64,000 bases of DNA, taken from contig JAHLWR010000020.1 in the NCBI GenBank assembly GCA_019057815.1, forward strand, positions 1-64,000, given 5' to 3'. The notes beneath the pieces were generated by a model. The model worked only from the letters and a program-made list of their open reading frames with translations, was not told the origin of the DNA and ran no database searches. Of this stretch, positions 1 through 64,000 are shown one piece after another. Within the stretch, counting starts at the first letter, position 1, and each line of letters begins with the position of its first letter. A program made the translations under genes and the position numbers. Source of the stretch: Candidatus Heimdallarchaeota archaeon. GTDB taxonomy: Archaea; Asgardarchaeota; Heimdallarchaeia; Heimdallarchaeales; Heimdallarchaeaceae.

Positions 1-160
1 CATAACCATAAATTGAGCCTTGTGGATTCAATGTATAGCGTTCAACAGTTTTTGCAGTTGCAACTTCATAAAAATCTATTTCTTTTTTGATTCCTGGAAC
101 TACTATTTCTAATCTGTCAAATAATATCTGTGCAACTTCTTCTTTCTTCTTATTATATTC
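1..160 (-). pseudogene. C-terminal fragment of a phytoene desaturase-like FAD oxidoreductase, 5'-truncated and running off the window
   Basis: Manual translation EYNKKKEEVAQILFDRLEIVVPGIKKEIDFYEVATAKTVERYTLNPQGSIYGY matches the family's T-P/A-x-T-x-x-R-Y-T-x-N-x-x-G-x-x-Y-G region. Upstream the frame runs into the repeat at 161 and an in-frame stop. Confidence 0.65.
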
Positions 161-2491
161 GGTCAACAGATTTTTTTATAAGGGATTCTTTTTGTCTTTC
201 ATTTCTTTTAATTTACTTTTTTAGCTAATTCTGGAAGATTTTTAACAAAAAACAACACAACAGATAATTTAGAGTAACTACAATCTTTAAAGGTTAAAAT
301 ATCAAAGAAGTATTTTGCTCTATTCTTTTAAAACGGAAAATAGGGAGTAAAGAAGGAGAAATAATTTTATTCTTTCTTACAGTTTTCTTGGTTTCTTCCT
401 CTTTCTAACGGTACTCCTTAATGAAACTATATAGGCGAGGATAATAACACCCACAATAAAAATTGTGGATAGAGGAGTTGAAGCTGTAGGAACATCAGTT
501 AGAGGATGACGATCAGTAGAGTTAGCTATTCCATCAATTAGATAATCACCTTCTAACCAGTCTGACCAGTAGTTACCTTTTCGCTTCTCATACCAAAGAT
601 TATCCGTACCTCCATCATAAGCTTGACTAGTACCTTCAGGGTTGTTGTTGATGAAAGCATTGTGGTGAATGAGGTTATCAGAGGATGCAGCATCCAGGTA
701 AACTCCATATTGCTCATTTTCTTCCAAGAGATTATAAGTGAGAATATTAGAGTCAGAATCCCTCAGAAAAACTCCGTAGTTGTTATTTTTGTAAGAGTTG
801 TTAGTAAGCGTGGTAGAAAGAGTATGGTCTAGATAAGTCCCCCAGACATTTTCAGCAAAGAGAGAGTTTTCGACTTTACAAGAGTCACTATAAGCTAAGA
901 ACAGCCCAGTGGTAACATCAGTGAAGTTTTGGTTGCTCACGGTTATATTATTGCAGTTAATAAAAAAGAGTTGACCATAGACTGAGGTATTAAACGAACG
1001 ATCATTAAGATCTGTAAAATAACCTACAGGACGACCATTAACCCAGTTACTGTCTTTGGTAAATTTTTGAGAAAGATACCCTGGACATGAATCATCCCAG
1101 ATAGCTATCCCTCCTTTGATCATGGTATTATTGGTTAGGGTTGTAGCCCCACTGTTATAAATAACAATACTTCTATTGTTATTATAAAACCTATTATTAA
1201 CGACGGGGATATCACCAGAATGGTCCAAAATAAGTCCTTGATCATTATCGTTACATGTGTTGTTAGTTACTGATGAACTACGTGAACGTAATAGATAAAT
1301 TCCCTTAGTGTTCCCATTACAACGATTATCTGTTAAAATTGAATCATCAGCGTCATCTAACCATATTCCAAAGTCGTTATTTGAGCAGATGTTGTTTCTG
1401 AGTGTAACATTACCAGAATAAAGAAGAGAGGGATCCCTTGAATTATATACAATGAGAATGGCATGTTCGTTAAAATTGCAAGTGTTATTGGATATAGTTA
1501 AAGATCTAGAATAATACACTGAGATGGCTTTTTTATTATTGTTGCAGGTATTATTTGTGATAGTTGAAAAATCAGATCTAGTAAGATAAATGCCCTCATC
1601 GTTGAAGTTGCAGGTGTTATTAGAGAAAGTTGAGGAATCAGAATCGTATGCATAAATACCTACCATCTTATTATTGTTACAAATATTGTTTGTAATTGTT
1701 ATCGAAACCGAATCACTAATCGAAATGCTCCTTAAGTTATTGTTGTTGCAAGTGTTGTTTGCAACAGTTGAACTACCAGAATACAGAAGCGAGATCCCAA
1801 TGTTATTGTTGTTGCAAGTGTTGTTTATTATAAAGGCATTACCAACAAGCGTTAGTCCGATACCAACACCATCATTGTTGACACAGGTGTTATTTCTAAC
1901 AGTAGCTGTTCCAGGAGCAACTTCTAAAATACTGATACCTTGTATTTTAGCATCAATATAGCAATTAGATATGCTGAAAAACTTAGTTGTCCCTACAATA
2001 AAGATACCACATTCTGCTAATGATGTAATATTGTATCCTTCAATGATGTAAGGATCTTCAGCTGTTCCTGAACCATTAAAAACTTCTAATTCGCTATCAG
2101 AGGTTATTAAAATAGGATCATGAGGAGTTAAAAGAAGTTTCATTAATGATGGTTCGGACCTACAAAAAGAAGGAGTGAATGTAGGTATAAAGATAGAAGT
2201 TCCTATAAGTACTATCATAACAATTTGCACGACTTTAGCTCTTACAATTTGTTGAAATATTAGCTTTTTCATTAAGTTCACTCAGCTACTTTACTGTTAA
2301 TATTTCTATTTAAACATTTATCTATGTTTTCATTTCTTTTGTTATACTTTTAATCTCTAAAATATTTATTTATTGATTCTTAACTTCATATTGTTCTGTA
2401 AGAAGTTCATTAGAGAAATAAACATGATATTTCACCCAAGATAGAAGTAATAATAGTATTCCCCATCATACTCGCAAAGCATCTGTTGACC
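161..2491. mobile_element. Putative non-autonomous IR-bounded cargo element A carrying a beta-helix gene
   Basis: GGTCAACAGAT at 161-171 and its reverse complement at 2481-2491. The left 36 bp are 33/36 identical to 11837-11872. No transposase inside. Confidence 0.6.
377..2281 (-). CDS. Secreted/membrane-anchored right-handed parallel beta-helix (NosD/CASH-like) protein
   Basis: N-terminal hydrophobic segment, GSGTAEDPYIIEG motif, many xxNNTCNNN repeats, GNYWSD motif, C-terminal TM helix with basic tail. Confidence 0.85.
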   Translation of the reverse strand: MNLMKKLIFQQIVRAKVVQIVMIVLIGTSIFIPTFTPSFCRSEPSLMKLLLTPHDPILITSDSELEVFNGSGTAEDPYIIEGYNITSLAECGIFIVGTTKFFSISNCYIDAKIQGISILEVAPGTATVRNNTCVNNDGVGIGLTLVGNAFIINNTCNNNNIGISLLYSGSSTVANNTCNNNNLRSISISDSVSITITNNICNNNKMVGIYAYDSDSSTFSNNTCNFNDEGIYLTRSDFSTITNNTCNNNKKAISVYYSRSLTISNNTCNFNEHAILIVYNSRDPSLLYSGNVTLRNNICSNNDFGIWLDDADDSILTDNRCNGNTKGIYLLRSRSSSVTNNTCNDNDQGLILDHSGDIPVVNNRFYNNNRSIVIYNSGATTLTNNTMIKGGIAIWDDSCPGYLSQKFTKDSNWVNGRPVGYFTDLNDRSFNTSVYGQLFFINCNNITVSNQNFTDVTTGLFLAYSDSCKVENSLFAENVWGTYLDHTLSTTLTNNSYKNNNYGVFLRDSDSNILTYNLLEENEQYGVYLDAASSDNLIHHNAFINNNPEGTSQAYDGGTDNLWYEKRKGNYWSDWLEGDYLIDGIANSTDRHPLTDVPTASTPLSTIFIVGVIILAYIVSLRSTVRKRKKPRKL

Positions 2492-5257
2492 TTAAGTAAA
2501 ATGCTGACCTATTATTCTTTTCTTAATATCCTGAGTAAGCGTGATAATATTTTTGTTTTCTTCAAGCATAAAGATTTCCCAATTGAAGAGTAATTGTTGT
2601 TCAATTCGATGATAGAGATTCTCAGCAAGTGCATACTCAGACTTATCTAGATGAGTTTTAGCTTTTTCTATTAGAAGTTCTACTATAACTACTTTATCTG
2701 TTACCCATTTACACAGATTTATTATATTATCTACAACTTCTTCTCTTATCTGTACATAATCGTTCTTTTGGTATTTAGGGATTTTAAGAACGGTGTACAA
2801 TAATAAATTAGCACGAACAAATAGTAAGTTCCACAGATGAGTTTTATAATGTTGCTCTTCTTTTATCTCTTTCAAAGTATGAATTATTATATCCAATGAA
2901 TCAAAGGCTACTTCATGTTTTTCAGTTTCAATAAGCTTTGGTAAAATTTCTAGTTGCAAGCATAAACCATAACGACCTTTTTTCATTTCCTTCTTAGAAA
3001 ATCTCATCAAATCCGAGTAATTATCTTCAATTTCAAGTAATAAGCTTAATAATTCACGAGCTTTATTCCAGTCTCTATATTCACACAAATCGAAAAACAA
3101 AGAAATAATATTCTCTTTCAAATGATCAGATGAATTTTCTTTTAGTGACAAAATATCTTCTAAGAGTTCAGATAGAAGTAAATATTTTTCAGATTGAAAT
3201 TGATTTGAAAGAAGCTTAAGGTCACTCAAAGCTTCATTTTTAGATCCTTTTCCAATTAATATAAGCTGTAACGCTTTGTAATAGTTGCTTTCCAGTATTT
3301 TCCCATTTTCCTTCAAGTTCTTACTTATTTCAATTAATTTATTACAGTGTTCTATTTTTTGATCACTTACCATAGAAGTTTTTGATAATAATTCACCTTT
3401 TAAATGGACCCACGCATACTGATAGTAAAAATCTCTCCAATACCTGCAGTCAGCTCTTTTAAGAAACAGTTCAAATAAATCTTTAAAGAAATTAGATAAA
3501 TCTTCAGTTTTAATTTTTAGATGGTGAGCCTTATTAAGTAAGGTGATAATGGGATTAAGGTCATTTTCGTTACGTAAGGATAAATCAAATATGGTTATGG
3601 GGTCACTTGCAAAAATTTTTTGGAAATTGTTATTTTTAACAAATGAATACATCCTACGTATTTCAAGTGCACATTCTAATAACTTCATTTTAATATCTCT
3701 AAACTTCCCTCCTTCAATATAGTACTTGAAAACATTAAGATGTGGTGGAGCTTTAGGGAAAATAATTGATGCTTTAGAAGCAGGGCAATTAATCGCCCTT
3801 TGTAGTTTCAATAGCACTTCTTCGATATTCTGAAAACTAACCTTCTTTTCATCATTTTCCTTATGTAAAACCCCAATTACTGAATAATAGGGTGTAACTG
3901 TAGAAGTCATCTCCTTCGTAGAATTAGCTTCCACTTGAAAATCTTCTTTCATTAGAAGACAAATTTCTTCATTTGCGATTTCCAAAGTTAAGAGAAAATA
4001 ACTTCTAATATCATTTTCTGGTAAATTTTGGATTTCAAACCATGTATCATCCCTAATTGAAGTTTCAGCTGTTTTTTCTATAATTCTCAGAAAGTGTGAA
4101 TAAGATGTAGATGCAAATCTATTGATTGGTACTGATAAGATATCGAAAATTTCCTCTGTTATTGTTCCATTTTTATACAAATCAACCGTGGAAAGATAGT
4201 AAGGATCAAAGAATTCATCTTGTTCTACAAAATAAAAAATAAGACTACTTATCTCAACTTTTCTCACATAAAGTTCTGTTTCAATATCTTTGAATTTTCT
4301 TTCGTGGGAGTATGTAATTGCCTTATCTAAGATTTCGATGGATTTATCAAAATCATTTATGCTCTCAAAAGCGTCAGCCAATTTTTTACATGTAATAAGA
4401 AACTTCTCTTGATCAGACCAACGAACGGATTTCAGCATTAAATCTGCAAAGTTGTGCAATATCTCTGGTTCAACTAACATCAACGATTGGGCAAATAATG
4501 TGTCTAAATTTTCTAAAACCCCATCAATAAGATGAACTGATGAACCTATTTTAGCTAAAACAGCTTTTATTTCATTTTTAATTTCTTCTATTCCTTCTTT
4601 TGGATGAGGAAGTGAAAGTGAACCTATCACAGTTAGTAAGTAAACTATGGAAATAAATATGGTTGGAAGATTCTCTGTATCCTTAATTGTTAATAACCAA
4701 TCATAAGTAGCGTCAAAACCCCTTGTATAATCATCAAGTTCCCAATACGATTTAGCTTTCAACTCCTTTATTATAGACGTGATTTCATCATCTATCACAT
4801 TATATTTTTCAACTTCTCTTATCTCCTTTAGCACTTTTTTATAATTTGAGTTTCTGTAAAATTCGTAAGCAACTTGAAGCTTAATACTAGCCATTATTTC
4901 ATAAAGTTTGAACTTCTTTGCAAGAGATGCAGCTTTTACGAGCAAAGGTAAAGGATCTTTATTCAGAGATGTGTATAATTGAGATTGAAAAATTAAAGCT
5001 TTCATCAAAATGAAATTGTCTTTAGATTGATTAGCTAATTGTAACAAAAAATCGCTTATCTCACGAGATTCATCAATTTGATTATTAATCAGAAGCTCTT
5101 GACCTTTCAATGCACTTTCAGTGACTAAGTCTTCCAAAGAAGTAGATATTGTGATTCCATATTTTTTTACTATTGATAATAAATCATCCCCTAACAGTTT
5201 TCTTTTTTTAGATTTCATTTTATTATTAATCTCTTGTGAATTGTTGTTAGAAGACAC
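2492..5257 (-). CDS. Large alpha-helical (TPR-like) hypothetical protein
   Basis: 921-aa ORF with helical TPR-like patterns. No catalytic motif recognised. Confidence 0.6.
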   Translation of the reverse strand: MSSNNNSQEINNKMKSKKRKLLGDDLLSIVKKYGITISTSLEDLVTESALKGQELLINNQIDESREISDFLLQLANQSKDNFILMKALIFQSQLYTSLNKDPLPLLVKAASLAKKFKLYEIMASIKLQVAYEFYRNSNYKKVLKEIREVEKYNVIDDEITSIIKELKAKSYWELDDYTRGFDATYDWLLTIKDTENLPTIFISIVYLLTVIGSLSLPHPKEGIEEIKNEIKAVLAKIGSSVHLIDGVLENLDTLFAQSLMLVEPEILHNFADLMLKSVRWSDQEKFLITCKKLADAFESINDFDKSIEILDKAITYSHERKFKDIETELYVRKVEISSLIFYFVEQDEFFDPYYLSTVDLYKNGTITEEIFDILSVPINRFASTSYSHFLRIIEKTAETSIRDDTWFEIQNLPENDIRSYFLLTLEIANEEICLLMKEDFQVEANSTKEMTSTVTPYYSVIGVLHKENDEKKVSFQNIEEVLLKLQRAINCPASKASIIFPKAPPHLNVFKYYIEGGKFRDIKMKLLECALEIRRMYSFVKNNNFQKIFASDPITIFDLSLRNENDLNPIITLLNKAHHLKIKTEDLSNFFKDLFELFLKRADCRYWRDFYYQYAWVHLKGELLSKTSMVSDQKIEHCNKLIEISKNLKENGKILESNYYKALQLILIGKGSKNEALSDLKLLSNQFQSEKYLLLSELLEDILSLKENSSDHLKENIISLFFDLCEYRDWNKARELLSLLLEIEDNYSDLMRFSKKEMKKGRYGLCLQLEILPKLIETEKHEVAFDSLDIIIHTLKEIKEEQHYKTHLWNLLFVRANLLLYTVLKIPKYQKNDYVQIREEVVDNIINLCKWVTDKVVIVELLIEKAKTHLDKSEYALAENLYHRIEQQLLFNWEIFMLEENKNIITLTQDIKKRIIGQHFT

Positions 5258-5444
5258 TTGGATTCAATCTACACTAGAATTATAATTAACACAAAATTTA
5301 CGAATTTATCAAAGTTTTGTTAAGACAACAATAAAGAAAGAAGAAATTAAAAGAGTATAAACTAACATTCTTACTGTTCATCACCAAAGAATAGATAAAT
5401 ACTTAAATATCTCTCTTGCTGATTTTAACCATAGGAATATTAAG

Positions 5445-7019
5445 ATGGTGGTTTATTTGGGATATCCTCAAGTATCTCTTTACGAATATCTTCTACAAAG
5501 TTCTGAAAATAGAAGAATGGCTATTGCAATTGAAGGCAGTGATGAGCAAGTTACATACCAGGATATAATAGATAGATCAAATAAACTAGCTGATTTCCTC
5601 CTTACATGCGATGTTAAAAAAAATGACACTATAGCCATTGCTCTTCCAAATTCGATAAATTATATTATTTCTGTTTTTTCTGCTTTTCAAATAGGTGCTA
5701 AAGTAACACCAATAAATATCAGGCTTTCTCAACGCGAAATAAACTTCCAGTTACTTGATTCAGAGGCTAAAGCTATCATTATTTCACCTGAAATGTGTGA
5801 TGTTTTTGGAGATTTAAAAAATAAATTCGATTTCAAAGCAAGAATAATAACCCCAAGCATTGTTTCAGATTCTTCTGAAAATGATTGCATTGATGATTAT
5901 GTACATTTAAAAAGCATTCAACAAGCCGACAGAAAATTCACTGAAAATATGAGTAATGCTGATTCTATAGCCTTTCTTCTTTACACAGGCGGAACTACAG
6001 GAACACCTAAAGCTGTAATGTTAACACATTCCAACATTTTAATCAATTCAATGCAATTCAACAGCCGTTTGGATGAATCACCTAGAACGGATAAAGAGAG
6101 TGCTCTAGCTGTTCTACCTTTAAGCCATAGTTTTGGTTTAATTTGTGCCTTATTCGCACCTCTCTTCAGGGGAGATAAAATTATCACCCAAGCAACTTTT
6201 TCACCATCCAAAGTTTTAGAGATTATTGAGAAAAAGAAAATTACCGCTTTTCATGGTGTCCCCACAATGTACTTTGCTCTATTGAGTGAAGATTTAGAAA
6301 AATATGACATTAGTAGTTTAAAATTGTGCATCTCCGGAGGAGCAGGATTACCAAAAGAAGTTTATGAACAATTTCTTAAGAGAACTGGTGTTTCGATAAA
6401 AGAAGGTTATGGATTAACAGAATGTAGCCCTGTTACACATGTAAATCCAATTTATGACCCCAAGATTGGATCCATTGGTAAACTTCTAACAGATACTCAA
6501 GCTAAAATAATCGATCCAGAAACAAACGAGACTTTGCCACTTGGAGAGACAGGAGAGTTGGTCATTAAAGGACCGCAAGTAATGAAAGGTTATTGGAAAA
6601 AAGGTGTTGAAACTATCAACGTTTTCACTAAAGATGGGTGGCTAAAAACAGGTGATTTAGCAAAAGTTGATGAAAAAGAATATTTTTACATTATTGATAG
6701 ATTAAAGGATGTAATCAATTCTGGCGGATACAAAATTTATCCCAAGGAAGTAGAAGAGATCTTACATCAACATCCAGCTGTAGCGATAGCTGCAGTTATT
6801 CCTATACCTGATGATTTCTATGGAGAAGTAGTAAAAGCTTATATTATTCTTAAAAAAGGCCAAAAGACTTCAAAAGAAGAAATTACTGAATATTGTAGAA
6901 AATTTTTGGCAAGTTTTAAAATTCCCAAGGAAATAGAATTTACAAAAAAATTACCTTTAAGCGCAGCTGGTAAAGTGTTAAAAAGAGAATTGAAGAAAAA
7001 TAGTACTACTGAATATTAG
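5445..7019 (+). CDS. Long-chain fatty acid-CoA ligase (AMP-binding family)
   Basis: YTGGTTGTPK, EGYGLTE, KTGD, DRLKD and GKVLK motifs. Confidence 0.92.
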   Translation: MVVYLGYPQVSLYEYLLQSSENRRMAIAIEGSDEQVTYQDIIDRSNKLADFLLTCDVKKNDTIAIALPNSINYIISVFSAFQIGAKVTPINIRLSQREINFQLLDSEAKAIIISPEMCDVFGDLKNKFDFKARIITPSIVSDSSENDCIDDYVHLKSIQQADRKFTENMSNADSIAFLLYTGGTTGTPKAVMLTHSNILINSMQFNSRLDESPRTDKESALAVLPLSHSFGLICALFAPLFRGDKIITQATFSPSKVLEIIEKKKITAFHGVPTMYFALLSEDLEKYDISSLKLCISGGAGLPKEVYEQFLKRTGVSIKEGYGLTECSPVTHVNPIYDPKIGSIGKLLTDTQAKIIDPETNETLPLGETGELVIKGPQVMKGYWKKGVETINVFTKDGWLKTGDLAKVDEKEYFYIIDRLKDVINSGGYKIYPKEVEEILHQHPAVAIAAVIPIPDDFYGEVVKAYIILKKGQKTSKEEITEYCRKFLASFKIPKEIEFTKKLPLSAAGKVLKRELKKNSTTEY

Positions 7020-8034
7020 AAATGATTATTTCGAAAGCTTCATCAACTGAGAGAGGTTCGAAAACCTCATTACTAAATACTTTTCTACTCAAATCATACA
7101 GAGCCTTATTATATGGAGTTTTTACATTGTTTTTTTGTGCGAGTTGTAATATATATCCATTCAAAGTATCTAATTCGGTGATATTTTTCTTCTTCATTAT
7201 AAGATCTTGAGCCATGCTGTTTATCATTGCATGTTTAACATTTTTCTTGAAAATGAGAGTGCGTAAAAAGGAAGGAATTTTCAAGCTTAGAGAGATTGTT
7301 TTCCAATTTGGAAGACTTCCTAACGCATGTTCTTTATAGCCAGCTTTTTTGATAATCTTAATACCTTCAGAAATAACTTTTGTTGATAAGAGTGAAAGTT
7401 TGGAAAACGAGGATAGTTTTTGGAAATTCAAACCCACCAAGGTAAATAGAGAATTTGACAGATTAAGCGCAATTTTAGTATGAACAGCATCTTGTAATCG
7501 GTCAGTAATTTCACATTTAAAACCTAGATTAAAAATACCATTTATCTCTTCTATTGAGTATTGTGGTTTATCATCTTCTGTTCCTAAGTATAGTGGACCC
7601 TTCGTTTTGTAATATACAACATTTTCATTATCTTGCCAAACATTAAAACAAATGACACCATAAATTATCTTATTGAAGTACTTAGTTAGAATGTTTTGAT
7701 TTTCCACCCCGTTTTGTAAAGCAACAATTATAACTTCACTCTTGAATTTTGAATGGATCTGTTGCGCAGCTTTTTCTAAATCGTAATTTTTAACTGCTAA
7801 TATGATAACATTAACATTATCAATATCATCTAAGGAGTTAATTACGGAAGCTTTTACGTTATTTTCTTTGTTTGAATCAACCCCAGAAAGAATAAGCCCT
7901 TCATCTTGTAATTTGATATACTTATCTCCTCTAGCTAATAAAATAATATCTTTGTAACGAGGAGCAATCCAGCCATAAACAGATGAACCAATAGCACCAG
8001 CACCATATACAAGAATTCTTAGTTTTTCAGGCAT
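7006..8034 (-). CDS. panE: Ketopantoate reductase (PanE/ApbA) family
   Basis: GAGAIG, LAVK, LQNGV, SMAQD and TELDTLNG motifs. Confidence 0.85.
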   Translation of the reverse strand: MPEKLRILVYGAGAIGSSVYGWIAPRYKDIILLARGDKYIKLQDEGLILSGVDSNKENNVKASVINSLDDIDNVNVIILAVKNYDLEKAAQQIHSKFKSEVIIVALQNGVENQNILTKYFNKIIYGVICFNVWQDNENVVYYKTKGPLYLGTEDDKPQYSIEEINGIFNLGFKCEITDRLQDAVHTKIALNLSNSLFTLVGLNFQKLSSFSKLSLLSTKVISEGIKIIKKAGYKEHALGSLPNWKTISLSLKIPSFLRTLIFKKNVKHAMINSMAQDLIMKKKNITELDTLNGYILQLAQKNNVKTPYNKALYDLSRKVFSNEVFEPLSVDEAFEIIISNIQ

Positions 8035-8160
8035 AATTACTAATGATTAATGGTGCTTTTGAATTTTTCCAAAACTAAACAATGAGAATGCAAATGCTCG
8101 TAAAACTGCCAATAAGTAAATATACTTAATATTTTCAAATAGTAGGTAGGTGCTTAAACT

Positions 8161-9069
8161 ATGGAACAAAAAGGCTTTGAGACGGAGCTTGCTATGAGTT
8201 TAATAGAAAATCAACTTTACGATGAAGCATTATCTTATTTGAACCGCTTAATTGATAAATATCCAGAAAATCAGCTTCTCTTTCTTAAAGGAAAGATATT
8301 CTATGTTACTGGGTTATTTCAAGAATCTATTGAGGTTTTAACAACGATTATAGCTGATCAAACAGATTATTGGCAAGCTTATGAACTACTTGGGGAGATT
8401 TATCGTACTCTTAATCAAAGCGATTTGGCTGAAACATTCTATTCGAAAGCTACAGAGATAAATCCACAAGCGATGTCTTCATGGTTAGGGAGAGGAAAAA
8501 TGGCATATCGACAATGTGAATTTCAAATAGCTACCCTATGTTTTGAAACATACTTAAGATCTGATGTGAAGAATATAGAAATAAGGCTATTATTAGCCAG
8601 GAGTTATAGAGAGATGGAAAACTATTTGTCTGCAATTGATGCTTATAATGAAACCATAGATTTTGACCCCACCAATCAAGATATTTACGAAGAACTTGGA
8701 GATTTATATATCAAGCTCGATCATCCAGAAATTGCAAGAGAAAAGTATTCTCAAGCTTTACAAGTAGAAGAAAAAACAAGACCAGTCAACAAAGAGATCT
8801 ACTACAAGTTAATAGAATTAGTATTTAAAGAGGAAAAATACCAAAAAGCATTCAATCTTTGCAACGAACTCTTAACAATTGTTAAATCTGATCCAAAAGC
8901 GCTCTTTCTTTCTGGAAAAGCATTAATCAAACTTAATGATATTAAAGAGGGACGAAAAAGAATTTCTGAAGCATATAATTTAGAAAAAAATGATGAATAT
9001 TGGAAATATCTCGAAAAATTTGATGATAATCGATTAAGAGAGAAAATAAAATCAAGAAATTACGAATGA
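8161..9069 (+). CDS. Tetratricopeptide repeat protein
   Basis: Repeated 34-aa TPR patterns (AYELLGEIY, EELGDLY). Confidence 0.85.
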   Translation: MEQKGFETELAMSLIENQLYDEALSYLNRLIDKYPENQLLFLKGKIFYVTGLFQESIEVLTTIIADQTDYWQAYELLGEIYRTLNQSDLAETFYSKATEINPQAMSSWLGRGKMAYRQCEFQIATLCFETYLRSDVKNIEIRLLLARSYREMENYLSAIDAYNETIDFDPTNQDIYEELGDLYIKLDHPEIAREKYSQALQVEEKTRPVNKEIYYKLIELVFKEEKYQKAFNLCNELLTIVKSDPKALFLSGKALIKLNDIKEGRKRISEAYNLEKNDEYWKYLEKFDDNRLREKIKSRNYE

Positions 9070-9082
9070 TAGTGAGAAAAAA

Positions 9083-9847
9083 TTGGAATCGCAGAAATCA
9101 GAAGATGAAATATTCTCACAGATTGCATATAAACATCTGTCAAAATTCTGTTTTATGGTTTGGGATTATTTTACAATTCCAAAGTTATTCGATTTTTATG
9201 GATCTGAGAGTTCATGCCTTTGCCACTATGGTAATCATTACCTTCTTCATGGAATCCCAAATGAAGAGATTCTTGAAAATATTAGAAATAAGGGAGAGTT
9301 TGTAGTTGCATATGATAGTATTTGGAGAAATCTGATAATTCAAAACTTTATAAATCTTAGATTAGTTGACGATTCAGCTGGAAATAGTGTTTACAACACT
9401 TTTTTATGTATGGAAATAAGTAAAGACAACTTAAGTTTAAAAAAGGATTATAAAAGTAGAGAAATAACTGATGAAGACTTTGATTTACTATCACTAAAAC
9501 AACAAATTCACATGCAAAAAGGATTTGGTGGCACTTGTATAACTAAGGAAAACATACTTATTGGATGTGCATTTGCTCCACATGTAGTAAATAAGAACGA
9601 TTTTTCATTTGCCATCATACGAGATGTTTGGGTTGATAGAAACCACAGAAACAAGGGGTATGGTTACGATTTAACTGAAAATTTATGTAAATATATTTTC
9701 AATCAAGATATAGAGAGAATATTCCTGTGGGTTGAAAAAAGCAACATTCCAGCAGTTAAGATATATAATAAAATGGGATTCATCACTAAAGAACAAGTCT
9801 TAGGAAACTTATGTCAACTAAAAAAAAGAGAAGTTTTAATAGTTTAA
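9083..9847 (+). CDS. GNAT family N-acetyltransferase
   Basis: VWVDRNHRNKGYG acetyl-CoA motif and SNIPAVKIYNKMGF. Confidence 0.85.
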   Translation: MESQKSEDEIFSQIAYKHLSKFCFMVWDYFTIPKLFDFYGSESSCLCHYGNHYLLHGIPNEEILENIRNKGEFVVAYDSIWRNLIIQNFINLRLVDDSAGNSVYNTFLCMEISKDNLSLKKDYKSREITDEDFDLLSLKQQIHMQKGFGGTCITKENILIGCAFAPHVVNKNDFSFAIIRDVWVDRNHRNKGYGYDLTENLCKYIFNQDIERIFLWVEKSNIPAVKIYNKMGFITKEQVLGNLCQLKKREVLIV

Positions 9848-9876
9848 TTATTGTTATTTTATTTCAGGTCATCGAT

Positions 9877-9948
9877 ATGTGGAAGATAAACGATACTACA
9901 ATTAAGTTAAATCAAGGAGATATAACTGAATATGAGGGAGATGCAATT
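9877..9948 (+). pseudogene. Macrodomain (ADP-ribose binding/hydrolase) gene, fragment 1
   Basis: MWKINDTTIKLNQGDITEYEGDAI, interrupted by the IS at 9949. Confidence 0.85.
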
Positions 9949-9953
9949 TTGAA

Positions 9954-11225
9954 CTACCACTGCCTAAAGGCGGTGGATTCTTGTTTCTTCGACGACTGCT
10001 CTCTTATAGAAAGTCTTACACCATCTCCACAAGCGTAACTTCCCGTCGTCCCAACGGTAGGGATGATAATGATATTATTAGTTTGAAGGATTTTGAGTCC
10101 TTCTTTTAGAAGGTTTTTTGAAGCATTAACATCTCTTTCATGAACTGTTGAGCATTTTGCACATATCCATTCGCGCTCTGATAGTTGGAGTTCTAAATTC
10201 TTCCAACCACAGTGAGAACATAATTTACTGGAAGGGAAAAACCGCTCCACTAATACAAGATGTCGCCCGTTTCGTTCTATTTTATGTCGCAAAGTTGATA
10301 CGAATTGTGCCCAAGAAAAGTCTAAAGTAACGGATTTACTGATTCCTTTATTGAATTGTTGCATCCCTTTAATGTTTAAACGTTCTAAAATGATTGCATC
10401 ATATTCTTGAGCAAAACAAGTAGTTAATTTATGCAACCAATCATTTTTTCGGTTCGTGATTGTGTCATATTTTCGGGCTAATCGAAGTTGAGATTTCTTA
10501 CGATTCGATGAACCCTTCTTTTTTCGGGAAAGTCTGCGATGTAATCGTTTAAGACGGTTTTCTTCGCTTCGATAAAAACGGGGGTTGTTCAATTTTATTC
10601 TTTCGGAAATCAAAAAATGGGGTGCGGACATATCGAAAGCTTCTATTCTGGATTGTTCAATAATCTTTTTCTGAGAAATATCTATGTCACGTTCTACAAG
10701 TAACGAGATAAAGTATCTACCGCTCTTGGTTTTCGAGACAGTAACTTGTTTAATCTGTTCGGTGAAGACTCGTTCATTTCGATACTTAACCCATATGTCT
10801 ATTTTAGGTAATTTTATCCGTTTTGTTTCAAAATCAATTTTGATGTTGTTATTGATGTTATATGTGGTATAACTCTGTTTATTTTTTTGGGATTTGAAAT
10901 TTGGGTATCCTATCTTTCGCGTGTTTTTCAACCCATCAAAGAATTTTTGAAAAGCGGTGTTCAGATTTCGAGTCACAGATTGAAGAGCTTTGCTATCTAC
11001 CTCTTTTAAGAAAGGAAACAACGCTTTGTATTCTTTTTCCGTTTTGTATTTGTGCGTGTATAGTTTTTCCTTATCGTGTTTGAGCTTTTGATACACTCCT
11101 TTTCGTTCATTAAGTATCTGATTCCATAGAAAACGACAGCAACCAAATGTTTTTGCTAATTGTGCTTGTTGTTCTTGGTTAGGATATATGCGGAACTTAT
11201 AAGCGTAATTAATCCTCACGTTCAA
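9954..11225 (-). CDS. tnpB: RNA-guided endonuclease TnpB
   Basis: AYKFRIYP HTH, FGCCRFLWN, RuvC D/E/D (AFDMS, ILERL, ERDVNA) and CxxC-CxxC zinc finger. Confidence 0.95.
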   Translation of the reverse strand: MNVRINYAYKFRIYPNQEQQAQLAKTFGCCRFLWNQILNERKGVYQKLKHDKEKLYTHKYKTEKEYKALFPFLKEVDSKALQSVTRNLNTAFQKFFDGLKNTRKIGYPNFKSQKNKQSYTTYNINNNIKIDFETKRIKLPKIDIWVKYRNERVFTEQIKQVTVSKTKSGRYFISLLVERDIDISQKKIIEQSRIEAFDMSAPHFLISERIKLNNPRFYRSEENRLKRLHRRLSRKKKGSSNRKKSQLRLARKYDTITNRKNDWLHKLTTCFAQEYDAIILERLNIKGMQQFNKGISKSVTLDFSWAQFVSTLRHKIERNGRHLVLVERFFPSSKLCSHCGWKNLELQLSEREWICAKCSTVHERDVNASKNLLKEGLKILQTNNIIIIPTVGTTGSYACGDGVRLSIREQSSKKQESTAFRQW

Positions 11226-11631
11226 GTTTCCCTCGTTGAGCTTCTATATATTGATTAAGTCTATCAATAGAAACATTTCCTGTAGTAGCAATAAAATAGT
11301 TAGGACTCCAGAAATGGTCTCCCCATAGTTTATCGCGCAAAAACTTCGCATATTTTTTCCTTAAAAACCGAGAAGTATGCCCTTTAATTGAATTAATGTA
11401 TTTTGGTATATCTAGATTTGGCTTAGCTGAGATAAACAAATGAGCATGTTCAATTCCACATTCAATTTCCAATACCTCAACATCAAAAGTTTGACTTAAT
11501 TCTTTCACTTTATCTTTGAAATCTTCAATAATTCCAATATCCTCTAAGAAGGCCTTTTGTCGATATTTTACGACGAATATCAAATGGTAGTTAAGCGAAT
11601 ATACACGATGTGCTTCTTTCCGATATTTCAT
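11209..11631 (-). CDS. tnpA: IS200-like HUH Y1 transposase
   Basis: YHLIFVVKYR, HAH (HUH), FWSPNYF and catalytic YIEAQ. Confidence 0.95.
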   Translation of the reverse strand: MKYRKEAHRVYSLNYHLIFVVKYRQKAFLEDIGIIEDFKDKVKELSQTFDVEVLEIECGIEHAHLFISAKPNLDIPKYINSIKGHTSRFLRKKYAKFLRDKLWGDHFWSPNYFIATTGNVSIDRLNQYIEAQRGKLERED

Positions 11632-11738
11632 ATTTAGTTCCCTTATATAAATGGCTACTTATATTATTATATATCTATCCCATATAAGTTTATGTATTCC
11701 CATCCATGCCCTCAAGGACATGGCTTTAGTACTTATTT

Positions 11739-11836
11739 GTAAATGCAGCAAATACAGAATTATTACTTGGTGCAGGTGTTGCAGGTGCAATAAGAAGGAA
11801 AGGAGGGACCTTCTTTGCAAGAAGAATGTTATCAGA
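11739..11836 (+). pseudogene. Macrodomain gene, fragment 2 (frameshifted)
   Basis: VNAANTELLLGAGVAGAIRRKGG, then after one extra G, PSLQEECYQ. Cut at the GGTCAACAGAT repeat. Confidence 0.85.
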
Positions 11837-12064
11837 GGTCAACAGATAGTTTTATAAGGGAATCTTTTTGTCGAAAGAAAACTTCGACATAGTTCTGTTA
11901 ATAGGAGAAAAGGATAAAAAATGGAGTAAGAAAGGCTGAAATGGGAATATTTTGATAAAAGATTTTTGTCAATGGAAAGATTAGACTAAATTGTAGAATC
12001 GTTATTGGAAGAATTAGTTGCACAAAATATTTATTAGATAAAGAGTTTAGTTAAATGTGATTCT

Positions 12065-13741
12065 ATGAAAAAGAAAACAACAATAATTCTATTAATACTG
12101 GCATTGTCAATCTACGCTTCGAATATCAATGTACAAATAACTGCTGAAGAGAATGATTATAGACCTAATTCGTTAGAGTTGACACCTCATGATCCAATTG
12201 AAATAACAAGTGATAGTGATTTTGAGGTTTTTCCAGGAACAGGAACAGAAATAGATCCTTATGTTATTGAAGGATATAATATTACAACAACTGATGACAA
12301 TGGTATTTATATTACTTATACAACGAAATATTTTACTGTTCGTAACTGCTATGTTGAAGCAAGCAATAATGGTATTTATATCGATAATGTAGCTGAAGGA
12401 ACAGCAACTGTCATTAACAACACGTGCAACAACAATGGCTATGATGGCATCAAGATTGACTCTTCGGGGAGTTCGACTGTCATTAACAACACATGCAACA
12501 ATAACACCAGAGGTATCCGTCTTTACTATTCTGGGAGTTCGACTGTTACAAACAACACATGCAGCAATAACAACTATGGCATCTTGCTTTACTATTCTGG
12601 GAGTTCGACTGTTACAAACAACACATGCAACAATAACACCAGAGGCATCTACCTTGAGGATTCTGGCAGTTCGACGGTGGTAAATAACACTTTTACTAAT
12701 TGTGGCTTGGATATCTTTGAATATACCATTGATGCTTACCTCTCATATACTATCGAGAATAATTGGGTGAATGGTAAAAAACTGGGTTTTTACACTAACC
12801 TTGACTCTACGATAATTGAAGAACCAATTTATGGTCAATTAATATTAGTCAATTGTACTAATGTTACAGTACGTGACCAAATATTAAATAACGCTACAAT
12901 TGGATTATCTCTTGGATTCTGTACATCTTCAGCTATTATTAACAACACGTGCAGCAACAACATCATAGGTATCTATCTTCACTCTTCTGATAGTTTGACT
13001 GTCATTAACAACACTTGCAGCAACAATAACTATGGCATCTATCTTGACTTTTCTGATAGTTTGACTGTCATTAACAACACTTGCAACAACAATAACTCTA
13101 GTGGCATCTGGCTTTGGGATTCTAGGAGTTCGACGGTTGAAAAAAACACGTGCAACAATAACAACTATGGCATCAATCTTCACTCTTCTGGTAGTTCGCT
13201 TGTTAATAACAACACTTGTAGCAACAATAGCAACTATGGTATCAATCTTTACTCTTCTAGTGGTTCGACGGTTGAAAAAAACACATGCAACAACAATAAC
13301 AACTATGGCATCTATCTTGACTCTTCCGATTTTTGTGTCGTTACTTACAATCTTCTGCAAGAAAATGAAAACTATGGAGTATACTTAGAATCTAGATCTA
13401 ATAATAATCTTATTCACCATAATACCTTTGTAGACAATAATCTAGGAGGAACTTCTCAAGCGTATAATTCTGGTACTAACAACTATTGGTATGATACTTC
13501 AAAACAAGAGGGCAACTACTGGTCAGACTGGTCGGGAACTAGTTATTATTCTATTGATGGTGATGCTGATTCGGTTGATCTCTATCCTCTTGCTGAACCT
13601 GTTGAATCTACTTCATCTGAACACACTTCAGTTGAATCTACTACAGATGAAAATCCATTAAACTTCACATTTGCTCTCCTAATATTAGTAGTTTCCTTAA
13701 TACTCACAAGGATAATCTCAAAGAATGCAAAGAAAGAATAG
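12065..13741 (+). CDS. Secreted beta-helix (NosD/CASH-like) protein, paralog of 377-2281
   Basis: Signal peptide, LTPHDPIEITSDS...GTGTEIDPYVIEG, 22-23-aa NNTCxNN repeats, GNYWSD, C-terminal TM helix. Confidence 0.88.
   Translation: MKKKTTIILLILALSIYASNINVQITAEENDYRPNSLELTPHDPIEITSDSDFEVFPGTGTEIDPYVIEGYNITTTDDNGIYITYTTKYFTVRNCYVEASNNGIYIDNVAEGTATVINNTCNNNGYDGIKIDSSGSSTVINNTCNNNTRGIRLYYSGSSTVTNNTCSNNNYGILLYYSGSSTVTNNTCNNNTRGIYLEDSGSSTVVNNTFTNCGLDIFEYTIDAYLSYTIENNWVNGKKLGFYTNLDSTIIEEPIYGQLILVNCTNVTVRDQILNNATIGLSLGFCTSSAIINNTCSNNIIGIYLHSSDSLTVINNTCSNNNYGIYLDFSDSLTVINNTCNNNNSSGIWLWDSRSSTVEKNTCNNNNYGINLHSSGSSLVNNNTCSNNSNYGINLYSSSGSTVEKNTCNNNNNYGIYLDSSDFCVVTYNLLQENENYGVYLESRSNNNLIHHNTFVDNNLGGTSQAYNSGTNNYWYDTSKQEGNYWSDWSGTSYYSIDGDADSVDLYPLAEPVESTSSEHTSVESTTDENPLNFTFALLILVVSLILTRIISKNAKKE
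12410..13330 (+). repeat. Intragenic ~66-69-bp tandem repeats in two blocks (~12410-12690 and ~12935-13330)
   Basis: Near-identical DNA units such as TCGACTGTTACAAACAACACATGCA(A/G)CAATAAC. Confidence 0.8.
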
Positions 13742-13925
13742 ACTAGTGGTCATAAACTGAATAGAAGCGGAGTAATAGGAGTAAAACCTTCAACACTTCC
13801 TCTTTTTTCACCTTTATAATCAAATAATGGATATATAAGTAATCTAAACCTAAAGTCTGCTACCTATCTTTTATTCTTAACCCAATAATTAAAAGAACTA
13901 TAATTGGTGGAAGCTATGCAGATGG

Positions 13926-15428
13926 TTATTGGGATAGAAGAATTAGATTACTAAGAAAAAGAAGTTTTGGTTGATTTCTCACAGGATTAAGAGTTAATTT
14001 TTTCTTATTTCTAAAAATACATTGCACATAAACCTTCTTATTTTCTTTTATAGAGCCATTTTGAGGATTTAGTGTACTTCTCGTAATATTCTGTTTGATA
14101 AAATCATTTTGTTGCTCTACTATTGTACTTGAAATATTAGATATTGAAATAAATACATCTGCAGAATAGTGATCTGAACCTGTTTTAGCGTGATGTGTAT
14201 CCCCTGTTGTTGAATTAATTAAACTCTCTGTAAAAAATTGATTTACAATTATGTAATCTATCCTTGAATTGTACCTTGTATCTGTATGGCCATAAGTGTG
14301 ACCTATCTCTGTTGGGTTTAGAGTTCTAAAAACATCAGTAAAAGTATGTACAGTAGAAGAGTATTGTCCATAGACTGGGTCATCAGGGCAGAGGAGCATA
14401 GTTAAAGAACCATAACCCAAATCTCCTAATGTAGCCAAATCTCCTGTATCAAAAGGTGAGAATGAATTTATATCACCTAGATAGATAATCGGTACATCTC
14501 CTAAATCATCCATGTAATTAATTATCCCTTGTTGTTCTAACACTCTTCGCCAAGTGTTATTAGAAGATTGCGTATCTCCCATTGCCTTGAGATGAGTGCA
14601 TATGAAATGTGTAACCGTACCACTGATGTTAACAACAGCATCAATAAACGAATGAGTGACAATATATGGGCTACCATCGTCTAAAGTCACTGAAGGTATA
14701 TCTATGAAATTTATTATTGGATAACGGCTAAGTATTGCTTCACCAATGTAAAGGACAGTGTGGACTTGTGAAGTATACCCTCTAAATGGTGCTTCATCAT
14801 AGAAATGCATGTTGAAATCGTTAACATACCTCCTTAAACTTATACTATTACTATCGTCCAAATTGCCTGTCTCTATACATACCATGATATCAGGATTTTC
14901 TTCATAGACAACTTTTTTCCAATCGGGATTTTTTCCTCCTCCATCGATATTATATGCAATTAATTTGAAAATATCTGAAGGTGGATCATTGATGAAGCTA
15001 TCAACTATTACCACAAATTCAGTTTCATTAGCACAACCACTTGTACTAACAGCTTTTGCTAATAATGTATGTGGTCCATCGGAGAATTGTGCAGTATTCC
15101 AAACAGTTGAGTTCGTCTCTGAAAATAGAGTATTATCGATGTATATCGAATAGGCAAACTCCTCAGCTTCACAACTAGCATTTTTATCAGAGTAATATTT
15201 TTCTATTTCCCCCGAAGGATAAATAACAGTACTCTCTGTTGTAAAGCTAATGTTAACAACACCAGAAGAAAGTTTAGTAATTGATGTTTCATCAAATTGT
15301 ATGATAATAGAGACAACTGTAGAGTGCCTTAAACTAAAGTAAGTAATAAGACCTATAGACGAGGTAATAATAATAATAATACCAGCAATTATTGAAATTA
15401 TTTTAGTGTTTAACTTCATTTTTCTCAC
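13926..15428 (-). CDS. Membrane-anchored endonuclease/exonuclease/phosphatase (EEP) family protein with Ig-like domain
   Basis: AYNI, IET, THL, GDIN, RIDYI and SDH motifs; N-terminal TM helix. Confidence 0.85.
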   Translation of the reverse strand: MRKMKLNTKIISIIAGIIIIITSSIGLITYFSLRHSTVVSIIIQFDETSITKLSSGVVNISFTTESTVIYPSGEIEKYYSDKNASCEAEEFAYSIYIDNTLFSETNSTVWNTAQFSDGPHTLLAKAVSTSGCANETEFVVIVDSFINDPPSDIFKLIAYNIDGGGKNPDWKKVVYEENPDIMVCIETGNLDDSNSISLRRYVNDFNMHFYDEAPFRGYTSQVHTVLYIGEAILSRYPIINFIDIPSVTLDDGSPYIVTHSFIDAVVNISGTVTHFICTHLKAMGDTQSSNNTWRRVLEQQGIINYMDDLGDVPIIYLGDINSFSPFDTGDLATLGDLGYGSLTMLLCPDDPVYGQYSSTVHTFTDVFRTLNPTEIGHTYGHTDTRYNSRIDYIIVNQFFTESLINSTTGDTHHAKTGSDHYSADVFISISNISSTIVEQQNDFIKQNITRSTLNPQNGSIKENKKVYVQCIFRNKKKLTLNPVRNQPKLLFLSNLILLSQ

Positions 15429-15674
15429 AAGAAGGGTTTTTCTTTAAAGCGAAAAGTATTGAAATTCACAAATATTTCTAGAAGTTACTTTAGGCTTTAA
15501 AACTATCTGTTGACCTTAAATCTATGAGTTCTTATATTATTAAAATTATTTCTAAAATTAAATTTCTGACATTCTGATGTATAGAATTTTCACCGAAATA
15601 TTAATTAAGTGTGCTTACATATTTATATATTGTACGAAGATGATAACTATTTTCGTATTTATAGGGTGACAAAT

Positions 15675-16205
15675 ATGTTGAAAAAACGCAAATTGTTCTC
15701 TTTATGCCTAGGAATCATCATTTTCTCATCAGTTCTATGCATTCATCAATCTCAAGCTAGACGGAGTATTTTTGATGAAACCTGGTATGGAGAAGCTCTA
15801 GGAGATTTAGGAAATATTCATGTATCTTTACAGATTCAAGTGTACGATGATTAGCTAGTTAAAGTAACAGCTACATATTCTAAAGATCCAAGTGTGTGGT
15901 ATATACTCTTCGATTACATTGAAGTCTATGTACAAGGAGTATATTGGCAGAATCAGCAAGAGGAAGTTCCTACCTCAGGGGGAACAGGTTCAGCAGAGCA
16001 AACAGGAGACTTAACGCAATTTCTCTGGGAAATAGGAGCTTCATATTTAACTATTGTAGTTGGATTAGCGTTCAAGGCATACGGGAATGTAATGTTCGCA
16101 ACTCAAGGGTTGATTGTATTTCATTTTGGCATAGGACTCTGTGCTTTTGACGAAGTAGCTTTCCTTAACCCCTCAGCTTATTCACGCATGCGAAGAGGAT
16201 CTTGA
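15675..16205 (+). pseudogene. Secreted hypothetical protein with an in-frame TAG at 15852-15854
   Basis: The two track ORFs are in the same frame, separated by a single amber codon. Signal peptide present. Confidence 0.55.
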
Positions 16206-16612
16206 TTTTAAGAAATAGAATTTCCAAACTTTTTCTTATTTTTTTTTTATTATTATGATTAATCCATTTATTTCGCTAGAAAATACCATTAACTATTTTC
16301 TTCCCCATCTCTGCAAGGATTTGCTTTATTTTCTGAAAACACATTTATGTAAAATGTTGGTTAAGTGAACCTTTCAGGAATAGAATAATTTCATAAATGA
16401 TTGCAATAAAAATCATAGAGGTTAGTTGAAAGTAAAAGAAAAGTGAATATCTTCCTTATAACCACTATATTTAGGGGAGTAGTATGGAGAATTATGACAT
16501 TGAAGAAGTCCTAGATTTTTTCGAAACTAAAATTTTATATTCCGTAGAAAGAGTCGGACATATTGAAAGACGAACTAATGCCCTTCGAATGTTAAGCAAT
16601 TTAAAGGATCCT

Positions 16613-16906
16613 CTATATTCCTCTTTTGAAAAATCGGAAGTTAAGATAGTATAAACCTTTTTCATTAATATCGGAAAATGTTTTTAGAATTATTAAAAAA
16701 CCGTTGCTATGGATATAACCCGATTTAATAAGATGTATAATACCATTAACTTTTACAAAATCAGGATAATCAGAAAACCATATTTCGATATACCATTCAT
16801 CTTTTTTCTGTAAATAAAAATCACCGACATTAGCTTTATATTTTTCATTTAAGAAAATTGATATTGCTTCTAAAATTGTAGATTTTCCGCTATCATTTTT
16901 CCACAC
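16613..16906 (-). pseudogene. N-terminal relic of an OLD/AAA_15-type ABC ATPase
   Basis: (G)KNDSGKSTILEAI Walker A; ORF truncated at about 100 aa. Confidence 0.6.
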
Positions 16907-17077
16907 AAACTATATATTAACCATACCAAATTGTAATAATCAGATGAAAGAAAAAGAATCATCAACAATAATATTTTTGACTAAAATGTATCTTGCTCTT
17001 CTTCTAGGTTTGATTTCCCTCTTTCTTTTATCTAATAACTTCATAGTCGAACAAACTTTCGACAAAACTACCACATA

Positions 17078-17287
17078 TTTAAACTAAAGAATTCACCCTT
17101 TCCTTGAATAGGGACTGGTATTGGGGGTATTTCCAAGCAAATCGGTGCAAAGATTTTCACTGAAGTTTTACTTTCATATCTTAAAACTGACCCTCATATT
17201 TTTGAAGAAGTAGCTATTATCCTTTTTGACAAGCATGACTATGGTATATTCTTGGATGTTTTTAAAAAGGAATTAAAAGTTATTTAG
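17078..17287 (+). pseudogene. Macrodomain gene, fragment 3 (C-terminus, internal TGA)
   Basis: PFP*IGTGIGGISKQIGAKIF...FEEVAIILFD matches the FPxIGTGxxG loop and final strand. Confidence 0.8.
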
Positions 17288-17290
17288 ATA

Positions 17291-18028
17291 TCAGTAATCC
17301 TCAAGCTCGACATCTTCAGTAAATTCAATTTCGTCTTCGTCTTTATGCAATCTAGCCCTATCTTCCTTTATATCATCTACATGATCTTTAATCAATTCGT
17401 ATAAATCATCATAAGTATCTGCAATATATGGAGTATCTAACTCTGTTTCTAATGAATAACCCCATGTTACTCCAATACAAGGAATATTTAGAAAATCTGC
17501 AGCTTGAACATCATTAGGAAGATCTCCTACCAAAACACCTGATAATATACTATCTGAATCACAATTTTCATTTATTACAGTCATCTTATCTTCACCAGCC
17601 AACACCTTTTCAAAGGGAACTTTGTCACCAAACAATTTTTCGAGTATTTCCTCTGAAGTCTCTTCATTTTCAAATAATGGGTTCTGAGTTACTAGAATCA
17701 TTTGAAGATCTTCTATTTTTTGTACTTTTTCTAGAAACTCTATAATCCCTTCGTGTAATTTAATTTCTGAAGTAAAGAGTTCCTGTTGTAAAGTTCGCAT
17801 CTTTTTTCTTTTTGACAGAAGTTTGATAGGATTAACAGGATATTTGAAGAACAATTTCATGCTTACTCCTTTTTTTGAAGCGTCTTTATACATCTGAATA
17901 ACTTCATCTCGAGACAGTTCTTTATTGACAGACTGCTTAAATACTGCTTGAACTATTCCTACAGTATCTGCAATAGTACCTCCAAAATCAAAAAAAACGG
18001 GAATTCTCTTATCAGTCATGAATGTCAC
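17291..18028 (-). CDS. HAD superfamily hydrolase (phosphoglycolate phosphatase-like)
   Basis: FDFGGT motif I variant, VGDLPNDV motif, GVTWGY. Confidence 0.8.
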   Translation of the reverse strand: MTFMTDKRIPVFFDFGGTIADTVGIVQAVFKQSVNKELSRDEVIQMYKDASKKGVSMKLFFKYPVNPIKLLSKRKKMRTLQQELFTSEIKLHEGIIEFLEKVQKIEDLQMILVTQNPLFENEETSEEILEKLFGDKVPFEKVLAGEDKMTVINENCDSDSILSGVLVGDLPNDVQAADFLNIPCIGVTWGYSLETELDTPYIADTYDDLYELIKDHVDDIKEDRARLHKDEDEIEFTEDVELEDY

Positions 18029-18029
18029 T

Positions 18030-18788
18030 TCAATTTTTGTTTTTGTACATTTGTTTTAATATTTTTCTTTCTCTTGATATCTTTGTTTCTCTAATAATCC
18101 TATAAAATTCCCCTTTTCTAAAAAATATCCCCATAATAATTGAGAAGAAGAAATGAATAGCAGTTACTATGAGTCCCGTCTGATTCCCCCAAAGGAATAT
18201 CATTATCAATCCTGGTACTAATAACCATAAACTTGCTGATATAAAAGTTAAACTAAAAAAAAGTATTCGTTTATCTCCAGCTAGCAGATAGGAAGAGAAC
18301 TCCTTTTTTAAACAAGGTTGAGACATGTGTCCTATATAAAATCCTTCTAACTTTATCCCCAGAACTCCTCCTATTACAAACTGAGAAATTGGAAAACCAG
18401 CGCCTAAAATAATAATTTGCGATAAAAATCCCATTGCAATATTATCAATAAAAAATTTGATACTAGGTTTGAAGGTAAAAAAGAACGTGATTGTTCCACT
18501 TGTTTGCGAAAAAAAGAATAGTGTAGCGCCAAGACCCATTAGGAGAATAAACCAAATCAAACCATAAACTTTCGAAAAAGAAGAACCATGTTTTTTCTTG
18601 AAAATTTCATCTCTTGTTTCTTTACAGATATTTACTAAACTCTCTGAAGATAACACTTCAGGTCTTCTTTTCAATATGCCAACTATTCTGTAGAAGCGTT
18701 TACACCCATAATGAAAAGATGAATCCTCTCGTAACTCTTGTTGAATTTCTTTTAGCTGTTGAGTATAGTAATCAGGATTCAGAGACAT
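18030..18788 (-). CDS. Multi-pass membrane hypothetical protein
   Basis: About 4 hydrophobic helices. Confidence 0.6.
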   Translation of the reverse strand: MSLNPDYYTQQLKEIQQELREDSSFHYGCKRFYRIVGILKRRPEVLSSESLVNICKETRDEIFKKKHGSSFSKVYGLIWFILLMGLGATLFFFSQTSGTITFFFTFKPSIKFFIDNIAMGFLSQIIILGAGFPISQFVIGGVLGIKLEGFYIGHMSQPCLKKEFSSYLLAGDKRILFFSLTFISASLWLLVPGLIMIFLWGNQTGLIVTAIHFFFSIIMGIFFRKGEFYRIIRETKISRERKILKQMYKNKN

Positions 18789-18892
18789 AGCAATTTTCCT
18801 ATTCAGCGTTAGATATTAAATATAAAAAGAATAGTATATTTCTCTTCGTTTAAAAAGAGCATTTTCTTGACATAAGAAAAGAAAAGGAAAGA

Positions 18893-19894
18893 TTAGTACC
18901 AACTTGTTGATCTTCCAAATAATTTCTTTCTTGTTTTAGATCTTCTTGTTTCTTGATATCGTCCTTTGAATCCTAGTTGTAGTGTTCGAATAATTAGTAG
19001 TCCCCCAGTTATTGCCCCGAAGATACCAAAATATCCGAAAATTTGTTGCACTGCAAGATAGATACCAGCTAACCCGAGTAACCCAAAAAAGACTGATAAA
19101 GCGCTTATTTGTACCCAATATGAAGCAGAGCGAGGTGTTTTTGTTATTACAGTCCTTCCAGTAGCAGCTTCCATAATAGCGTCATAGTTTCGACCATGAA
19201 CTTCATACTTTAGGAAGTAAAAAGGTATATGCAGTTGGTAGATACTTTTAGCTATAGGATTATCTGTTACTTCTATAATTTGTGTTATTTCATTTAGAAT
19301 TAACACTTTGTGAATATTTCTCATAGAGTTAATAGCCTCTTGTTTAGCTTGATCCAAGTTAAATATACTTGGAACCACATCAGCTTTTATTTTCTTAGCT
19401 TCGTTTTTGTCATAGTAAACTTTTCCTCTAGTTGCAATTTGAAAATCAAGTAAGTATTGGTTAACTTCCTCTGCAGCGAAAATTATGAATTCACGTTCAT
19501 CATCAAAAACACCTTTTTCTGGTTTAAGATGGAATTTTATTCTCCTGTAACCAGATCTGTAGGGCCAGCTGTAAGTAGCGTATTCACCATTTCCTGTATA
19601 ATTTGATCGATTATGAACAGTAATTATCCAGTAGGGATAATACTTCAAACTAATTTCAGTAAATTTAAGAGATTTGTGTAAATCATCAGGAGCTCCAGGT
19701 TGCTTTAATAAATCTCCAATAAGTTCTGTTCTAATTTGTGATACATCATAAGCAACGGGTAGCATAAAGTGTTCAATTATTTTCTCTTTTTTACCTACTT
19801 TTGATTGAACTTTACAATAAGGACACTTTACAACACTCTGGGTTTCATCAACTTCCAGAGGTGCAGAACAATTTGGACATAAAATACTTCTCAT
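18893..19894 (-). CDS. Zinc-ribbon membrane protein (YdjG-like)
   Basis: CPNCSAPL...CPYC, YxPYW, LHIPFY and two C-terminal TM helices. Confidence 0.7.
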   Translation of the reverse strand: MRSILCPNCSAPLEVDETQSVVKCPYCKVQSKVGKKEKIIEHFMLPVAYDVSQIRTELIGDLLKQPGAPDDLHKSLKFTEISLKYYPYWIITVHNRSNYTGNGEYATYSWPYRSGYRRIKFHLKPEKGVFDDEREFIIFAAEEVNQYLLDFQIATRGKVYYDKNEAKKIKADVVPSIFNLDQAKQEAINSMRNIHKVLILNEITQIIEVTDNPIAKSIYQLHIPFYFLKYEVHGRNYDAIMEAATGRTVITKTPRSASYWVQISALSVFFGLLGLAGIYLAVQQIFGYFGIFGAITGGLLIIRTLQLGFKGRYQETRRSKTRKKLFGRSTSWY

Positions 19895-19895
19895 C

Positions 19896-20882
19896 TCAGC
19901 CCACCACCTTCATAGACTTGAAAACGTTCCCGAGAGTCAGTAGTCCTAGTAATGCTGCGATTACACCTGCAATAGATGGTGCAACAGGTGAATCTCCCAT
20001 GAAGTAACTGAATGTCCCCCCACCAATAAGGAGCAGGAATGTCAACGATAGAAAAATTATTCTGAAAATTTTTGTAACAGGGATTTCCCCTATTATTATC
20101 TCACCAGTATTTCCGCTGATTGCTACTCTGTATGTTTCTCCCTTAAAGTGATAATCCACTTTCCATACAGGAACATGAACGAAATATACTCCTTCAAATG
20201 TTATTTGTGTAGCACAATCGAAAACTTTTGTACATGCTTTTTCAGCTCGAGCTCTGTGATCATCAAAGACAATTGTTTTTGCTAATTGATTAGATGCCTC
20301 AGCAGTTATTTCCGATGAAAGATATTGGAAGTTTTTTTCTGTCTTGACAAGTTGATTATGGTTGAATGGAACAGCTTTATTGAAATCACGTCTAATGATT
20401 TCTTTCGCATTTTCATAACCATACATCGAACTTCCTCGCCTTCCTATCAAAACAACCAACCGTTTTTCATTAAAATCATTCTCAACATGTCGATATACTG
20501 TTATGTGCTCTGTTGTTGTAATTGTTTGACCTTTAGAACCTCTTCTTGTTCTTGTTCTAGTTTCTGTGTATTGCCGATAACCCATATAATGAGTAGAAGC
20601 AGAAATAGCTACACCCCAAAAAGGAAGTAAAATGGGAGAGATATTAGTAATTTGATATTTTTTAATCCCTCTTAATTTTCCCTTCTTTTTAATGAATTGC
20701 TTTATTATATCTCGTATATTACCCTTTGAAATGCTATTTGATAAAATATAGTGATTATCAAAAATTGAACCATCAGAAAGTAAAGCTTGACCGCACGCTT
20801 CGCAGTTAAAAATGGCATCTTCTGGATTAATTTCTAGTGGAGCATTACAGTAAGGACACTGAAAGCCTATTACTTGACTCAA
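19896..20882 (-). CDS. Zinc-ribbon membrane protein (YdjG-like), tandem paralog
   Basis: CPYCNAPL...CEAC, LLPFW, HVPVW, GNTGEIIIGEIP and two C-terminal TM helices. Confidence 0.7.
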   Translation of the reverse strand: MSQVIGFQCPYCNAPLEINPEDAIFNCEACGQALLSDGSIFDNHYILSNSISKGNIRDIIKQFIKKKGKLRGIKKYQITNISPILLPFWGVAISASTHYMGYRQYTETRTRTRRGSKGQTITTTEHITVYRHVENDFNEKRLVVLIGRRGSSMYGYENAKEIIRRDFNKAVPFNHNQLVKTEKNFQYLSSEITAEASNQLAKTIVFDDHRARAEKACTKVFDCATQITFEGVYFVHVPVWKVDYHFKGETYRVAISGNTGEIIIGEIPVTKIFRIIFLSLTFLLLIGGGTFSYFMGDSPVAPSIAGVIAALLGLLTLGNVFKSMKVVG

Positions 20883-20964
20883 TCTACATTACCTAAATTA
20901 TTAGAATTACATACATACATATAAAATTTCACAAAGGAACTTCAACAGTGAAGAAATAATTGTA

Positions 20965-21822
20965 CTATCTTTCTTTATCATCATGTATTTTTGCGATTAC
21001 TGTTTCCAGAATGTAACACATTTTCTTAAAAAGCTCAGTCTTTTGAGGAAAAATGTATTTCCCACGCATGCTAAGTTCCATAATTTCAAAAGAAATTGGG
21101 AGAATATCAAGAAACTCGATACAATGTGGTTCATATTCTTTTATCAGTTCTTCTATCCATTGATCAAGTAATTCTCTATTCTCTTCGCTTAAATCAGGTG
21201 GGACTTGGTTAAAAACAAAGAAGTTCATAGAAGTAATATCCATTTTTTTATAAATATCCAATAACATCTGCTTTGCTCCTTCAAAACTAAAGGTTGAAGG
21301 TCTTAAAACGAAAATCCTTGCATCTGCTACTGTTGCGGCATGTACTGATTCAGATCTATATCCAGGAGCGCAATCAAAAATAACGTATTGATAACCAAAT
21401 TTCTGAAGACTTTTTACCATCTCGTGTAAGATAAAGAAAGCGTGATCTTGGATACTTTTCATTAATGAAAGTAATCCTTCTCCATAATCTACCCTAGATT
21501 CTGCTAGTATCAGTGATAGATTAGGATTATCTGTTTCGATTAATGTTTCTTCCATTACCTGTATCTTACCTAACAAAATATCATTAATAGTGTACTCTAT
21601 TGCTTCTTCTGGAATTTTAAATATTTGATGGATAGTAGGTTGTGCGATATCTAAATCAATTAGAACAGTTTTGTGTCCTCTCCTTGCCAATTCATACGCT
21701 ATATTACATGATAAAGTAGTTTTTCCTGGCCCTCCTTTCTGACTATGTAGCATAATTACATCAATATCTCCAGTTTTTGAGGAAATTGCTTTCTTCAGAT
21801 CTGTTTCCATCATTTTTTTCAT
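20965..21822 (-). CDS. MinD/ParA family ATPase
   Basis: Deviant Walker A KGGPGKTT, LIDLD, DCAPG. Confidence 0.88.
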   Translation of the reverse strand: MKKMMETDLKKAISSKTGDIDVIMLHSQKGGPGKTTLSCNIAYELARRGHKTVLIDLDIAQPTIHQIFKIPEEAIEYTINDILLGKIQVMEETLIETDNPNLSLILAESRVDYGEGLLSLMKSIQDHAFFILHEMVKSLQKFGYQYVIFDCAPGYRSESVHAATVADARIFVLRPSTFSFEGAKQMLLDIYKKMDITSMNFFVFNQVPPDLSEENRELLDQWIEELIKEYEPHCIEFLDILPISFEIMELSMRGKYIFPQKTELFKKMCYILETVIAKIHDDKER

Positions 21823-22064
21823 CTCAATTACATTCTAACCAAATAATTTCTACTTTTTTTGATTGCAAGTTATAATTTCTATAGTACTCATATTGGCTTC
21901 TACATGCTTTCATTTTCAAAACACCAACCTTATATTAGAATATTTTCAATAATATGATAGATAATACTCTAACAAATGGCTTATAAACATGAAAATAGAT
22001 AAAATTAAAATAACCAATATACAATTTAAGCAAGGGGATATCTAGAATATTAAAAGGTGAAATT

Positions 22065-23456
22065 ATGAATATACTATTTGATGAAACACAAAAAGAGAGA
22101 GGAAAAATCTTCGATAACTTCAAAATTTTATCACAAGATTTAGAATCAGCAGACCATAAAATAGCTATTTATGATAGCTACCCTATAAAATACAGTTCAA
22201 TTAAAAATGCTGATATTATGGCTTTTCTTTGTCCAGATGGTTCCAAACTTTATGGATATGAAGTTCAAGCTCTTCTCAGGTTTGTTGATGAGGGAGGATC
22301 TTTGGTTATTTTCGCTAATGCAGGAGGAGATAAAGGATTAAATACCAATTTAAACACATTGCTTAAACATTTTGACATAGAAATTATTTCAAATCAAGTC
22401 TTTGACTATCAAGAGTTTGATGTCGAGCTTGAAACGTGTCCTATTGTAGAGAGAATATTCAAACACCCTATAACAAAATATGTCAAAGAATTGACCTTAG
22501 TATCTAGTTGTTCCCTAAATATTGGTGCAGATGTTATTGAGCTTGTTCGAACTAAACAATCTAGTGACCCACCTAGTTCTACGGTAATGGCACTTTCACA
22601 AAAAGGTAAAGGAAAAGTTTTCGTGTCAGGATCCTACTTAATGTTTTCTGATAGAAAAGCAGGAATCAACTTAAGAGATAACAAGTTGTTAATCACGAAT
22701 TTGTTCAAATGGTTAGAATTAATAAAAGGAAAGAAAATAAAACTTGATCAAATAAAAACTATCGAAGTTCAGAAAACTCAAGAGATACAAGAAGCTGAAA
22801 CTCAAGAAATACAAGAAGCTGAAACTCAAGAGATGCAAGAAGCTGAAACTCAAGAGATGCAAGAAGCTGAAGTGGTTTCTGAAGAAATTCCTCAACCTAT
22901 GATGGAGGAAAAGCAGATAGAAGATGAGAGAGTTGAAAAACCTACTCAAGAGGTTTCAATTGAAGAATCAATTGCAATTATATTAGAGTTACAAGAACAA
23001 GTGGAAGCTTTAGATATAGAAGATCAGGGATATAGAGACATTTTACTTACTGATATGGCAAGGAGAAGAGGTGTTGATTATGGTAAAATCCTACCTTTTC
23101 TGGATAATATAGAAGCTGGGAAAGAAATTGAAGAAATAGTAGTAAGTGAAGAAAAAGCAGTAAGTAAAGATGATAAACCAATATCTATTCCTATTCCAGA
23201 ATCAGTCCAAAAGCTTATAGACAGAACTATCGAATATAAAGTTCCTAGAGATACAATAAGAGAAATCAAAGAGGTTGCATCAGGAATAATGGACCCAACA
23301 GAGACTATGGAAACTCTTATGGGGACTATCGATTTGTCTGAGATGGTTGGAGCTGTAAACTCATTAAAGAAAAGTGTCGACATTTTAAGTGCAAATATTG
23401 TTAACCTTTTAGGCGAAATAGTTCTTGCTTTGCAAGATTTAAAACGCAAAAAATAA
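22065..23456 (+). CDS. GIFT-domain (IFT52/GldG-like) protein with acidic linker and helical C-terminus
   Basis: ILFDE...LRFVDEGGSLVIFANAGGD..NTNLNTLL...GKGKVFVSGS.LMFSD...DN pattern. Confidence 0.65.
   Translation: MNILFDETQKERGKIFDNFKILSQDLESADHKIAIYDSYPIKYSSIKNADIMAFLCPDGSKLYGYEVQALLRFVDEGGSLVIFANAGGDKGLNTNLNTLLKHFDIEIISNQVFDYQEFDVELETCPIVERIFKHPITKYVKELTLVSSCSLNIGADVIELVRTKQSSDPPSSTVMALSQKGKGKVFVSGSYLMFSDRKAGINLRDNKLLITNLFKWLELIKGKKIKLDQIKTIEVQKTQEIQEAETQEIQEAETQEMQEAETQEMQEAEVVSEEIPQPMMEEKQIEDERVEKPTQEVSIEESIAIILELQEQVEALDIEDQGYRDILLTDMARRRGVDYGKILPFLDNIEAGKEIEEIVVSEEKAVSKDDKPISIPIPESVQKLIDRTIEYKVPRDTIREIKEVASGIMDPTETMETLMGTIDLSEMVGAVNSLKKSVDILSANIVNLLGEIVLALQDLKRKK
22773..22871 (+). repeat. 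4 x 24-bp in-frame tandem repeat (ETQE[I/M]QEA)
   Basis: GAAACTCAAGARATRCAAGAAGCT units. Confidence 0.9.
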
Positions 23457-23473
23457 GTAGGATTTATGTTCAA

Positions 23474-25267
23474 ATGCAGTTTTACGAACTATGCAAATGC
23501 TACAATCTTTTAGAAAAATCGCGAAAAAAATTAGAAATGGTTGATACCCTATCAAACACATTAAAAAATGCAAATTCAAAAGAAATAGGAAAGATTTCAC
23601 TTCTTACTTTAGGGAAAATTTATCCTGATTTTGTTGGTTTAGAACTTATGCTAGCTGAAAGAATGGCAGTTAAAGCTCTTGCAATGGCTAGTGGAAGGAG
23701 TGAGAAATCAGTTTTAAAATATTTGGAAGAGATAGGAGATTTGGGGGAAACTTCACAGAAATTATTAAAAGGAAAAACTCAGTCAAGTTTATTGGTTTTT
23801 ACACAACAAGAGGAGAAATATGATCCCGAAGTTTTAGAAATCTGGAATTTATTTGACTCTATAGCCAAAATGTCAGGTGAAGGTTCAGCTGATAGAAAAA
23901 TACGAACGCTTTCAGGATTAATTACTAGAGTTAAACCATTAGAAGCACGGTATATTATGCGAATAGTATGTGGTCAACTAAGATTAGGAGTTGCTACTCA
24001 GTTACTGATGGAAGCCCTTTCAAAAGCAGTTACTGGAAGTAGAGAAAATAAGCATATAATAGAACGTGCTTATAATAGAAGCGCAGATATTGGCAGCGTA
24101 GCTGAAACACTCTATGAAAAGGGTCTAGAAGCAGTAAAAAAGATTGATATACAAATCTTTGCTCCTATTAAGGTCATGCTTGCTCAAAGAGTTTCCAGTT
24201 CTGATGAACTTCTTGAGAGATTCGGGGGGAAAAGTTCCCTTGAGTACAAATATGATGGATTAAGAGTCCAAGTACATGTTAAAAATAGAAAAATAAAGCT
24301 GTTTTCTAGAAAACCTGAAGATATCACAAATCAATTTCCTGATGTTTGTAAATTTATTCTTGAAGCTTTAAAAGAAGATAATTTTATTGTTGAAGGGGAA
24401 ATTGTTGCGTATGATTTTGAGAAGGATAAGATTTTACCATTTCAACATATATCTCAAAGAAAAAGAAAGCATAACATCAAACAGAAAATATCTGAAATTC
24501 CAATAAGAGTCTATCTTTTTGACGCTCTTTTTTTCAATGGTAAATCATTACTTGAATCCAATTACATTGAAAGAAGATCATCACTTCATCAAATCATTGA
24601 AGAAACAAAGAATATACAGTTTTCACACCAAAAACTTGTATCATCAACTGATGAAATAGAAACATTCTTTCATCAAGCTTTAGAAGATAACTATGAAGGA
24701 ATTATGGGAAAAAGTATTGGTGAAAACTCCTTTTATCAAGCTGGTGCTAGAGGATGGTCTTGGGTCAAGTATAAAGCTGATTATGTAGATAATCTTTCAG
24801 ATTCTTTTGATTTAGTTATTCTAGGAGCTGAGTATGGTAAAGGGAAGCGATCAGGAAAGTATGGGACGTTTTTACTTGGTTGTTTTGACATAGATGAAGG
24901 TCTTTATCGAACGTTTACACGAGTTGCTACAGGTTTTTCTGACAATGAATTGGATTCTTTTTACACAATTCTAAACTCTTTAAAAACAGATAAACCCAAA
25001 GATGTAATTAGCTCACTAAATTCTTCAGTATGGTTCGAACCTAAAATAATTGTCGAGGTCTCGGGAGCAGAAATTACAGTCAGTCAAAAACACACTTGCG
25101 CTCAAAATCATCTCGAAAATCCCCAAAATGGTTTAGCTTTACGGTTTCCTCGCTTTACAGGAAGAATTGTTGAAGATAAATCACCAGAAGAAATAACTAG
25201 TGTTGAAGAAATACTTACGATATATTTAAATCAAAGAAATAAGATAGATGTGAGTAACAATGTTTAG
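23474..25267 (+). CDS. lig: ATP-dependent DNA ligase
   Basis: EYKYDGLR, EGEIV, EGIMGK, WVKYK and LRFPRF motifs. Confidence 0.96.
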   Translation: MQFYELCKCYNLLEKSRKKLEMVDTLSNTLKNANSKEIGKISLLTLGKIYPDFVGLELMLAERMAVKALAMASGRSEKSVLKYLEEIGDLGETSQKLLKGKTQSSLLVFTQQEEKYDPEVLEIWNLFDSIAKMSGEGSADRKIRTLSGLITRVKPLEARYIMRIVCGQLRLGVATQLLMEALSKAVTGSRENKHIIERAYNRSADIGSVAETLYEKGLEAVKKIDIQIFAPIKVMLAQRVSSSDELLERFGGKSSLEYKYDGLRVQVHVKNRKIKLFSRKPEDITNQFPDVCKFILEALKEDNFIVEGEIVAYDFEKDKILPFQHISQRKRKHNIKQKISEIPIRVYLFDALFFNGKSLLESNYIERRSSLHQIIEETKNIQFSHQKLVSSTDEIETFFHQALEDNYEGIMGKSIGENSFYQAGARGWSWVKYKADYVDNLSDSFDLVILGAEYGKGKRSGKYGTFLLGCFDIDEGLYRTFTRVATGFSDNELDSFYTILNSLKTDKPKDVISSLNSSVWFEPKIIVEVSGAEITVSQKHTCAQNHLENPQNGLALRFPRFTGRIVEDKSPEEITSVEEILTIYLNQRNKIDVSNNV

Positions 25268-25820
25268 AAAGAAGAAAGATACGGATTTCATTCCTGAAGA
25301 TAAGAGTGAAGCTTTAAAGATTCTTACAGCTAACATCCCTGGTTATCTTGGGTATAGGAATTTAGATATAAGAAGAGATTCAGATATTGCATTTAGAACT
25401 AAGTTAGTAAATCTAGTTAGGGATACCAAAGATGCCATGTCGCAAGTTCAGGAGCTTCTAATTCATTCACAACTTTTAACATGTTGGGGACCCGCTGGGA
25501 TAGTATCAAAAAAAATTAAAGATATGAGAAAAGAAGCTTCGAATACAGATTACAAATATTCTACTTTTTTTGACATTAAAGATGTAGAAGGCGATAATGG
25601 CATAGATCTCTCAATTGTCTATATCTTAGAAATTGAGATACTTGATAATGCAGAAGAATTTAAAGACAGAATTTTCGAAGTAAAAAACAATCTAGAAGAG
25701 ATGATGTTAGATACTGTTCAAGATAATATTACTGGATTGATGACCTTAAGTAATAATTTATTTAATAGATTCTACGAGAGAAATGAGCTTATTAGAGCTT
25801 TTGAGAAAATGAAACTGTAA
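25260..25820 (+). CDS. Conserved hypothetical helical protein
   Basis: IPGYxGY...RRDSD motif; overlaps the lig stop. Confidence 0.6.
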   Translation: MFRKKKDTDFIPEDKSEALKILTANIPGYLGYRNLDIRRDSDIAFRTKLVNLVRDTKDAMSQVQELLIHSQLLTCWGPAGIVSKKIKDMRKEASNTDYKYSTFFDIKDVEGDNGIDLSIVYILEIEILDNAEEFKDRIFEVKNNLEEMMLDTVQDNITGLMTLSNNLFNRFYERNELIRAFEKMKL

Positions 25821-25859
25821 CTTAACATATTAGCAGCCAACTTGCTTTAGAGTAGATAG

Positions 25860-26162
25860 TTAGTAGAACTGTTTCTTTATTTTCTTTTCAATCTGTTCCT
25901 TTGATGTCCCTTGTATAAAAATTGTCTTATTTCTGGAAGTATTACCTTTAATAATCTTCAATGAGGAAGAAGAAATATCTAAAAATTTTGAAAGAGATTT
26001 AAGAACAGCAAGATTAGCTTTTCCTTTATCAGGAGGAGCTTTTACGTATATATCAAAAGATTCGTCAGAAACAACGATTTTTTCTCTGGAAGCTTTAGGA
26101 TGAATCTTGGTTTCTAAAAAAATAGTATCATTTCTAACAGAAATAAAGGGATAAGATTTCAA
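25860..26162 (-). CDS. DUF167/YggU family protein
   Basis: VKAPPDKGKAN and GNTSRNK motifs. Confidence 0.88.
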   Translation of the reverse strand: MKSYPFISVRNDTIFLETKIHPKASREKIVVSDESFDIYVKAPPDKGKANLAVLKSLSKFLDISSSSLKIIKGNTSRNKTIFIQGTSKEQIEKKIKKQFY

Positions 26163-26176
26163 GAAGACACCAAGTA

Positions 26177-26551
26177 TTATCGAACCTTACCAGCTAAACG
26201 AGCAGTATTAGCAAAGGCAACTGTATTAAGAATTTCTTTAGGAGTCCATGTAACAACAGCTCCTGCCCATTTAGGACATTTGGCAACCATTACATGTCCG
26301 TGTCCAGTGGTGCTAGTTGAAATTAGCCTATCAGGAGCTACTGTAATTACCGCAAACCTCATTCCTCCAAAATCCACATCTCTTGTCTGATTCTTAAGTG
26401 CTCGAAAAGGAATCAATGGATCCACTCCCCATTCTCCATAAGTATAATAGATTTTTTCATCGTCTCCTATCAACCATACTACACCTATAGATCCTTCTTG
26501 TGCAAGTTTAGCTACTTCATCTTGAAAACTCATAACTATTTCACTTATCAT
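26177..26551 (-). CDS. Asgard-type profilin (probable start Met at 26533)
   Basis: About 118 aa. I-x-x-D-x-K-I...W, GMRFAVI...DRLIST..TGHGHV pattern resembles Loki/Heimdall profilins. Confidence 0.75.
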   Translation of the reverse strand: MISEIVMSFQDEVAKLAQEGSIGVVWLIGDDEKIYYTYGEWGVDPLIPFRALKNQTRDVDFGGMRFAVITVAPDRLISTSTTGHGHVMVAKCPKWAGAVVTWTPKEILNTVAFANTARLAGKVR

Positions 26552-26819
26552 TAGTTAACTACATAGTTTTTTTAATGTTTTTTATTGGGGAAATCTTTTG
26601 ATGTTGTTAGTTAGAGCTTTTTTAAAATTTCATATGTTCAATACTTTCTGGAATGATGTCTCTACGTTTAATTCATTTTTCTCACAACTATTTAGAGAAG
26701 CTATCAAGTTACATACATATTAGTTAAACAGCTTTTTCTCTGCAAATGTTATAATTTCAGCTTAATGATTAATGAAATCAATAGGTTTTTAGTCTATTTT
26801 TCCCAATACAAATTTAATA

Positions 26820-29441
26820 ATGTCGTCTCCTGAAAATAGCGTTAGTATGAAACGTATTCAAAGATTGATTAGAGATTTAGACCTACGTTATATTAGAGGC
26901 TCAATAGACCGTCGAACATATCAGACACTAAAAAATAAATATCTAATAATTTTGGAAAAAGCTGCACCGACAACAGCAATTCAAGAAGATAGAAAAACTA
27001 TAGCTGAAACTAAAAAATTACTGCCTCAGCTTGAAACAAACATGCACAAGATTCAACCTCTTCCTAAAATACAAGAAAAAACTACCCAATTAGCAGAAGA
27101 ACCTACATTGGATCAGGTGCAAAAACCAACTGAGGAACATGAAGCAAAACTAGAGACCATGATTGATGAACTACCTCTTCACCAATTCGATTTTTCAGAA
27201 ATTCCATCGATAGAGATTGAAGAATTACAAATTCGTTATGTTATGCGTTTAGCAATAAGAGGTGCAACCAAGGCTTTTGAAGAAGAAGTAGAGTCTGAAC
27301 AACAATATTTATCAGGAAAAATTGACGACGAGGAATATTTGAAGATTAAAAATGAAATCGAATTAAAAAGCAATCGCATTTTTGAACATTTTTACAAACT
27401 CTCTGATTTGCTTTTCTCAATTTCCCAGGAGCACTTATTTAAGAGAACCCATAATAACTTTTTACTTTATAATAATGAACTCAGCGAAAATATAAATAAA
27501 TTAAGAAGAAATGAAGTTACTAAAAATGAACTTAAAGGAATAATATTTGATATTAATGAGAGAGTGCTTAAACATCGTCCGATTTTGATTAAAGCAGTTC
27601 AGGACACAGAAAAATGGAAAGAAATTATTGCAAAAGAAACAGAAAATATTTTGAATTTTAAGGAAGTAAATAAAAAAAGAATTTCTAGTAAACAATTGGA
27701 ATCACTGGATCGCAAAATCAGGCAAATAAACATATATGAAGAGCTTTTAGATGAAGATATTTACGATTATAATAATGATTTAGAAGCTATGAATGTGATT
27801 TATGGAGAACATCTTCTTTACCAAGAGATCGCAACACCTTACTTCAACGATTTATCATTAGATGTAAGAGAAAAAATACAAAAATTTGGTGAGGTTGTTA
27901 GCTCACTACATTACAAACCAAGTTTAGCAATATTATCAAGTTCCGAAACCCGTCAACTTGATTATAGTTTAATATCAGAGCTAAAATCATATTGGAACTT
28001 TACAGGACATCCAGTAGTCGATGAACAAAATGATTTAGTAGGATTTCTAGTTGGACCAGGATTTCATAAGCAGAATTTTGGTATAATTATCAAGCAACAG
28101 CATGAAATTTCATTATCAATGATTAGAAGGATATACGACTACATAATTTCACCTAGATTACCTTCTGCTACAATTAGCCCAGATGAACATCAAGAACTTT
28201 CAAAACAAAGTGAACTACAGAAAAAAATCTACTTATTAAATGAGTTAACAAGAACTATACCAAACATACCATTTTCATACCTAATTCCAGACACAATTTT
28301 AGAATATTGCAAGAGCAGCGACATCAAATTATCAGATGAACTAAGAACTGTGTTACTACAACCTGAAAACAATTTGTTTGTTCCTATAGAATTTATAAAG
28401 AAATCACCACGAGAGATTAACGTTGAAAGTAATAAAATTGTTCAAGCTGGGAGTTTACTACCATTCTTTGATCCTACTACTAATATTAACATTAGCTCTC
28501 ATATTTTAAAAAATGAAAATGTACAAGTCAAAGATATCTTTGAAAATGAACTAGGAATCGGTCATTCAATAATTTCGCACCCAGGAAAAGGGTATTTTCT
28601 AGTTGTACGTAAAGAAAGCATCTCAAAGGAGTTTTATGCGAAATTATACGATTTAGTTTATGGTGAGACCAAAATTGTTACTGATGAAAAAGAAAAATTA
28701 CCTGTTGAAGAGAAAAAATGGAGACTTATTTTCAATCTTTCAAGAGAGTATAATATTTCTGAAGGTAAAATTGAGGATCCAGAGTTCCTCAAGAAGGTTA
28801 TGATTGAAAAAAATACTGGTGTACTTCCAGAAGATATAGAGAACGCTAAATTTGTTCTTTATTCATTAGGTAATGTTCGAATTTTAAGCAATACTTTACA
28901 AATAAATTTCGGAGCCCCTTGTTTTGAACTCTCCAATATTTTCGAATTAGAGGGAAAAATAGTTGAAAATGTTCAAGGTAAAGAGATTGGAGTTGTTTAC
29001 ACTTTACAACTATTAGAAAAAACAATTCTTTACCTTTGGACATCTATAGACCTTTTAATTATCGCTTCTTTTGTAAGTGACAACCCACATAAACTTCTTA
29101 GTACTGATAAGGATTTTATAGACAATTTAGCGATATCGATAGGAAAACATATGAGTGTAGCCCCCCAAACAGCTTTACGTCCAGATAATGTTATGACTTT
29201 CTTCAATTTAATCGGTAAAATTTCTTCATATGAACAGATGAAAGACACAATGAATAATTTTAAACCAACACAAATAGAATTTTCTAGAATAATCTCGGTT
29301 GAAAAACGCAAGATTCTAGTAGATATAAGCGAAGAAGAACTTCTAGAAATAAATAGTACTGACGAAAGTAGCTCATCACAAGATGGAGAACAGTTTGTTA
29401 CTTCACCAGAATATTACCTAAGAGATAATTATACAGAATGA
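26820..29441 (+). CDS. Large coiled-coil protein with multiple PRC-barrel-like segments
   Basis: GHPVVDEQNDLVG, VQVKDIFENELG and LEGKIVENVQGKEIGVV starts; Y-x-x-G-x-I-D-x-x-x-Y helical motifs. Confidence 0.55.
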   Translation: MSSPENSVSMKRIQRLIRDLDLRYIRGSIDRRTYQTLKNKYLIILEKAAPTTAIQEDRKTIAETKKLLPQLETNMHKIQPLPKIQEKTTQLAEEPTLDQVQKPTEEHEAKLETMIDELPLHQFDFSEIPSIEIEELQIRYVMRLAIRGATKAFEEEVESEQQYLSGKIDDEEYLKIKNEIELKSNRIFEHFYKLSDLLFSISQEHLFKRTHNNFLLYNNELSENINKLRRNEVTKNELKGIIFDINERVLKHRPILIKAVQDTEKWKEIIAKETENILNFKEVNKKRISSKQLESLDRKIRQINIYEELLDEDIYDYNNDLEAMNVIYGEHLLYQEIATPYFNDLSLDVREKIQKFGEVVSSLHYKPSLAILSSSETRQLDYSLISELKSYWNFTGHPVVDEQNDLVGFLVGPGFHKQNFGIIIKQQHEISLSMIRRIYDYIISPRLPSATISPDEHQELSKQSELQKKIYLLNELTRTIPNIPFSYLIPDTILEYCKSSDIKLSDELRTVLLQPENNLFVPIEFIKKSPREINVESNKIVQAGSLLPFFDPTTNINISSHILKNENVQVKDIFENELGIGHSIISHPGKGYFLVVRKESISKEFYAKLYDLVYGETKIVTDEKEKLPVEEKKWRLIFNLSREYNISEGKIEDPEFLKKVMIEKNTGVLPEDIENAKFVLYSLGNVRILSNTLQINFGAPCFELSNIFELEGKIVENVQGKEIGVVYTLQLLEKTILYLWTSIDLLIIASFVSDNPHKLLSTDKDFIDNLAISIGKHMSVAPQTALRPDNVMTFFNLIGKISSYEQMKDTMNNFKPTQIEFSRIISVEKRKILVDISEEELLEINSTDESSSSQDGEQFVTSPEYYLRDNYTE

Positions 29442-29514
29442 AATTGCTAAAGGTTCATTCAATTTTTTAGATACATTACGAAAAAGTTATGACTAAGAAC
29501 AACTTCTTAAACTC

Positions 29515-29901
29515 ATGTCGTCAAAAAAAGTAATATTCACTGAAAAGGCAGCAAAACCAGTTGGACCTTATTCTCAAGCTGTTCAAGTTGGTGATTTTCT
29601 ATTTATTTCAGGGCAAATTCCTGTAGATATAGAATCGGGTGATATAATTAGAGGAAATGTTAAAAGAGCTACTGAACTCATTCTGAACAGCATTAAGGCT
29701 ATTCTTGAACAGGCGGATTATAGTTTAAACCACGTTGTTAGATGCACAGTTTTTCTAAAGGATATGGACACTTTCAGCGATATGAATGAAGTCTATGCAA
29801 AGTTCTTCACTGAAAAACCTCCAGCTCGTGCAGCTGTAGAAGTTGCACGACTGCCAAAAGATGTTGATGTTGAAATCTCTGCAATAGCAATAAAGAACTA
29901 G
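29515..29901 (+). CDS. ridA: RidA/YjgF enamine deaminase
   Basis: [20 protein letters not shown] and VEISAIA motifs. Confidence 0.93.
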
Positions 29902-29902
29902 C

Positions 29903-30472
29903 TTAGTCACATTTTTCTTTCTCTTTTTCTAATTCTTCGAGCATTAGCTTTACATTTTTTTTCTTCAAATTTGATATAATAATATCTATTAATTCTTGCA
30001 TATCATTACTCATCTGGGAACGACTGTTCATCAGAATCTCTAGAGTTTCCGTGTTTCCAATATATCCAAGTAGTTTTATAATTGTTTTTTTGGAAAAATC
30101 CAGTATATCAGCTGTTAAGTATGGATGCAACTCATCTAGAACATAATCTTTGTATTCATGTAATACTTCAGCTGCAGTTGCTCTTACTTCTCCATTTTCG
30201 TTGAAAAGTTGACTTACCAATAATCCTTGTGTATAAGAGTTTGGCTTTCTTTTTTTCAGAGAATTAATAGCGGCAATCCTCTTCTTTTGACTAGAATCAT
30301 TCTCCATAATATTAATCAGTGTCTCACAAACTTTTGCAGATGAATAGTGTTTTAGCTCTCGTATCGCAAAAACAGACAGATCCTCATTAGAATTTTTGAT
30401 TTCTTTAAGTAAAAAAGACAAGAGCTCATCATTTGAGTAGCTTTTAAAACTATATTCTTCAGGCTCTTTCAT
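29903..30472 (-). CDS. HEAT repeat protein
   Basis: VRATAAEVL-type HEAT repeats. Confidence 0.75.
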   Translation of the reverse strand: MKEPEEYSFKSYSNDELLSFLLKEIKNSNEDLSVFAIRELKHYSSAKVCETLINIMENDSSQKKRIAAINSLKKRKPNSYTQGLLVSQLFNENGEVRATAAEVLHEYKDYVLDELHPYLTADILDFSKKTIIKLLGYIGNTETLEILMNSRSQMSNDMQELIDIIISNLKKKNVKLMLEELEKEKEKCD

Positions 30473-30544
30473 TGATAAATGATTGTAAAAAAGGGATAAA
30501 AAGTTATGGGAGATTTATCTTTCCTGTCAAGAAGACTACGTCCT

Positions 30545-31765
30545 TTAGGTCGTAGATGAATTGACTGCGAATTGTAGTCCTTTACCGTAGGTAATCAACT
30601 CTACATTCTTAATATTTGAATTAATTGTTTTTCCAACGGAATTGACCAATCTAATCCATTTACCATAATTAAAAACACCTTTAACCTTACAAAGAATATT
30701 ATTATATCTTACCAAATCATTAGGCTGATATTGGTATCTCTGTCTGCGAATAGAGGGCTTGAAACCTTTTCTATTGGTCTGAATAGAACGATTATTCCGT
30801 CTTACTTGTTTTACATCAAAGGACTTTACTCGTTGTTGTTTGTCTCCACCTGCAATAACAAAAGCGTCATTGACATGCGATTTAGATAGACCTAACTTGA
30901 TTCTATGATATTTAGTGATAAATCCATAGGTATATTGACAGTTTAACTTTTCAACCATCTTCTTACGAACAGTATTCATAAAAGCAACAGATTTTAATGG
31001 TTTTTTGGCCTGTTGTTGTATCATAGGATGACCAAACTCTTTAACGGTTTTGTTTCCTTTCTTTAAGTTGCATTTCTTACAGGATAGGGTTAGATTCGAC
31101 ACTCTGTCGGATCCTCCTCTGCTTTTAGGGATAATGTGTTCAATTTCTAATGGTATATTAGATTTACCACAATAAGCACATTTACGGCCCCATTTCTCTA
31201 ATAAATACTCACGGACTTCGTAACCTTGTAGTTCTCCCTGCTGATATTCAATGCCTTTGATTTCAGGGTTCTGCATCTTTTGAGAGTCAAATGTAGCCAC
31301 TTCAAGTATTGTTTCTGAAATGGGAAGAATATGCTTAATTCTTTCAATTAATCGGATGTGAGTATCTAGTTTGTGATTGATACTCGGAGCTAGCCATCCT
31401 TTCCTCTTAGAAGCCGTTCGGTTAAGAAAACGAGGCTTACGATACCATAACTTGTTTCTACGGGTTGTACGGTACATTTTTCTCTCTGTTATCTTTTTAG
31501 AAACATCTTTGCGTAATGTTACTTCCCCTGCGATAAGTTCTTGTTTGTCTGTGATTGCTGAAAAGCCAATTTTAGAATAACCTGCATCAATGCCTAACTT
31601 AATGGGTTGTTTGTCCTCGCCTGTTGCATAGTTCAGTTGTATGGTGAACGGTGTACGTTTAACTACTTTCGCTTTCTTCTTCTTTAATAATAGTCTTGTT
31701 CTTCTTGGTGTTGTAGGCATGAGAGGTTGTCCTCTCATGTTTAATACATAGACAGATACTCTCAA
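30545..31765 (-). CDS. iscB: IscB RNA-guided nuclease (RuvC + HNH)
   Basis: PLMP domain, LGIDAG, RxxRR bridge helix, ILEV, HNH (EHIIPKSRGG..N), SHVNDA. TTG start at 31765 after GGAGG. Confidence 0.93.
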   Translation of the reverse strand: MRVSVYVLNMRGQPLMPTTPRRTRLLLKKKKAKVVKRTPFTIQLNYATGEDKQPIKLGIDAGYSKIGFSAITDKQELIAGEVTLRKDVSKKITERKMYRTTRRNKLWYRKPRFLNRTASKRKGWLAPSINHKLDTHIRLIERIKHILPISETILEVATFDSQKMQNPEIKGIEYQQGELQGYEVREYLLEKWGRKCAYCGKSNIPLEIEHIIPKSRGGSDRVSNLTLSCKKCNLKKGNKTVKEFGHPMIQQQAKKPLKSVAFMNTVRKKMVEKLNCQYTYGFITKYHRIKLGLSKSHVNDAFVIAGGDKQQRVKSFDVKQVRRNNRSIQTNRKGFKPSIRRQRYQYQPNDLVRYNNILCKVKGVFNYGKWIRLVNSVGKTINSNIKNVELITYGKGLQFAVNSSTT

Positions 31766-31769
31766 GTTC

Positions 31770-32037
31770 TGTCCCTCCGTATTGCTACAGAGTAGGTTCT
31801 CTTCGCCAATGTTATCAGCCAGTACTTTGTAAGAGGCACTGAGAGTTTCCTCTCTGTTTAACCGCTCACTTACAGAGCCAGAGACTAGAGAAGTATCTCT
31901 GGGTGCGTTCGTTAACTTTCCTGATAACCTTGATACAGTCACGATTTTTCAATCCTTGACTTCTCTGTGTGGCTAATCAACCAATTACTCTTGCTCCTCA
32001 CGGTGCAAGCCCCTTGCTTTAGCTAGGGGTGATTGAC
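31770..32037 (-). ncRNA. omegaRNA scaffold of IscB
   Basis: GC-richer structured segment directly upstream of iscB, with GTCAATCA...TGGTTGAT end pairing and a terminal hairpin. Confidence 0.8.
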
Positions 32038-33518
32038 CTTTTCTTCCCATACATAACTACTGCAAGTAAAGCTAAACCAGCAAAAACCATTATTCCGAAT
32101 GGGAATGGAATTGGGATATCTTTGATATCTTCTGGTGCTACAAGTGTAAAGACTGTTGTTGTAGAGTAAGAATTTCCTGCATTATCATAAACAGTCATTT
32201 TAACCCAATGATCTCCATAATAGAAGAATTGAATAGTAATTTCTCTTTCATCTATCAATTCATACAAATTTCCTTCGTCAGTTAGGAGGAAGATGTTTTT
32301 GACTCCGCTCCCCCCTATATCTGATACATTAAATGTTAAAGTTACATATTTATTACTGTCTTCAATTTGTGTATTATTAGAGCCATCTGGGTTAACTGTT
32401 ATAATTGATCCTGAAGGTTTCTCTGAATCAATTAATATGTATACGGTTACTTCTGTGAAACCAGCACCTGCAAAAGCTATTACTGTTATATTATAATCGC
32501 CAGAAGAAGCATATGTATGGAAAACAATTTTCAAAGTAATATTTGTTATAGTATCAATTGCACTCCCGTCACCCCATGTTATATTTACTTGGGTGATGTT
32601 TATTTTTGGTGCTGAAGCTTCCCAAACTAATTGAATTGTCTTGTTATTTGTAAAAGTGGGAACATCAACTGAGAGTTCTGGTCTCCCATCGACTAATGTA
32701 ATTATATGTGCTTGATTCTCATGAAGATAACGTCCTTCTTTAGTCAAATTATCAATATGATAGATGAAAGATCTTACTTCAATTTGAGTTTCTAAAGGAT
32801 ATGAATGAGCAAAAGAAGCAGTTAAGTTGACGATGTCACCTGAAGTCACAAGATCAAAAGTTACATTCTCAAAACTCATATCGTGATTAGGAGTTACTTC
32901 TCGATATTCTAAACCATATTCTGTAATGTTGTAGCCAGATAATGTAATATTCATGTCAATAGCATCAAACTGAGTATAGTAATCTTGATTAAAATGCGAA
33001 GTTAATGTTACATTCGTAGTAATGATATTTGGAATACCTATGTCATCTTCCATATCAAGAAAACCTGCTCTAAAAACAATAAAATCAGAATTCATTTGAA
33101 ATGTATGATTATAATACGGACGATCAAAACCTGAAATGTTGACTTTTACATCATCGTATGGCATTAATATAGGTTCTGTCCAACTTAAATTACTACCTAT
33201 AATTCCATCATCCCCATAAAGTCTAGGCAATGTTTCATTAGTACCTCCATCCATTGTGTACCATATTGTAACATTCTGTCCTGGTTCTGCAACAATGACT
33301 GCACCTTGATATATAGCATCATTCCTATAAAATAGTATTTCAGTTGCGTTTAGAACATCGTCAATAAGAACAGGTCTTCCAATTGTTGCTTTCTTAGGAA
33401 TAGTGTTATTTATTTCATCACTTACACTCCAGCTTAAACTTACAAAACTGGAACTTAAAATTAATCCAACAGTAATAATCAATAGTACAGAACCTTGTTT
33501 TCTATTCAAGAGCATCAC
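32019..33518 (-). CDS. Cell-surface Ig-fold/PKD-domain protein
   Basis: Signal peptide, ITWGDG...HTYASSGDYNIT PKD motif, YDNAGN, C-terminal TM helix. The last 5 codons and stop come from the IscB element. Confidence 0.8.
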   Translation of the reverse strand: MMLLNRKQGSVLLIITVGLILSSSFVSLSWSVSDEINNTIPKKATIGRPVLIDDVLNATEILFYRNDAIYQGAVIVAEPGQNVTIWYTMDGGTNETLPRLYGDDGIIGSNLSWTEPILMPYDDVKVNISGFDRPYYNHTFQMNSDFIVFRAGFLDMEDDIGIPNIITTNVTLTSHFNQDYYTQFDAIDMNITLSGYNITEYGLEYREVTPNHDMSFENVTFDLVTSGDIVNLTASFAHSYPLETQIEVRSFIYHIDNLTKEGRYLHENQAHIITLVDGRPELSVDVPTFTNNKTIQLVWEASAPKINITQVNITWGDGSAIDTITNITLKIVFHTYASSGDYNITVIAFAGAGFTEVTVYILIDSEKPSGSIITVNPDGSNNTQIEDSNKYVTLTFNVSDIGGSGVKNIFLLTDEGNLYELIDEREITIQFFYYGDHWVKMTVYDNAGNSYSTTTVFTLVAPEDIKDIPIPFPFGIMVFAGLALLAVVMYGKKRSITPS

Positions 33519-33587
33519 CTAAATATATAGAGATATTTATTTTCAATCTCTGTGAATTACCTATATTTTTAAACTTTTTTAACGTCA

Positions 33588-34943
33588 TTAAGAAAATATT
33601 GAAACTTTATTAGTAAGAATGTAAGGGATTACAATGCTATAAGGCGTATTTCGTGGTCTAACAACCTTCCTATCTTTTGAAAACTGAATATCACCTTCGA
33701 GTAATTCAAGCATATTTCCAGTGATGCTGAAAGAAGGGAGAGTACCTTTAATTGACCCATTCTCAATCCAGTAAGCATCAGTTGTTGAAATTTTAAAGAC
33801 TCCAGTTTGCGAATCTGCTGTCATATGTCCTTGCACTGAATTCACGTATATTCCTTCTCCTATATCATCGAACAATTCTCCAATCGTTTCGTTCCCTTCT
33901 GAAATAAGAAGATTAGAAGGATTAATTGCTGGATAAACCTTGTAATGGCGAGGAAATTGCTCAAACAATTTAACTCTAAAGGAATTACCTGTTTGAATAC
34001 TTTGATCTTTAGAAAATTGAGTACTATTCAGCTCATTGATAAAATCACCATTTTTAATTAACACAGTTTTCGATTGGTTTTGTCCTTCATCATCAAATGC
34101 TGTAGAATTAGGTAAACCAGGAATTGTGCCGTCATCAACTAAAGTAAAGTCGCTAGAAAAATCATATTTTCCACTTGAATTTTTTTCATTTTTGCAGAGT
34201 AAGGGTATAAATGAGAAAGAAAATATATCAGCAAAGGCATTAGGAGAAAAAACCACAGGCACAATCAAATTTGAAATCTTTGCTCTTGTTCCTGCTCTTT
34301 GAATAGTCTCAGACATAAGATCATCAATTAAACCATCTAAACTGTTAGGAATTTGTCTACTTGTAAGGTACTTTTCGGAACTTGCTATGATATCTTTTCC
34401 ACGATACAATGCTCTAACATCAATATCAAACCAGGTACCTTTCTCAAAAGCAAGCATATTTGACGAATTGACGATTATTTTTCGTTCTAAAGAATAAGTA
34501 ACACTACTGTCTAATATTACATCCTTGATTTGCTCATCTTGTTCATTCAGGGCATAAATAATCGCAAAAAAATCTTCTTCATCTAGAGAAGCTATTCTTT
34601 TATCGTAAATATTAGCTATAGATTTAGAATCTTCTGTAATTTGTGGAAAACTGAAACTTTGGGATTCTATTGGATAGATGCTTTGTTTATCTAGATTTTC
34701 TATTCGATTTAAAACAGAATTGATAGGAAAACAAGAGAAAAATAGCTTGTCATTATTAAAATATCTTATCGCACAACCTGCTCTGTTTGTTGAATGAAAT
34801 TCTTTTGGTGTTCTAAATACTGTTCCACCTCTTATTTGCGAAAGAGATTGGATGAAGACTTCAGATTCTTTGAAGTTATATTTCTGTTCAAGTTTATGTA
34901 TTATTTGAATTGCAATCTCTTTGAGTTCATCATCTGTATACAT
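33588..34943 (-). CDS. pmbA: PmbA/TldE family protein
   Basis: FDDEG and IENG motifs; no HExxxH; adjacent to tldD. Confidence 0.85.
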   Translation of the reverse strand: MYTDDELKEIAIQIIHKLEQKYNFKESEVFIQSLSQIRGGTVFRTPKEFHSTNRAGCAIRYFNNDKLFFSCFPINSVLNRIENLDKQSIYPIESQSFSFPQITEDSKSIANIYDKRIASLDEEDFFAIIYALNEQDEQIKDVILDSSVTYSLERKIIVNSSNMLAFEKGTWFDIDVRALYRGKDIIASSEKYLTSRQIPNSLDGLIDDLMSETIQRAGTRAKISNLIVPVVFSPNAFADIFSFSFIPLLCKNEKNSSGKYDFSSDFTLVDDGTIPGLPNSTAFDDEGQNQSKTVLIKNGDFINELNSTQFSKDQSIQTGNSFRVKLFEQFPRHYKVYPAINPSNLLISEGNETIGELFDDIGEGIYVNSVQGHMTADSQTGVFKISTTDAYWIENGSIKGTLPSFSITGNMLELLEGDIQFSKDRKVVRPRNTPYSIVIPYILTNKVSIFS

Positions 34944-36344
34944 TTAACTCACCCTCATTTCTGAAACAGAAATCTTTGGAGATACTGAACCAACAAATAT
35001 TCTCTGGTTATTTTTGACACAACTTCCTGGCTGCGCAAGCAATCGATTTCCAATACCTGTAATCTTGGTCAAAGTATCAAGCATATTTCCACTTACTTGT
35101 AATTGTAGAAAATATTCTCCTAATTCTCCATTTTCTATTAATCGTCCATATTGAGCATTCAGGTTAAACTCACCTGTTTGTGTCTCCGCAGAACCTCCTA
35201 AACCATCTCCAACATATAAACCATTTTTTGTTTTTTCTAATAATTCCTCAAAAGAGAAATCTTTGGGACTAAAGAAGATATTACTCATTCTAACCTGAGG
35301 TAAATGTTCAAAACTGAATGCTTTGTAATTTGCTGAAGATTCTGCATCCATTGCAGCAGCAGTTTCTCGGCTATGTAAAAAGTCAGTATGAATACCTTCC
35401 TCTACCAGTAAGGTTCCCTTACCTTTTGTTCCCTCTGAATCATATTCGTAAAAACCGACAGTCTCAATATAAGGATCGTCAATAACCGTAACAATTGAGG
35501 GTGCTATTTTCATCCCTAAAAGACCTGCAGTAAATGACCTTCCAGCTAATACATTATCAGCTTCAAGAGAATGTCCAAGAACTTCATGAATACAGGTCCA
35601 AGCAAAGTCTTCACATAAAACTGCTTTGTAATTGCCATTCTTTACAAATTTAGCTGTAGGGAGATTATTAACAACTTCTATGAATTCATTAGTTTGTTCA
35701 AGATTCTGAAAAGGTAGTGTTTCTAAACCACCCAGACCGCCATAATTTTTGTAAAACTTAACAACTTGGTTATTTTTCTTCACTCTTCCTGTGAGAGTGA
35801 GAATAGAGTAAGGGTATTCTTGAAAGATTCTTGACCCTTCAGTATTAATAAATCTTTCAGACCAATTAAAGAAAAGAAGATCCAATTCTATCATTGCTGG
35901 TACATTAATCTTCTCAGACACATAATCATACAATTCAGAAATATAAGTATCAAAATCTTGTTTTGTTAAATCTTTCCAGTTTATTTTTGGATTAACTTTG
36001 ATATTTGCTTCAGATTTTGCAGAATTACTCAAAGATGATGTTCCCCTTTTCCAATTTGACAACATCGATGAAGCTCTGATCGCTTTTTCAACCTCTCTAG
36101 GAGCATATTTTATATCAGGAACTGAGGTGAAAGAAGTTATTCCATCAGACAGGATTCTAATTCCATATCCTGTATCTACACAGTTCATTTCCTTTTTGAT
36201 AACACCGTTCAAAGCTGAAATCCTTTTTTCATTTATTATACCACCTCTGATACCGACATATTCTGCTCCTTTGGTTGAAGATGTTTCTAGAAGTGTTTCA
36301 AGGGGATCGATTATGAGCACCTCTTTCTTTTTTAAGAACTTCAT
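34944..36344 (-). CDS. tldD: TldD metalloprotease
   Basis: IHEVLGHSLEAD, YDSEG, VRMSN and conserved C-terminal Cys. Confidence 0.9.
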   Translation of the reverse strand: MKFLKKKEVLIIDPLETLLETSSTKGAEYVGIRGGIINEKRISALNGVIKKEMNCVDTGYGIRILSDGITSFTSVPDIKYAPREVEKAIRASSMLSNWKRGTSSLSNSAKSEANIKVNPKINWKDLTKQDFDTYISELYDYVSEKINVPAMIELDLLFFNWSERFINTEGSRIFQEYPYSILTLTGRVKKNNQVVKFYKNYGGLGGLETLPFQNLEQTNEFIEVVNNLPTAKFVKNGNYKAVLCEDFAWTCIHEVLGHSLEADNVLAGRSFTAGLLGMKIAPSIVTVIDDPYIETVGFYEYDSEGTKGKGTLLVEEGIHTDFLHSRETAAAMDAESSANYKAFSFEHLPQVRMSNIFFSPKDFSFEELLEKTKNGLYVGDGLGGSAETQTGEFNLNAQYGRLIENGELGEYFLQLQVSGNMLDTLTKITGIGNRLLAQPGSCVKNNQRIFVGSVSPKISVSEMRVS

Positions 36345-36427
36345 CCTATATATAGCTAGTTAAACTCTTGCAGAAATCAATAGTGATAATAGATATCTTT
36401 TTGTTTTATCACATCAAGAAATGTTCA

Positions 36428-37075
36428 ATGAAATTAGCTATAGTTTGCGATTTTGATGGAACTATAACTCAAAGAGACACAGGAAAGGAGTTACTCTCAA
36501 AACTAACAGCAAAAGATTGGGAATCCTATGACCAATTCGTCATTAGTGGAGAAATGGGTACTCGTGAAGCACTCCAACACCAATGGGGCATGATCGAAAA
36601 TACATCAGCCAAAGAAGTTTTCTCCATTGTAGATGAAATAGAAATAGATCCATTTTTCAAAGAACTATACGAATTAATCCAACAAAAAAACTGGGGATTT
36701 GTAATTGTATCTGATGGTTTTCTAAGTTACATAAAAAGGATTCTCAATAGAAATGGTATAATGGATGAGAATATAAGCATTAAAGCAAATGATTTTGAGA
36801 TAGTGAAAGGTAAAATACTACTTAAATTTTTAACAGAATCTTGTGAACATGGTTGCGCAAATTGTAAGTTTACACATGTTACAGAACTAAGAGAACAAGG
36901 GTTTACTATTATTTACATTGGAGACGGATTATCCGATATATTACCTGCTAAATCTTTAGCTGATTATATTTTTGCAAAAAAGGATGAAGATCTTGCGAAA
37001 AACTTGAAAGGTGATAAAAGGCTTAAAACTTTTAAAACTTTGAAAGAAGTTAAAAATGATCTTCTCACGTTTTGA
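36428..37075 (+). CDS. HAD-IB phosphatase (MtnX-like)
   Basis: CDFDGTIT, VSDG, CANCK and IGDGLSD motifs; ATG at 36428. Confidence 0.87.
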   Translation: MKLAIVCDFDGTITQRDTGKELLSKLTAKDWESYDQFVISGEMGTREALQHQWGMIENTSAKEVFSIVDEIEIDPFFKELYELIQQKNWGFVIVSDGFLSYIKRILNRNGIMDENISIKANDFEIVKGKILLKFLTESCEHGCANCKFTHVTELREQGFTIIYIGDGLSDILPAKSLADYIFAKKDEDLAKNLKGDKRLKTFKTLKEVKNDLLTF

Positions 37076-37104
37076 TATGCAACAAACGAGCTTTTTGTTT
37101 CGTT

Positions 37105-37740
37105 TCATTTATAGCTTACGAATGGATTATCTCTTTTTTCTTTTCCGATTGTTGTTTCGTCTCCATGACCTGGAAAAACAAGTGTTTTATCAGAGAATTC
37201 ATACAGTTTCAAAATTGATTTTTCTAGCTCCTCAAAAGAACCTCCAAACAAATCAGTGCGACCAATACCACCATTAAAAAGAACGTCACCTGATATAAGC
37301 GAATGCTCAAAAGAGAAACAGATGCTTCCTGGAGAATGACCTGGTGATAATAGCGTTCTAATTTCAAGATTTCCTAAACTAAATATCTGATCATTTTCAA
37401 TAGAGATATCATGGTTTCCAAGAGATTTGGGATCGAATTCAAACATTTTAGCAAAAAAGCCAAGGTTTTCCATCACTGCAGTTTCTTTTTGGTTATATGC
37501 TAACAAAGCTTCAGGAAACACTTCTCTAATGGCTTCAACACCAAGTACATGATCAAAATGTAAATGAGTACAAAAAATGTATTTCATTTTAAGATTCTCA
37601 AGTTCAATTATTGACATTAAATTATCTATAGGTCCTCCTACATCAAATAAAGCAGCTTCCTTGGATTCTACATCATAGAGAAGATAGCAATTTGTACTCA
37701 AGGGTCCTGTAATTTCTTTTTTCAAAACAGGAGAGTTCAT
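37105..37740 (-). CDS. MBL-fold metallo-hydrolase (glyoxalase II-like)
   Basis: THLHFDH, PGHSPGS, SGD and PGHG motifs. Confidence 0.92.
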   Translation of the reverse strand: MNSPVLKKEITGPLSTNCYLLYDVESKEAALFDVGGPIDNLMSIIELENLKMKYIFCTHLHFDHVLGVEAIREVFPEALLAYNQKETAVMENLGFFAKMFEFDPKSLGNHDISIENDQIFSLGNLEIRTLLSPGHSPGSICFSFEHSLISGDVLFNGGIGRTDLFGGSFEELEKSILKLYEFSDKTLVFPGHGDETTIGKEKRDNPFVSYK

Positions 37741-37932
37741 TACCTAAGGATTCTGATACTTGTTATTAAGAACTTTATGATTTGATGTGACAATATAATA
37801 TATAAAGAATAATCAGACTAAATTTTCTCCCTTTCCTTTTTAATGAATTTGTTAGAAAGATATCCGAGTATAAGAAAAAGATAAGAGAGGGAGAGACTAA
37901 TATTATGTGTCAATCCCCTTCTAATAAATACT

Positions 37933-38574
37933 TTAGGTAATTCTGCGTTTTCTCGTAAAGAAAACAATAACCACATATGAAAATAGTGAAATGAATGCTA
38001 AAGAGAATAGGGGGGAGAATTTCACCTCATCAGTAGATTGTTCAGTAATATCAAAGAGACTATAGGTTATGTTCATAATACCAGAAGCCATTGTAATAAC
38101 TGTTATCAATTGTTCTCCTGGCGTAATATCATAAAAGTTGGAACCCATATCTATAGGTCTCCAGAGAGTATAATTGCCATCCGGAAGGTGAGATAAATCT
38201 GTTTGATTAATATAAAATCTGATAAGTTCAGATTCAACTGTTATACCGGATTGATATGAATAATGCATAACTGTTTCGTGGGCATGCGCTATTTGATCAA
38301 TTTCCAATGATTGATTAACAAATGATGCATTAATGAAGGCTTTAGGAAAAAAATCTGCTAATTCAATTACAGATTGATTTTCTTTACCTCTATTTAAGAT
38401 CTCTACTTCTACTGCGATACCAAAGAAGGTATTATTGGGCTTATAATAATCTGGGTCTGAAATCACTGTAATGTAAATGATTTCAGAAATTCTTGAAGCA
38501 ATAACTGGTTGATCTCCATTAACTGATAACATAGTAGGAAAAATAAGTATCGGTATTATTATTGTTACAATCAA
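37933..38574 (-). CDS. Secreted, C-terminally anchored hypothetical protein
   Basis: N-terminal hydrophobic segment, LPDGNYTL, C-terminal TM helix with basic tail. Confidence 0.65.
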   Translation of the reverse strand: MIVTIIIPILIFPTMLSVNGDQPVIASRISEIIYITVISDPDYYKPNNTFFGIAVEVEILNRGKENQSVIELADFFPKAFINASFVNQSLEIDQIAHAHETVMHYSYQSGITVESELIRFYINQTDLSHLPDGNYTLWRPIDMGSNFYDITPGEQLITVITMASGIMNITYSLFDITEQSTDEVKFSPLFSLAFISLFSYVVIVFFTRKRRIT

Positions 38575-38674
38575 GAATTTTTCTAATAATTTATTCGTGA
38601 ATTTTTTCCTCCTTTTTTATTTTATTAAAGATTAGCCCTTAATTGTATATGTACACAAAGAGATATAAAAATTT

Positions 38675-39085
38675 CTATGCTAATCTCCCCTCCGTATACG
38701 CTTTACCATAAGCTATATAGGAATCTGCATAACCATATCCCATTTCTTGGTCAATGTGCTTCCTGAAGTAGCATATTGTAAAATATCTATTTCTTTCTGC
38801 ACAGAAGGATCAATAGAAGAACCAATACCATTATGATATCCTGTAATAATTGAAGCTATTATAGCTGATAGATAAGTCGTACTAAGACTTGTCCCTTCTC
38901 CATATATCCAAGTTCCTCTATAACAATGGAGACTAGAATCATAATAAGGATTAGTTAATATAGGTACACCATGTCCAAGTTCAAGCCAATTAACAATTTG
39001 ATTTCCTGATGTATAAGGTTCGTACCATGATGAAAGCCACGATTTATAACTATTCCATGAACCATCTCGATTTTTATGAATGTGT
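38675..39085 (-). pseudogene. C-terminal relic of an S8 (subtilisin-like) peptidase, frameshifted
   Basis: Manual translation ...WIYGEGTSLSTTYLSAIIASII... then, after a frameshift, DQEMGYGYADSYIAYGKA. No N-terminus. Confidence 0.6.
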
Positions 39086-39127
39086 AAATGAAATGATAAC
39101 TTTTTTAATAACGGTACCCTAGTTTTA

Positions 39128-40072
39128 TTGAAACAAATGAGTAAAGGGAAGAGGATTAAAGAAGAAAGTATTGTAGATATAAATGATAAGATGGAAGAAA
39201 TCGAGTTTATTCCTCTAGATGATGAACAATCTAAAGAGGAGAAAGAAGACGTTATCGATATTTTAACAGTTAAAGAACAACTTGAGAAGGAGGAAGAAAA
39301 AGAAATTTCATTACCACTTGATATAGAAAAAAAAGAAGAGCAACATATTGAAGTTGAAAATGAATTGATTGAAGATCAAACTGTGATTACTAAAATAGTG
39401 AAAGAAGATTTAGATTTGCTCATTAACACTTTGATAAATTCAAACAGAAACAAAGTTAGACTGGATATAATTGAAAAAATTGGAGAATTTATAGAAGAAG
39501 AAAAAGTGAAAAAAGCGTTGAGTAATATTTCGAAAAATGATAAATATCCGTTATGCCGAGCAAAAGCAGTATCCTACCTTTCTGATATTATAGAAGATAA
39601 GCAAGTTAAAGAAACCATTTTATCGAAACTTGATGATTCAGCGAAAGTAGTAAGACATTGGGCTGTCTGGGGTTTAAAAGAAGTTGTAAGTGAGAGCGAT
39701 GTTCAAAAAGCGCTTATTAAAAGATTATTAAGAGAAGAGAAATCACGGAAAATCAAACTTTGGATTATCAAAATTCTTAGTTCACAAATAAAAACAAACA
39801 GAGTTGAAGAAGCCTTTTTAGGGCTTTTGAAGCAAAATTTGAATATAGAAACAAAAGGTTTAGTTGTTGATTATTTACTTAATAATTTAAGCGATAGGGA
39901 TATTTGTTATCAACTCTCTTTATATGTTATAAAAGAGAGAAACAAGGAAATAAAGTCAAAGATTATCCAGAAATTCCTAACTATTGATAACCTTGATGTT
40001 AAGTATTCTCTTGAACGTTTAGAAAGAGAAGAAAATGATGAAAATATCCTCTTACTGTTAAAAAATCGGTAA
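39128..40072 (+). CDS. HEAT repeat protein with acidic N-terminus
   Basis: LDDSAKVVRHWAVWGL-type repeats. Confidence 0.75.
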   Translation: MKQMSKGKRIKEESIVDINDKMEEIEFIPLDDEQSKEEKEDVIDILTVKEQLEKEEEKEISLPLDIEKKEEQHIEVENELIEDQTVITKIVKEDLDLLINTLINSNRNKVRLDIIEKIGEFIEEEKVKKALSNISKNDKYPLCRAKAVSYLSDIIEDKQVKETILSKLDDSAKVVRHWAVWGLKEVVSESDVQKALIKRLLREEKSRKIKLWIIKILSSQIKTNRVEEAFLGLLKQNLNIETKGLVVDYLLNNLSDRDICYQLSLYVIKERNKEIKSKIIQKFLTIDNLDVKYSLERLEREENDENILLLLKNR

Positions 40073-40113
40073 CAGAAACCTTATCAACATTCAGAAGCCA
40101 ACGATTTTAACAT

Positions 40114-41460
40114 ATGTCAGATTCACAAAATGACCAAGAACATCAGATTGGTGAACAGGACATCTCGAACTCCACACATGATTCAGAGGAGTTCACGAAG
40201 AAAGATGAAATAGCACTTTACTCTAGATCAATAGCTACAAGTACCAATCAAGGTCTAGTTCAACCATTTGTTTCAATGATCGCTCTACGACTAGGTGCAA
40301 CTGCTGGATTATTAGGATGGATACAAGCTATAACAAATTTACTAAGCACTTTCCTTGATCCTCTTTTTGGTCGAATATCTGATAAGTTAAAAAGAAGAAT
40401 ACCTTTCATTGTCATCTCAACTATAACTTGGAGTATTCCATATGTATTTCTATACTGGGTCAAAGCTCCAGAAGCAATTATTATTATCGTTGCTTGTGTT
40501 AATATATTATTGAGTCTAGGAAATCCTGCCTGGGGAGCCCTACAAAATGAACTTTTTCCATATAATATCAGGGCCAAATTAACAGGTAGAGTGTTTTGGT
40601 TTAGCTCTTTTGGAAGCATGATAGCAACCCTATTCACGGGCGTTATCCTCACTATTGCTTTTGGAGATATCGATTTTCAAAAATATATTCTGATTCCTGT
40701 TTGCATTGGTGTTATTATTTCTATTTTAGGAGTTCTTCCATTTAAAGGTGTAAGAGAACCATTAGCAAGAAGAAGAGATGTACAGGTGAAAGTTGACAAA
40801 AACATGTTTGAAAGTCTCAAAACAGTTTTTAAAAATAGACTTTACACCAAATATCTAATTATTTCCTGTATATATGCCCTTTTCTGGTCTTTTGCTTGGC
40901 CATTGTTTTCTATCAAACAAGTTAATGTTCTAAACGCATCGTCACTAGAAATAGCTATTCTAGAAATAATCTTTGCATTAACAACTGTCCTGTTTATCAC
41001 TTTTGGAGCTAAACTGAGTGATAAAATTGGAAGAGTTAAACTTATTTTCTTCAGCCGGTTTTGTATGGCAATTTTTCCTTTACTATATATTTTTGCAACA
41101 GAAATATGGCATCTTTATTTAGTTCATTTTTTTGTTGCTAGCTTAATAACGTTTGGCATGACTAGCGCTCAAGCTTACCTTTTAGACATTATACCTCCAA
41201 AAGAGAGCGGAACATACTTTGGTTTCTTTACGATGATAACTGGAATATTCTTCTTCATCGGGTCACTGATTGGAGGTTATTTAGTTGAAGGTTTACAAAA
41301 CTGGTATACTTTAGCTGAATCTTTAACCATAGTATTCATAATTGTAGCAAGTGTAAGGTTTTCAATTAGCTTTCTATTTTTAACACTTAAAGAATACAAA
41401 CAATTTCCGTATTCGTTTGGAGAAATAGTTAAATCTATTAAACTTAGAAGAAAAGGTTAA
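40114..41460 (+). CDS. MFS transporter
   Basis: About 12 TM helices; GRISDKLKRR and AKLSDKIGR motifs. Confidence 0.9.
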   Translation: MSDSQNDQEHQIGEQDISNSTHDSEEFTKKDEIALYSRSIATSTNQGLVQPFVSMIALRLGATAGLLGWIQAITNLLSTFLDPLFGRISDKLKRRIPFIVISTITWSIPYVFLYWVKAPEAIIIIVACVNILLSLGNPAWGALQNELFPYNIRAKLTGRVFWFSSFGSMIATLFTGVILTIAFGDIDFQKYILIPVCIGVIISILGVLPFKGVREPLARRRDVQVKVDKNMFESLKTVFKNRLYTKYLIISCIYALFWSFAWPLFSIKQVNVLNASSLEIAILEIIFALTTVLFITFGAKLSDKIGRVKLIFFSRFCMAIFPLLYIFATEIWHLYLVHFFVASLITFGMTSAQAYLLDIIPPKESGTYFGFFTMITGIFFFIGSLIGGYLVEGLQNWYTLAESLTIVFIIVASVRFSISFLFLTLKEYKQFPYSFGEIVKSIKLRRKG

Positions 41461-41477
41461 GAATAAGGAAGAAATGA

Positions 41478-42335
41478 TTATTCACTTTCTTGATCCTTTT
41501 TACCAGAAATATCAACTAAAACCTTTTTTACAGCTTTTTGTACATACAAACTCTCATCATCGACCATTTCAAGTAAAGGAGCGACCGATTTAGGGGTTCC
41601 AAACGTTCCTAAAGTTTCTGCTGAACATTTTCTTACATACCAATTGGAGTCATGGATAGCAACATGTAAAAGATTCATGACCACCTCTCCACCAATTTTA
41701 CCTAGAGATTCTGCAGCTGTTTCTATTACATCATGAATATCGTCTGTCATCATCAGATCATATAGAGGTTGAATCGCTTTTGGGTTACCTATTTCACCTA
41801 AAGACCATGCTATTTGCTTTCTGATTTCCTTTTCAGAATCTCCCAAGAAACGAACTAGAATATCTATGTTGAATTTCTCTAATTTTACAATTTCATCCCA
41901 TTTTTCTTTTGCAATTAAAAGTAGAACATTCTCAGTTTTATCTGATGGTTTCCACCCCATATACTCCAAGACAACTGCAGATTCACTTCTAGCTTCCCAG
42001 TTATTGTCTAATAATAGCGCTATTAGTACAGGTTTTGATTCCAGTGCCCACAGCTCTCCTAAAGCCCTTATGGCACTTTTTCTTACTGCTCCACTATCAT
42101 CCTTCAATTGCTTAATTAAAGGTGCAACAGCTCTTTTATCTTTAATTTTTCCCAGAGCCCAAGCTACTTTGGCTCTAACTGCTGATTCTTCATCTCTAAG
42201 AAGTTTTATTAATGACTCAACTGCTTTCGTTCGATTTTTATTGTCGACAATTGCCTCAAGAGTATACATCCTTAATAATGGATCAGCCCCATCTAAAGAT
42301 TCTACTAATGTAGCAATGTCATCTTCATCTAGCAA
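41478..42335 (-). CDS. HEAT/PBS-lyase repeat protein
   Basis: VRAKVAWALGKI-type repeats. Confidence 0.88.
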   Translation of the reverse strand: MLDEDDIATLVESLDGADPLLRMYTLEAIVDNKNRTKAVESLIKLLRDEESAVRAKVAWALGKIKDKRAVAPLIKQLKDDSGAVRKSAIRALGELWALESKPVLIALLLDNNWEARSESAVVLEYMGWKPSDKTENVLLLIAKEKWDEIVKLEKFNIDILVRFLGDSEKEIRKQIAWSLGEIGNPKAIQPLYDLMMTDDIHDVIETAAESLGKIGGEVVMNLLHVAIHDSNWYVRKCSAETLGTFGTPKSVAPLLEMVDDESLYVQKAVKKVLVDISGKKDQESE

Positions 42336-42373
42336 TTACAAATCCTCAACACTTAAAGTACATTGGAGAATTA

Positions 42374-42627
42374 AAGATGTTTGCATTTCATAAACGCACG
42401 TTATGAAACTTGGTTAAAATTGCCAGAGGCTTTCTAACCGTCGTTTGAAGGGGGTTTCGCCCTTGACCCCTCACGTGCGTTGAGGGGTAGTCCTGAAGAC
42501 TTTTCCGTTATAGTTAGTTTGTCATCACCACAGAGCTAGCTAGGCTCCCTGTTTCATGGTGAGTTTACTGAGGGACAACCACTTGTGTAGTTGCGAAACA
42601 GGTAAGTGATGATGATCACGCTATCTC
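42374..42627 (-). ncRNA. Unidentified multi-domain structured RNA with a kissing loop
   Basis: GC-enriched intergenic island with many stems. Mismatches read as G-U only on the minus strand. Complementary 7-nt hairpin loops. TATA box upstream. Confidence 0.65.
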
Positions 42628-42649
42628 TACTTATATATTTTTAAATTCA

Positions 42650-42657
42650 TATATAAA
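42650..42657 (-). promoter_or_regulatory. Archaeal TATA box for the putative ncRNA
   Basis: TTTATATA on the minus strand about 23-30 nt upstream of 42627. Confidence 0.5.
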
Positions 42658-42868
42658 CCCGTAGAAAAAAAGAGTTAGTTTTTATTCTTCTTCTACATAG
42701 CCATTTATGCTGTTAGAACGCTTATGGCAAGATTAGTCAACTTTTCTACACTCAGTGGACGACGGTAATAAAATTCAATAAAAAGAAGATTATAGAAAAG
42801 CTATGTAGAGAAACCAACACTTAAATTTGTGATGAAACAAATTATAAATAGTTTTCATTTAATGAAAG

Positions 42869-44236
42869 GTGACAAAAACGACTGAAGAAAAATACACAAA
42901 GGAAGAAATGTTAGCAAAAGCTAGCAAACCAGCCGAAGAGGCTTTAAAATTACACCCTTATTATAAGGGTAAAATTCAAATTGTTCCCAAATGCAGTATT
43001 TGGGATTTTGATGCATTTGCTGTGTGGTATACTCCAGGTGTTGCTGCCAGTTGTAGAGCAATAAAAGAAGACCCAGCAGAATCTTATAGACATACAAACA
43101 GAGCAAATACTATTGCAATAGTCTCTGATGGAACAAGAGTTCTCGGGTTAGGAGATATAGGTCCAGCAGCAGGTCAACCTGTTATGGAAGGAAAAGCACT
43201 GTTGTTCAAATATCTGGGTGGTGTTGATGCAGTACCATTGAGTATTGATACAAAAGATCCTGATGAAATAATTAAGTTTGTTAAATTAATACAACCTTCA
43301 TTCGGTGGTATAAACTTAGAAGATATATCAAAACCAAAATGTTACAAAGTCTTAGAGACATTACGTAATGATCCTAAAATTACAATTCCGGTATGGCACG
43401 ATGATGCACAAGGAACCGCTGCAATTGTAACTGCTGGAGTTCTTGGCGCTTTAAAACACGTTGGTAAGAAACTTGATGAAGTTAAGATTGCCATGCTCGG
43501 TGTAGGTGCTGCTAATACTCGAACAGCCTACGTTCTTCATGCTGCTGGTGCTCCGTTTGAGAACATAATTATGTGCGATTCCAAGGGTATTATTACCAAA
43601 GATCGTCCTGACATTATTGAGCAGAAAGATTACGACACTTTCAAGTATGATTTAGCTCAAAAGACCAACCCAGAAGGAATTACTGGTGATTTTGGTGTCG
43701 CTCTCCAAGGTGCTGATGTTCTCACTTCAGCTTCTAAATCTGAACCAGGTACAATCAAGAAAGAATGGATAACCAACATGGCAGAAGATTCTATTGTTTT
43801 CACATGTGCTAATCCTCTTCCAGAGATTTGGCCTTGGGATTCTAAAGAAGCTGGTGCAAGAGTTGTTGGAACTGGTCGAAGCGACTTTCCAAATCAAATT
43901 AATAACAGTCTTGGTTTTCCAGGTATTTTCAGAGGAACACTCGATGTTAATGCTAGTACTATTACTGATGAGATGTGTGTCGAAGCTGCTCGTGCTATTG
44001 CTGAAGTTGCAGAAAAGAGGGGTCTTAGAGATGATTTCGTTATTCCTTCAATGGATGATGTTGAAATCTTCCCCTATGTTGCGAGTAAAGTTGGCATGAA
44101 AGCTATTGAACAAGGTGTTGCTCGAATAATTATGGAAGAAGACGAATTATACAAAATTGCTAAAGAACAAATTAAATATGCTCGTGACCTCACAAAAAAC
44201 CTGATGGATACTAATTTCATCAAACCAAAAATTTAG
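42869..44236 (+). CDS. NAD(P)-dependent malic enzyme
   Basis: YTPGVA, DGTRVLGLGDIG, MEGK, NLEDI, HDDAQGT, ANP and NQINN motifs. Confidence 0.94.
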   Translation: MTKTTEEKYTKEEMLAKASKPAEEALKLHPYYKGKIQIVPKCSIWDFDAFAVWYTPGVAASCRAIKEDPAESYRHTNRANTIAIVSDGTRVLGLGDIGPAAGQPVMEGKALLFKYLGGVDAVPLSIDTKDPDEIIKFVKLIQPSFGGINLEDISKPKCYKVLETLRNDPKITIPVWHDDAQGTAAIVTAGVLGALKHVGKKLDEVKIAMLGVGAANTRTAYVLHAAGAPFENIIMCDSKGIITKDRPDIIEQKDYDTFKYDLAQKTNPEGITGDFGVALQGADVLTSASKSEPGTIKKEWITNMAEDSIVFTCANPLPEIWPWDSKEAGARVVGTGRSDFPNQINNSLGFPGIFRGTLDVNASTITDEMCVEAARAIAEVAEKRGLRDDFVIPSMDDVEIFPYVASKVGMKAIEQGVARIIMEEDELYKIAKEQIKYARDLTKNLMDTNFIKPKI

Positions 44237-44278
44237 TTTTTTTCTTTCTCTTTTTTTCTAGCTTGCAAAGACTTTATA

Positions 44279-46192
44279 TTGTATTTTTTACTTTGTAATA
44301 TTATTATGAATAATCTATCTCCGGATTCTAATTTCTATGACGTGATAGATTCGCTTCCTTTTCCAATAGTGATAATAAGAGGAGATAGATTCATTGGATC
44401 AAATAAGCTTTTTCGTAATGAAAGCGGATATTCACTGAAGGATCTTGAAACTAGAACAATTTATGATCTTATACACAAAAGTAACAAAGATATAGCAGAT
44501 GCTATAATTAGCAGTTTTCATTCAGAGGGAGATATCCCTCAAAAAATTCTTATTAATTTTATAAACAAGAATGATACAATATCTTTAAACATAGTTACTA
44601 TCCATAAAATCAAATTTTCAGGGGAAGATGCACTTCTACTAATTGGTGAAGATATTACTACAGACCCAATGAAATTTCAATCCTCCCATCTAACACAATC
44701 TCTATTTGAATCACTTTCTCATCACAGTCTAATAGGGTTCTGGGTTGATGATTTAAACAATAATACCATTTACATAAATGACCAGTTATGTGAAGATTTA
44801 GGCTATACTTATGAGGAAATCAAAAAGAGACAAGTTTCTGATTTTTTCCATACTAAATCTCAACAAGTTTATCAAGAAATGTGTAACCAAAGGAAAAATA
44901 ACAAAGTACCCACAAGTAATTATGAATTAGTTCTCCAAAATAAAAATGGAAAATCCATTCCTTACAGTGTAATCGGTTCAAATCTTTACGATACAAACAA
45001 TAAAATAATTGGATCGGTTGGAATGTTCACTAATATTGAGTCTATCAAGAAACTTTCGATTATGCAAACATTCCTGAACAAATATGTTTTACAAAAAGAA
45101 ATCAAAGATCATTTCTCCTTTTGGGATTCTGTTAGGTCAGATTCAGAAGAGATTTTCGGTGCAGAGTTTGGTCTTGTATTTCTAGATGGAAAAATCATTA
45201 CTCAAAAAGGAGATATTTACAATAATTTCAATGCCGAAGAAATGCTTGAGAAAATGACCCAAGAAAATAGAAGCGTTTGTTGTACCTGTGAAAGAGCAAT
45301 CAATTATTTTGAAGATCCAGTCTTATCTGTAATTATTTCAGTTATCAATATAGATGATCAACCTAGTGGTTTCATCATGGTTGCATCAGAAATCAATGAA
45401 CTTTTCTCTTCTAACGATTGTGATTTATTTGAAGCATTCTGCACACAGATTTCTCTCATTTTTGAACTCCATATAGTAGAGAAAGAGAGAGATAATGAAA
45501 GAGAGTTTTATTCAAGCATACTTAAATTACTGACATATGATTTTGTTAATGCAAATACCACCGTGCAGGGATATTTGGAATTATTACAGCAAAATTTATC
45601 AGGAGTAGATATTGGAAAAACCGATGAGTATCTGCAGAAGTGTATTTCCGTCGTAGAGAGAACAGAACGAATTATTCAAACTGTTTTACTACTTACAAAG
45701 ATTCAAAAAGAAGGTGGTAGCAAAAAAACGCTATTAAAACCTTTAATTGAAAATGCTATCGCTAGACAAAAGAAATATCACCATTCACGAGCAATAAACG
45801 TGAATCTAGACTGTAGATTAGAACTAAAAGTTATGGGATCAGATTTGATACAAGAGGGTATTGAAAATATCATACTAAACGCTATTCTTTATACAAATGA
45901 AAACGACGTTAAAATAGATATCATATGTCAAAATATCCTAATAAAAGATAAAAGGATGATAGAAATTCGATTTACTGATTATGGATCTGGCATACCTGAG
46001 GATATGAAACCAATATTAATGGCGAAAATAATAAAAGGAGATCAAAGATTTAAATCAAGTGTTGGACTAGGTTTGTCGATGGCTAAAGCTATATTCGAAT
46101 TCTTTGATGGAAAAGTGTGGATTGAAAATAGAGTTAAAGATGATTATACAAAAGGCACTGTAGTAATTATTCAGCTAGAAGAAGGAGATTGA
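44279..46192 (+). CDS. PAS-PAS-GAF sensor histidine kinase-like protein (H-box His replaced by Tyr)
   Basis: PAS motifs; N, G1 and G2 boxes (ENIILNA, DYGSG, GLGL); H-box reads LLTYDFVN. Confidence 0.85.
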   Translation: MYFLLCNIIMNNLSPDSNFYDVIDSLPFPIVIIRGDRFIGSNKLFRNESGYSLKDLETRTIYDLIHKSNKDIADAIISSFHSEGDIPQKILINFINKNDTISLNIVTIHKIKFSGEDALLLIGEDITTDPMKFQSSHLTQSLFESLSHHSLIGFWVDDLNNNTIYINDQLCEDLGYTYEEIKKRQVSDFFHTKSQQVYQEMCNQRKNNKVPTSNYELVLQNKNGKSIPYSVIGSNLYDTNNKIIGSVGMFTNIESIKKLSIMQTFLNKYVLQKEIKDHFSFWDSVRSDSEEIFGAEFGLVFLDGKIITQKGDIYNNFNAEEMLEKMTQENRSVCCTCERAINYFEDPVLSVIISVINIDDQPSGFIMVASEINELFSSNDCDLFEAFCTQISLIFELHIVEKERDNEREFYSSILKLLTYDFVNANTTVQGYLELLQQNLSGVDIGKTDEYLQKCISVVERTERIIQTVLLLTKIQKEGGSKKTLLKPLIENAIARQKKYHHSRAINVNLDCRLELKVMGSDLIQEGIENIILNAILYTNENDVKIDIICQNILIKDKRMIEIRFTDYGSGIPEDMKPILMAKIIKGDQRFKSSVGLGLSMAKAIFEFFDGKVWIENRVKDDYTKGTVVIIQLEEGD

Positions 46193-46377
46193 TAGAGCAG
46201 AATTTTTAGGGAAAAGTATTCTTCATTATTATCACTCCACCAAAGTATAATTTAATGTTTAAGTTCAGATTTTTAACAGTACTCCACGAATCTGTGGTAG
46301 CTGATCTAATTTTTCTGAACATCTATTGTTTTAGAACTTAACTTGTTTTTAAATGTGCGTAAAAGAAATATTGTTCA

Positions 46378-46752
46378 TTATTCTTCTGATAATTCTAAGT
46401 CCACAGTCTCTATTGTCATTTGTTTCATATTTATATGAGTGTCTCTGGATCCACATTTAGGGCATAAGAAATTATAAGCGAATTCTGGGTCTCCCTCTTC
46501 TGTTGGTTTTCCAGTATAATCACAGTCTATGCAAGTTATTTCAGCAGCTTTTATCTCCATAAGAAGCTCAGAATCTTTGAATTTTTCCATTTCATGTGTG
46601 ATAATTTTATAAGCTTCTTGAAGCAAATCAGGAATGATCATTTCGTAAGGACTAGCTGAAACAATTATCTTTTTTACTCTTATAACATTATATTTTTCTA
46701 CTATTTCTTCAATTTGAGTAACAATTGCAGAAGCTAGACTGTATTCATGCAT
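46378..46752 (-). CDS. hypA: Hydrogenase nickel insertion protein HypA
   Basis: N-terminal MHE and two CxxC motifs. Confidence 0.92.
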   Translation of the reverse strand: MHEYSLASAIVTQIEEIVEKYNVIRVKKIIVSASPYEMIIPDLLQEAYKIITHEMEKFKDSELLMEIKAAEITCIDCDYTGKPTEEGDPEFAYNFLCPKCGSRDTHINMKQMTIETVDLELSEE

Positions 46753-46754
46753 TT

Positions 46755-47417
46755 TTATTCTCTCTTTGGAATGTCTATACCAAGAGCTGTTATCAAATCA
46801 TCAATTCCTTGCTTTGTTTTTGCGCTTGTGCATATAACTTCCATGTCTGATTTAATTTTAGATGCATCTTCAACAAGTGTTTTAGAATCAAAATCTTCTC
46901 CTTCTATATCACATTTATTGATAACAGCTATCTGAGCTCCTTTGAATATAATAGGGTGTTTCTTGATAACATATTCACCCTCTGTAATACTCACCACTAC
47001 AATGTTTTTTGCTGCACCTACATCCCAAGCCGCTGGACATATTAAATTACCAACATTTTCTGTAAAAAATATATCATAATCATCAATGTTAATTTTATCA
47101 AACTCTTTCTGCATCAAACTTGCTGTCAAATGACATCCGCCACCTGTATTTATCTGAACTGTAGTAGCTCCACACTTAGCAATTCTATCTGCGTCAATGG
47201 TTGTTGCAACATCTCCATTAATGACAAATACTTTATAATAAGGTGAAAGACGCTCAGCTATTCTTTCAAGAATAAGTGTTTTTCCTGAGCCTATGGATCC
47301 CATAACATTGAAGAATCTCTTGTTCTTTGTTTTCATTTTATTTCTTATATTTTCAGCTAGTTCATCATTAACGACATAAGCCTTTTTTTTAACTGAAATT
47401 TGTTTGATTTCAACCAT
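46755..47417 (-). CDS. hypB: Hydrogenase nickel incorporation GTPase HypB
   Basis: GSGKT, GGCHL, ENVGNLICPA and NKCD motifs. Confidence 0.95.
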   Translation of the reverse strand: MVEIKQISVKKKAYVVNDELAENIRNKMKTKNKRFFNVMGSIGSGKTLILERIAERLSPYYKVFVINGDVATTIDADRIAKCGATTVQINTGGGCHLTASLMQKEFDKINIDDYDIFFTENVGNLICPAAWDVGAAKNIVVVSITEGEYVIKKHPIIFKGAQIAVINKCDIEGEDFDSKTLVEDASKIKSDMEVICTSAKTKQGIDDLITALGIDIPKRE

Positions 47418-47531
47418 TATAGTCAGAAGCAGTGAAAAAGTAGAAATTAAAAAGTCATCGCTAGGACATCAATAAACTTTATTACCTTTAATATGATAAT
47501 AGTTTTAGTAATCGTTAATAGAGGAAAAAAG

Positions 47532-49346
47532 ATGAAATTCAATTTTATGAAAAAAAAGAGAGCTATATCTCCTGTTGTAGCAACTGTGCTTCTAATAAGT
47601 TTGGTTGTTGCCGCTTCAGCAATAGTTTTCACATTAGTTGTTCCGATGCTCAAGGGTTCGTCAGATATTGAAATACTTTCAACACAATGGTTTGATACTG
47701 ATGGTGATTCTGTTGCAGATATTGTATATATAACAGTACAAAATAGTGGAACAGCGGAGGCTATAATAACAGGTGTTAATATAACTCTATTAAACGATAT
47801 TCATAATACTACCTTAACACTACAGAATGTTGATATAGAACAAGATATTCCATATACTGTTAGTATAAGTGCGAGAGCAGACTTAATAGTAAGATTTAAT
47901 TCTACTGATGATATATCCTATGGGAGTAACGTTTTTCGAGTATCTCTAACTTTTGGAGATAATAACGTTGCATTTGCAAGTGAAAATTTGAAGCACACAG
48001 ATCTAATTGAGGATCTTTCGTTAACAGTGATTAACCCAATAAATAATTCATGGTTTAGTGGTGTAATTGACCCCCAAGTTGTTAAGACTGGTGGTTTTCT
48101 ACCTACTGCTGTCAAATACACACTTTATTATCCCAATGGTACTTCTGTCGCAGGTTATCGGGATGTACTTCATACAGTTAACATTGATACTAATGTCACA
48201 GCAATTCCTGATGATCATGGCTATATTCTTTCATTCTTTACTTCTGATGTCTTGGGTTCATTAACTAGAACAAATATTACTATCAATGTAGATAATTATT
48301 ATCCAACAGTTGCTTTACAACTGAATGGTTCGAGTTTTAATCAAAATGAAGGAATTGATATAGCTTGGACGGTCACCGGAATAGATGAAATTGCAGGAGA
48401 TTCTCCCTTAATAAGCCAAATTTTAACGCTTACAGCAACAGGATACGATGGAAAAACACTTTACTCTGATGATGGTTCTACAGCTCTAGAAGGTGTTCAA
48501 ATATCTCCATATGATTTACCTGGTTCTGAAACCTTATACTTACATGAGAATACCTATACAATTACAATTTACGTAAAGGATTCAGCTGGAAACACGAAAG
48601 CTAATGGAAAAGATTTTGATTTGGTAGATGATATCCATCCTGAAACATATTTTGTTACTCCTGCTAATAATGATACAGCCTTATCAGATATTGTCCTTTT
48701 TGAAATATATGCCAAAGACACATCAGGAATTGACACACAAACGATTTATTTAACATTTTTAAGTACAACAGGTGGAACTGATTACCCATTCACGATAAGT
48801 GATCTAAGCTGTTATTATGATGAAAATAATTTTATGTGGATAATATACTTCAGTACTTATCTGGTTGAAAATGACAATTATTATGTCAAGGTAGATGTTT
48901 TTGACACTGCAGGAAATGGAAATACAAGTAAACATTATAATGATGTTGATAATACATTTCTTGGAATTAATCATATAATTGCAGATGAAATAGATGGTCC
49001 AGGTGGTTATGCTTTACTTTCCTTTGATTTGACTAATAAAGCAAATAGCTCTATTAAAGTGATTACTATATCATTTTCATGGACTTACGATAAAATAAGC
49101 TTTATTCATACTGTTTATGACTTTACTGATACGTGGTTAGCCTCACCAGGTCCCTATAATAAAGATATAGGTTATCCTGTTAATAATGGTGATGGAATAA
49201 TTATTGAACCAGGAGATTTAAGTTATAAGAGGTTAAACATTGGATTCACTATGTCACCTGGCGGAAAAATATTTGACGCTGGTAAAATAACAGTTATGTT
49301 CAACATTGAGAACATTGGATGGGAAACACACGATATTTACATTTAA
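47532..49346 (+). CDS. Large archaeal type IV pilin-like adhesin with Ig-like domains
   Basis: Class III signal KKKRA|ISPVVATVLLI; DSAGN/DTAGN Ig-like repeats. Start is 47532 or 47547. Confidence 0.8.
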   Translation: MKFNFMKKKRAISPVVATVLLISLVVAASAIVFTLVVPMLKGSSDIEILSTQWFDTDGDSVADIVYITVQNSGTAEAIITGVNITLLNDIHNTTLTLQNVDIEQDIPYTVSISARADLIVRFNSTDDISYGSNVFRVSLTFGDNNVAFASENLKHTDLIEDLSLTVINPINNSWFSGVIDPQVVKTGGFLPTAVKYTLYYPNGTSVAGYRDVLHTVNIDTNVTAIPDDHGYILSFFTSDVLGSLTRTNITINVDNYYPTVALQLNGSSFNQNEGIDIAWTVTGIDEIAGDSPLISQILTLTATGYDGKTLYSDDGSTALEGVQISPYDLPGSETLYLHENTYTITIYVKDSAGNTKANGKDFDLVDDIHPETYFVTPANNDTALSDIVLFEIYAKDTSGIDTQTIYLTFLSTTGGTDYPFTISDLSCYYDENNFMWIIYFSTYLVENDNYYVKVDVFDTAGNGNTSKHYNDVDNTFLGINHIIADEIDGPGGYALLSFDLTNKANSSIKVITISFSWTYDKISFIHTVYDFTDTWLASPGPYNKDIGYPVNNGDGIIIEPGDLSYKRLNIGFTMSPGGKIFDAGKITVMFNIENIGWETHDIYI

Positions 49347-49453
49347 TAGACAATATCTTTTCCTTTTTTCTTTTTATAATACATTTTTATTTTACTTTCT
49401 TTCTAGTTAATAATTTCGAAAAGCTAATATTCTCCATATAATATCTAACAATA

Positions 49454-50347
49454 ATGAGTGTTATCTATGGAAAATTTCCCAACTTGAAAAAGTTTTTTCA
49501 GACTTTAGTAGAGTATATTGCTTCTTCTATGCAAGTCATATCTGTTATGCAATTTGGGGATATTGCATTAGATGATTTCTCTCCTAAATATAGTAAAATT
49601 GATGTCATAGTAATATTAGAAAAGAGTCTATGGGAAAAAGATTTTGATCTGATCGATGATATTATGTCAAAAATCCAGCAAACTTACCCTGATTATTCTA
49701 GTAATCTAAATTTATACTTTATCCCATCTCAGTTGATTGAAAATCCTCGTATATCTTATCAAGATTTCGAAGGGATGATAGTCACTTCAGATAACCAAGT
49801 CCTCATTTCAAAGTATCCATTTACAGCAACAAAAGACTTTCAAATAAGAAAATACGCTGAAACCCTATATGGCAATGATTACAAAGAAACATTTCCCATC
49901 CCCCCAACGGATTGTTTTTGGATGGATTTTGTAAAAGGGTTAGAAGAACTTGAAAAAAATGTTAAAGAATATCCATTCCAACTTTCTAATGATACATCAG
50001 ACGAAAAAGCAATAAATATATTACTTAATTTAACACAGACCATTTATTCTTTGAAGAATAATGATTTCATCGGAAAGACAAAAGGTGCATATTGGTTTGC
50101 AAACGAATATCCAAGTGATTTAGGCGATTTTATATTGGAAGTGGGATTAAGTAGACTAAGAAACACTTCAACATCAAACATTATTAGTTTAGTAGAAAAA
50201 AGTAGGGATTTCTTCTTATTTTTCATAGAAAAAGTATTCCAAATCAGAGGAATGAAAACTCCAGATTTCAAAAAAACAGTTAAGATTAGTGATTCAACCC
50301 ATGACTTCACCTTTGTTTTCATGGAAATAAGAAATCTGCTACAATGA
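49454..50347 (+). CDS. Pol-beta-fold nucleotidyltransferase-like protein (aminoglycoside adenylyltransferase-like), degenerate motif
   Basis: FGDIALDDF...SKIDV in place of GSxxxGDF...SDID; GKTKGAYW C-terminal motif. Confidence 0.6.
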   Translation: MSVIYGKFPNLKKFFQTLVEYIASSMQVISVMQFGDIALDDFSPKYSKIDVIVILEKSLWEKDFDLIDDIMSKIQQTYPDYSSNLNLYFIPSQLIENPRISYQDFEGMIVTSDNQVLISKYPFTATKDFQIRKYAETLYGNDYKETFPIPPTDCFWMDFVKGLEELEKNVKEYPFQLSNDTSDEKAINILLNLTQTIYSLKNNDFIGKTKGAYWFANEYPSDLGDFILEVGLSRLRNTSTSNIISLVEKSRDFFLFFIEKVFQIRGMKTPDFKKTVKISDSTHDFTFVFMEIRNLLQ

Positions 50348-50368
50348 AAATCAGGAAGGTGAATTTCA

Positions 50369-51727
50369 TTGAATTCCATTTACAAAAGATTCATTGAATT
50401 ATTAAAAATTGCAAATCCTAATATGTTAAGTGTGTATGAGTTTAAGAAGCAAATAGCTTTATTCGATCGAATTCTTAAAGATAAAATTGGACTTGTAATT
50501 TTAATTCCAGAAGTTGAATATTACACTGAAAATTTACTTATAATTGATCTGCTATATGATAAAATTCAAGATGAATTTGGTTGGGAAAGTGGAACAAGAT
50601 TCGCTAATTCTTTCTCCAGAGGTTATATTAGAACTCCAAGTAATCTTTGGCATATCAATATTCAAAATCCTCATTGTTTGTTACCTGAAGATATGATTAA
50701 TCTATTAGAAACAAAAAAATTGATTTTTGGAGAAGAACTGATTTTAGAAGAGGAGTTTCCTCATAATAAAGACGAGATAATTAAGATTAACGTAGGTTTA
50801 ACAAGAGATGAAGTTGAGAAAATAGCTTTAGAGTACAATCAATATACCCCTTTAGTAGATCCGAAATGCTGTTGGATGAGATTCCCTTTTACAGTTGAAC
50901 ACTCAACGTTCAGTGTAATTAGTAACGAATTAGATTTGCTTATGGAGAATAAAAAACCAGAAAAAAATATTCATTTGTATGGTCGATATGGAGGATCTGG
51001 AAAAACTCAGATAATTTACTCATTGATGAAATACTGTAGAGAACAAAATATACCTTTTGTATATAGAACAGAATTCTGGAAGGATGAAAAAGGTGAATAT
51101 TACGATATTGAAATTAATCCTGACAACAATCCCAAAAAGGTGTCTGAGTGGGTTATATCTAACGCTCCTTTCTCAAGATTTGTCCTCTTTTTAGATGAAG
51201 TTGATATTGATATTAATTCATTACAATCAAGCCTTAAAAATAGATTTAATAGTTCTAATTCAAACATTTTTATTATATCAACTAGTAAAGAGATTAGTTC
51301 TTTTACTACTGATGGGTTTCTTGTCTATGACATTGTAAAAGATTATCCTTTCGCTGATTCTCAACTAGTCTTGTTATTGAAAAAAATCATTGGCATTTCC
51401 CATATTGACAAAGGAGTTTTCTCTGATGAGATTCTGGATAAGATTGTAAACTTGACAAGACTCTGGAATCATACTTCTGTAAGAAAGACACCTACATCTG
51501 TTATTTTAACAGCTCATTTGGCTTTCATTGAAGCGATAAGGGGATACAAAGAAGGAAAGAATAAACTAGTGGTGAAATCCGAATATGTTGAGAACTGGGC
51601 TTTTTTGGGAACATCTCCTTGGTATCAAGAATATGGAATAAAACACGATGTCCATTCGGAATATTTCATTTTCGATGGAAATGAATATACGGCTGTAGAT
51701 AAAAATTATCACTTCTCGATGCCATAA
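50369..51727 (+). CDS. P-loop NTPase (AAA+-like)
   Basis: GRYGGSGKT Walker A and LFLDEVD Walker B. Confidence 0.7.
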   Translation: MNSIYKRFIELLKIANPNMLSVYEFKKQIALFDRILKDKIGLVILIPEVEYYTENLLIIDLLYDKIQDEFGWESGTRFANSFSRGYIRTPSNLWHINIQNPHCLLPEDMINLLETKKLIFGEELILEEEFPHNKDEIIKINVGLTRDEVEKIALEYNQYTPLVDPKCCWMRFPFTVEHSTFSVISNELDLLMENKKPEKNIHLYGRYGGSGKTQIIYSLMKYCREQNIPFVYRTEFWKDEKGEYYDIEINPDNNPKKVSEWVISNAPFSRFVLFLDEVDIDINSLQSSLKNRFNSSNSNIFIISTSKEISSFTTDGFLVYDIVKDYPFADSQLVLLLKKIIGISHIDKGVFSDEILDKIVNLTRLWNHTSVRKTPTSVILTAHLAFIEAIRGYKEGKNKLVVKSEYVENWAFLGTSPWYQEYGIKHDVHSEYFIFDGNEYTAVDKNYHFSMP

Positions 51728-51912
51728 AATACTATTGATAAGAATCGTCGTTAAAAATCTGAAAAAGCTGTACCTCTGATAATGGGTTAATATTAAAGCT
51801 TGTGAGAACTGCATATAAATTGAAAAAAACATATTTGATTATTGACTACTATTCCATATCTTTAAAAACATCCTTTCACAATTAGTTTTTAGTATAACTA
51901 AGAGGTTGAAAA

Positions 51913-52902
51913 ATGCCAGAAGTATTAGATTGGATGCTAGGTAGAGGTGACGAAATCCTTTTCCGCCATCCCAGAACTGAAATTAATTGGGGCGATACGG
52001 TAAACGTTTTGCCTAATCAAGTAGCTGTTTTCATCAAAGATTCACAGGTTTATGATGTTCTTAATCCTGGTAGACATCTCATGAAGACAAAGAACATTCC
52101 ACTACTAACGAGATTGCTCTCTGCAATTGTAGGTTATGACAAAAATCCTTTCAATTGCCAAGTCATATTCATCAATTTAGCAGATTTTCAAGCTAAATTT
52201 GGTGGTCGCAGTCAGACTCAAGAATTAGCTCCTTTGCAATTCTTTGGTGATTATTTCTATAAAATCGCTGATCCTCAGAAATTCGCTTTCCAAATTGCAG
52301 GTAATCGCAATATCTACAGCACTTCAGACTTTAACGAATTCTTTAGGAATTTCGTTGTTCAAGAATTAATCAGTCTTCTTTCTAAGAAAAGCATTGTTGA
52401 TGTTATGTCTGATTTAGATACTACTTCAAACAGTGTCGAGAAAGTGATTAAAAGCGAACTTCTTGAAATGGGTATAGAACTCAAGAATCTCAAATTTGGT
52501 GGTATTGATACTACTCCAGAATATAGAGACCGATTATTCTGGTTACGAGCTGGAGTATCAGCTGGTGAAATTCAAAAGTACGCAGGGACTGCAAAAGTTG
52601 CAGAGAAACTACCTGAAGGTGGAGCGAGTTTAGGTGCAGGTATGATTATGATGAATAATCTATTCAGCAGCCAAGGAGTAGCTCAAAAAGCTGATGATAT
52701 TAAAACATCAGGTGATGTTGAATCAGCCTTTATTAAATGTAATCAATGTAAAGGTAAATTCTCCCCAAATGCTAAATTCTGCCCTCATTGTGGTGACCCC
52801 TCTGATGATGAACTGAAAGGTGAGGCAAAATTCTGCACTAATTGTGGTGCAAAATCTCCAACAACTGCTAAATTCTGCGGAAGTTGTGGGAATCAACTCT
52901 AA
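51913..52902 (+). CDS. SPFH-domain protein with double zinc ribbon (YdjI-like)
   Basis: NQVAVF..PGRH..T.NIP SPFH signature; C-terminal CxxC pairs. Confidence 0.85.
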   Translation: MPEVLDWMLGRGDEILFRHPRTEINWGDTVNVLPNQVAVFIKDSQVYDVLNPGRHLMKTKNIPLLTRLLSAIVGYDKNPFNCQVIFINLADFQAKFGGRSQTQELAPLQFFGDYFYKIADPQKFAFQIAGNRNIYSTSDFNEFFRNFVVQELISLLSKKSIVDVMSDLDTTSNSVEKVIKSELLEMGIELKNLKFGGIDTTPEYRDRLFWLRAGVSAGEIQKYAGTAKVAEKLPEGGASLGAGMIMMNNLFSSQGVAQKADDIKTSGDVESAFIKCNQCKGKFSPNAKFCPHCGDPSDDELKGEAKFCTNCGAKSPTTAKFCGSCGNQL

Positions 52903-52949
52903 TCTTTTTTTTATTCCCCCCCTTCTTTTTTAAAAAAAAGGTAGGGGTA

Positions 52950-53384
52950 CTACCATTCTGTGATTAATCTACCATTGGAATCTCTATAGCTACCAACTAA
53001 TATTAAGATGAAATCAATAAATGGTCCAATCCCAAGTAAACCTAATGTAAAGAAATAAAGGACACCCAACCCTATACTTCCTGAGTAGAATCTGTGTACA
53101 CCATAACATCCGAAGAATATACACAAGATAAGAGTTACAATTCGGCTAAGCGGAGATACAGGAACTTGTCCATATACATGTTGCTGATAGGGTTGGTATG
53201 GTCCTTGTTGAACAATCACTTGTGCAGGTGGTGGTTGTACGGGTTGTTGTACGGGTTGTTGTTGTACGGGTTGTTGTTGTACAGGTGGTTCTCGGTCGGT
53301 TAGTGTGGTACCACAATTTGGACAGAATCTTATTCCTTGCTCTAAAGCAGCTCCACAATTTGGGCAAAAATATTTTCCAGACAT
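52950..53384 (-). CDS. Zinc-ribbon + Q/P-rich linker + TM2 domain membrane protein
   Basis: FCPNCG x2, (QQQPV)n, FFGCYGVHRFY.G TM2 motif. Probable start MSGKY near 53384. Confidence 0.85.
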   Translation of the reverse strand: MSGKYFCPNCGAALEQGIRFCPNCGTTLTDREPPVQQQPVQQQPVQQPVQPPPAQVIVQQGPYQPYQQHVYGQVPVSPLSRIVTLILCIFFGCYGVHRFYSGSIGLGVLYFFTLGLLGIGPFIDFILILVGSYRDSNGRLITEW

Positions 53385-53572
53385 ATTCTTTACTCTCTTT
53401 TTAAGATATATAGTAAAGAGATGTACAAGTATATAATAATTTTCATATTTTTCCATTTAATCTCTATACACGCAAGTGAGATTTTTTAAGAGTCTGATTG
53501 ATTTCTAATTTTGTGCGCTGGAAGGAAATTGAATTTTCAAAATACTTTTATTTCTTCTTCAAATAATCACTT

Positions 53573-54637
53573 ATGGCAATAGGTTCTCTCATTTTAGGAA
53601 TTGTTATAATAACAACTGCAATTTTTGCTCTGGTTATCGTTATTTCATCAAGAAAAATCGATTTTGGTGACAGATTATTTGATCCACAGAAATCTCTAAG
53701 ATCTCAAATCAGAAGAAAATTTGGAGGAAGAAAATTGAAAATGGCTAAATCTAAGAAAAGCCGATCTATTGATGACATATTAGAAGAAGATTCAATGGAT
53801 GAAGAGTTAGCTTACGAAGAAGTGTCTCTTTCTAGACCTGAAGCTACACTAGGAGGCGCTACACCTGCCCCACATACTGCTCAAGCTAAACCTTCACCTA
53901 TTCCTCCATCTCCACCTGGTTCTCAGTATGAATCTGAAAAAGAAATTAAGGGAGAAGAAGAGATAATGGAACTTAAAAAACTTGAAAAAGGGGAAGGTGA
54001 AGAATCAGAATTTCTAGATGTTCCAGTAGAAACCACAATAAAAGATTCAACTTCAACATTCAATAGAGATCTTTCTATACGATTACCAAAAAATATGTGC
54101 CTTGATGAGGTTTTTAGACTTAGAATAACTATTAAAAAATCAGAAGAATATTCATCAGAACTCACACTAAAAGAACTTACACTTGATGAAAAAGAGGCTA
54201 AGTATTACTCTTTGAAAGTTGAGAAACTAGGTAAGAAAATCAGTGAGGCGACCATTATACTTTCTGGTATAACCGAAGCTCCCCTAACAATAAGACCAAT
54301 GGCGATCGGTGGAGTTGCTCACATAGCTCCTTCAACAAGAACAGTTATGTTTGATTCAGAGGCTGAAGAAACTGTTATTGAGTTCTTCATCACACCTACC
54401 AAATGGACTGAAGTTATGAATGTCCTGCGAATCGAATTTGAGCAGAATTATAAAGTTATCAAAACTCTTGAAATACCAATGAAGATTTATAAAAGAAAAT
54501 TTGAAGCTCTTTTTGGTTTGAACATTTCAGGCGTTCAGAAATATATTCTTCTCATATATTCTGCAATTGGATCAGTAATTGGTTTATATGGTACATTAGC
54601 TAACTTTGTGGACTTCTTACCTGATTTACCCTTCTAA
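53573..54637 (+). CDS. Membrane hypothetical protein (N- and C-terminal TM, acidic/Pro-rich linker, beta-rich domain)
   Basis: Hydropathy and composition only. Confidence 0.55.
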   Translation: MAIGSLILGIVIITTAIFALVIVISSRKIDFGDRLFDPQKSLRSQIRRKFGGRKLKMAKSKKSRSIDDILEEDSMDEELAYEEVSLSRPEATLGGATPAPHTAQAKPSPIPPSPPGSQYESEKEIKGEEEIMELKKLEKGEGEESEFLDVPVETTIKDSTSTFNRDLSIRLPKNMCLDEVFRLRITIKKSEEYSSELTLKELTLDEKEAKYYSLKVEKLGKKISEATIILSGITEAPLTIRPMAIGGVAHIAPSTRTVMFDSEAEETVIEFFITPTKWTEVMNVLRIEFEQNYKVIKTLEIPMKIYKRKFEALFGLNISGVQKYILLIYSAIGSVIGLYGTLANFVDFLPDLPF

Positions 54638-54683
54638 TTTTTTTCTCTTTTTTCTTCAAAACAATAGAAAGAAAGAACAACTA

Positions 54684-55655
54684 TTAGAAAATAGTTTTTC
54701 TTGCTTGTAGATACTCAGCTGCTGATAAAGCAGCTATTGTTGCTAATCCAACAGATGTTGAGATTTGTCTGCTTAATGGATTTACTATTTTTGAAGTTAC
54801 ATCTCCTGCAGAAAAAACTCCTGAAACATTTGTTCTACAATCATCATCTATTTTTATCAGTCCATTCTCAATTTCACAACCTAGGGCTGTTGCTAATTCT
54901 ATATTTGGAATTATACCAATTTCTGCGAAAATACCATCGGTTTTCAATGATGTGCCATCGCTAAAGAAAACTTCCTCAACAGTATTGGTTCCTTTAATTT
55001 CAGATACTTGTTTATTAAACAGAATTTCGATATTTTTTCTGTGTCCAGCTCGGTCTAGATAGATTTTTTCACACTTCATATAATTCGATCTAGAAACCCA
55101 ATATATTTTTTTCGCACCAACGTCACTCAATGCTAGAGTTCCTGTAGCAGCTGCATCTCCAGAACCTGATACAATTACAGTTTTTTCTTTAAAGAAAGCT
55201 GCATCACATGTAGCGCAATAACTTACACCTCTTCCTATGAACTCTTTTTCACCTGGAACACCAAGTTCTCTATGTCTTCCTCCTGTTGCTAAAATTAGTG
55301 CTTTTGCTTTATAAGTTCCTATATCACTTTTAATTAAGAAAAGGTTGTCTTCGGTTTTTGTAATGGTGGAAATTTCACCATAAACTATTTTTGTACCAAA
55401 TTTCTCAGCTTGCTCTCTCATTTTATCTGTTAGTTCAATTCCAGAAATACTATCAAATCCCGGATAATTTTCAATTTCAAGAGCTAAACCCATTTGACCA
55501 CCATAATCTTTTCCAATACAAACAACTTTGATTGAAGCTCGTGAAGCGTAGATAGAAGCAGTTAGACCAGCTGGTCCCATACCTATAACGCCTAAATCAA
55601 ATTCTTTAATTTCAGAAGTTTCCTCTTCATCAGGTTTTGGTGTTAACAACAACAT
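54684..55655 (-). CDS. trxB: Thioredoxin reductase-like flavoprotein
   Basis: GxGPAG, LATG, GVSYCATCD and SAGDV motifs. Confidence 0.88.
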   Translation of the reverse strand: MLLLTPKPDEEETSEIKEFDLGVIGMGPAGLTASIYASRASIKVVCIGKDYGGQMGLALEIENYPGFDSISGIELTDKMREQAEKFGTKIVYGEISTITKTEDNLFLIKSDIGTYKAKALILATGGRHRELGVPGEKEFIGRGVSYCATCDAAFFKEKTVIVSGSGDAAATGTLALSDVGAKKIYWVSRSNYMKCEKIYLDRAGHRKNIEILFNKQVSEIKGTNTVEEVFFSDGTSLKTDGIFAEIGIIPNIELATALGCEIENGLIKIDDDCRTNVSGVFSAGDVTSKIVNPLSRQISTSVGLATIAALSAAEYLQARKTIF

Positions 55656-55715
55656 CTTATTTCACGATATATATTTTGCACTTGAATAAAAAAATGTTGC
55701 TCTTGCAAAAATACT

Positions 55716-56474
55716 TCAGTTTTTTTCTTTTTTGAAAACAAGTATCGAACAGATAGTAATCACTATCCCAATTAGGATTAGGATTAAACAGTCTAAAAGT
55801 ATCGTTAGTGTTGAGAAATTTGTAGAGATCAAGTTTACAGATAGTTGAAATACGTTATAAGGTTGAATTCCTTCAAAGACAAGCAAAGAGGAAATAATAA
55901 CTATCATAAACATAACACCTGCGGATATTGCTCCAGCAGAAATCTGTGTCTTTGTTGAAGCAGATATAAAAACACCTATACTTACATAGGTAAAAAGAGT
56001 CAATAAGAATATTAAGAGTGATTGAACAAAAATCCAAGGGTCAGGAACACCTACTAGCAGTACAGAACTTATGTAGAAAACTATTGCTCCTATAACTGTA
56101 GCGATTGAAATCAATAAAAAGCGCATTAGCAGCTTTGCTAGAATTACACTTGATGGCTTAATTGGTTTTGTTTGAATCAAAACTAGAGTGTTTTTTTCTC
56201 TTTCTCCTGCAATAGCGTCTGCACAGAATATCACTGCAATAATTGAGATGATACTATTAGCATTGCTGAAGAAACTTTCAGTAACCATTATTTCATCTAT
56301 TTCAGGTAGTAGTTCTTCCATATATTCAGCGATATAAGGCAATGCTTTTAACAATCCAATTGTTAAGAAACTAAATATTGCTAATCCTATGGACAAAGGA
56401 ATTATCTTACTCTTGACGGATTTCCATTCCTTCACCATTAAAGCTCTCGTTGGGATTGAAATCAATTCTCTCAT
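55716..56474 (-). CDS. ABC-2 type permease
   Basis: IAGEREKNTL...AKL motif; about 6 TM helices. Confidence 0.88.
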   Translation of the reverse strand: MRELISIPTRALMVKEWKSVKSKIIPLSIGLAIFSFLTIGLLKALPYIAEYMEELLPEIDEIMVTESFFSNANSIISIIAVIFCADAIAGEREKNTLVLIQTKPIKPSSVILAKLLMRFLLISIATVIGAIVFYISSVLLVGVPDPWIFVQSLLIFLLTLFTYVSIGVFISASTKTQISAGAISAGVMFMIVIISSLLVFEGIQPYNVFQLSVNLISTNFSTLTILLDCLILILIGIVITICSILVFKKEKN

Positions 56475-57388
56475 ATGCCATTCACCAATCTAACGAAAAG
56501 TTGATCCAAATCAGGAATATTGGGTCCGAATGATTTAATTTTAACTTTTTCTGTGATTTTTCTTATAATCTCATTAATAAATTCATAATCAGATAAATGA
56601 AAAATGAGCTTATCTCCATGAATTTTAGCGCTTTTTACTTGAGGAAATGAAACCAAAACATCTTGAGCTGCTTCAATATCTGTTAATACTTGAAGAAAAT
56701 AAGCATTATCACTTACCCTTGAAAGAATCTCTCCAGGTGTATCATCTAATATTAAATTGCCTTCTTTAAGAATGAGAATTCTTTCACAAAGACTCCAAAT
56801 ATCCGATAGAATATGACTAGAAAACAAAACTATGTTCTCTTTTGATAATTCTCTCATTATTCTGCTAATATGTTCTCTATTAATAGGATCTAAACCAGAA
56901 AGACTTTCGTCTAGAATGATAATATTAGGGTTATGAAGAAGAATACTAGCTATTGATAGCAACCTTCTTTGCCCTGAAGACATAAATTTCACAATCTTAC
57001 TCGGCGGATAGTTTATTCCCACAAGTTCTACAATTTCTTTAACTTTCTTTCCAGCATCTTTCTTAGATAAACCATGCATTCCAGCCATTATTGAAAGGAA
57101 TTCTTTAGCTGTAAGTTTATCATATAATCCTGAATCTTCGGGGAGAAAGCCTATTTTCTGTTTAATTGATAGATCATTATACTCTACTTTTCCACCATTT
57201 ATGAAAACATCTCCAGATGTAGGTACTAGTAATCCTGCTATACATTTGAACATAGTGGTTTTCCCTGCTCCATTTGGACCTATTAGACCATATAATCCGG
57301 GTTTTGTAATATCAAAAGAAACAGTTTTTAGTGCTGTTAAATCACCAAATTTTTTTACTACTGATTCGACTCTAATCCCAAGTTTCAT
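56471..57388 (-). CDS. ABC transporter ATP-binding protein
   Basis: GPNGAGKTT, MSSGQ, ILDE and SSH motifs. Confidence 0.93.
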   Translation of the reverse strand: MKLGIRVESVVKKFGDLTALKTVSFDITKPGLYGLIGPNGAGKTTMFKCIAGLLVPTSGDVFINGGKVEYNDLSIKQKIGFLPEDSGLYDKLTAKEFLSIMAGMHGLSKKDAGKKVKEIVELVGINYPPSKIVKFMSSGQRRLLSIASILLHNPNIIILDESLSGLDPINREHISRIMRELSKENIVLFSSHILSDIWSLCERILILKEGNLILDDTPGEILSRVSDNAYFLQVLTDIEAAQDVLVSFPQVKSAKIHGDKLIFHLSDYEFINEIIRKITEKVKIKSFGPNIPDLDQLFVRLVNGI

Positions 57389-57605
57389 CTGTTTTTTTCT
57401 CCTCTTTAATTCTTCCCATAAACAGATAAAACACCCATCCTAAGCTATTAAGAACCCAGATAAGAATTAACCAAACTATGCGATCTGAAGTTTCTCTTTG
57501 TTGCCAAGTTTTTACTAAATTAATAGTAGTGAAAATTTTCATAAACACCTCTATAGGCAAATAAACAGCTAGAAGAACTATAATTGAAGTGTCCATTTTA
57601 ATCAA
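57372..57605 (-). CDS. Small PLDc_N-like membrane protein
   Basis: W-x-x-L-I...LGWVFYLFMGR motif upstream of the ABC genes. Confidence 0.7.
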   Translation of the reverse strand: MIKMDTSIIVLLAVYLPIEVFMKIFTTINLVKTWQQRETSDRIVWLILIWVLNSLGWVFYLFMGRIKEEKKTDETWD

Positions 57606-57671
57606 GTAATGTGTCTAGGTTAAATTTACTTTAAAAATATATGTGAATAAGCTTATTGAGATTAGGTAGGA

Positions 57672-58763
57672 TTAAGACTTTTCCCAGAAACATCGGTCGA
57701 ATTCTACAATTCTTTCCCCTTTTTCAGTAATGACAATATCATCTTCTATTCTTATTCCGAATTTATCGGGTAAGTATATTCCAGGCTCATCTGTATGGAC
57801 ATTTCCACGTCTTAAAAGTTCTTTATTACCTTTGACTATGTAAGGTTCTTCATGAACATCAAGACCTAAACCATGCCCTAAACGATGAGTAAAGTATTTT
57901 CCATATCCTGCTTTTTCTATCACTTCTCTTGCGGCAAAATCAACATTTTCAGCTGGAATACCAACATGCGAGGTTTCCAGAGCTTTGTTATTAGATTCTT
58001 CTACAATAGAATATATTTTCAAAAACTCATTGGATGGTTTACCAAAAGTAGTCGTTACTGTAATATCTGCAAAATAATGATCACTGCTTGTTCCAGCATC
58101 TATAAGAACCACACTGTTTTGCTTTAACCTCTTTTTAGTGGCATTACCATGAGGTAGAGCAGAATGCTCATCAAATTGAACTAAGCCCCAACTAAGTTCC
58201 CCTGAAAGTTCGCTCATATTTTCTTGAACCGCTTTCATCGCATCTATTTCTGTAGCACCTTCTTCTAAGGATTCTATTGTTTTCATTATCCCTTCCACAG
58301 TATAATTTGCTGCGTTTGTTATTCGTTCTAATTCCGCATCACTCTTGATACTTCGCATTTCACTAAGATATTTTCCACCATTAACAAAATTTGTCTCAGG
58401 GAAAATTTTCTTCAATTTGTTGTAAACTTCAAAGGTTGTTGTGGGTTCAAGCGCTATTTTACTTGTTTTACAATCAATAGCGTTTCTTAGAATGGTATAT
58501 GGATTTTCTTCTTCATTCCAAGTAATTATATTATCAAAAATCGTTGAAACTTGCATCCTTTCTTTCTCAAAGTGCGGAGCAACCAAAGTTAGATTCTCAT
58601 CTAACGTAATAACTCCGCAAATTAGCCTTTCTGATATTCCAAAAAAACCTTTGAATAAATATCCAAAATTCACAGATGGAGTAAGAAGAAACACATCTAT
58701 CTTTTGCTCTTCTAGAATTTTTCTTATTTTTTCAATTCTCTTTTTATAGTCTAATGTTTTCAC
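57672..58763 (-). CDS. Xaa-Pro peptidase (M24B)
   Basis: IDAG, ADIT, HRLGHGLG..VHE, EPGIY and RIEDD motifs. Confidence 0.93.
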   Translation of the reverse strand: MKTLDYKKRIEKIRKILEEQKIDVFLLTPSVNFGYLFKGFFGISERLICGVITLDENLTLVAPHFEKERMQVSTIFDNIITWNEEENPYTILRNAIDCKTSKIALEPTTTFEVYNKLKKIFPETNFVNGGKYLSEMRSIKSDAELERITNAANYTVEGIMKTIESLEEGATEIDAMKAVQENMSELSGELSWGLVQFDEHSALPHGNATKKRLKQNSVVLIDAGTSSDHYFADITVTTTFGKPSNEFLKIYSIVEESNNKALETSHVGIPAENVDFAAREVIEKAGYGKYFTHRLGHGLGLDVHEEPYIVKGNKELLRRGNVHTDEPGIYLPDKFGIRIEDDIVITEKGERIVEFDRCFWEKS

Positions 58764-58848
58764 ATTTTAATAATTTGATTATTCTTTTTTAGGTTTTTTG
58801 TATAGATTAAGCATAACATTTATTGATTATTCCAGCTAAACTAGAATT

Positions 58849-61146
58849 ATGTTTGTTCTTCATGGTTATACTAGACCTTTTAACACTTTTGTAGAGATGG
58901 AATTAGAGCGAGATTCACTTTATCAAGCCTTTACAAAACTTGATGAACCAAAGGAAATTTCAAAAGCATGGATAGATTTTGCTGAATCTTGTTCAAAAAA
59001 TCTGTCAGCTATAAACAGTCTTACTACTATGGCGTTTGAAAGAATAAGCGAAGTTGCAAAAACTCTTCGTGAAAATGAACTTGCTGAAAATCCCATCCCA
59101 TTATACGAACTTCTTTATGGTAATTTGGATAAACAATTAGTAGCTTTAAATGAATTTCAAATTCGACTGAGCGTCCTAACATACGTTTATTCCCAAGTAA
59201 GAAATAGAGGGGTCTTTTCATATGCTCCAAAAACTTCTCAGTTCAAATATTACATTAATGCAAAAGAAACTCTAGATTTAATCTTATATAGAATTTTAAA
59301 CGATGAGATTCCTGAAGAAGAATCTGATGGAACATCATTGCATCCCACTCTATCTGATCTTTTAACAAATCTACAACCATTAATAAAACTGGAAAACATG
59401 AAAAGGTTAATTCCTAAGCTTTTAAAACTTCCAGATAGTTCAAAGAATCCTAAAATTCTTCTTAAAATAGGTGAATACGACAGATTACAAGGTCAAACAT
59501 TACTAACAAACATTCTAGATATTTCTGGACGGGCTTCAAAAGACTTCTGGTGGAATGATCCCATTTCACACCTCTCAATCTTAGCACACGCTAAAGAACA
59601 TTTTGAGGCAGCGATTAAACTATGGGAGGGTATTCCTGGAGAATTAGGAAAGGGTGCATTGATCTTAAAATCAGATTTTCTTCCTATTGTAGAAGTTCAG
59701 AGTACATTTTCTCTAGCAGAACACTTTAAATTATTATCTGAAAGCGCTATGGAAAGTGGAGATCTTAATCATACTTCTAAATATCTAGAAGAAACGGTAA
59801 AACAGCTGAATAGCGCGTCTAAAATTGCCCATATGCATGGAAACACCCAACATAATGTAATATTGCAAGAGATTGATAAAAATAGAGCAGAATTGGAAAT
59901 CATACAAGTATTATCCAAACTAGCCTTAAGATATACTGAAATAATCAATGCTCTTTATAATAATGATTTAGAAGAAGCGACAACAGTTTGCATGGATATG
60001 TCTAATTTACTTGAAAAAGCTACTGGTGCAGGCTCACTACCCTATGTTTATGGTGTTAGTGTTATATACGCAACAGCTTCAGAAATTATTAATGAATTAC
60101 TCGGACAAGATATATCCAACCTTAGTATGATTGATAAATTAATGTCGAAATTTGATTTTCCCATGAAAGCTATGAGTCAAGCAATTGCCAATATAGATTT
60201 ATCTGAAATACATATTAATGATAATAACCCTATTGAAAGTTTCAAAGCTTTATCAGAACTAAATGAAAAATTGTTTTATTTAGAGAGAGCTATCGAATTA
60301 TTGCCATCATTTTTACAGGAGAGAGATATCCAGCGAAATATTATACATGCAACAAAATATTATATACAATCTTTACTTACAGAGAATCAAATTTATCTAT
60401 ATGCTGATAATAACATAGTCATGGATTTGACTCTTCGAGCTAGAGCCCATTATTACTCTAAAAAAGCTAATCAGTTTCTTTCTTCAATTAAAGAAAATCC
60501 AAAACTCAAAAAAATAATAAAAGAAAGAATGGTCACTACCAAAATTCTTGGAACGATTACAGAATCAAATTTAATTTCTTTAGGTTTACAAACATCATAC
60601 AATAGAGATGTACGTAATATGATTACAGGTTTCATAGATTTTTATACTCAAGTAAAACAAACCCCAGAATTTATAATTGATTCTGTTTCGAAACAATTTG
60701 AAGGGATGCAAGAATTTCAAGAATTACTTGAGCTCATCAGTGTTGACACGCAAGAACTATTTGCAATACAAAAAGATGTGTCTATAAAAGGTAACGAAAT
60801 TAATTGGGATTTTGTAAAGAGACGCACTAGTTTTATTCCAGCTTCAAAAAACATGCTTGAAGTAATTAAACTGATTATTCTTGGAGAACTTCATGCTGAA
60901 CACAAACAAAAAGACAAAGCTATTGGGAGTTACAATAAAGCAAGTAATCTATTATTTGAAATAAGTAGTGAACTTGAAAAAGTAGCTCAATATATTGAAG
61001 ATGAAAAAGAATTACCACAGTTAGTATACATTACCTCTCTCTTTTGTCGAGAAAATGCTTCTGCATTGCGTTCTAATAGGAAGAGACAAGAGGTTCCATA
61101 CCCAGAGTTAATATCCATATTAGACTATCTTATACTCAATTTGTGA
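58849..61146 (+). CDS. Large all-alpha (solenoid-like) hypothetical protein
   Basis: 765 aa of amphipathic helices; its stop overlaps the GTPase ORF. Confidence 0.6.
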   Translation: MFVLHGYTRPFNTFVEMELERDSLYQAFTKLDEPKEISKAWIDFAESCSKNLSAINSLTTMAFERISEVAKTLRENELAENPIPLYELLYGNLDKQLVALNEFQIRLSVLTYVYSQVRNRGVFSYAPKTSQFKYYINAKETLDLILYRILNDEIPEEESDGTSLHPTLSDLLTNLQPLIKLENMKRLIPKLLKLPDSSKNPKILLKIGEYDRLQGQTLLTNILDISGRASKDFWWNDPISHLSILAHAKEHFEAAIKLWEGIPGELGKGALILKSDFLPIVEVQSTFSLAEHFKLLSESAMESGDLNHTSKYLEETVKQLNSASKIAHMHGNTQHNVILQEIDKNRAELEIIQVLSKLALRYTEIINALYNNDLEEATTVCMDMSNLLEKATGAGSLPYVYGVSVIYATASEIINELLGQDISNLSMIDKLMSKFDFPMKAMSQAIANIDLSEIHINDNNPIESFKALSELNEKLFYLERAIELLPSFLQERDIQRNIIHATKYYIQSLLTENQIYLYADNNIVMDLTLRARAHYYSKKANQFLSSIKENPKLKKIIKERMVTTKILGTITESNLISLGLQTSYNRDVRNMITGFIDFYTQVKQTPEFIIDSVSKQFEGMQEFQELLELISVDTQELFAIQKDVSIKGNEINWDFVKRRTSFIPASKNMLEVIKLIILGELHAEHKQKDKAIGSYNKASNLLFEISSELEKVAQYIEDEKELPQLVYITSLFCRENASALRSNRKRQEVPYPELISILDYLILNL

Positions 61147-62087
61147 GAATCAAAAGGATTAGGTGTGATATGCCCGAAGGAAATGATTTTTTAAGGCTAA
61201 CAAAAAAAGGCATTCCTATTGTTATGATTGGTTTACCTTATGCAGGAAAAACTACCTTTGTAAGATGGTTGAAAAAAAAAGAATTTACAAGACCAAAAAC
61301 TACTATTGGTTTAGAGTTCGAGCAAGTTAAACTTGGTGATGGAATTTTCAATATCTTTGACCTTTCAGGACATGAAAAGTTTAGAGAAACTTTGTGGCAA
61401 TCGTATGTTCAAACATCTGCTGGTATTATTTTTGTTTTAGATTCTTCAGATAAAAAAAAGCTGAGTGAAGCTTCTAAGTGGTTTTGGTTGATGATTAAAG
61501 ATTGGCTTTCAGATATTTTCACTAATAAAACAATTTTATTTCTAGCTAACAAATCGGATCTTAAAAACTCACTTAATTTAGATTTTATCATAGACGAATT
61601 TCAACTTAATCAAATGTCACTGTATCCACAAGTATCGTTTCAATTTTTTAAAACTTCAATTAGAACCGGATTAAACCTCGATTACGCTATGAAATGGTTT
61701 GTTTCAAGATTAAGAAAGAATACAAAAGATAAGACTATTCAACTTAAAGCACTAGTTTTAGCCGATACATTAGGAAAAGTAATTTATGAATACGATCCAG
61801 ATAGAATAACTCAAGATAAAGATATGTTAATCAGTTATTTTAAAGCCTTGAGTGAATTTGCAAATGAAATTTTAGGTTACGAGATGATAAAAGTTATCAA
61901 AATAGATAATAATTATTATTTATTGAGCGAAAAGAATAACATTTTTCTCACAGTTGCTGTATCTAAGAGCAATGAACTCCCAGAAGCAAGGAGATTTTCG
62001 CTCCTAATTCACGAATTTATCTCATCAAATTCCTTTAACTTAGAGACAAATAAACTTACTCGATTTATTGAAAAATTGCTTTCTTAA
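61143..62087 (+). CDS. Arf-like small GTPase fused to a C-terminal longin-like domain
   Basis: GLPYAGKTT, TTIG, FDLSGH, W..Y, IFVLDSSD, ANKSD, TS motifs; C-terminal beta-beta-alpha-beta3-alpha pattern. Confidence 0.82.
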   Translation: MRIKRIRCDMPEGNDFLRLTKKGIPIVMIGLPYAGKTTFVRWLKKKEFTRPKTTIGLEFEQVKLGDGIFNIFDLSGHEKFRETLWQSYVQTSAGIIFVLDSSDKKKLSEASKWFWLMIKDWLSDIFTNKTILFLANKSDLKNSLNLDFIIDEFQLNQMSLYPQVSFQFFKTSIRTGLNLDYAMKWFVSRLRKNTKDKTIQLKALVLADTLGKVIYEYDPDRITQDKDMLISYFKALSEFANEILGYEMIKVIKIDNNYYLLSEKNNIFLTVAVSKSNELPEARRFSLLIHEFISSNSFNLETNKLTRFIEKLLS

Positions 62088-62193
62088 AGATGATATTCCA
62101 ACTAGAAGGGTGTTATTTCAATATCTTCAAGCATCCACAAAAAAGTATATAAAGACATGAAATTAATTTCTGTTGTAATTATGGTGATATAAA

Positions 62194-62790
62194 ATGGATT
62201 GTAGATTCTGCAAATTAGAAGAAATTGAACATGATGAAAGTCTTGGCTATAAGTGTCCTTATTGTGGGTATTCATTCACGGTTTCTAAGATGGCAGTTTT
62301 TTATGATAATATGATGAAGATGCCTCTTTCTTCATGGTTACTTGCAACAATTCTTTGGTTTTCAGCCATGCTTACCGGCGTATTATTTGGATTAGGTTTT
62401 ACTAGTTCTTCTTTGCAAACTACAATACTTTTTCTATTCCTCTATGGAGGTTCAGCGTTTTTATATGGTGGATCAGTTTCAATCGATTACTTTGAAACTG
62501 TAGGGAAATACTTGTTAAATCTAATAAGAGGGAAAAGAGTGAGTTTTAAAGAAGTTAAAAAAGAAGTTCAAATCGGTCGAAAAGAAAAAATTGTCAAGGA
62601 AATGTCTCAAGGACTAGCTAGTGAGATTGATGTGAAAAAACAATCGAAAAAACATATAGATACAGATATTCGTCCTGGAGAAAAGAAAACTCCAAAAATA
62701 GCAAACTCATTTTTAGCAGGATTATGGACAATTCTTCTTGCTATGTTTTTTGTAATCGTCTTTTCAAATGTTTTCCCAACAATCAGATGA
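62194..62790 (+). CDS. Zinc-ribbon membrane protein
   Basis: CRFC...CPYC and three TM helices. Confidence 0.6.
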   Translation: MDCRFCKLEEIEHDESLGYKCPYCGYSFTVSKMAVFYDNMMKMPLSSWLLATILWFSAMLTGVLFGLGFTSSSLQTTILFLFLYGGSAFLYGGSVSIDYFETVGKYLLNLIRGKRVSFKEVKKEVQIGRKEKIVKEMSQGLASEIDVKKQSKKHIDTDIRPGEKKTPKIANSFLAGLWTILLAMFFVIVFSNVFPTIR

Positions 62791-62801
62791 TTGTTACAAT
62801 T

Positions 62802-63674
62802 TCAATTTCTTTTTCTTTTCATTAAATTGATAAGGTAAGATATGTTTTCTTCATCGTTTCTTGTATCATTAATTGGAGTTTCTAAAATCCAAATCTTATT
62901 CTGGAACTCATCATTATTAATGAGTGTTTGAAAGCCTAATCTCCCAATTTCGCCTAAACCAATGTGTTCGTGTCTATCTAGATGAGAATTAAGTTTTCCT
63001 ATAGAGTCATTTGCATGAATTACTGGGATATTCCCTATTCCCACTGTTGAATCTAACATATTCAGCACATTATCTGTACTTCTCTTTGTTCTTAAATCAT
63101 ATCCGGCTGCAAAGCCATGTGCTGTATCAAAACATGTTTGAACATTCTTAAAATCATTTACCTCAGCCAAAATATATTCTAGATTTTTAAAACTCCCTCC
63201 AAAAGAATTTCTCCCTCCTGCTGAATTCTCTATCAGGATTTTAGTTTTTCCCCTAGTTATTTCCAGACCTTTCATTATTGAATTAATAAAAACCTCCATA
63301 CCCTCTTCAAGAGTTCCACCTTTATAAGATCCACAATGAACTATAAAATAAGGTATATCTAATGCTATACATTTTTTCAACTCTATTTTAAAGGATTTTA
63401 AGGATTTTTGGTAAATCTCAGGATTCAATGACGTTAAATTAGGTAAATACGAGATATGTGCAATAACTGGAATGTTTTCATATTTTTTTTGATTATTCTG
63501 GAACTTAGATACTTCTTCCTTTGTAAATTCTTTGACATTCCAGCTTCTCGGATTTTTGGTGAATATTTGAAAAGCGGTGAATCCATGTTTTTGCGCTCTT
63601 TCAAATGATTTTACGATAGATTCCGCAATTGAAACATGACAACCAATTTTAAGAGTTGTATGCATTTCTCTCAT
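62802..63674 (-). CDS. nfo: Endonuclease IV
   Basis: GCHVS, FQIF, H.SY..NL, IEN.AG, DTAH, HANDS, DRHE and LETP motifs. Confidence 0.94.
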   Translation of the reverse strand: MREMHTTLKIGCHVSIAESIVKSFERAQKHGFTAFQIFTKNPRSWNVKEFTKEEVSKFQNNQKKYENIPVIAHISYLPNLTSLNPEIYQKSLKSFKIELKKCIALDIPYFIVHCGSYKGGTLEEGMEVFINSIMKGLEITRGKTKILIENSAGGRNSFGGSFKNLEYILAEVNDFKNVQTCFDTAHGFAAGYDLRTKRSTDNVLNMLDSTVGIGNIPVIHANDSIGKLNSHLDRHEHIGLGEIGRLGFQTLINNDEFQNKIWILETPINDTRNDEENISYLINLMKRKRN

Positions 63675-63761
63675 ACATCCAAGCTAATTTTTCTTATTAC
63701 ATTCTGCATGTTATTAAACTTAATTAGTTTTGTCAGAGATTTACATAACTGAAAAGTTAGC

Positions 63762-64000
63762 TTAAAACCTATATTGCTTGGATAATTCGTAATATTTCAA
63801 AGACAATTCTTTCTGTTTCTGTCTCTTAGCGTCTTCTTTTTCGTGCAATGATTGTGAAAAAAACACTTTCGCTCTGACGAAGGCTCTATATGCTTTATAA
63901 AACTGGATGATTGGATCAATGTAATTGATACTTTCATTAACAGTTGCTAAATACTGCTTGATGAACAAATCTGACAAAGATGATAATCCATAATAATCTA
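63762..64000 (-). CDS. C-terminus of an aminoglycoside phosphotransferase-like (COG2187-type) protein, partial
   Basis: FYKAYRAFVRAKV motif; ORF continues past the window edge. Confidence 0.6.
   Translation of the reverse strand, partial: DYYGLSSLSDLFIKQYLATVNESINYIDPIIQFYKAYRAFVRAKVFFSQSLHEKEDAKRQKQKELSLKYYELSKQYRF

Follow-up and report, generated by a model that had tools for sequence, protein, structure and literature searches.

Probable worn ends of a small Cas1-encoding element at rearranged joints beside NosD genes in a Heimdallarchaeota genome

In this study, a stretch of 64,000 nucleotides from a Heimdallarchaeota archaeon (the window) was investigated, and we observed that a short motif occurring four times in it, GGTCAACAGAT, is the outermost tip of a small, IS-like, Cas1-encoding element. 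The four sites are probably decayed, cas1-less remains of such elements, left at joints in a much-rearranged stretch. Exact search placed the motif at 161-171 (+), 2481-2491 (-), 11837-11847 (+) and 15505-15515 (-). This confirms the two inverted pairs (161/2491 and 11837/15515) which an earlier, sequence-only reading had taken for transposase-free cargo elements, together with the 33/36 identity of the left ends (161-196 and 11837-11872), the TTAA directly after both right ends, and the lack of any visible target-site duplication around the units. The 18-bp inverted repeat of the second pair (11837-11854 / 15498-15515) is indeed perfect, but 10 of its 18 bases are already present in a paralogue of the enclosed EEP-like gene on contig C28. 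In what follows, G000 is the genome carrying the window, G001 belongs to the same genus, G012 belongs to another genus, and C-numbers denote contigs.

The four exact copies in 64 kb compare with about 0.02 expected from base composition, and the 3.7-Mb genome as a whole holds 19 exact copies against about 1.3 expected, with no copy of the reversed control pattern. The tips are mostly exact, 19 of them beginning with GG at the identical base, and at least 13 of the genomic copies run on into 33-216 bp of element homology. Being the start of a longer repeat in most copies, the motif is a mobile-element terminus rather than a promoter or transcription-factor site, as had been proposed. It is very improbable that it is a protein-binding or promoter site or that the pairs are chance matches, and for the family as a whole such a reading is already refuted: the sites show no regular placement upstream of genes, and the finding in its favour is that three of the 19 copies match over 11-13 bp only, against the chance expectation of about 1.3 (P ~0.14). 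The suggested likeness to IS1 and IS6 was not borne out; the enzyme of the motif's family is Cas1, and no DDE transposase of either type linked to GGTCAACAGAT was detected anywhere in the G000 genome. No relation to a CRISPR array or leader was found: the arrays of this genome, on C18, C20 and C46, have repeats unrelated to the motif.

A search for a copy enclosing a recombinase yielded C36:5632-7163, a full reference copy of 1,532 bp with the same inverted ends. Its 53-bp inverted repeats match at 48/53 positions and carry GGTCAACAGAT as their terminal 11 bp. Its sole gene is cas1 (Pfam PF01867, 5.9e-46), which is frameshifted in that copy; family-B DNA polymerase is absent, five GTCG-N11-CGAC hairpins are present, and there is no target duplication. 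An intact Cas1 homologue of 326 aa (P0001), 91% identical, was found on a contig of 1,525 nt, and the Glu, His and Asp positions are kept in its alignment with solved Cas1 relatives. Its best NCBIfam match is Cas1b (227-228 bits, with the generic cas1 profile at 188 bits against a cut-off of 72 bits), and its best PDB matches are CRISPR Cas1 proteins (4wj0, 5e-35), the casposase 6opm reaching just 3.9e-5. On these NCBIfam and PDB scores, the family's Cas1 is classed as CRISPR type, I-B-like, and not as a member of the casposase clade. The window copies, as the sequence-only reading stated, have no recombinase of their own: neither BLASTN with the element nor TBLASTN with the C36 Cas1 frames detected cas1 in contig C8, to which the window belongs. 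Since no cas1 lies between the ends, these copies are remains or non-autonomous derivatives.

About 30 further element fragments, mostly solo ends, were detected in G000. With BLASTN, terminal fragments (about 24) far outnumber internal ones (about 8), indicating some activity that works on the element's ends. Of 24 relatives in the same family, 12 have the terminal repeat; all 16 genomes from the order's three other families lack it. Within the family, the relatives hold element fragments and no clean full-length copy; representative genomes of other species gave no clean full-length copy with flanks, the closest Cas1 being 31% identical, and the JGI metagenomes gave only two broken copies. 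Presence of the element differs between close genomes, as at the site matching 5296/5308 of the window a cas1-bearing copy occurs in G001 and not in G000. Cas1 is only the putative mover of the family, because the one full copy in G000 carries a frameshift and the searches gave no clean insertion flanked by a target duplication. Two regularities were sought and rejected. The tip-only relics do not share a fixed trimming length, as a staggered-cut footprint would leave, for they retain 8, 11, 13, 18-21, 25, 30, 33 bp and more; nor do tips as a rule adjoin duplicated DNA, with 3/22 outside flanks duplicated compared with 13% of random stretches.

At the left edge of the window, positions 1-160 (-) hold the 3' fragment of a flavin amine-oxidoreductase-like gene, 95.6% identical to C27:158380-158539, where an ORF ending the contig matches Pfam Amino_oxidase (1.6e-14). 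Similarity to C27 breaks off at 160, precisely where the element tip begins, so that this end does cut a gene as had been claimed. The tip begins a 36-bp stub of the terminal inverted repeat (161-196, +), which matches element positions 1-36 at 33/36 and is significant genome-wide (BLAST E 1.5e-6, nhmmer 1.6e-3). Further on lies the NosD A block (278-2482, -; gene 377-2281 with its flanks), a paralogous copy 84-89% identical to C24:59921-62169, C7:55196-56492 and C38:178818-179988; GGTCAACAGAT is absent from all three of these loci. The tip-only motif at 2481-2491 (-) joins this block to the native 3' flank of a gene of 921 aa. At 2481, the homology to C24 extends to ...GCAT and the new bases are CTGTTGACC only, while in G001 the corresponding position, following the stop of the 921-aa gene, reads GTTCAACC. 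Thus the right ends named earlier, 2491 and 15515, do carry the motif, but it reaches just 8-9 bp beyond the neighbouring paralogous DNA.

The second left end lies in a macro-domain gene, which is intact in G001 (L051:7982-8527, Macro 2.4e-31) and in G012 directly adjoins the acetyltransferase (GNAT) gene 9083-9847. In the window the macro-domain gene is split by an IS200/IS605 element (9948-11744, -; tnpA and tnpB, Pfam Y1_Tnp and OrfB_IS605/TNB), of which a 96.4% copy occurs at C4:62367-64164. G001 has no element at the matching site, and the borders were set from the C4 copy and this empty site. These borders lack the motif, which begins 92 bp further, and GGTCAACAGAT as an IS200/IS605 end was ruled out. 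The middle fragment of the macro gene (11745-11836, +; Pfam Macro 2e-4) ends exactly at the element tip, so the claim that the end at 11837 cuts a gene also holds. The 3' remainder of the gene follows at 17097-17287 (+; 95.9% to G001:C34:8340 onwards). Between the two, a G000-specific segment of 5,260 bp, 11837-17096, replaces 174 bp of the G001 macro gene; it is absent from G001, whose homology resumes at 17097. The right border of the second unit had been placed at 15515, whereas the real lineage-specific segment runs on to 17096.

The site at 11837 is a composite 3' end of 177 bp. Its outer part (11837-11933, +), 97 bp long, is the terminal repeat at the 3' terminus of a 'type-2' Cas1 element, with the element body to the right in antisense; over positions 1-66 it agrees with the C36 element end at 97% (nhmmer 89 bp, 4e-20). 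The inner part (11934-12003, +) consists of a degenerate terminal repeat with the tip GGCTGAAATGGG and a piece of the element's 3' untranslated region, matching element positions 1455-1523 at 77% in BLAST and cut at about element position 1455. This composite end also occurs at C7:16876, C46:71117, G012:C15:360079 and in G001:C34, where at 611-1196 it is contiguous with cas1. A terminal repeat beginning GGTCAACAGATAGTTTTATAAGG and continuing into a GTCGAA..TTCGAC hairpin is present at 11837 and 161 and not at 2481 and 15505, where just 8-11 bp are attributable to the element. Compared with the reference element, the window copies share the terminal 11-97 bp, the hairpin GTCGAA-N7-TTCGAC and 3' untranslated pieces, but they lack cas1, one end is of type 2 with a duplicated terminus, and a diverged subfamily is the source of the partner end at 17096.

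Inside the segment, the NosD B block (12004-13989, +; gene 12065-13741) has kept just 70 bp of the upstream region that the family conserves; in that region, homology to more than 15 paralogues sets in at about 11994-12004. The junction with the element piece falls at the microhomology T-AGAAGAA, and the junction with the EEP block at GGA. Each unit encloses a NosD/beta-helix gene, in opposite orientations (377-2281, -; 12065-13741, +), as described earlier; the EEP gene reported in the second unit is present as an ORF (13926-15428, -), but its Pfam score of 23.6 bits is weak, below the cut-off of 24.5. The EEP-like block (13986-15507, -) is an old paralogous copy, 91.4% identical to C28:7432-8950 and 90.1% to G001:C110, and a three-way comparison gave 100 private differences in the window copy against 27 and 49. 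At the tip-only motif 15505-15515 (-), the EEP paralogue leaves only TGTTGACC unexplained, the equivalent point of C28 reading TAAAACCATC and then aaataa. Beyond it, 15516-16967 is a patchwork of small ORFs and an AAA-ATPase N-terminal fragment (16613-16906, -), for which no relatives were found in G000 or G001. The segment closes with a diverged 5'-type element end (16968-17096, -) carrying the hairpin GTCGAACAAACTTTCGAC at 17046-17063. Its identity reaches 79% with C33:75003-75134 and 77% with C24:15846-15927; judged by eye, its resemblance to the canonical end is about 65%. The closest counterpart of NosD B is found in G001, 2 kb away, differently arranged and with its upstream region complete; neither a simple inversion nor excision through 274-bp repeats fits as the step that turned the G001 arrangement into that of G000.

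Comparison with the sister genome disclosed two further insertions. Opposite 5296/5308 of the window, G001 carries a cas1-bearing element whose ends are trimmed by 6 and 51 nt, with an 11-bp target loss; this site is empty in G000, G012 and G010. Opposite 18016/18025, where the window has the empty site, G001 carries an insertion of 3.78 kb with a mosaic in place of cas1, its ends trimmed by 3 and 17 nt and 8 bp of target lost. None of the three events for which a sister genome supplies the empty site showed a target duplication; the losses were 8, 11 and 174 bp. Such lineage-specific insertions break genes, namely the macro-domain gene and the start codon of a HAD hydrolase, and the inner joints of the window mosaic lie at microhomologies of 2-10 bp.

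With regard to mobility, units 161-2491 and 11837-15515 are not supported as elements: neither has a second copy in G000 or 25 relatives, where matches elsewhere are confined to individual pieces. No unit showed a pair of complete, cognate terminal repeats, as the right ends retain 8-11 bp (2491, 15515) or are diverged (17096). The sequence-only reading had held that the same cargo without these ends would tell against it, and the closest cargo paralogues (C24:59921-62169 and C28:7432-8950) indeed lack them; 21 of 22 NosD upstream regions have no motif, only the window's copy having one. It had also suggested that the element could help to explain the expansion of the NosD family, which occupies at least 75 loci. 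Outside the window, 4/31 fragments lie within 2 kb of a NosD gene against 2.9 expected, so they are no nearer than chance and the element does not explain the expansion. A general link was rejected as well, since the 8/35 fragments within 2 kb of NosD (P 0.017) include the window's own four sites.

The four sites can be accounted for in several ways. If they are decayed remains, as we consider probable, the order of events may have been as follows. An element 3' terminus would have entered the macro gene after the split from G001, and its segment now runs to the diverged, inverted 5'-type end at 17096, with 5 kb of host-type DNA (NosD B, the EEP-like gene, the ATPase fragment and DNA without known relatives) where cas1 presumably was. 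The 36-bp stub at 161 would have become fused to a duplicated gene fragment, and at 2481 and 15505 only 8-11 bp of tip would be left, at joints between paralogous blocks. The inner joints were probably made not by cargo transposition but by microhomology-mediated joining, for example by deletion, by template switching or by gene conversion with the numerous NosD paralogues as donors. A less probable but possible account dispenses with transposase: linear pieces, among them excised or broken element copies, were captured at breaks, or templates were switched serially, and the ends recur as abundant repeats. The 2-10 bp of microhomology at each examined joint, the insertions with trimmed ends, small target losses and no duplication, and the mosaic of multicopy sequences in the inserted DNA would all fit; the exactness of most tips and the ratio of about 24 terminal to 8 internal fragments stand against it, and it overlaps the decayed-remains explanation to the point of being hard to tell apart from it.

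It is rather unlikely that these are non-autonomous cargo elements, with cognate inverted ends and host genes replacing cas1, moved in trans by an autonomous Cas1; the candidates would be 11837-17096, or 11837-15515 nested in an older relic, and perhaps 161-2491. The ends do lie opposite one another in the orientation expected of such an element, the G000-specific segment disrupts a gene that is intact in G001, the EEP cargo is older than the species split, the cas1-less 3.78-kb G001 insertion with its clean empty site in the window is comparable, and an element fragment at C1:101879 adjoins a NosD block too. Against these stand the single occurrence of each unit, trimmed ends and target losses in place of duplications, a right partner at 17096 only about 65% like the canonical end, right stubs of 8-11 bp, the nearest NosD B relative, which in G001 is 2 kb off, differently arranged and complete upstream, and cargo paralogues without ends. 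It is unlikely, too, that Cas1-transposon ends delimit cas1-less cargo derivatives (11837-17096 and the G001 insert) whose host genes were loaded by template switching and which a trim-tolerant Cas1 inserted as blocks without target duplication. If true, this would be a Cas1-driven route of gene shuffling in Asgard archaea, and its chemistry would resemble spacer capture more than classical transposition.

Cas1 integrates spacers in CRISPR systems, and casposons, which are large and bear a polymerase, use it as their integrase. A 1.5-kb element with a CRISPR-type Cas1 alone would be the enzyme's return to transposon life, and no published family matching a 1.5-kb Cas1-only inverted-repeat element was found in a literature search. 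Casposons of families 1-4 encode Cas1 and PolB between terminal inverted repeats and measure 6-20 kb (Krupovic et al. 2014, PMC4046053; review PMC9939771), and a later account describes solo terminal repeats and tandem relics left by them (Krupovic et al. 2016, PMC4779613). Both groups have Cas1, terminal inverted repeats, solo ends and piled-up relics at insertion sites. The present family differs in its size of 1.5 kb, in having no PolB, in a Cas1 of CRISPR I-B type that profile and PDB scores place outside the casposase clade, and in showing neither the 14-15-bp target duplication nor a tRNA or EF-2 target. In passenger-carrying non-autonomous transposons, such as the mobile insertion cassettes of IS231 and the Pack-MULEs of plants, ends flank host genes that replace the transposase, and the joints show microhomology or filler DNA; such transposons occur in multiple copies, with cognate ends that are intact and with target duplications. 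The window resembles them in ends that flank host genes or fragments in the transposase's place and in its microhomology joints, but those three features are all missing here. Like the element ends, the true IS200/IS605 copy at 9948-11744 splits the macro gene, with borders devoid of the motif.

For annotation, the NosD and EEP genes of this locus are not to be treated as a mobile cassette. The window displays the family's leftovers, namely many solo ends with an exact tip, a duplicated-terminus variant and gene-breaking, lineage-specific insertions; trimmed ends and target loss instead of duplication, in each case checked against the sister genome, bear on how the element moves. Several observations count against the decayed-remains view. 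Topologically, 11837-17096 is built like a single element, its 3' end facing a 5'-type end, and a second cas1-less, end-bounded mosaic is inserted in G001. Finally, the EEP copy is older than the split of G000 and G001 and its position in the macro gene is younger, so import as a ready-made block fits better than assembly on the spot.

The 11-mer GGTCAACAGAT occurs in the window at 161(+), 2481(-), 11837(+) and 15505(-), and it is certainly the tip, that is the outermost 11 bp, of the terminal repeat of a Cas1 element. In the source genome (G000; 3.74 Mb, 48 contigs, 33% GC, archaeal rRNA genes) we observed 19 exact copies against about 1.3 predicted from composition, and the reversed control pattern gave no match across the same genome; a line-up of all 19 copies showed that most extend as GGTCAACAGATAGTTTTATAAGGGAATCTTTTTGTCGAAAGAAAACTTCGAC... 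A motif-bounded copy enclosing a recombinase, which the sequence-only reading had proposed to look for, was disclosed on contig C36, where two inward-facing copies at C36:5632 and C36:7163 bound 1,532 bp with cas1 as the single enclosed gene (element positions 258-1240; Pfam PF01867 at 5.9e-46), divided by a frameshift into frames of 81 and 264 aa. The terminal inverted repeats of this element span 53 bp and match at 48 of 53 positions, and GTCG-N11-CGAC hairpins are found three times downstream of cas1 and once in each terminal repeat. Two intact Cas1 homologues of 326 aa each (P0001 and P0002; 91% and 82% identity) lie on contigs of 1,525 and 1,474 nt, respectively, about the size of the element. 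The top model for P0001 is the type I-B Cas1b (228 bits), it scores 188 bits against the generic cas1 equivalog, above the cut-off of 72, and among solved structures it comes closest to Cas1 proteins of CRISPR systems (4wj0, 5e-35), with casposase 6opm at 3.9e-5; Glu, His and Asp of the catalytic site are conserved in its alignment. Casposons are defined by Cas1 and PolB together with inverted repeats and target duplications, and measure 6-20 kb (PMC9939771). Our literature search turned up no description of an insertion sequence family with Cas1 alone. Immediately past the full element on C36 comes a second, 94.7% identical copy of a P-type ATPase gene's 3' half (L001, the C36 region, 2077-3635 and 7166-8724), the gene itself lying 5 kb upstream, and on its other side the element borders on a duplicated piece of a zinc-finger gene.

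BLAST and nhmmer searches detected about 30 fragments of the element in G000, comprising one full copy, about 24 tip-retaining pieces and about 8 internal pieces. The terminal repeat is present in 12 of 24 same-family relatives, distributed over two genera, and absent from all 16 genomes that represented the order's three other families. In the relatives it is nearly always a solo end retaining 20-141 bp, and the close cas1 copies are fragments; since MAG assemblies break at repeats, full copies are under-represented. A recurrent composite, here called type-2, has a duplicated 3' terminus, in which 97-100 bp of 5'-type end are followed by a degenerate inner repeat (tip TTTCAGCC or TTTCAACC) and then the 3' untranslated region, and it is physically joined to cas1 in the same-genus sister genome G001 (C34:611-1196). 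One such composite end in G000, at C46:71117-71303, is separated by 2 kb from a CRISPR array (C46:73166-73710; repeat GTTACCACCTCCTCTTTTGACGGAGCTAGAATGTAAC).

We compared G000 with G001, whose orthologous DNA is 93-96% identical, and also with genus g3; the family was certainly mobile after the two species split. Between window positions 5296 and 5308, G001 carries a cas1-bearing type-2 element with ends shortened by 6 and 51 nt and a target loss of 11 bp. Between 18016 and 18025 it carries a 3.78-kb segment with a 30-bp stub opposite a type-2 terminus, trimmed by 3 and 17 nt, which holds a mosaic of multicopy sequences in place of cas1; here the target loss is 8 bp and takes out the probable start codon of a HAD hydrolase gene. 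Outside the window, C44 of G000 has a 3.79-kb extra segment beginning inside the element at about position 1335. None of these three events shows a target duplication. The canonical 3' fragments on C24, C43 and C44 (n=3) all begin near element position 1335-1343, pointing to a truncated form common to them, and at C24:15846-15927/15927-16138 a diverged-subfamily tip meets a canonical 3' fragment exactly at position 1317. A repeat of about 620 bp was also noticed in several copies, at 82-87% identity, in both species (C34 region of G001, L051, 12054-12677; G000 C33:3682-4305 and C12:145304; G001 C277, C29, C26 and C297).

The four window sites retain different amounts of the element. Site 11837 is a type-2 composite, with the outer repeat at 11837-11933 and the inner repeat plus a piece of 3' UTR reaching about 12003, and site 161 is a stub of 36 bp of element end. 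At 2481, the closest paralogue of the NosD A cargo (C24:59921-62169, 84-89%) matches until ...GCAT and diverges beyond, so only CTGTTGACC is new; G001 reads GTTCAACC at the equivalent place, past the stop codon of a 921-aa gene. This conserved ORF (window 2492-5257, minus strand) has no match in Pfam or NCBIfam and is syntenic with the adjacent AMP-binding gene in two genera. At 15505, the EEP paralogue on C28 already reads TAAAACCATC and diverges thereafter, so only TGTTGACC is new. That 11-mers should fall by chance in two such places of a 64-kb stretch is improbable, and we therefore read 2481 and 15505 as the last traces of ends that were joined through microhomology; they are not functional ends. 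All definable inner joints in the window fall within short microhomology: AT between the NosD A block and the tip (2481-2482), T-AGAAGAA between the element 3' UTR and the NosD upstream region (12000-12013), GGA between the NosD and EEP blocks (13986-13989) and TAAAAC.ATC between the EEP block and the tip (15498-15507). Outside the window, element positions 36-137 (C1:101777-101878) adjoin a NosD-family block at 101879.

The ancestral order, seen in the other-genus genome G012 and in G010, is the 921-aa gene, AMP-binding, TPR, GNAT acetyltransferase and macro-domain genes. The macro gene of G001 is uninterrupted (182 aa, Macro 2.4e-31) and corresponds to window ...9947, 11745-11836, 174 bp absent from G000, and 17097-17287; thus G000 carries two later insertions. 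One is a clean IS200/IS605 insertion at 9948-11744, and the other is the 5,260-bp segment 11837-17096, which replaced the 174 bp and is closed on the right by an inverted end of the 5' type that has diverged (16968-17096; hairpin 17046-17063) and is 79% identical to C33:75003-75134. The IS200/IS605 is complete, in the 5' part of the gene (tnpA 11209-11631, tnpB 9954-11225, minus strand), with copies of 96.4% at C4:62367-64164 and 95% at a different G001 locus, and G001 lacks it at the site corresponding to that in the window. The patchwork that separates the EEP block from the diverged end contains a 97-aa N-terminal fragment of an AAA_15/AAA_23-type ATPase (16613-16906, minus strand).

The best-supported reading is that the window sites are cas1-less remains of Cas1 elements at the joints of a mosaic, which insertions, deletions, gene conversion and duplications at microhomologies would have put together. 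It had been proposed that 161-2491 and 11837-15515 are transposase-free cargo elements. Reading the window sequence confirmed the left ends identical at 33 of 36 positions, the perfect 18-bp inverted repeat (11837-11854 with 15498-15515), TTAA directly after both right ends, and the lack of any flanking duplication; the enclosed genes are a pair of NosD/beta-helix paralogues and one gene with weak EEP similarity. We found no evidence that either unit moved as such, and both fail under the refuting condition set by the sequence-only reading, since the cargo also occurs without these ends. It is unlikely that 11837-17096, or 11837-15515 lying within an older relic, arrived as a derivative already loaded with its cargo. 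Such an entry is favored by the way the ends face each other and by a parallel case in G001, and also by the age of the EEP copy, which branches outside the orthologues C28 and G001:C110 (100 private differences vs 27 and 49) and therefore predates the species split or was imported. Several observations speak against it: target duplications are missing, the ends are trimmed or have diverged, there is one copy only, and the closest NosD B relative (83% aa) is a neighbour in G001, where it sits in inverted orientation between GNAT and macro genes with its full upstream region kept, bordered by a direct duplication of 274-285 bp and a tip-only GGTCAACAGAG. No route from the G000 arrangement to that of G001, in either direction, could be derived. 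What is duplicated is the 3' end of the GNAT gene with the 5' end of the macro gene (L051 5546-5830 and 7783-8067), an unusually long stretch for a flanking duplication beside a tip-only motif.

NosD-like genes are found at no fewer than 75 loci (113 kb) in G000. Paralogous cargo is found without the ends, and among the 22 G000 paralogues whose upstream region could be recognised, the motif lies within 420 bp upstream of one, the window's own. Of 35 element fragments, eight have a NosD locus within 2 kb (P 0.017), four of them being the window's sites; minus these, the count is 4 of 31 vs 2.9 expected. An upstream region of about 130-190 bp, ...aagataggaagatat.agaacggatgggtttacc...ttgcacaaaatatatat, is conserved among the paralogues (window ~11994-12064 and at least 15 other G000 loci, such as C48:219886, C38:174405 and C24:64061) and may serve them all as promoter or leader. 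A divergently transcribed gene for a small membrane protein accompanies several of the paralogues.

Follow-up and report, generated by a model that had tools for sequence, protein, structure and literature searches.

A 368-bp segment without an open reading frame (42761-42394, minus strand) in the window, as we call the whole 64,000-nt stretch of Candidatus Heimdallarchaeota DNA that was analysed, is very probably a non-autonomous derivative of an IS607-family transposon that carries a standalone ('ghost') omega-RNA, mobilised by TnpA and read by TnpB in trans. The segment is dispersed, inserts by a fixed rule, shares parts with a gene-bearing parent and encodes an RNA whose structure covaries. 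We read it as a standalone omega-RNA, and not as a host ncRNA or a leader of the adjacent HEAT gene, because it has its ends, its promoter and the 3' ~95 nt in common with the parent, because the RNA has a pseudoknot, and because host flank lies at the position of the guide. A sequence-only reading of the same DNA had proposed a novel Asgard ncRNA. The RNA is indeed from Asgard archaea, bears a promoter and lies outside Rfam, but its identity is a different one, since the right end of an IS607/TnpB element, with its omega-RNA, makes up the 3' half. The candidate 'new Asgard ncRNA' is thereby corrected to a transposon guide-RNA cassette.

A mobile repeat between two host genes

The element occupies the gap between a malic enzyme gene (42869..44236, plus strand) and a divergent HEAT/PBS-repeat gene (41478..42335, minus strand). 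The latter is a downstream bystander, and its start lies 58 nt beyond the end of the folded RNA. All the stems that the sequence-only reading had listed were found in place on the minus strand, and the structured RNA it described is real: the region folds with a z of -4.4, none of 200 shuffles was equally stable, and the helices covary. The Rfam search that it had suggested gave no family at threshold with covariance models that included SRP, RNase P, riboswitches and ribozymes. At E values up to 10, both subfamilies of the RNA returned noise only, with no match to a ribozyme, RAGATH-18, the IS605-orfB motif or an intron. RNase P RNA is encoded elsewhere in the genome, as is a probable SRP RNA (90.5 bits, just below the cut-off), so we rejected the idea that the feature is either of these in disguise.

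The same reading had implied a single locus, but the feature is a mobile repeat with multiple copies. The source genome (G000) holds five complete copies and several fragments in unrelated flanks, the complete copies being 87-93% identical over the RNA. All copies end at the base equivalent to 42394, and those with an intact left end start at the equivalent of 42761. Read depth over the element is several-fold higher than over its flanks, with loose ends at both boundaries. A sister species (G001) has the HEAT gene with the same upstream region, and its HEAT and malic enzyme flanks are 94-95% identical to those here, with the element absent between them; a metagenome contig (run X3) is also without the element at this locus. 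One other copy (G000:C27:57832-58199) breaks a reading frame of at least 210 codons. A decayed copy that lacks the core and contains an internal duplication of 38 nt (G000:C12:159422-159685, L045) lies 1.1 kb from a complete one and is also present in G001:C336. No viral contigs carrying the element were found.

The insertion rule can be read from two G001 insertions, whose base-exact empty sites in G000 consist of ACCGT followed directly by the right flank. ACCGT stands once in the empty sites, so insertion occurs without target duplication and the GT is shared. At the present locus this target motif, which is also the predicted TAM, is at 42762..42766 (minus strand); its last two bases are the likely crossover core and are matched by a GT at the 3' end of the element. 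ACCGT was found before nearly all of the 15 distinct left ends scored. Described IS607 members have a GG core (PMC13565253), whereas the core dinucleotide here is the GT of ACCGT. We regard this as a variant and not as a reason for exclusion from IS607, because the transposase profile passes its cut-off. In run X1, one contig joint returns across most of the element, which fits a circle or a neighbouring copy alike.

From its left end, the element runs through a tnpB-type promoter, a 5' RNA domain at the place of the ORF, and the core to the right end. The left end (42725..42761, minus strand) is ~94% identical to that of the tnpA+tnpB parent (G000:C27:145861-145896), and a subterminal repeat within it (42740-42725) resembles the inverted right-end segment 42425-42410. 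The right end (42446-42436) also holds an inverted copy of the junction between target and left end. A 4-base ACYG-like motif is repeated at the target, the left end and the right end, and these may be TnpA binding sites. The promoter (42632..42689, minus strand) combines a T-tract with a TATA box at 42657-42649, which confirms the upstream TATA box of the sequence-only reading, and is homologous to the promoter preceding tnpB in parent elements (local alignment scores of 44-55, against shuffle maxima of 36-45). Transcription is predicted to start near 42630; a sigma-70 promoter scan is not informative for an archaeal host. One metatranscriptome contig spans a related copy and extends beyond the TATA box. 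For that reason it may be DNA or read-through, and we rejected it as a discrete transcript. In the empty allele, the sequence at 42393-42386 looks like a TATA box and lies ~50 nt ahead of the HEAT start; one base differs here, and the HEAT gene could be driven by read-through from the promoter of the element.

The gene-bearing parent and the probable omega-RNA core

The parent is a 2.7-kb element (G000:C27:145861-148591) that encodes an IS607 serine transposase and a 652-aa protein and shares its left end, promoter and last ~95 nt with the gene-less element. Two further copies in G000 keep only a gene for a 652-aa-type protein and a tnpA remnant. The parent transposase matches NF033518 with 154.6 bits against a cut-off of 110, scored on the reading after a stop. 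Codon 11 of tnpA is an in-frame stop in this assembly, and a further stop interrupts the full-length copy examined from G001; current mobility is therefore doubtful.

The 652-aa protein gives weak matches to TnpB/Cas12f2 profiles, far below the cut-off, and has a zinc ribbon (PF07282). Across 98 homologues, RuvC residues D434 and E533 are invariant and H618 is nearly so, making the triad D-E-H and not the canonical D-E-D; D-to-H at RuvC-III is a described TnpB rearrangement, with activity presumed (PMC10691335). A predicted model of the protein (pLDDT 84.8) matches Cas12f and the IS607 ISFba1 TnpB best (E 5e-9 to 3e-8), and by that model it is a Cas12f/TnpB-fold protein. The sequence-only reading had offered the HEAT protein as partner of the RNA; the likely partner is instead this 652-aa TnpB, encoded elsewhere.

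A divergent clade of the same TnpB, at 40-50% identity (L100, L102, L183-L202; G000:C22:28130-30260), keeps the pseudoknot described below and looks domesticated. Its guides are conserved between genomes and resemble the antisense of parts of a neighbouring tRNA gene; ARAGORN called such genes for Cys, Ser and Asn, and inspection by eye added Leu and an intron-type gene. The C22 copy of G000 differs in repeating a motif that lies ~150 nt downstream. G000 also has at least four further TnpB-like families, roughly 370-505 aa in length and with 3' ends of their own, on C1, C10, C12, C26, C30, C33, C38, C39 and C40, and one of them stands back to back with the C12 copy of the present family. Distant homologues of 1200-1800 aa (P0154, P0163, P0184, P0191) have their RuvC end in common with the 652-aa TnpB family.

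The last ~95 nt of the element are common to 32 coding copies, in which they sit at the right end and overlap or follow the tnpB ORF. This core comprises a covarying stem-loop (42487-42467), shared with the tnpB copies, where it overlaps the end of the ORF; an optional hairpin (42464-42448), which this subfamily and the divergent TnpB clade possess and most other copies lack; and the long stem of the scaffold (42446-42406), which overlaps the right-end DNA repeat, all on the minus strand. The loop of the first (42480-42473) makes a pseudoknot with 42394..42401 (minus strand), which is both the 3' pseudoknot strand and the right end of the element; all copies stop there, with unrelated flanks beyond. 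Complementarity between 42480-42474 and 42400-42394 covers 7 nt, or 8 nt with a one-base extension. The two 7-mers singled out by the sequence-only reading thus do pair, but not in a loop-loop kiss. The supposed second loop is the last 7-8 nt of the element, and host flank supplies the 3' arm of that hairpin (42393-42386); the 'kiss' is a TnpB-type pseudoknot that joins a hairpin loop to a single-stranded 3' tail. Any part of the proposed pairing between the 5' and 3' ends that uses bases beyond 42394 likewise rests on variable flank.

In an alignment of the mobile and divergent clades whose rows were partly hand-picked, seven of the eight pseudoknot pairs change on both sides and 93% are paired, counts that kinship can inflate. 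The same swaps appear in an unbiased extraction of sequences. The covariation check that the sequence-only reading had called for, the 7-mer pairing included, therefore turned up compensatory changes in homologues. A pseudoknot of this loop-to-3'-end kind is required in IS607 ISXfa1 and CboIStron (PMC10711439, 10.1101/2023.11.20.567912), and it has been reported to be essential for the ISDra2 guide RNA too (PMC10097598).

Host flank at the predicted guide position (42374..42393, minus strand) matches the empty donor site. More generally, the 84 right flanks are unrelated, and flanks match empty sites behind the predicted TAM. In this copy only, the first 8 nt of the flank pair back on 42408-42401. 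More than 4 complementary bases occur in one of the 84 distinct right flanks, namely this one, and seven of the eight bases of the flank arm already stand in the empty site of the sister species, which differs at the base that completes the stem. We therefore take the flank hairpin as chance in AT-rich DNA and reject a terminal hairpin as a conserved feature, though in this copy it might sequester the guide. When the guides of the G000 copies were compared with other host sites, no perfect 16-mer match was found, and none behind an exact CCGT.

A 5' RNA domain confined to the gene-less copies

Upstream of the core lies a 5' RNA domain of ~140 nt (42488..42630, minus strand). It consists of P1 (42615-42606/42531-42522), a coaxial P2/P3 with P2 at 42602-42595/42555-42548 and a 19-nt bulge, a side hairpin P4 and a linker hairpin, with hairpins located at 42594-42575, 42547-42533 and 42501-42489. 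The bulge (42574-42556) begins with a conserved 8-mer and continues with a variable 11-mer. Two subfamilies, A (this element) and B (common in relatives), differ in their outer helices and share the coaxial P2/P3 and the bulge; in A and B the side helix lies on different sides of the junction. The helices covary. Overall, 96.8% of the shared 5' module is paired and 62 two-sided changes occur in it, where shuffles give 21 and slid controls no more than 18 (kinship can inflate these counts as well); P1 and P4 of subfamily A have compensatory changes too. Several pair types per column, together with many G-U pairs, point to selection at the RNA level, with this strand favoured. Because the parent lacks these helices, selection on them implies that the cassettes are functional RNAs and not debris.

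Of 83 genomes of the class, 18 were found to contain the 5' module, and all of these belong to two genera within a single family; a sample of 151 genomes from the phylum yielded it in no further family, many of the genomes in both sets being incomplete. Homologues carry the names Heimdallarchaeota or Heimdallarchaeaceae. Pattern matches outside Heimdall archaea had neither the hairpin nor the right end and were rejected as chance.

Among coding copies, the sole exception to the restriction of the domain to gene-less copies is one decayed hybrid (G000:C21:21460-23809, L040), which joins the 5' RNA domain, minus its promoter, to a tnpA remnant and to an intact tnpB, and whose junctions are also seen as loose ends in run X1. 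The equivalent stretch of coding copies is unstructured (mean z of +0.55, versus -2.71). With no counterpart in the parent, the domain is evidently not needed for TnpB function in cis. In one gene-less copy (L027, G027:C11), it is mostly deleted and the promoter and core stand ~30 nt apart. We rejected an origin by divergence from part of tnpB or tnpA (alignments to the two clean parents do not exceed those of shuffles, and a model search of coding copies found only the C21 hybrid) and also borrowing from another TnpB family of this genome (no model match and no evident likeness in 3' ends). A literature search of incomplete coverage found no report of such a domain and no paper on this Asgard element family; the domain appears to be undescribed, as does the ACCGT target with a GT core.

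Proposed mechanism, alternatives and known systems

We propose that the element has lost both genes and kept the two ends, the tnpB promoter and the RNA cassette. By analogy with characterised IS607/TnpB systems, the parent TnpA would move it as a double-stranded circle with crossover at GT. The promoter would yield a ~240-nt scaffold followed by ~16-20 nt of host flank as guide, and the 652-aa TnpB from other loci would bind the pseudoknotted 3' core; IS607 TnpB works with omega-RNA supplied in trans. TnpB would then cut (or bind) the empty site left by excision, and repair would restore the element, as in the model of restorative homing reviewed in PMC13565253. We lean towards the view that TnpB does cut with this RNA. 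The parent's omega-RNA would be cut from the tnpB mRNA, whereas here it may be a primary transcript, which the extra 5' domain might cap and stabilise while aiding folding or the capture of TnpB in trans. We hold with middling confidence that the domain is a stabilising or loading aid, which is its most likely role, trans-regulation and self-cleavage being less so. The conserved bulge, complementary to the purine strand of the core stem, might dock there as a third strand or by alternative pairing.

It is unlikely, in our judgement, that the domain evolved in the gene-less IS607 satellites of Heimdall archaea as a dedicated RNA unit with its own activity, one that captures or redirects the parent TnpB in trans (by docking on tnpB mRNA or by scaffold switching) or that processes itself. 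If true, an RNA-guided nuclease would have an RNA-encoded parasite in this element, and the domain would serve as a portable module that improves guide loading.

We also think it distinctly unlikely that the RNA regulates its parent, the bulge pairing in trans with the leader or the embedded omega-RNA stem of tnpB mRNA to act as a decoy or capture TnpB. The two best duplexes of the bulge on three tnpB transcripts of G000 are indeed with the core stem and the leader, at about -10.5 to -11.7 kcal/mol. However, the leader match varies among relatives from -2 to -11.6 kcal/mol and in many is no better than chance internal sites. The match to the core stem, whose purine strand is the commonest best partner of the bulge, is explained equally well in cis, and no covariation was seen. 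Such regulation would in any case add to the guide role, not replace it. A bridge-like or antisense guide directed at the tnpB leader or the left end was rejected as inconsistent across genomes; the bulge is constant while left ends and targets vary.

Nor do we favour a passive miniature element, in which TnpA needs only the DNA ends and the RNA structure, a relic or by-product, has ceased to load TnpB; this is very improbable. The right end is under DNA-level constraint through the repeat that it has in common with the left end, and the cognate tnpA is broken in this assembly, both of which would fit. Against it, the promoter, the pseudoknot and the 5' helices are retained across G000 copies that have diverged by 7-13%, and the same parts persist in two subfamilies and many genomes with compensatory and G-U changes. 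IS607 transposes as double-stranded DNA, so it has no need of single-strand hairpins.

It is likewise very improbable that the domain acts as a self-cleaving ribozyme, generating the omega-RNA's 5' end and so standing in for processing by TnpB. The 5' domain does have a compact three-way junction and conserved single-stranded bases, and it occurs only where there is no tnpB mRNA to process. Yet neither subfamily matches an Rfam ribozyme at E up to 10, their side helices sit on opposite sides of the junction, and a primary transcript needs no cleavage; nothing supports a ribozyme role. A host housekeeping ncRNA or HEAT cis-leader, which the sequence-only reading had put forward and which the TATA box, the stable fold and the nearby HEAT start would suit, is refuted by the empty locus in the sister species and the metagenome contig, by dispersed copies in unrelated flanks, one of which splits an ORF, and by its restriction to two genera of one family among the genomes searched.

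Read as a standalone omega-RNA cassette, the element supplies coordinates for an uncharacterised, presumed RNA-guided nuclease family, with ACCGT as TAM, a ~95-nt minimal scaffold and a 652-aa D-E-H TnpB as its predicted parts. The hosts are archaea close to eukaryotes, and the arrangement parallels the eukaryotic Fanzor ghost loci. The points that stand out are the GT core, the oversized D-E-H TnpB and the ghost-only 5' domain, the last of which bears on why there are standalone omega-RNAs at all and on their competition for a nuclease supplied by other loci.

The closest comparison is with IS607 elements that carry an omega- or reRNA at the right end (ISXfa1, PMC10711439; CboIStron, 10.1101/2023.11.20.567912; ISFba1/RAGATH-18, PMC11061315, PDB 8iaz). 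As in those, the parent encodes a serine-recombinase TnpA and a TnpB, there is no target duplication, the core is a dinucleotide, the scaffold overlaps the 3' end of tnpB, and the pseudoknot joins a hairpin loop to the last bases before the guide. Unlike them, the present family has a GT core in ACCGT and a 652-aa TnpB with a RuvC-III His, this copy is gene-less, and its RNA resembles neither RAGATH-18 nor any other Rfam model. An IStron (a group I intron joined to IS607) was rejected, as no intron model matches and the 5' domain is only ~140 nt; so was an IS110 bridge RNA, as the parent encodes a serine transposase and the bulge is fixed while left ends and targets vary. In the ISDra2 TnpB omega-RNA (PMC10097598), the loop of the first stem also pairs with the 3' terminal bases, and the ORF-overlapping 5' region, unstructured in the present coding copies, is dispensable. 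ISDra2 differs in being of the IS605/HUH type, and its triple helix has been shown (PMC10097598), whereas here one is conjecture.

PATEs and MITEs, which derive from insertion sequences and carry no genes, are likewise short, non-autonomous and moved in trans, but those consisting of ends only lack the promoter and selected RNA cassette that the present element retains. Standalone omega-RNAs and Fanzor ghost loci have been documented (PMC10691335, PMC10432273). The present element resembles the OMEGA standalone omega-RNAs (PMC10691335) and the 'ghost' loci of Spizellomyces punctatus Fanzor (PMC10432273) in being a mobilised, ORF-less unit of transposon ends and guide scaffold beside effector-coding copies; the ghost RNAs of those systems differ slightly from the canonical scaffold and act in trans. 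It departs from them in its archaeal IS607 context and in its ~140-nt covarying 5' domain, which is missing from the parent.
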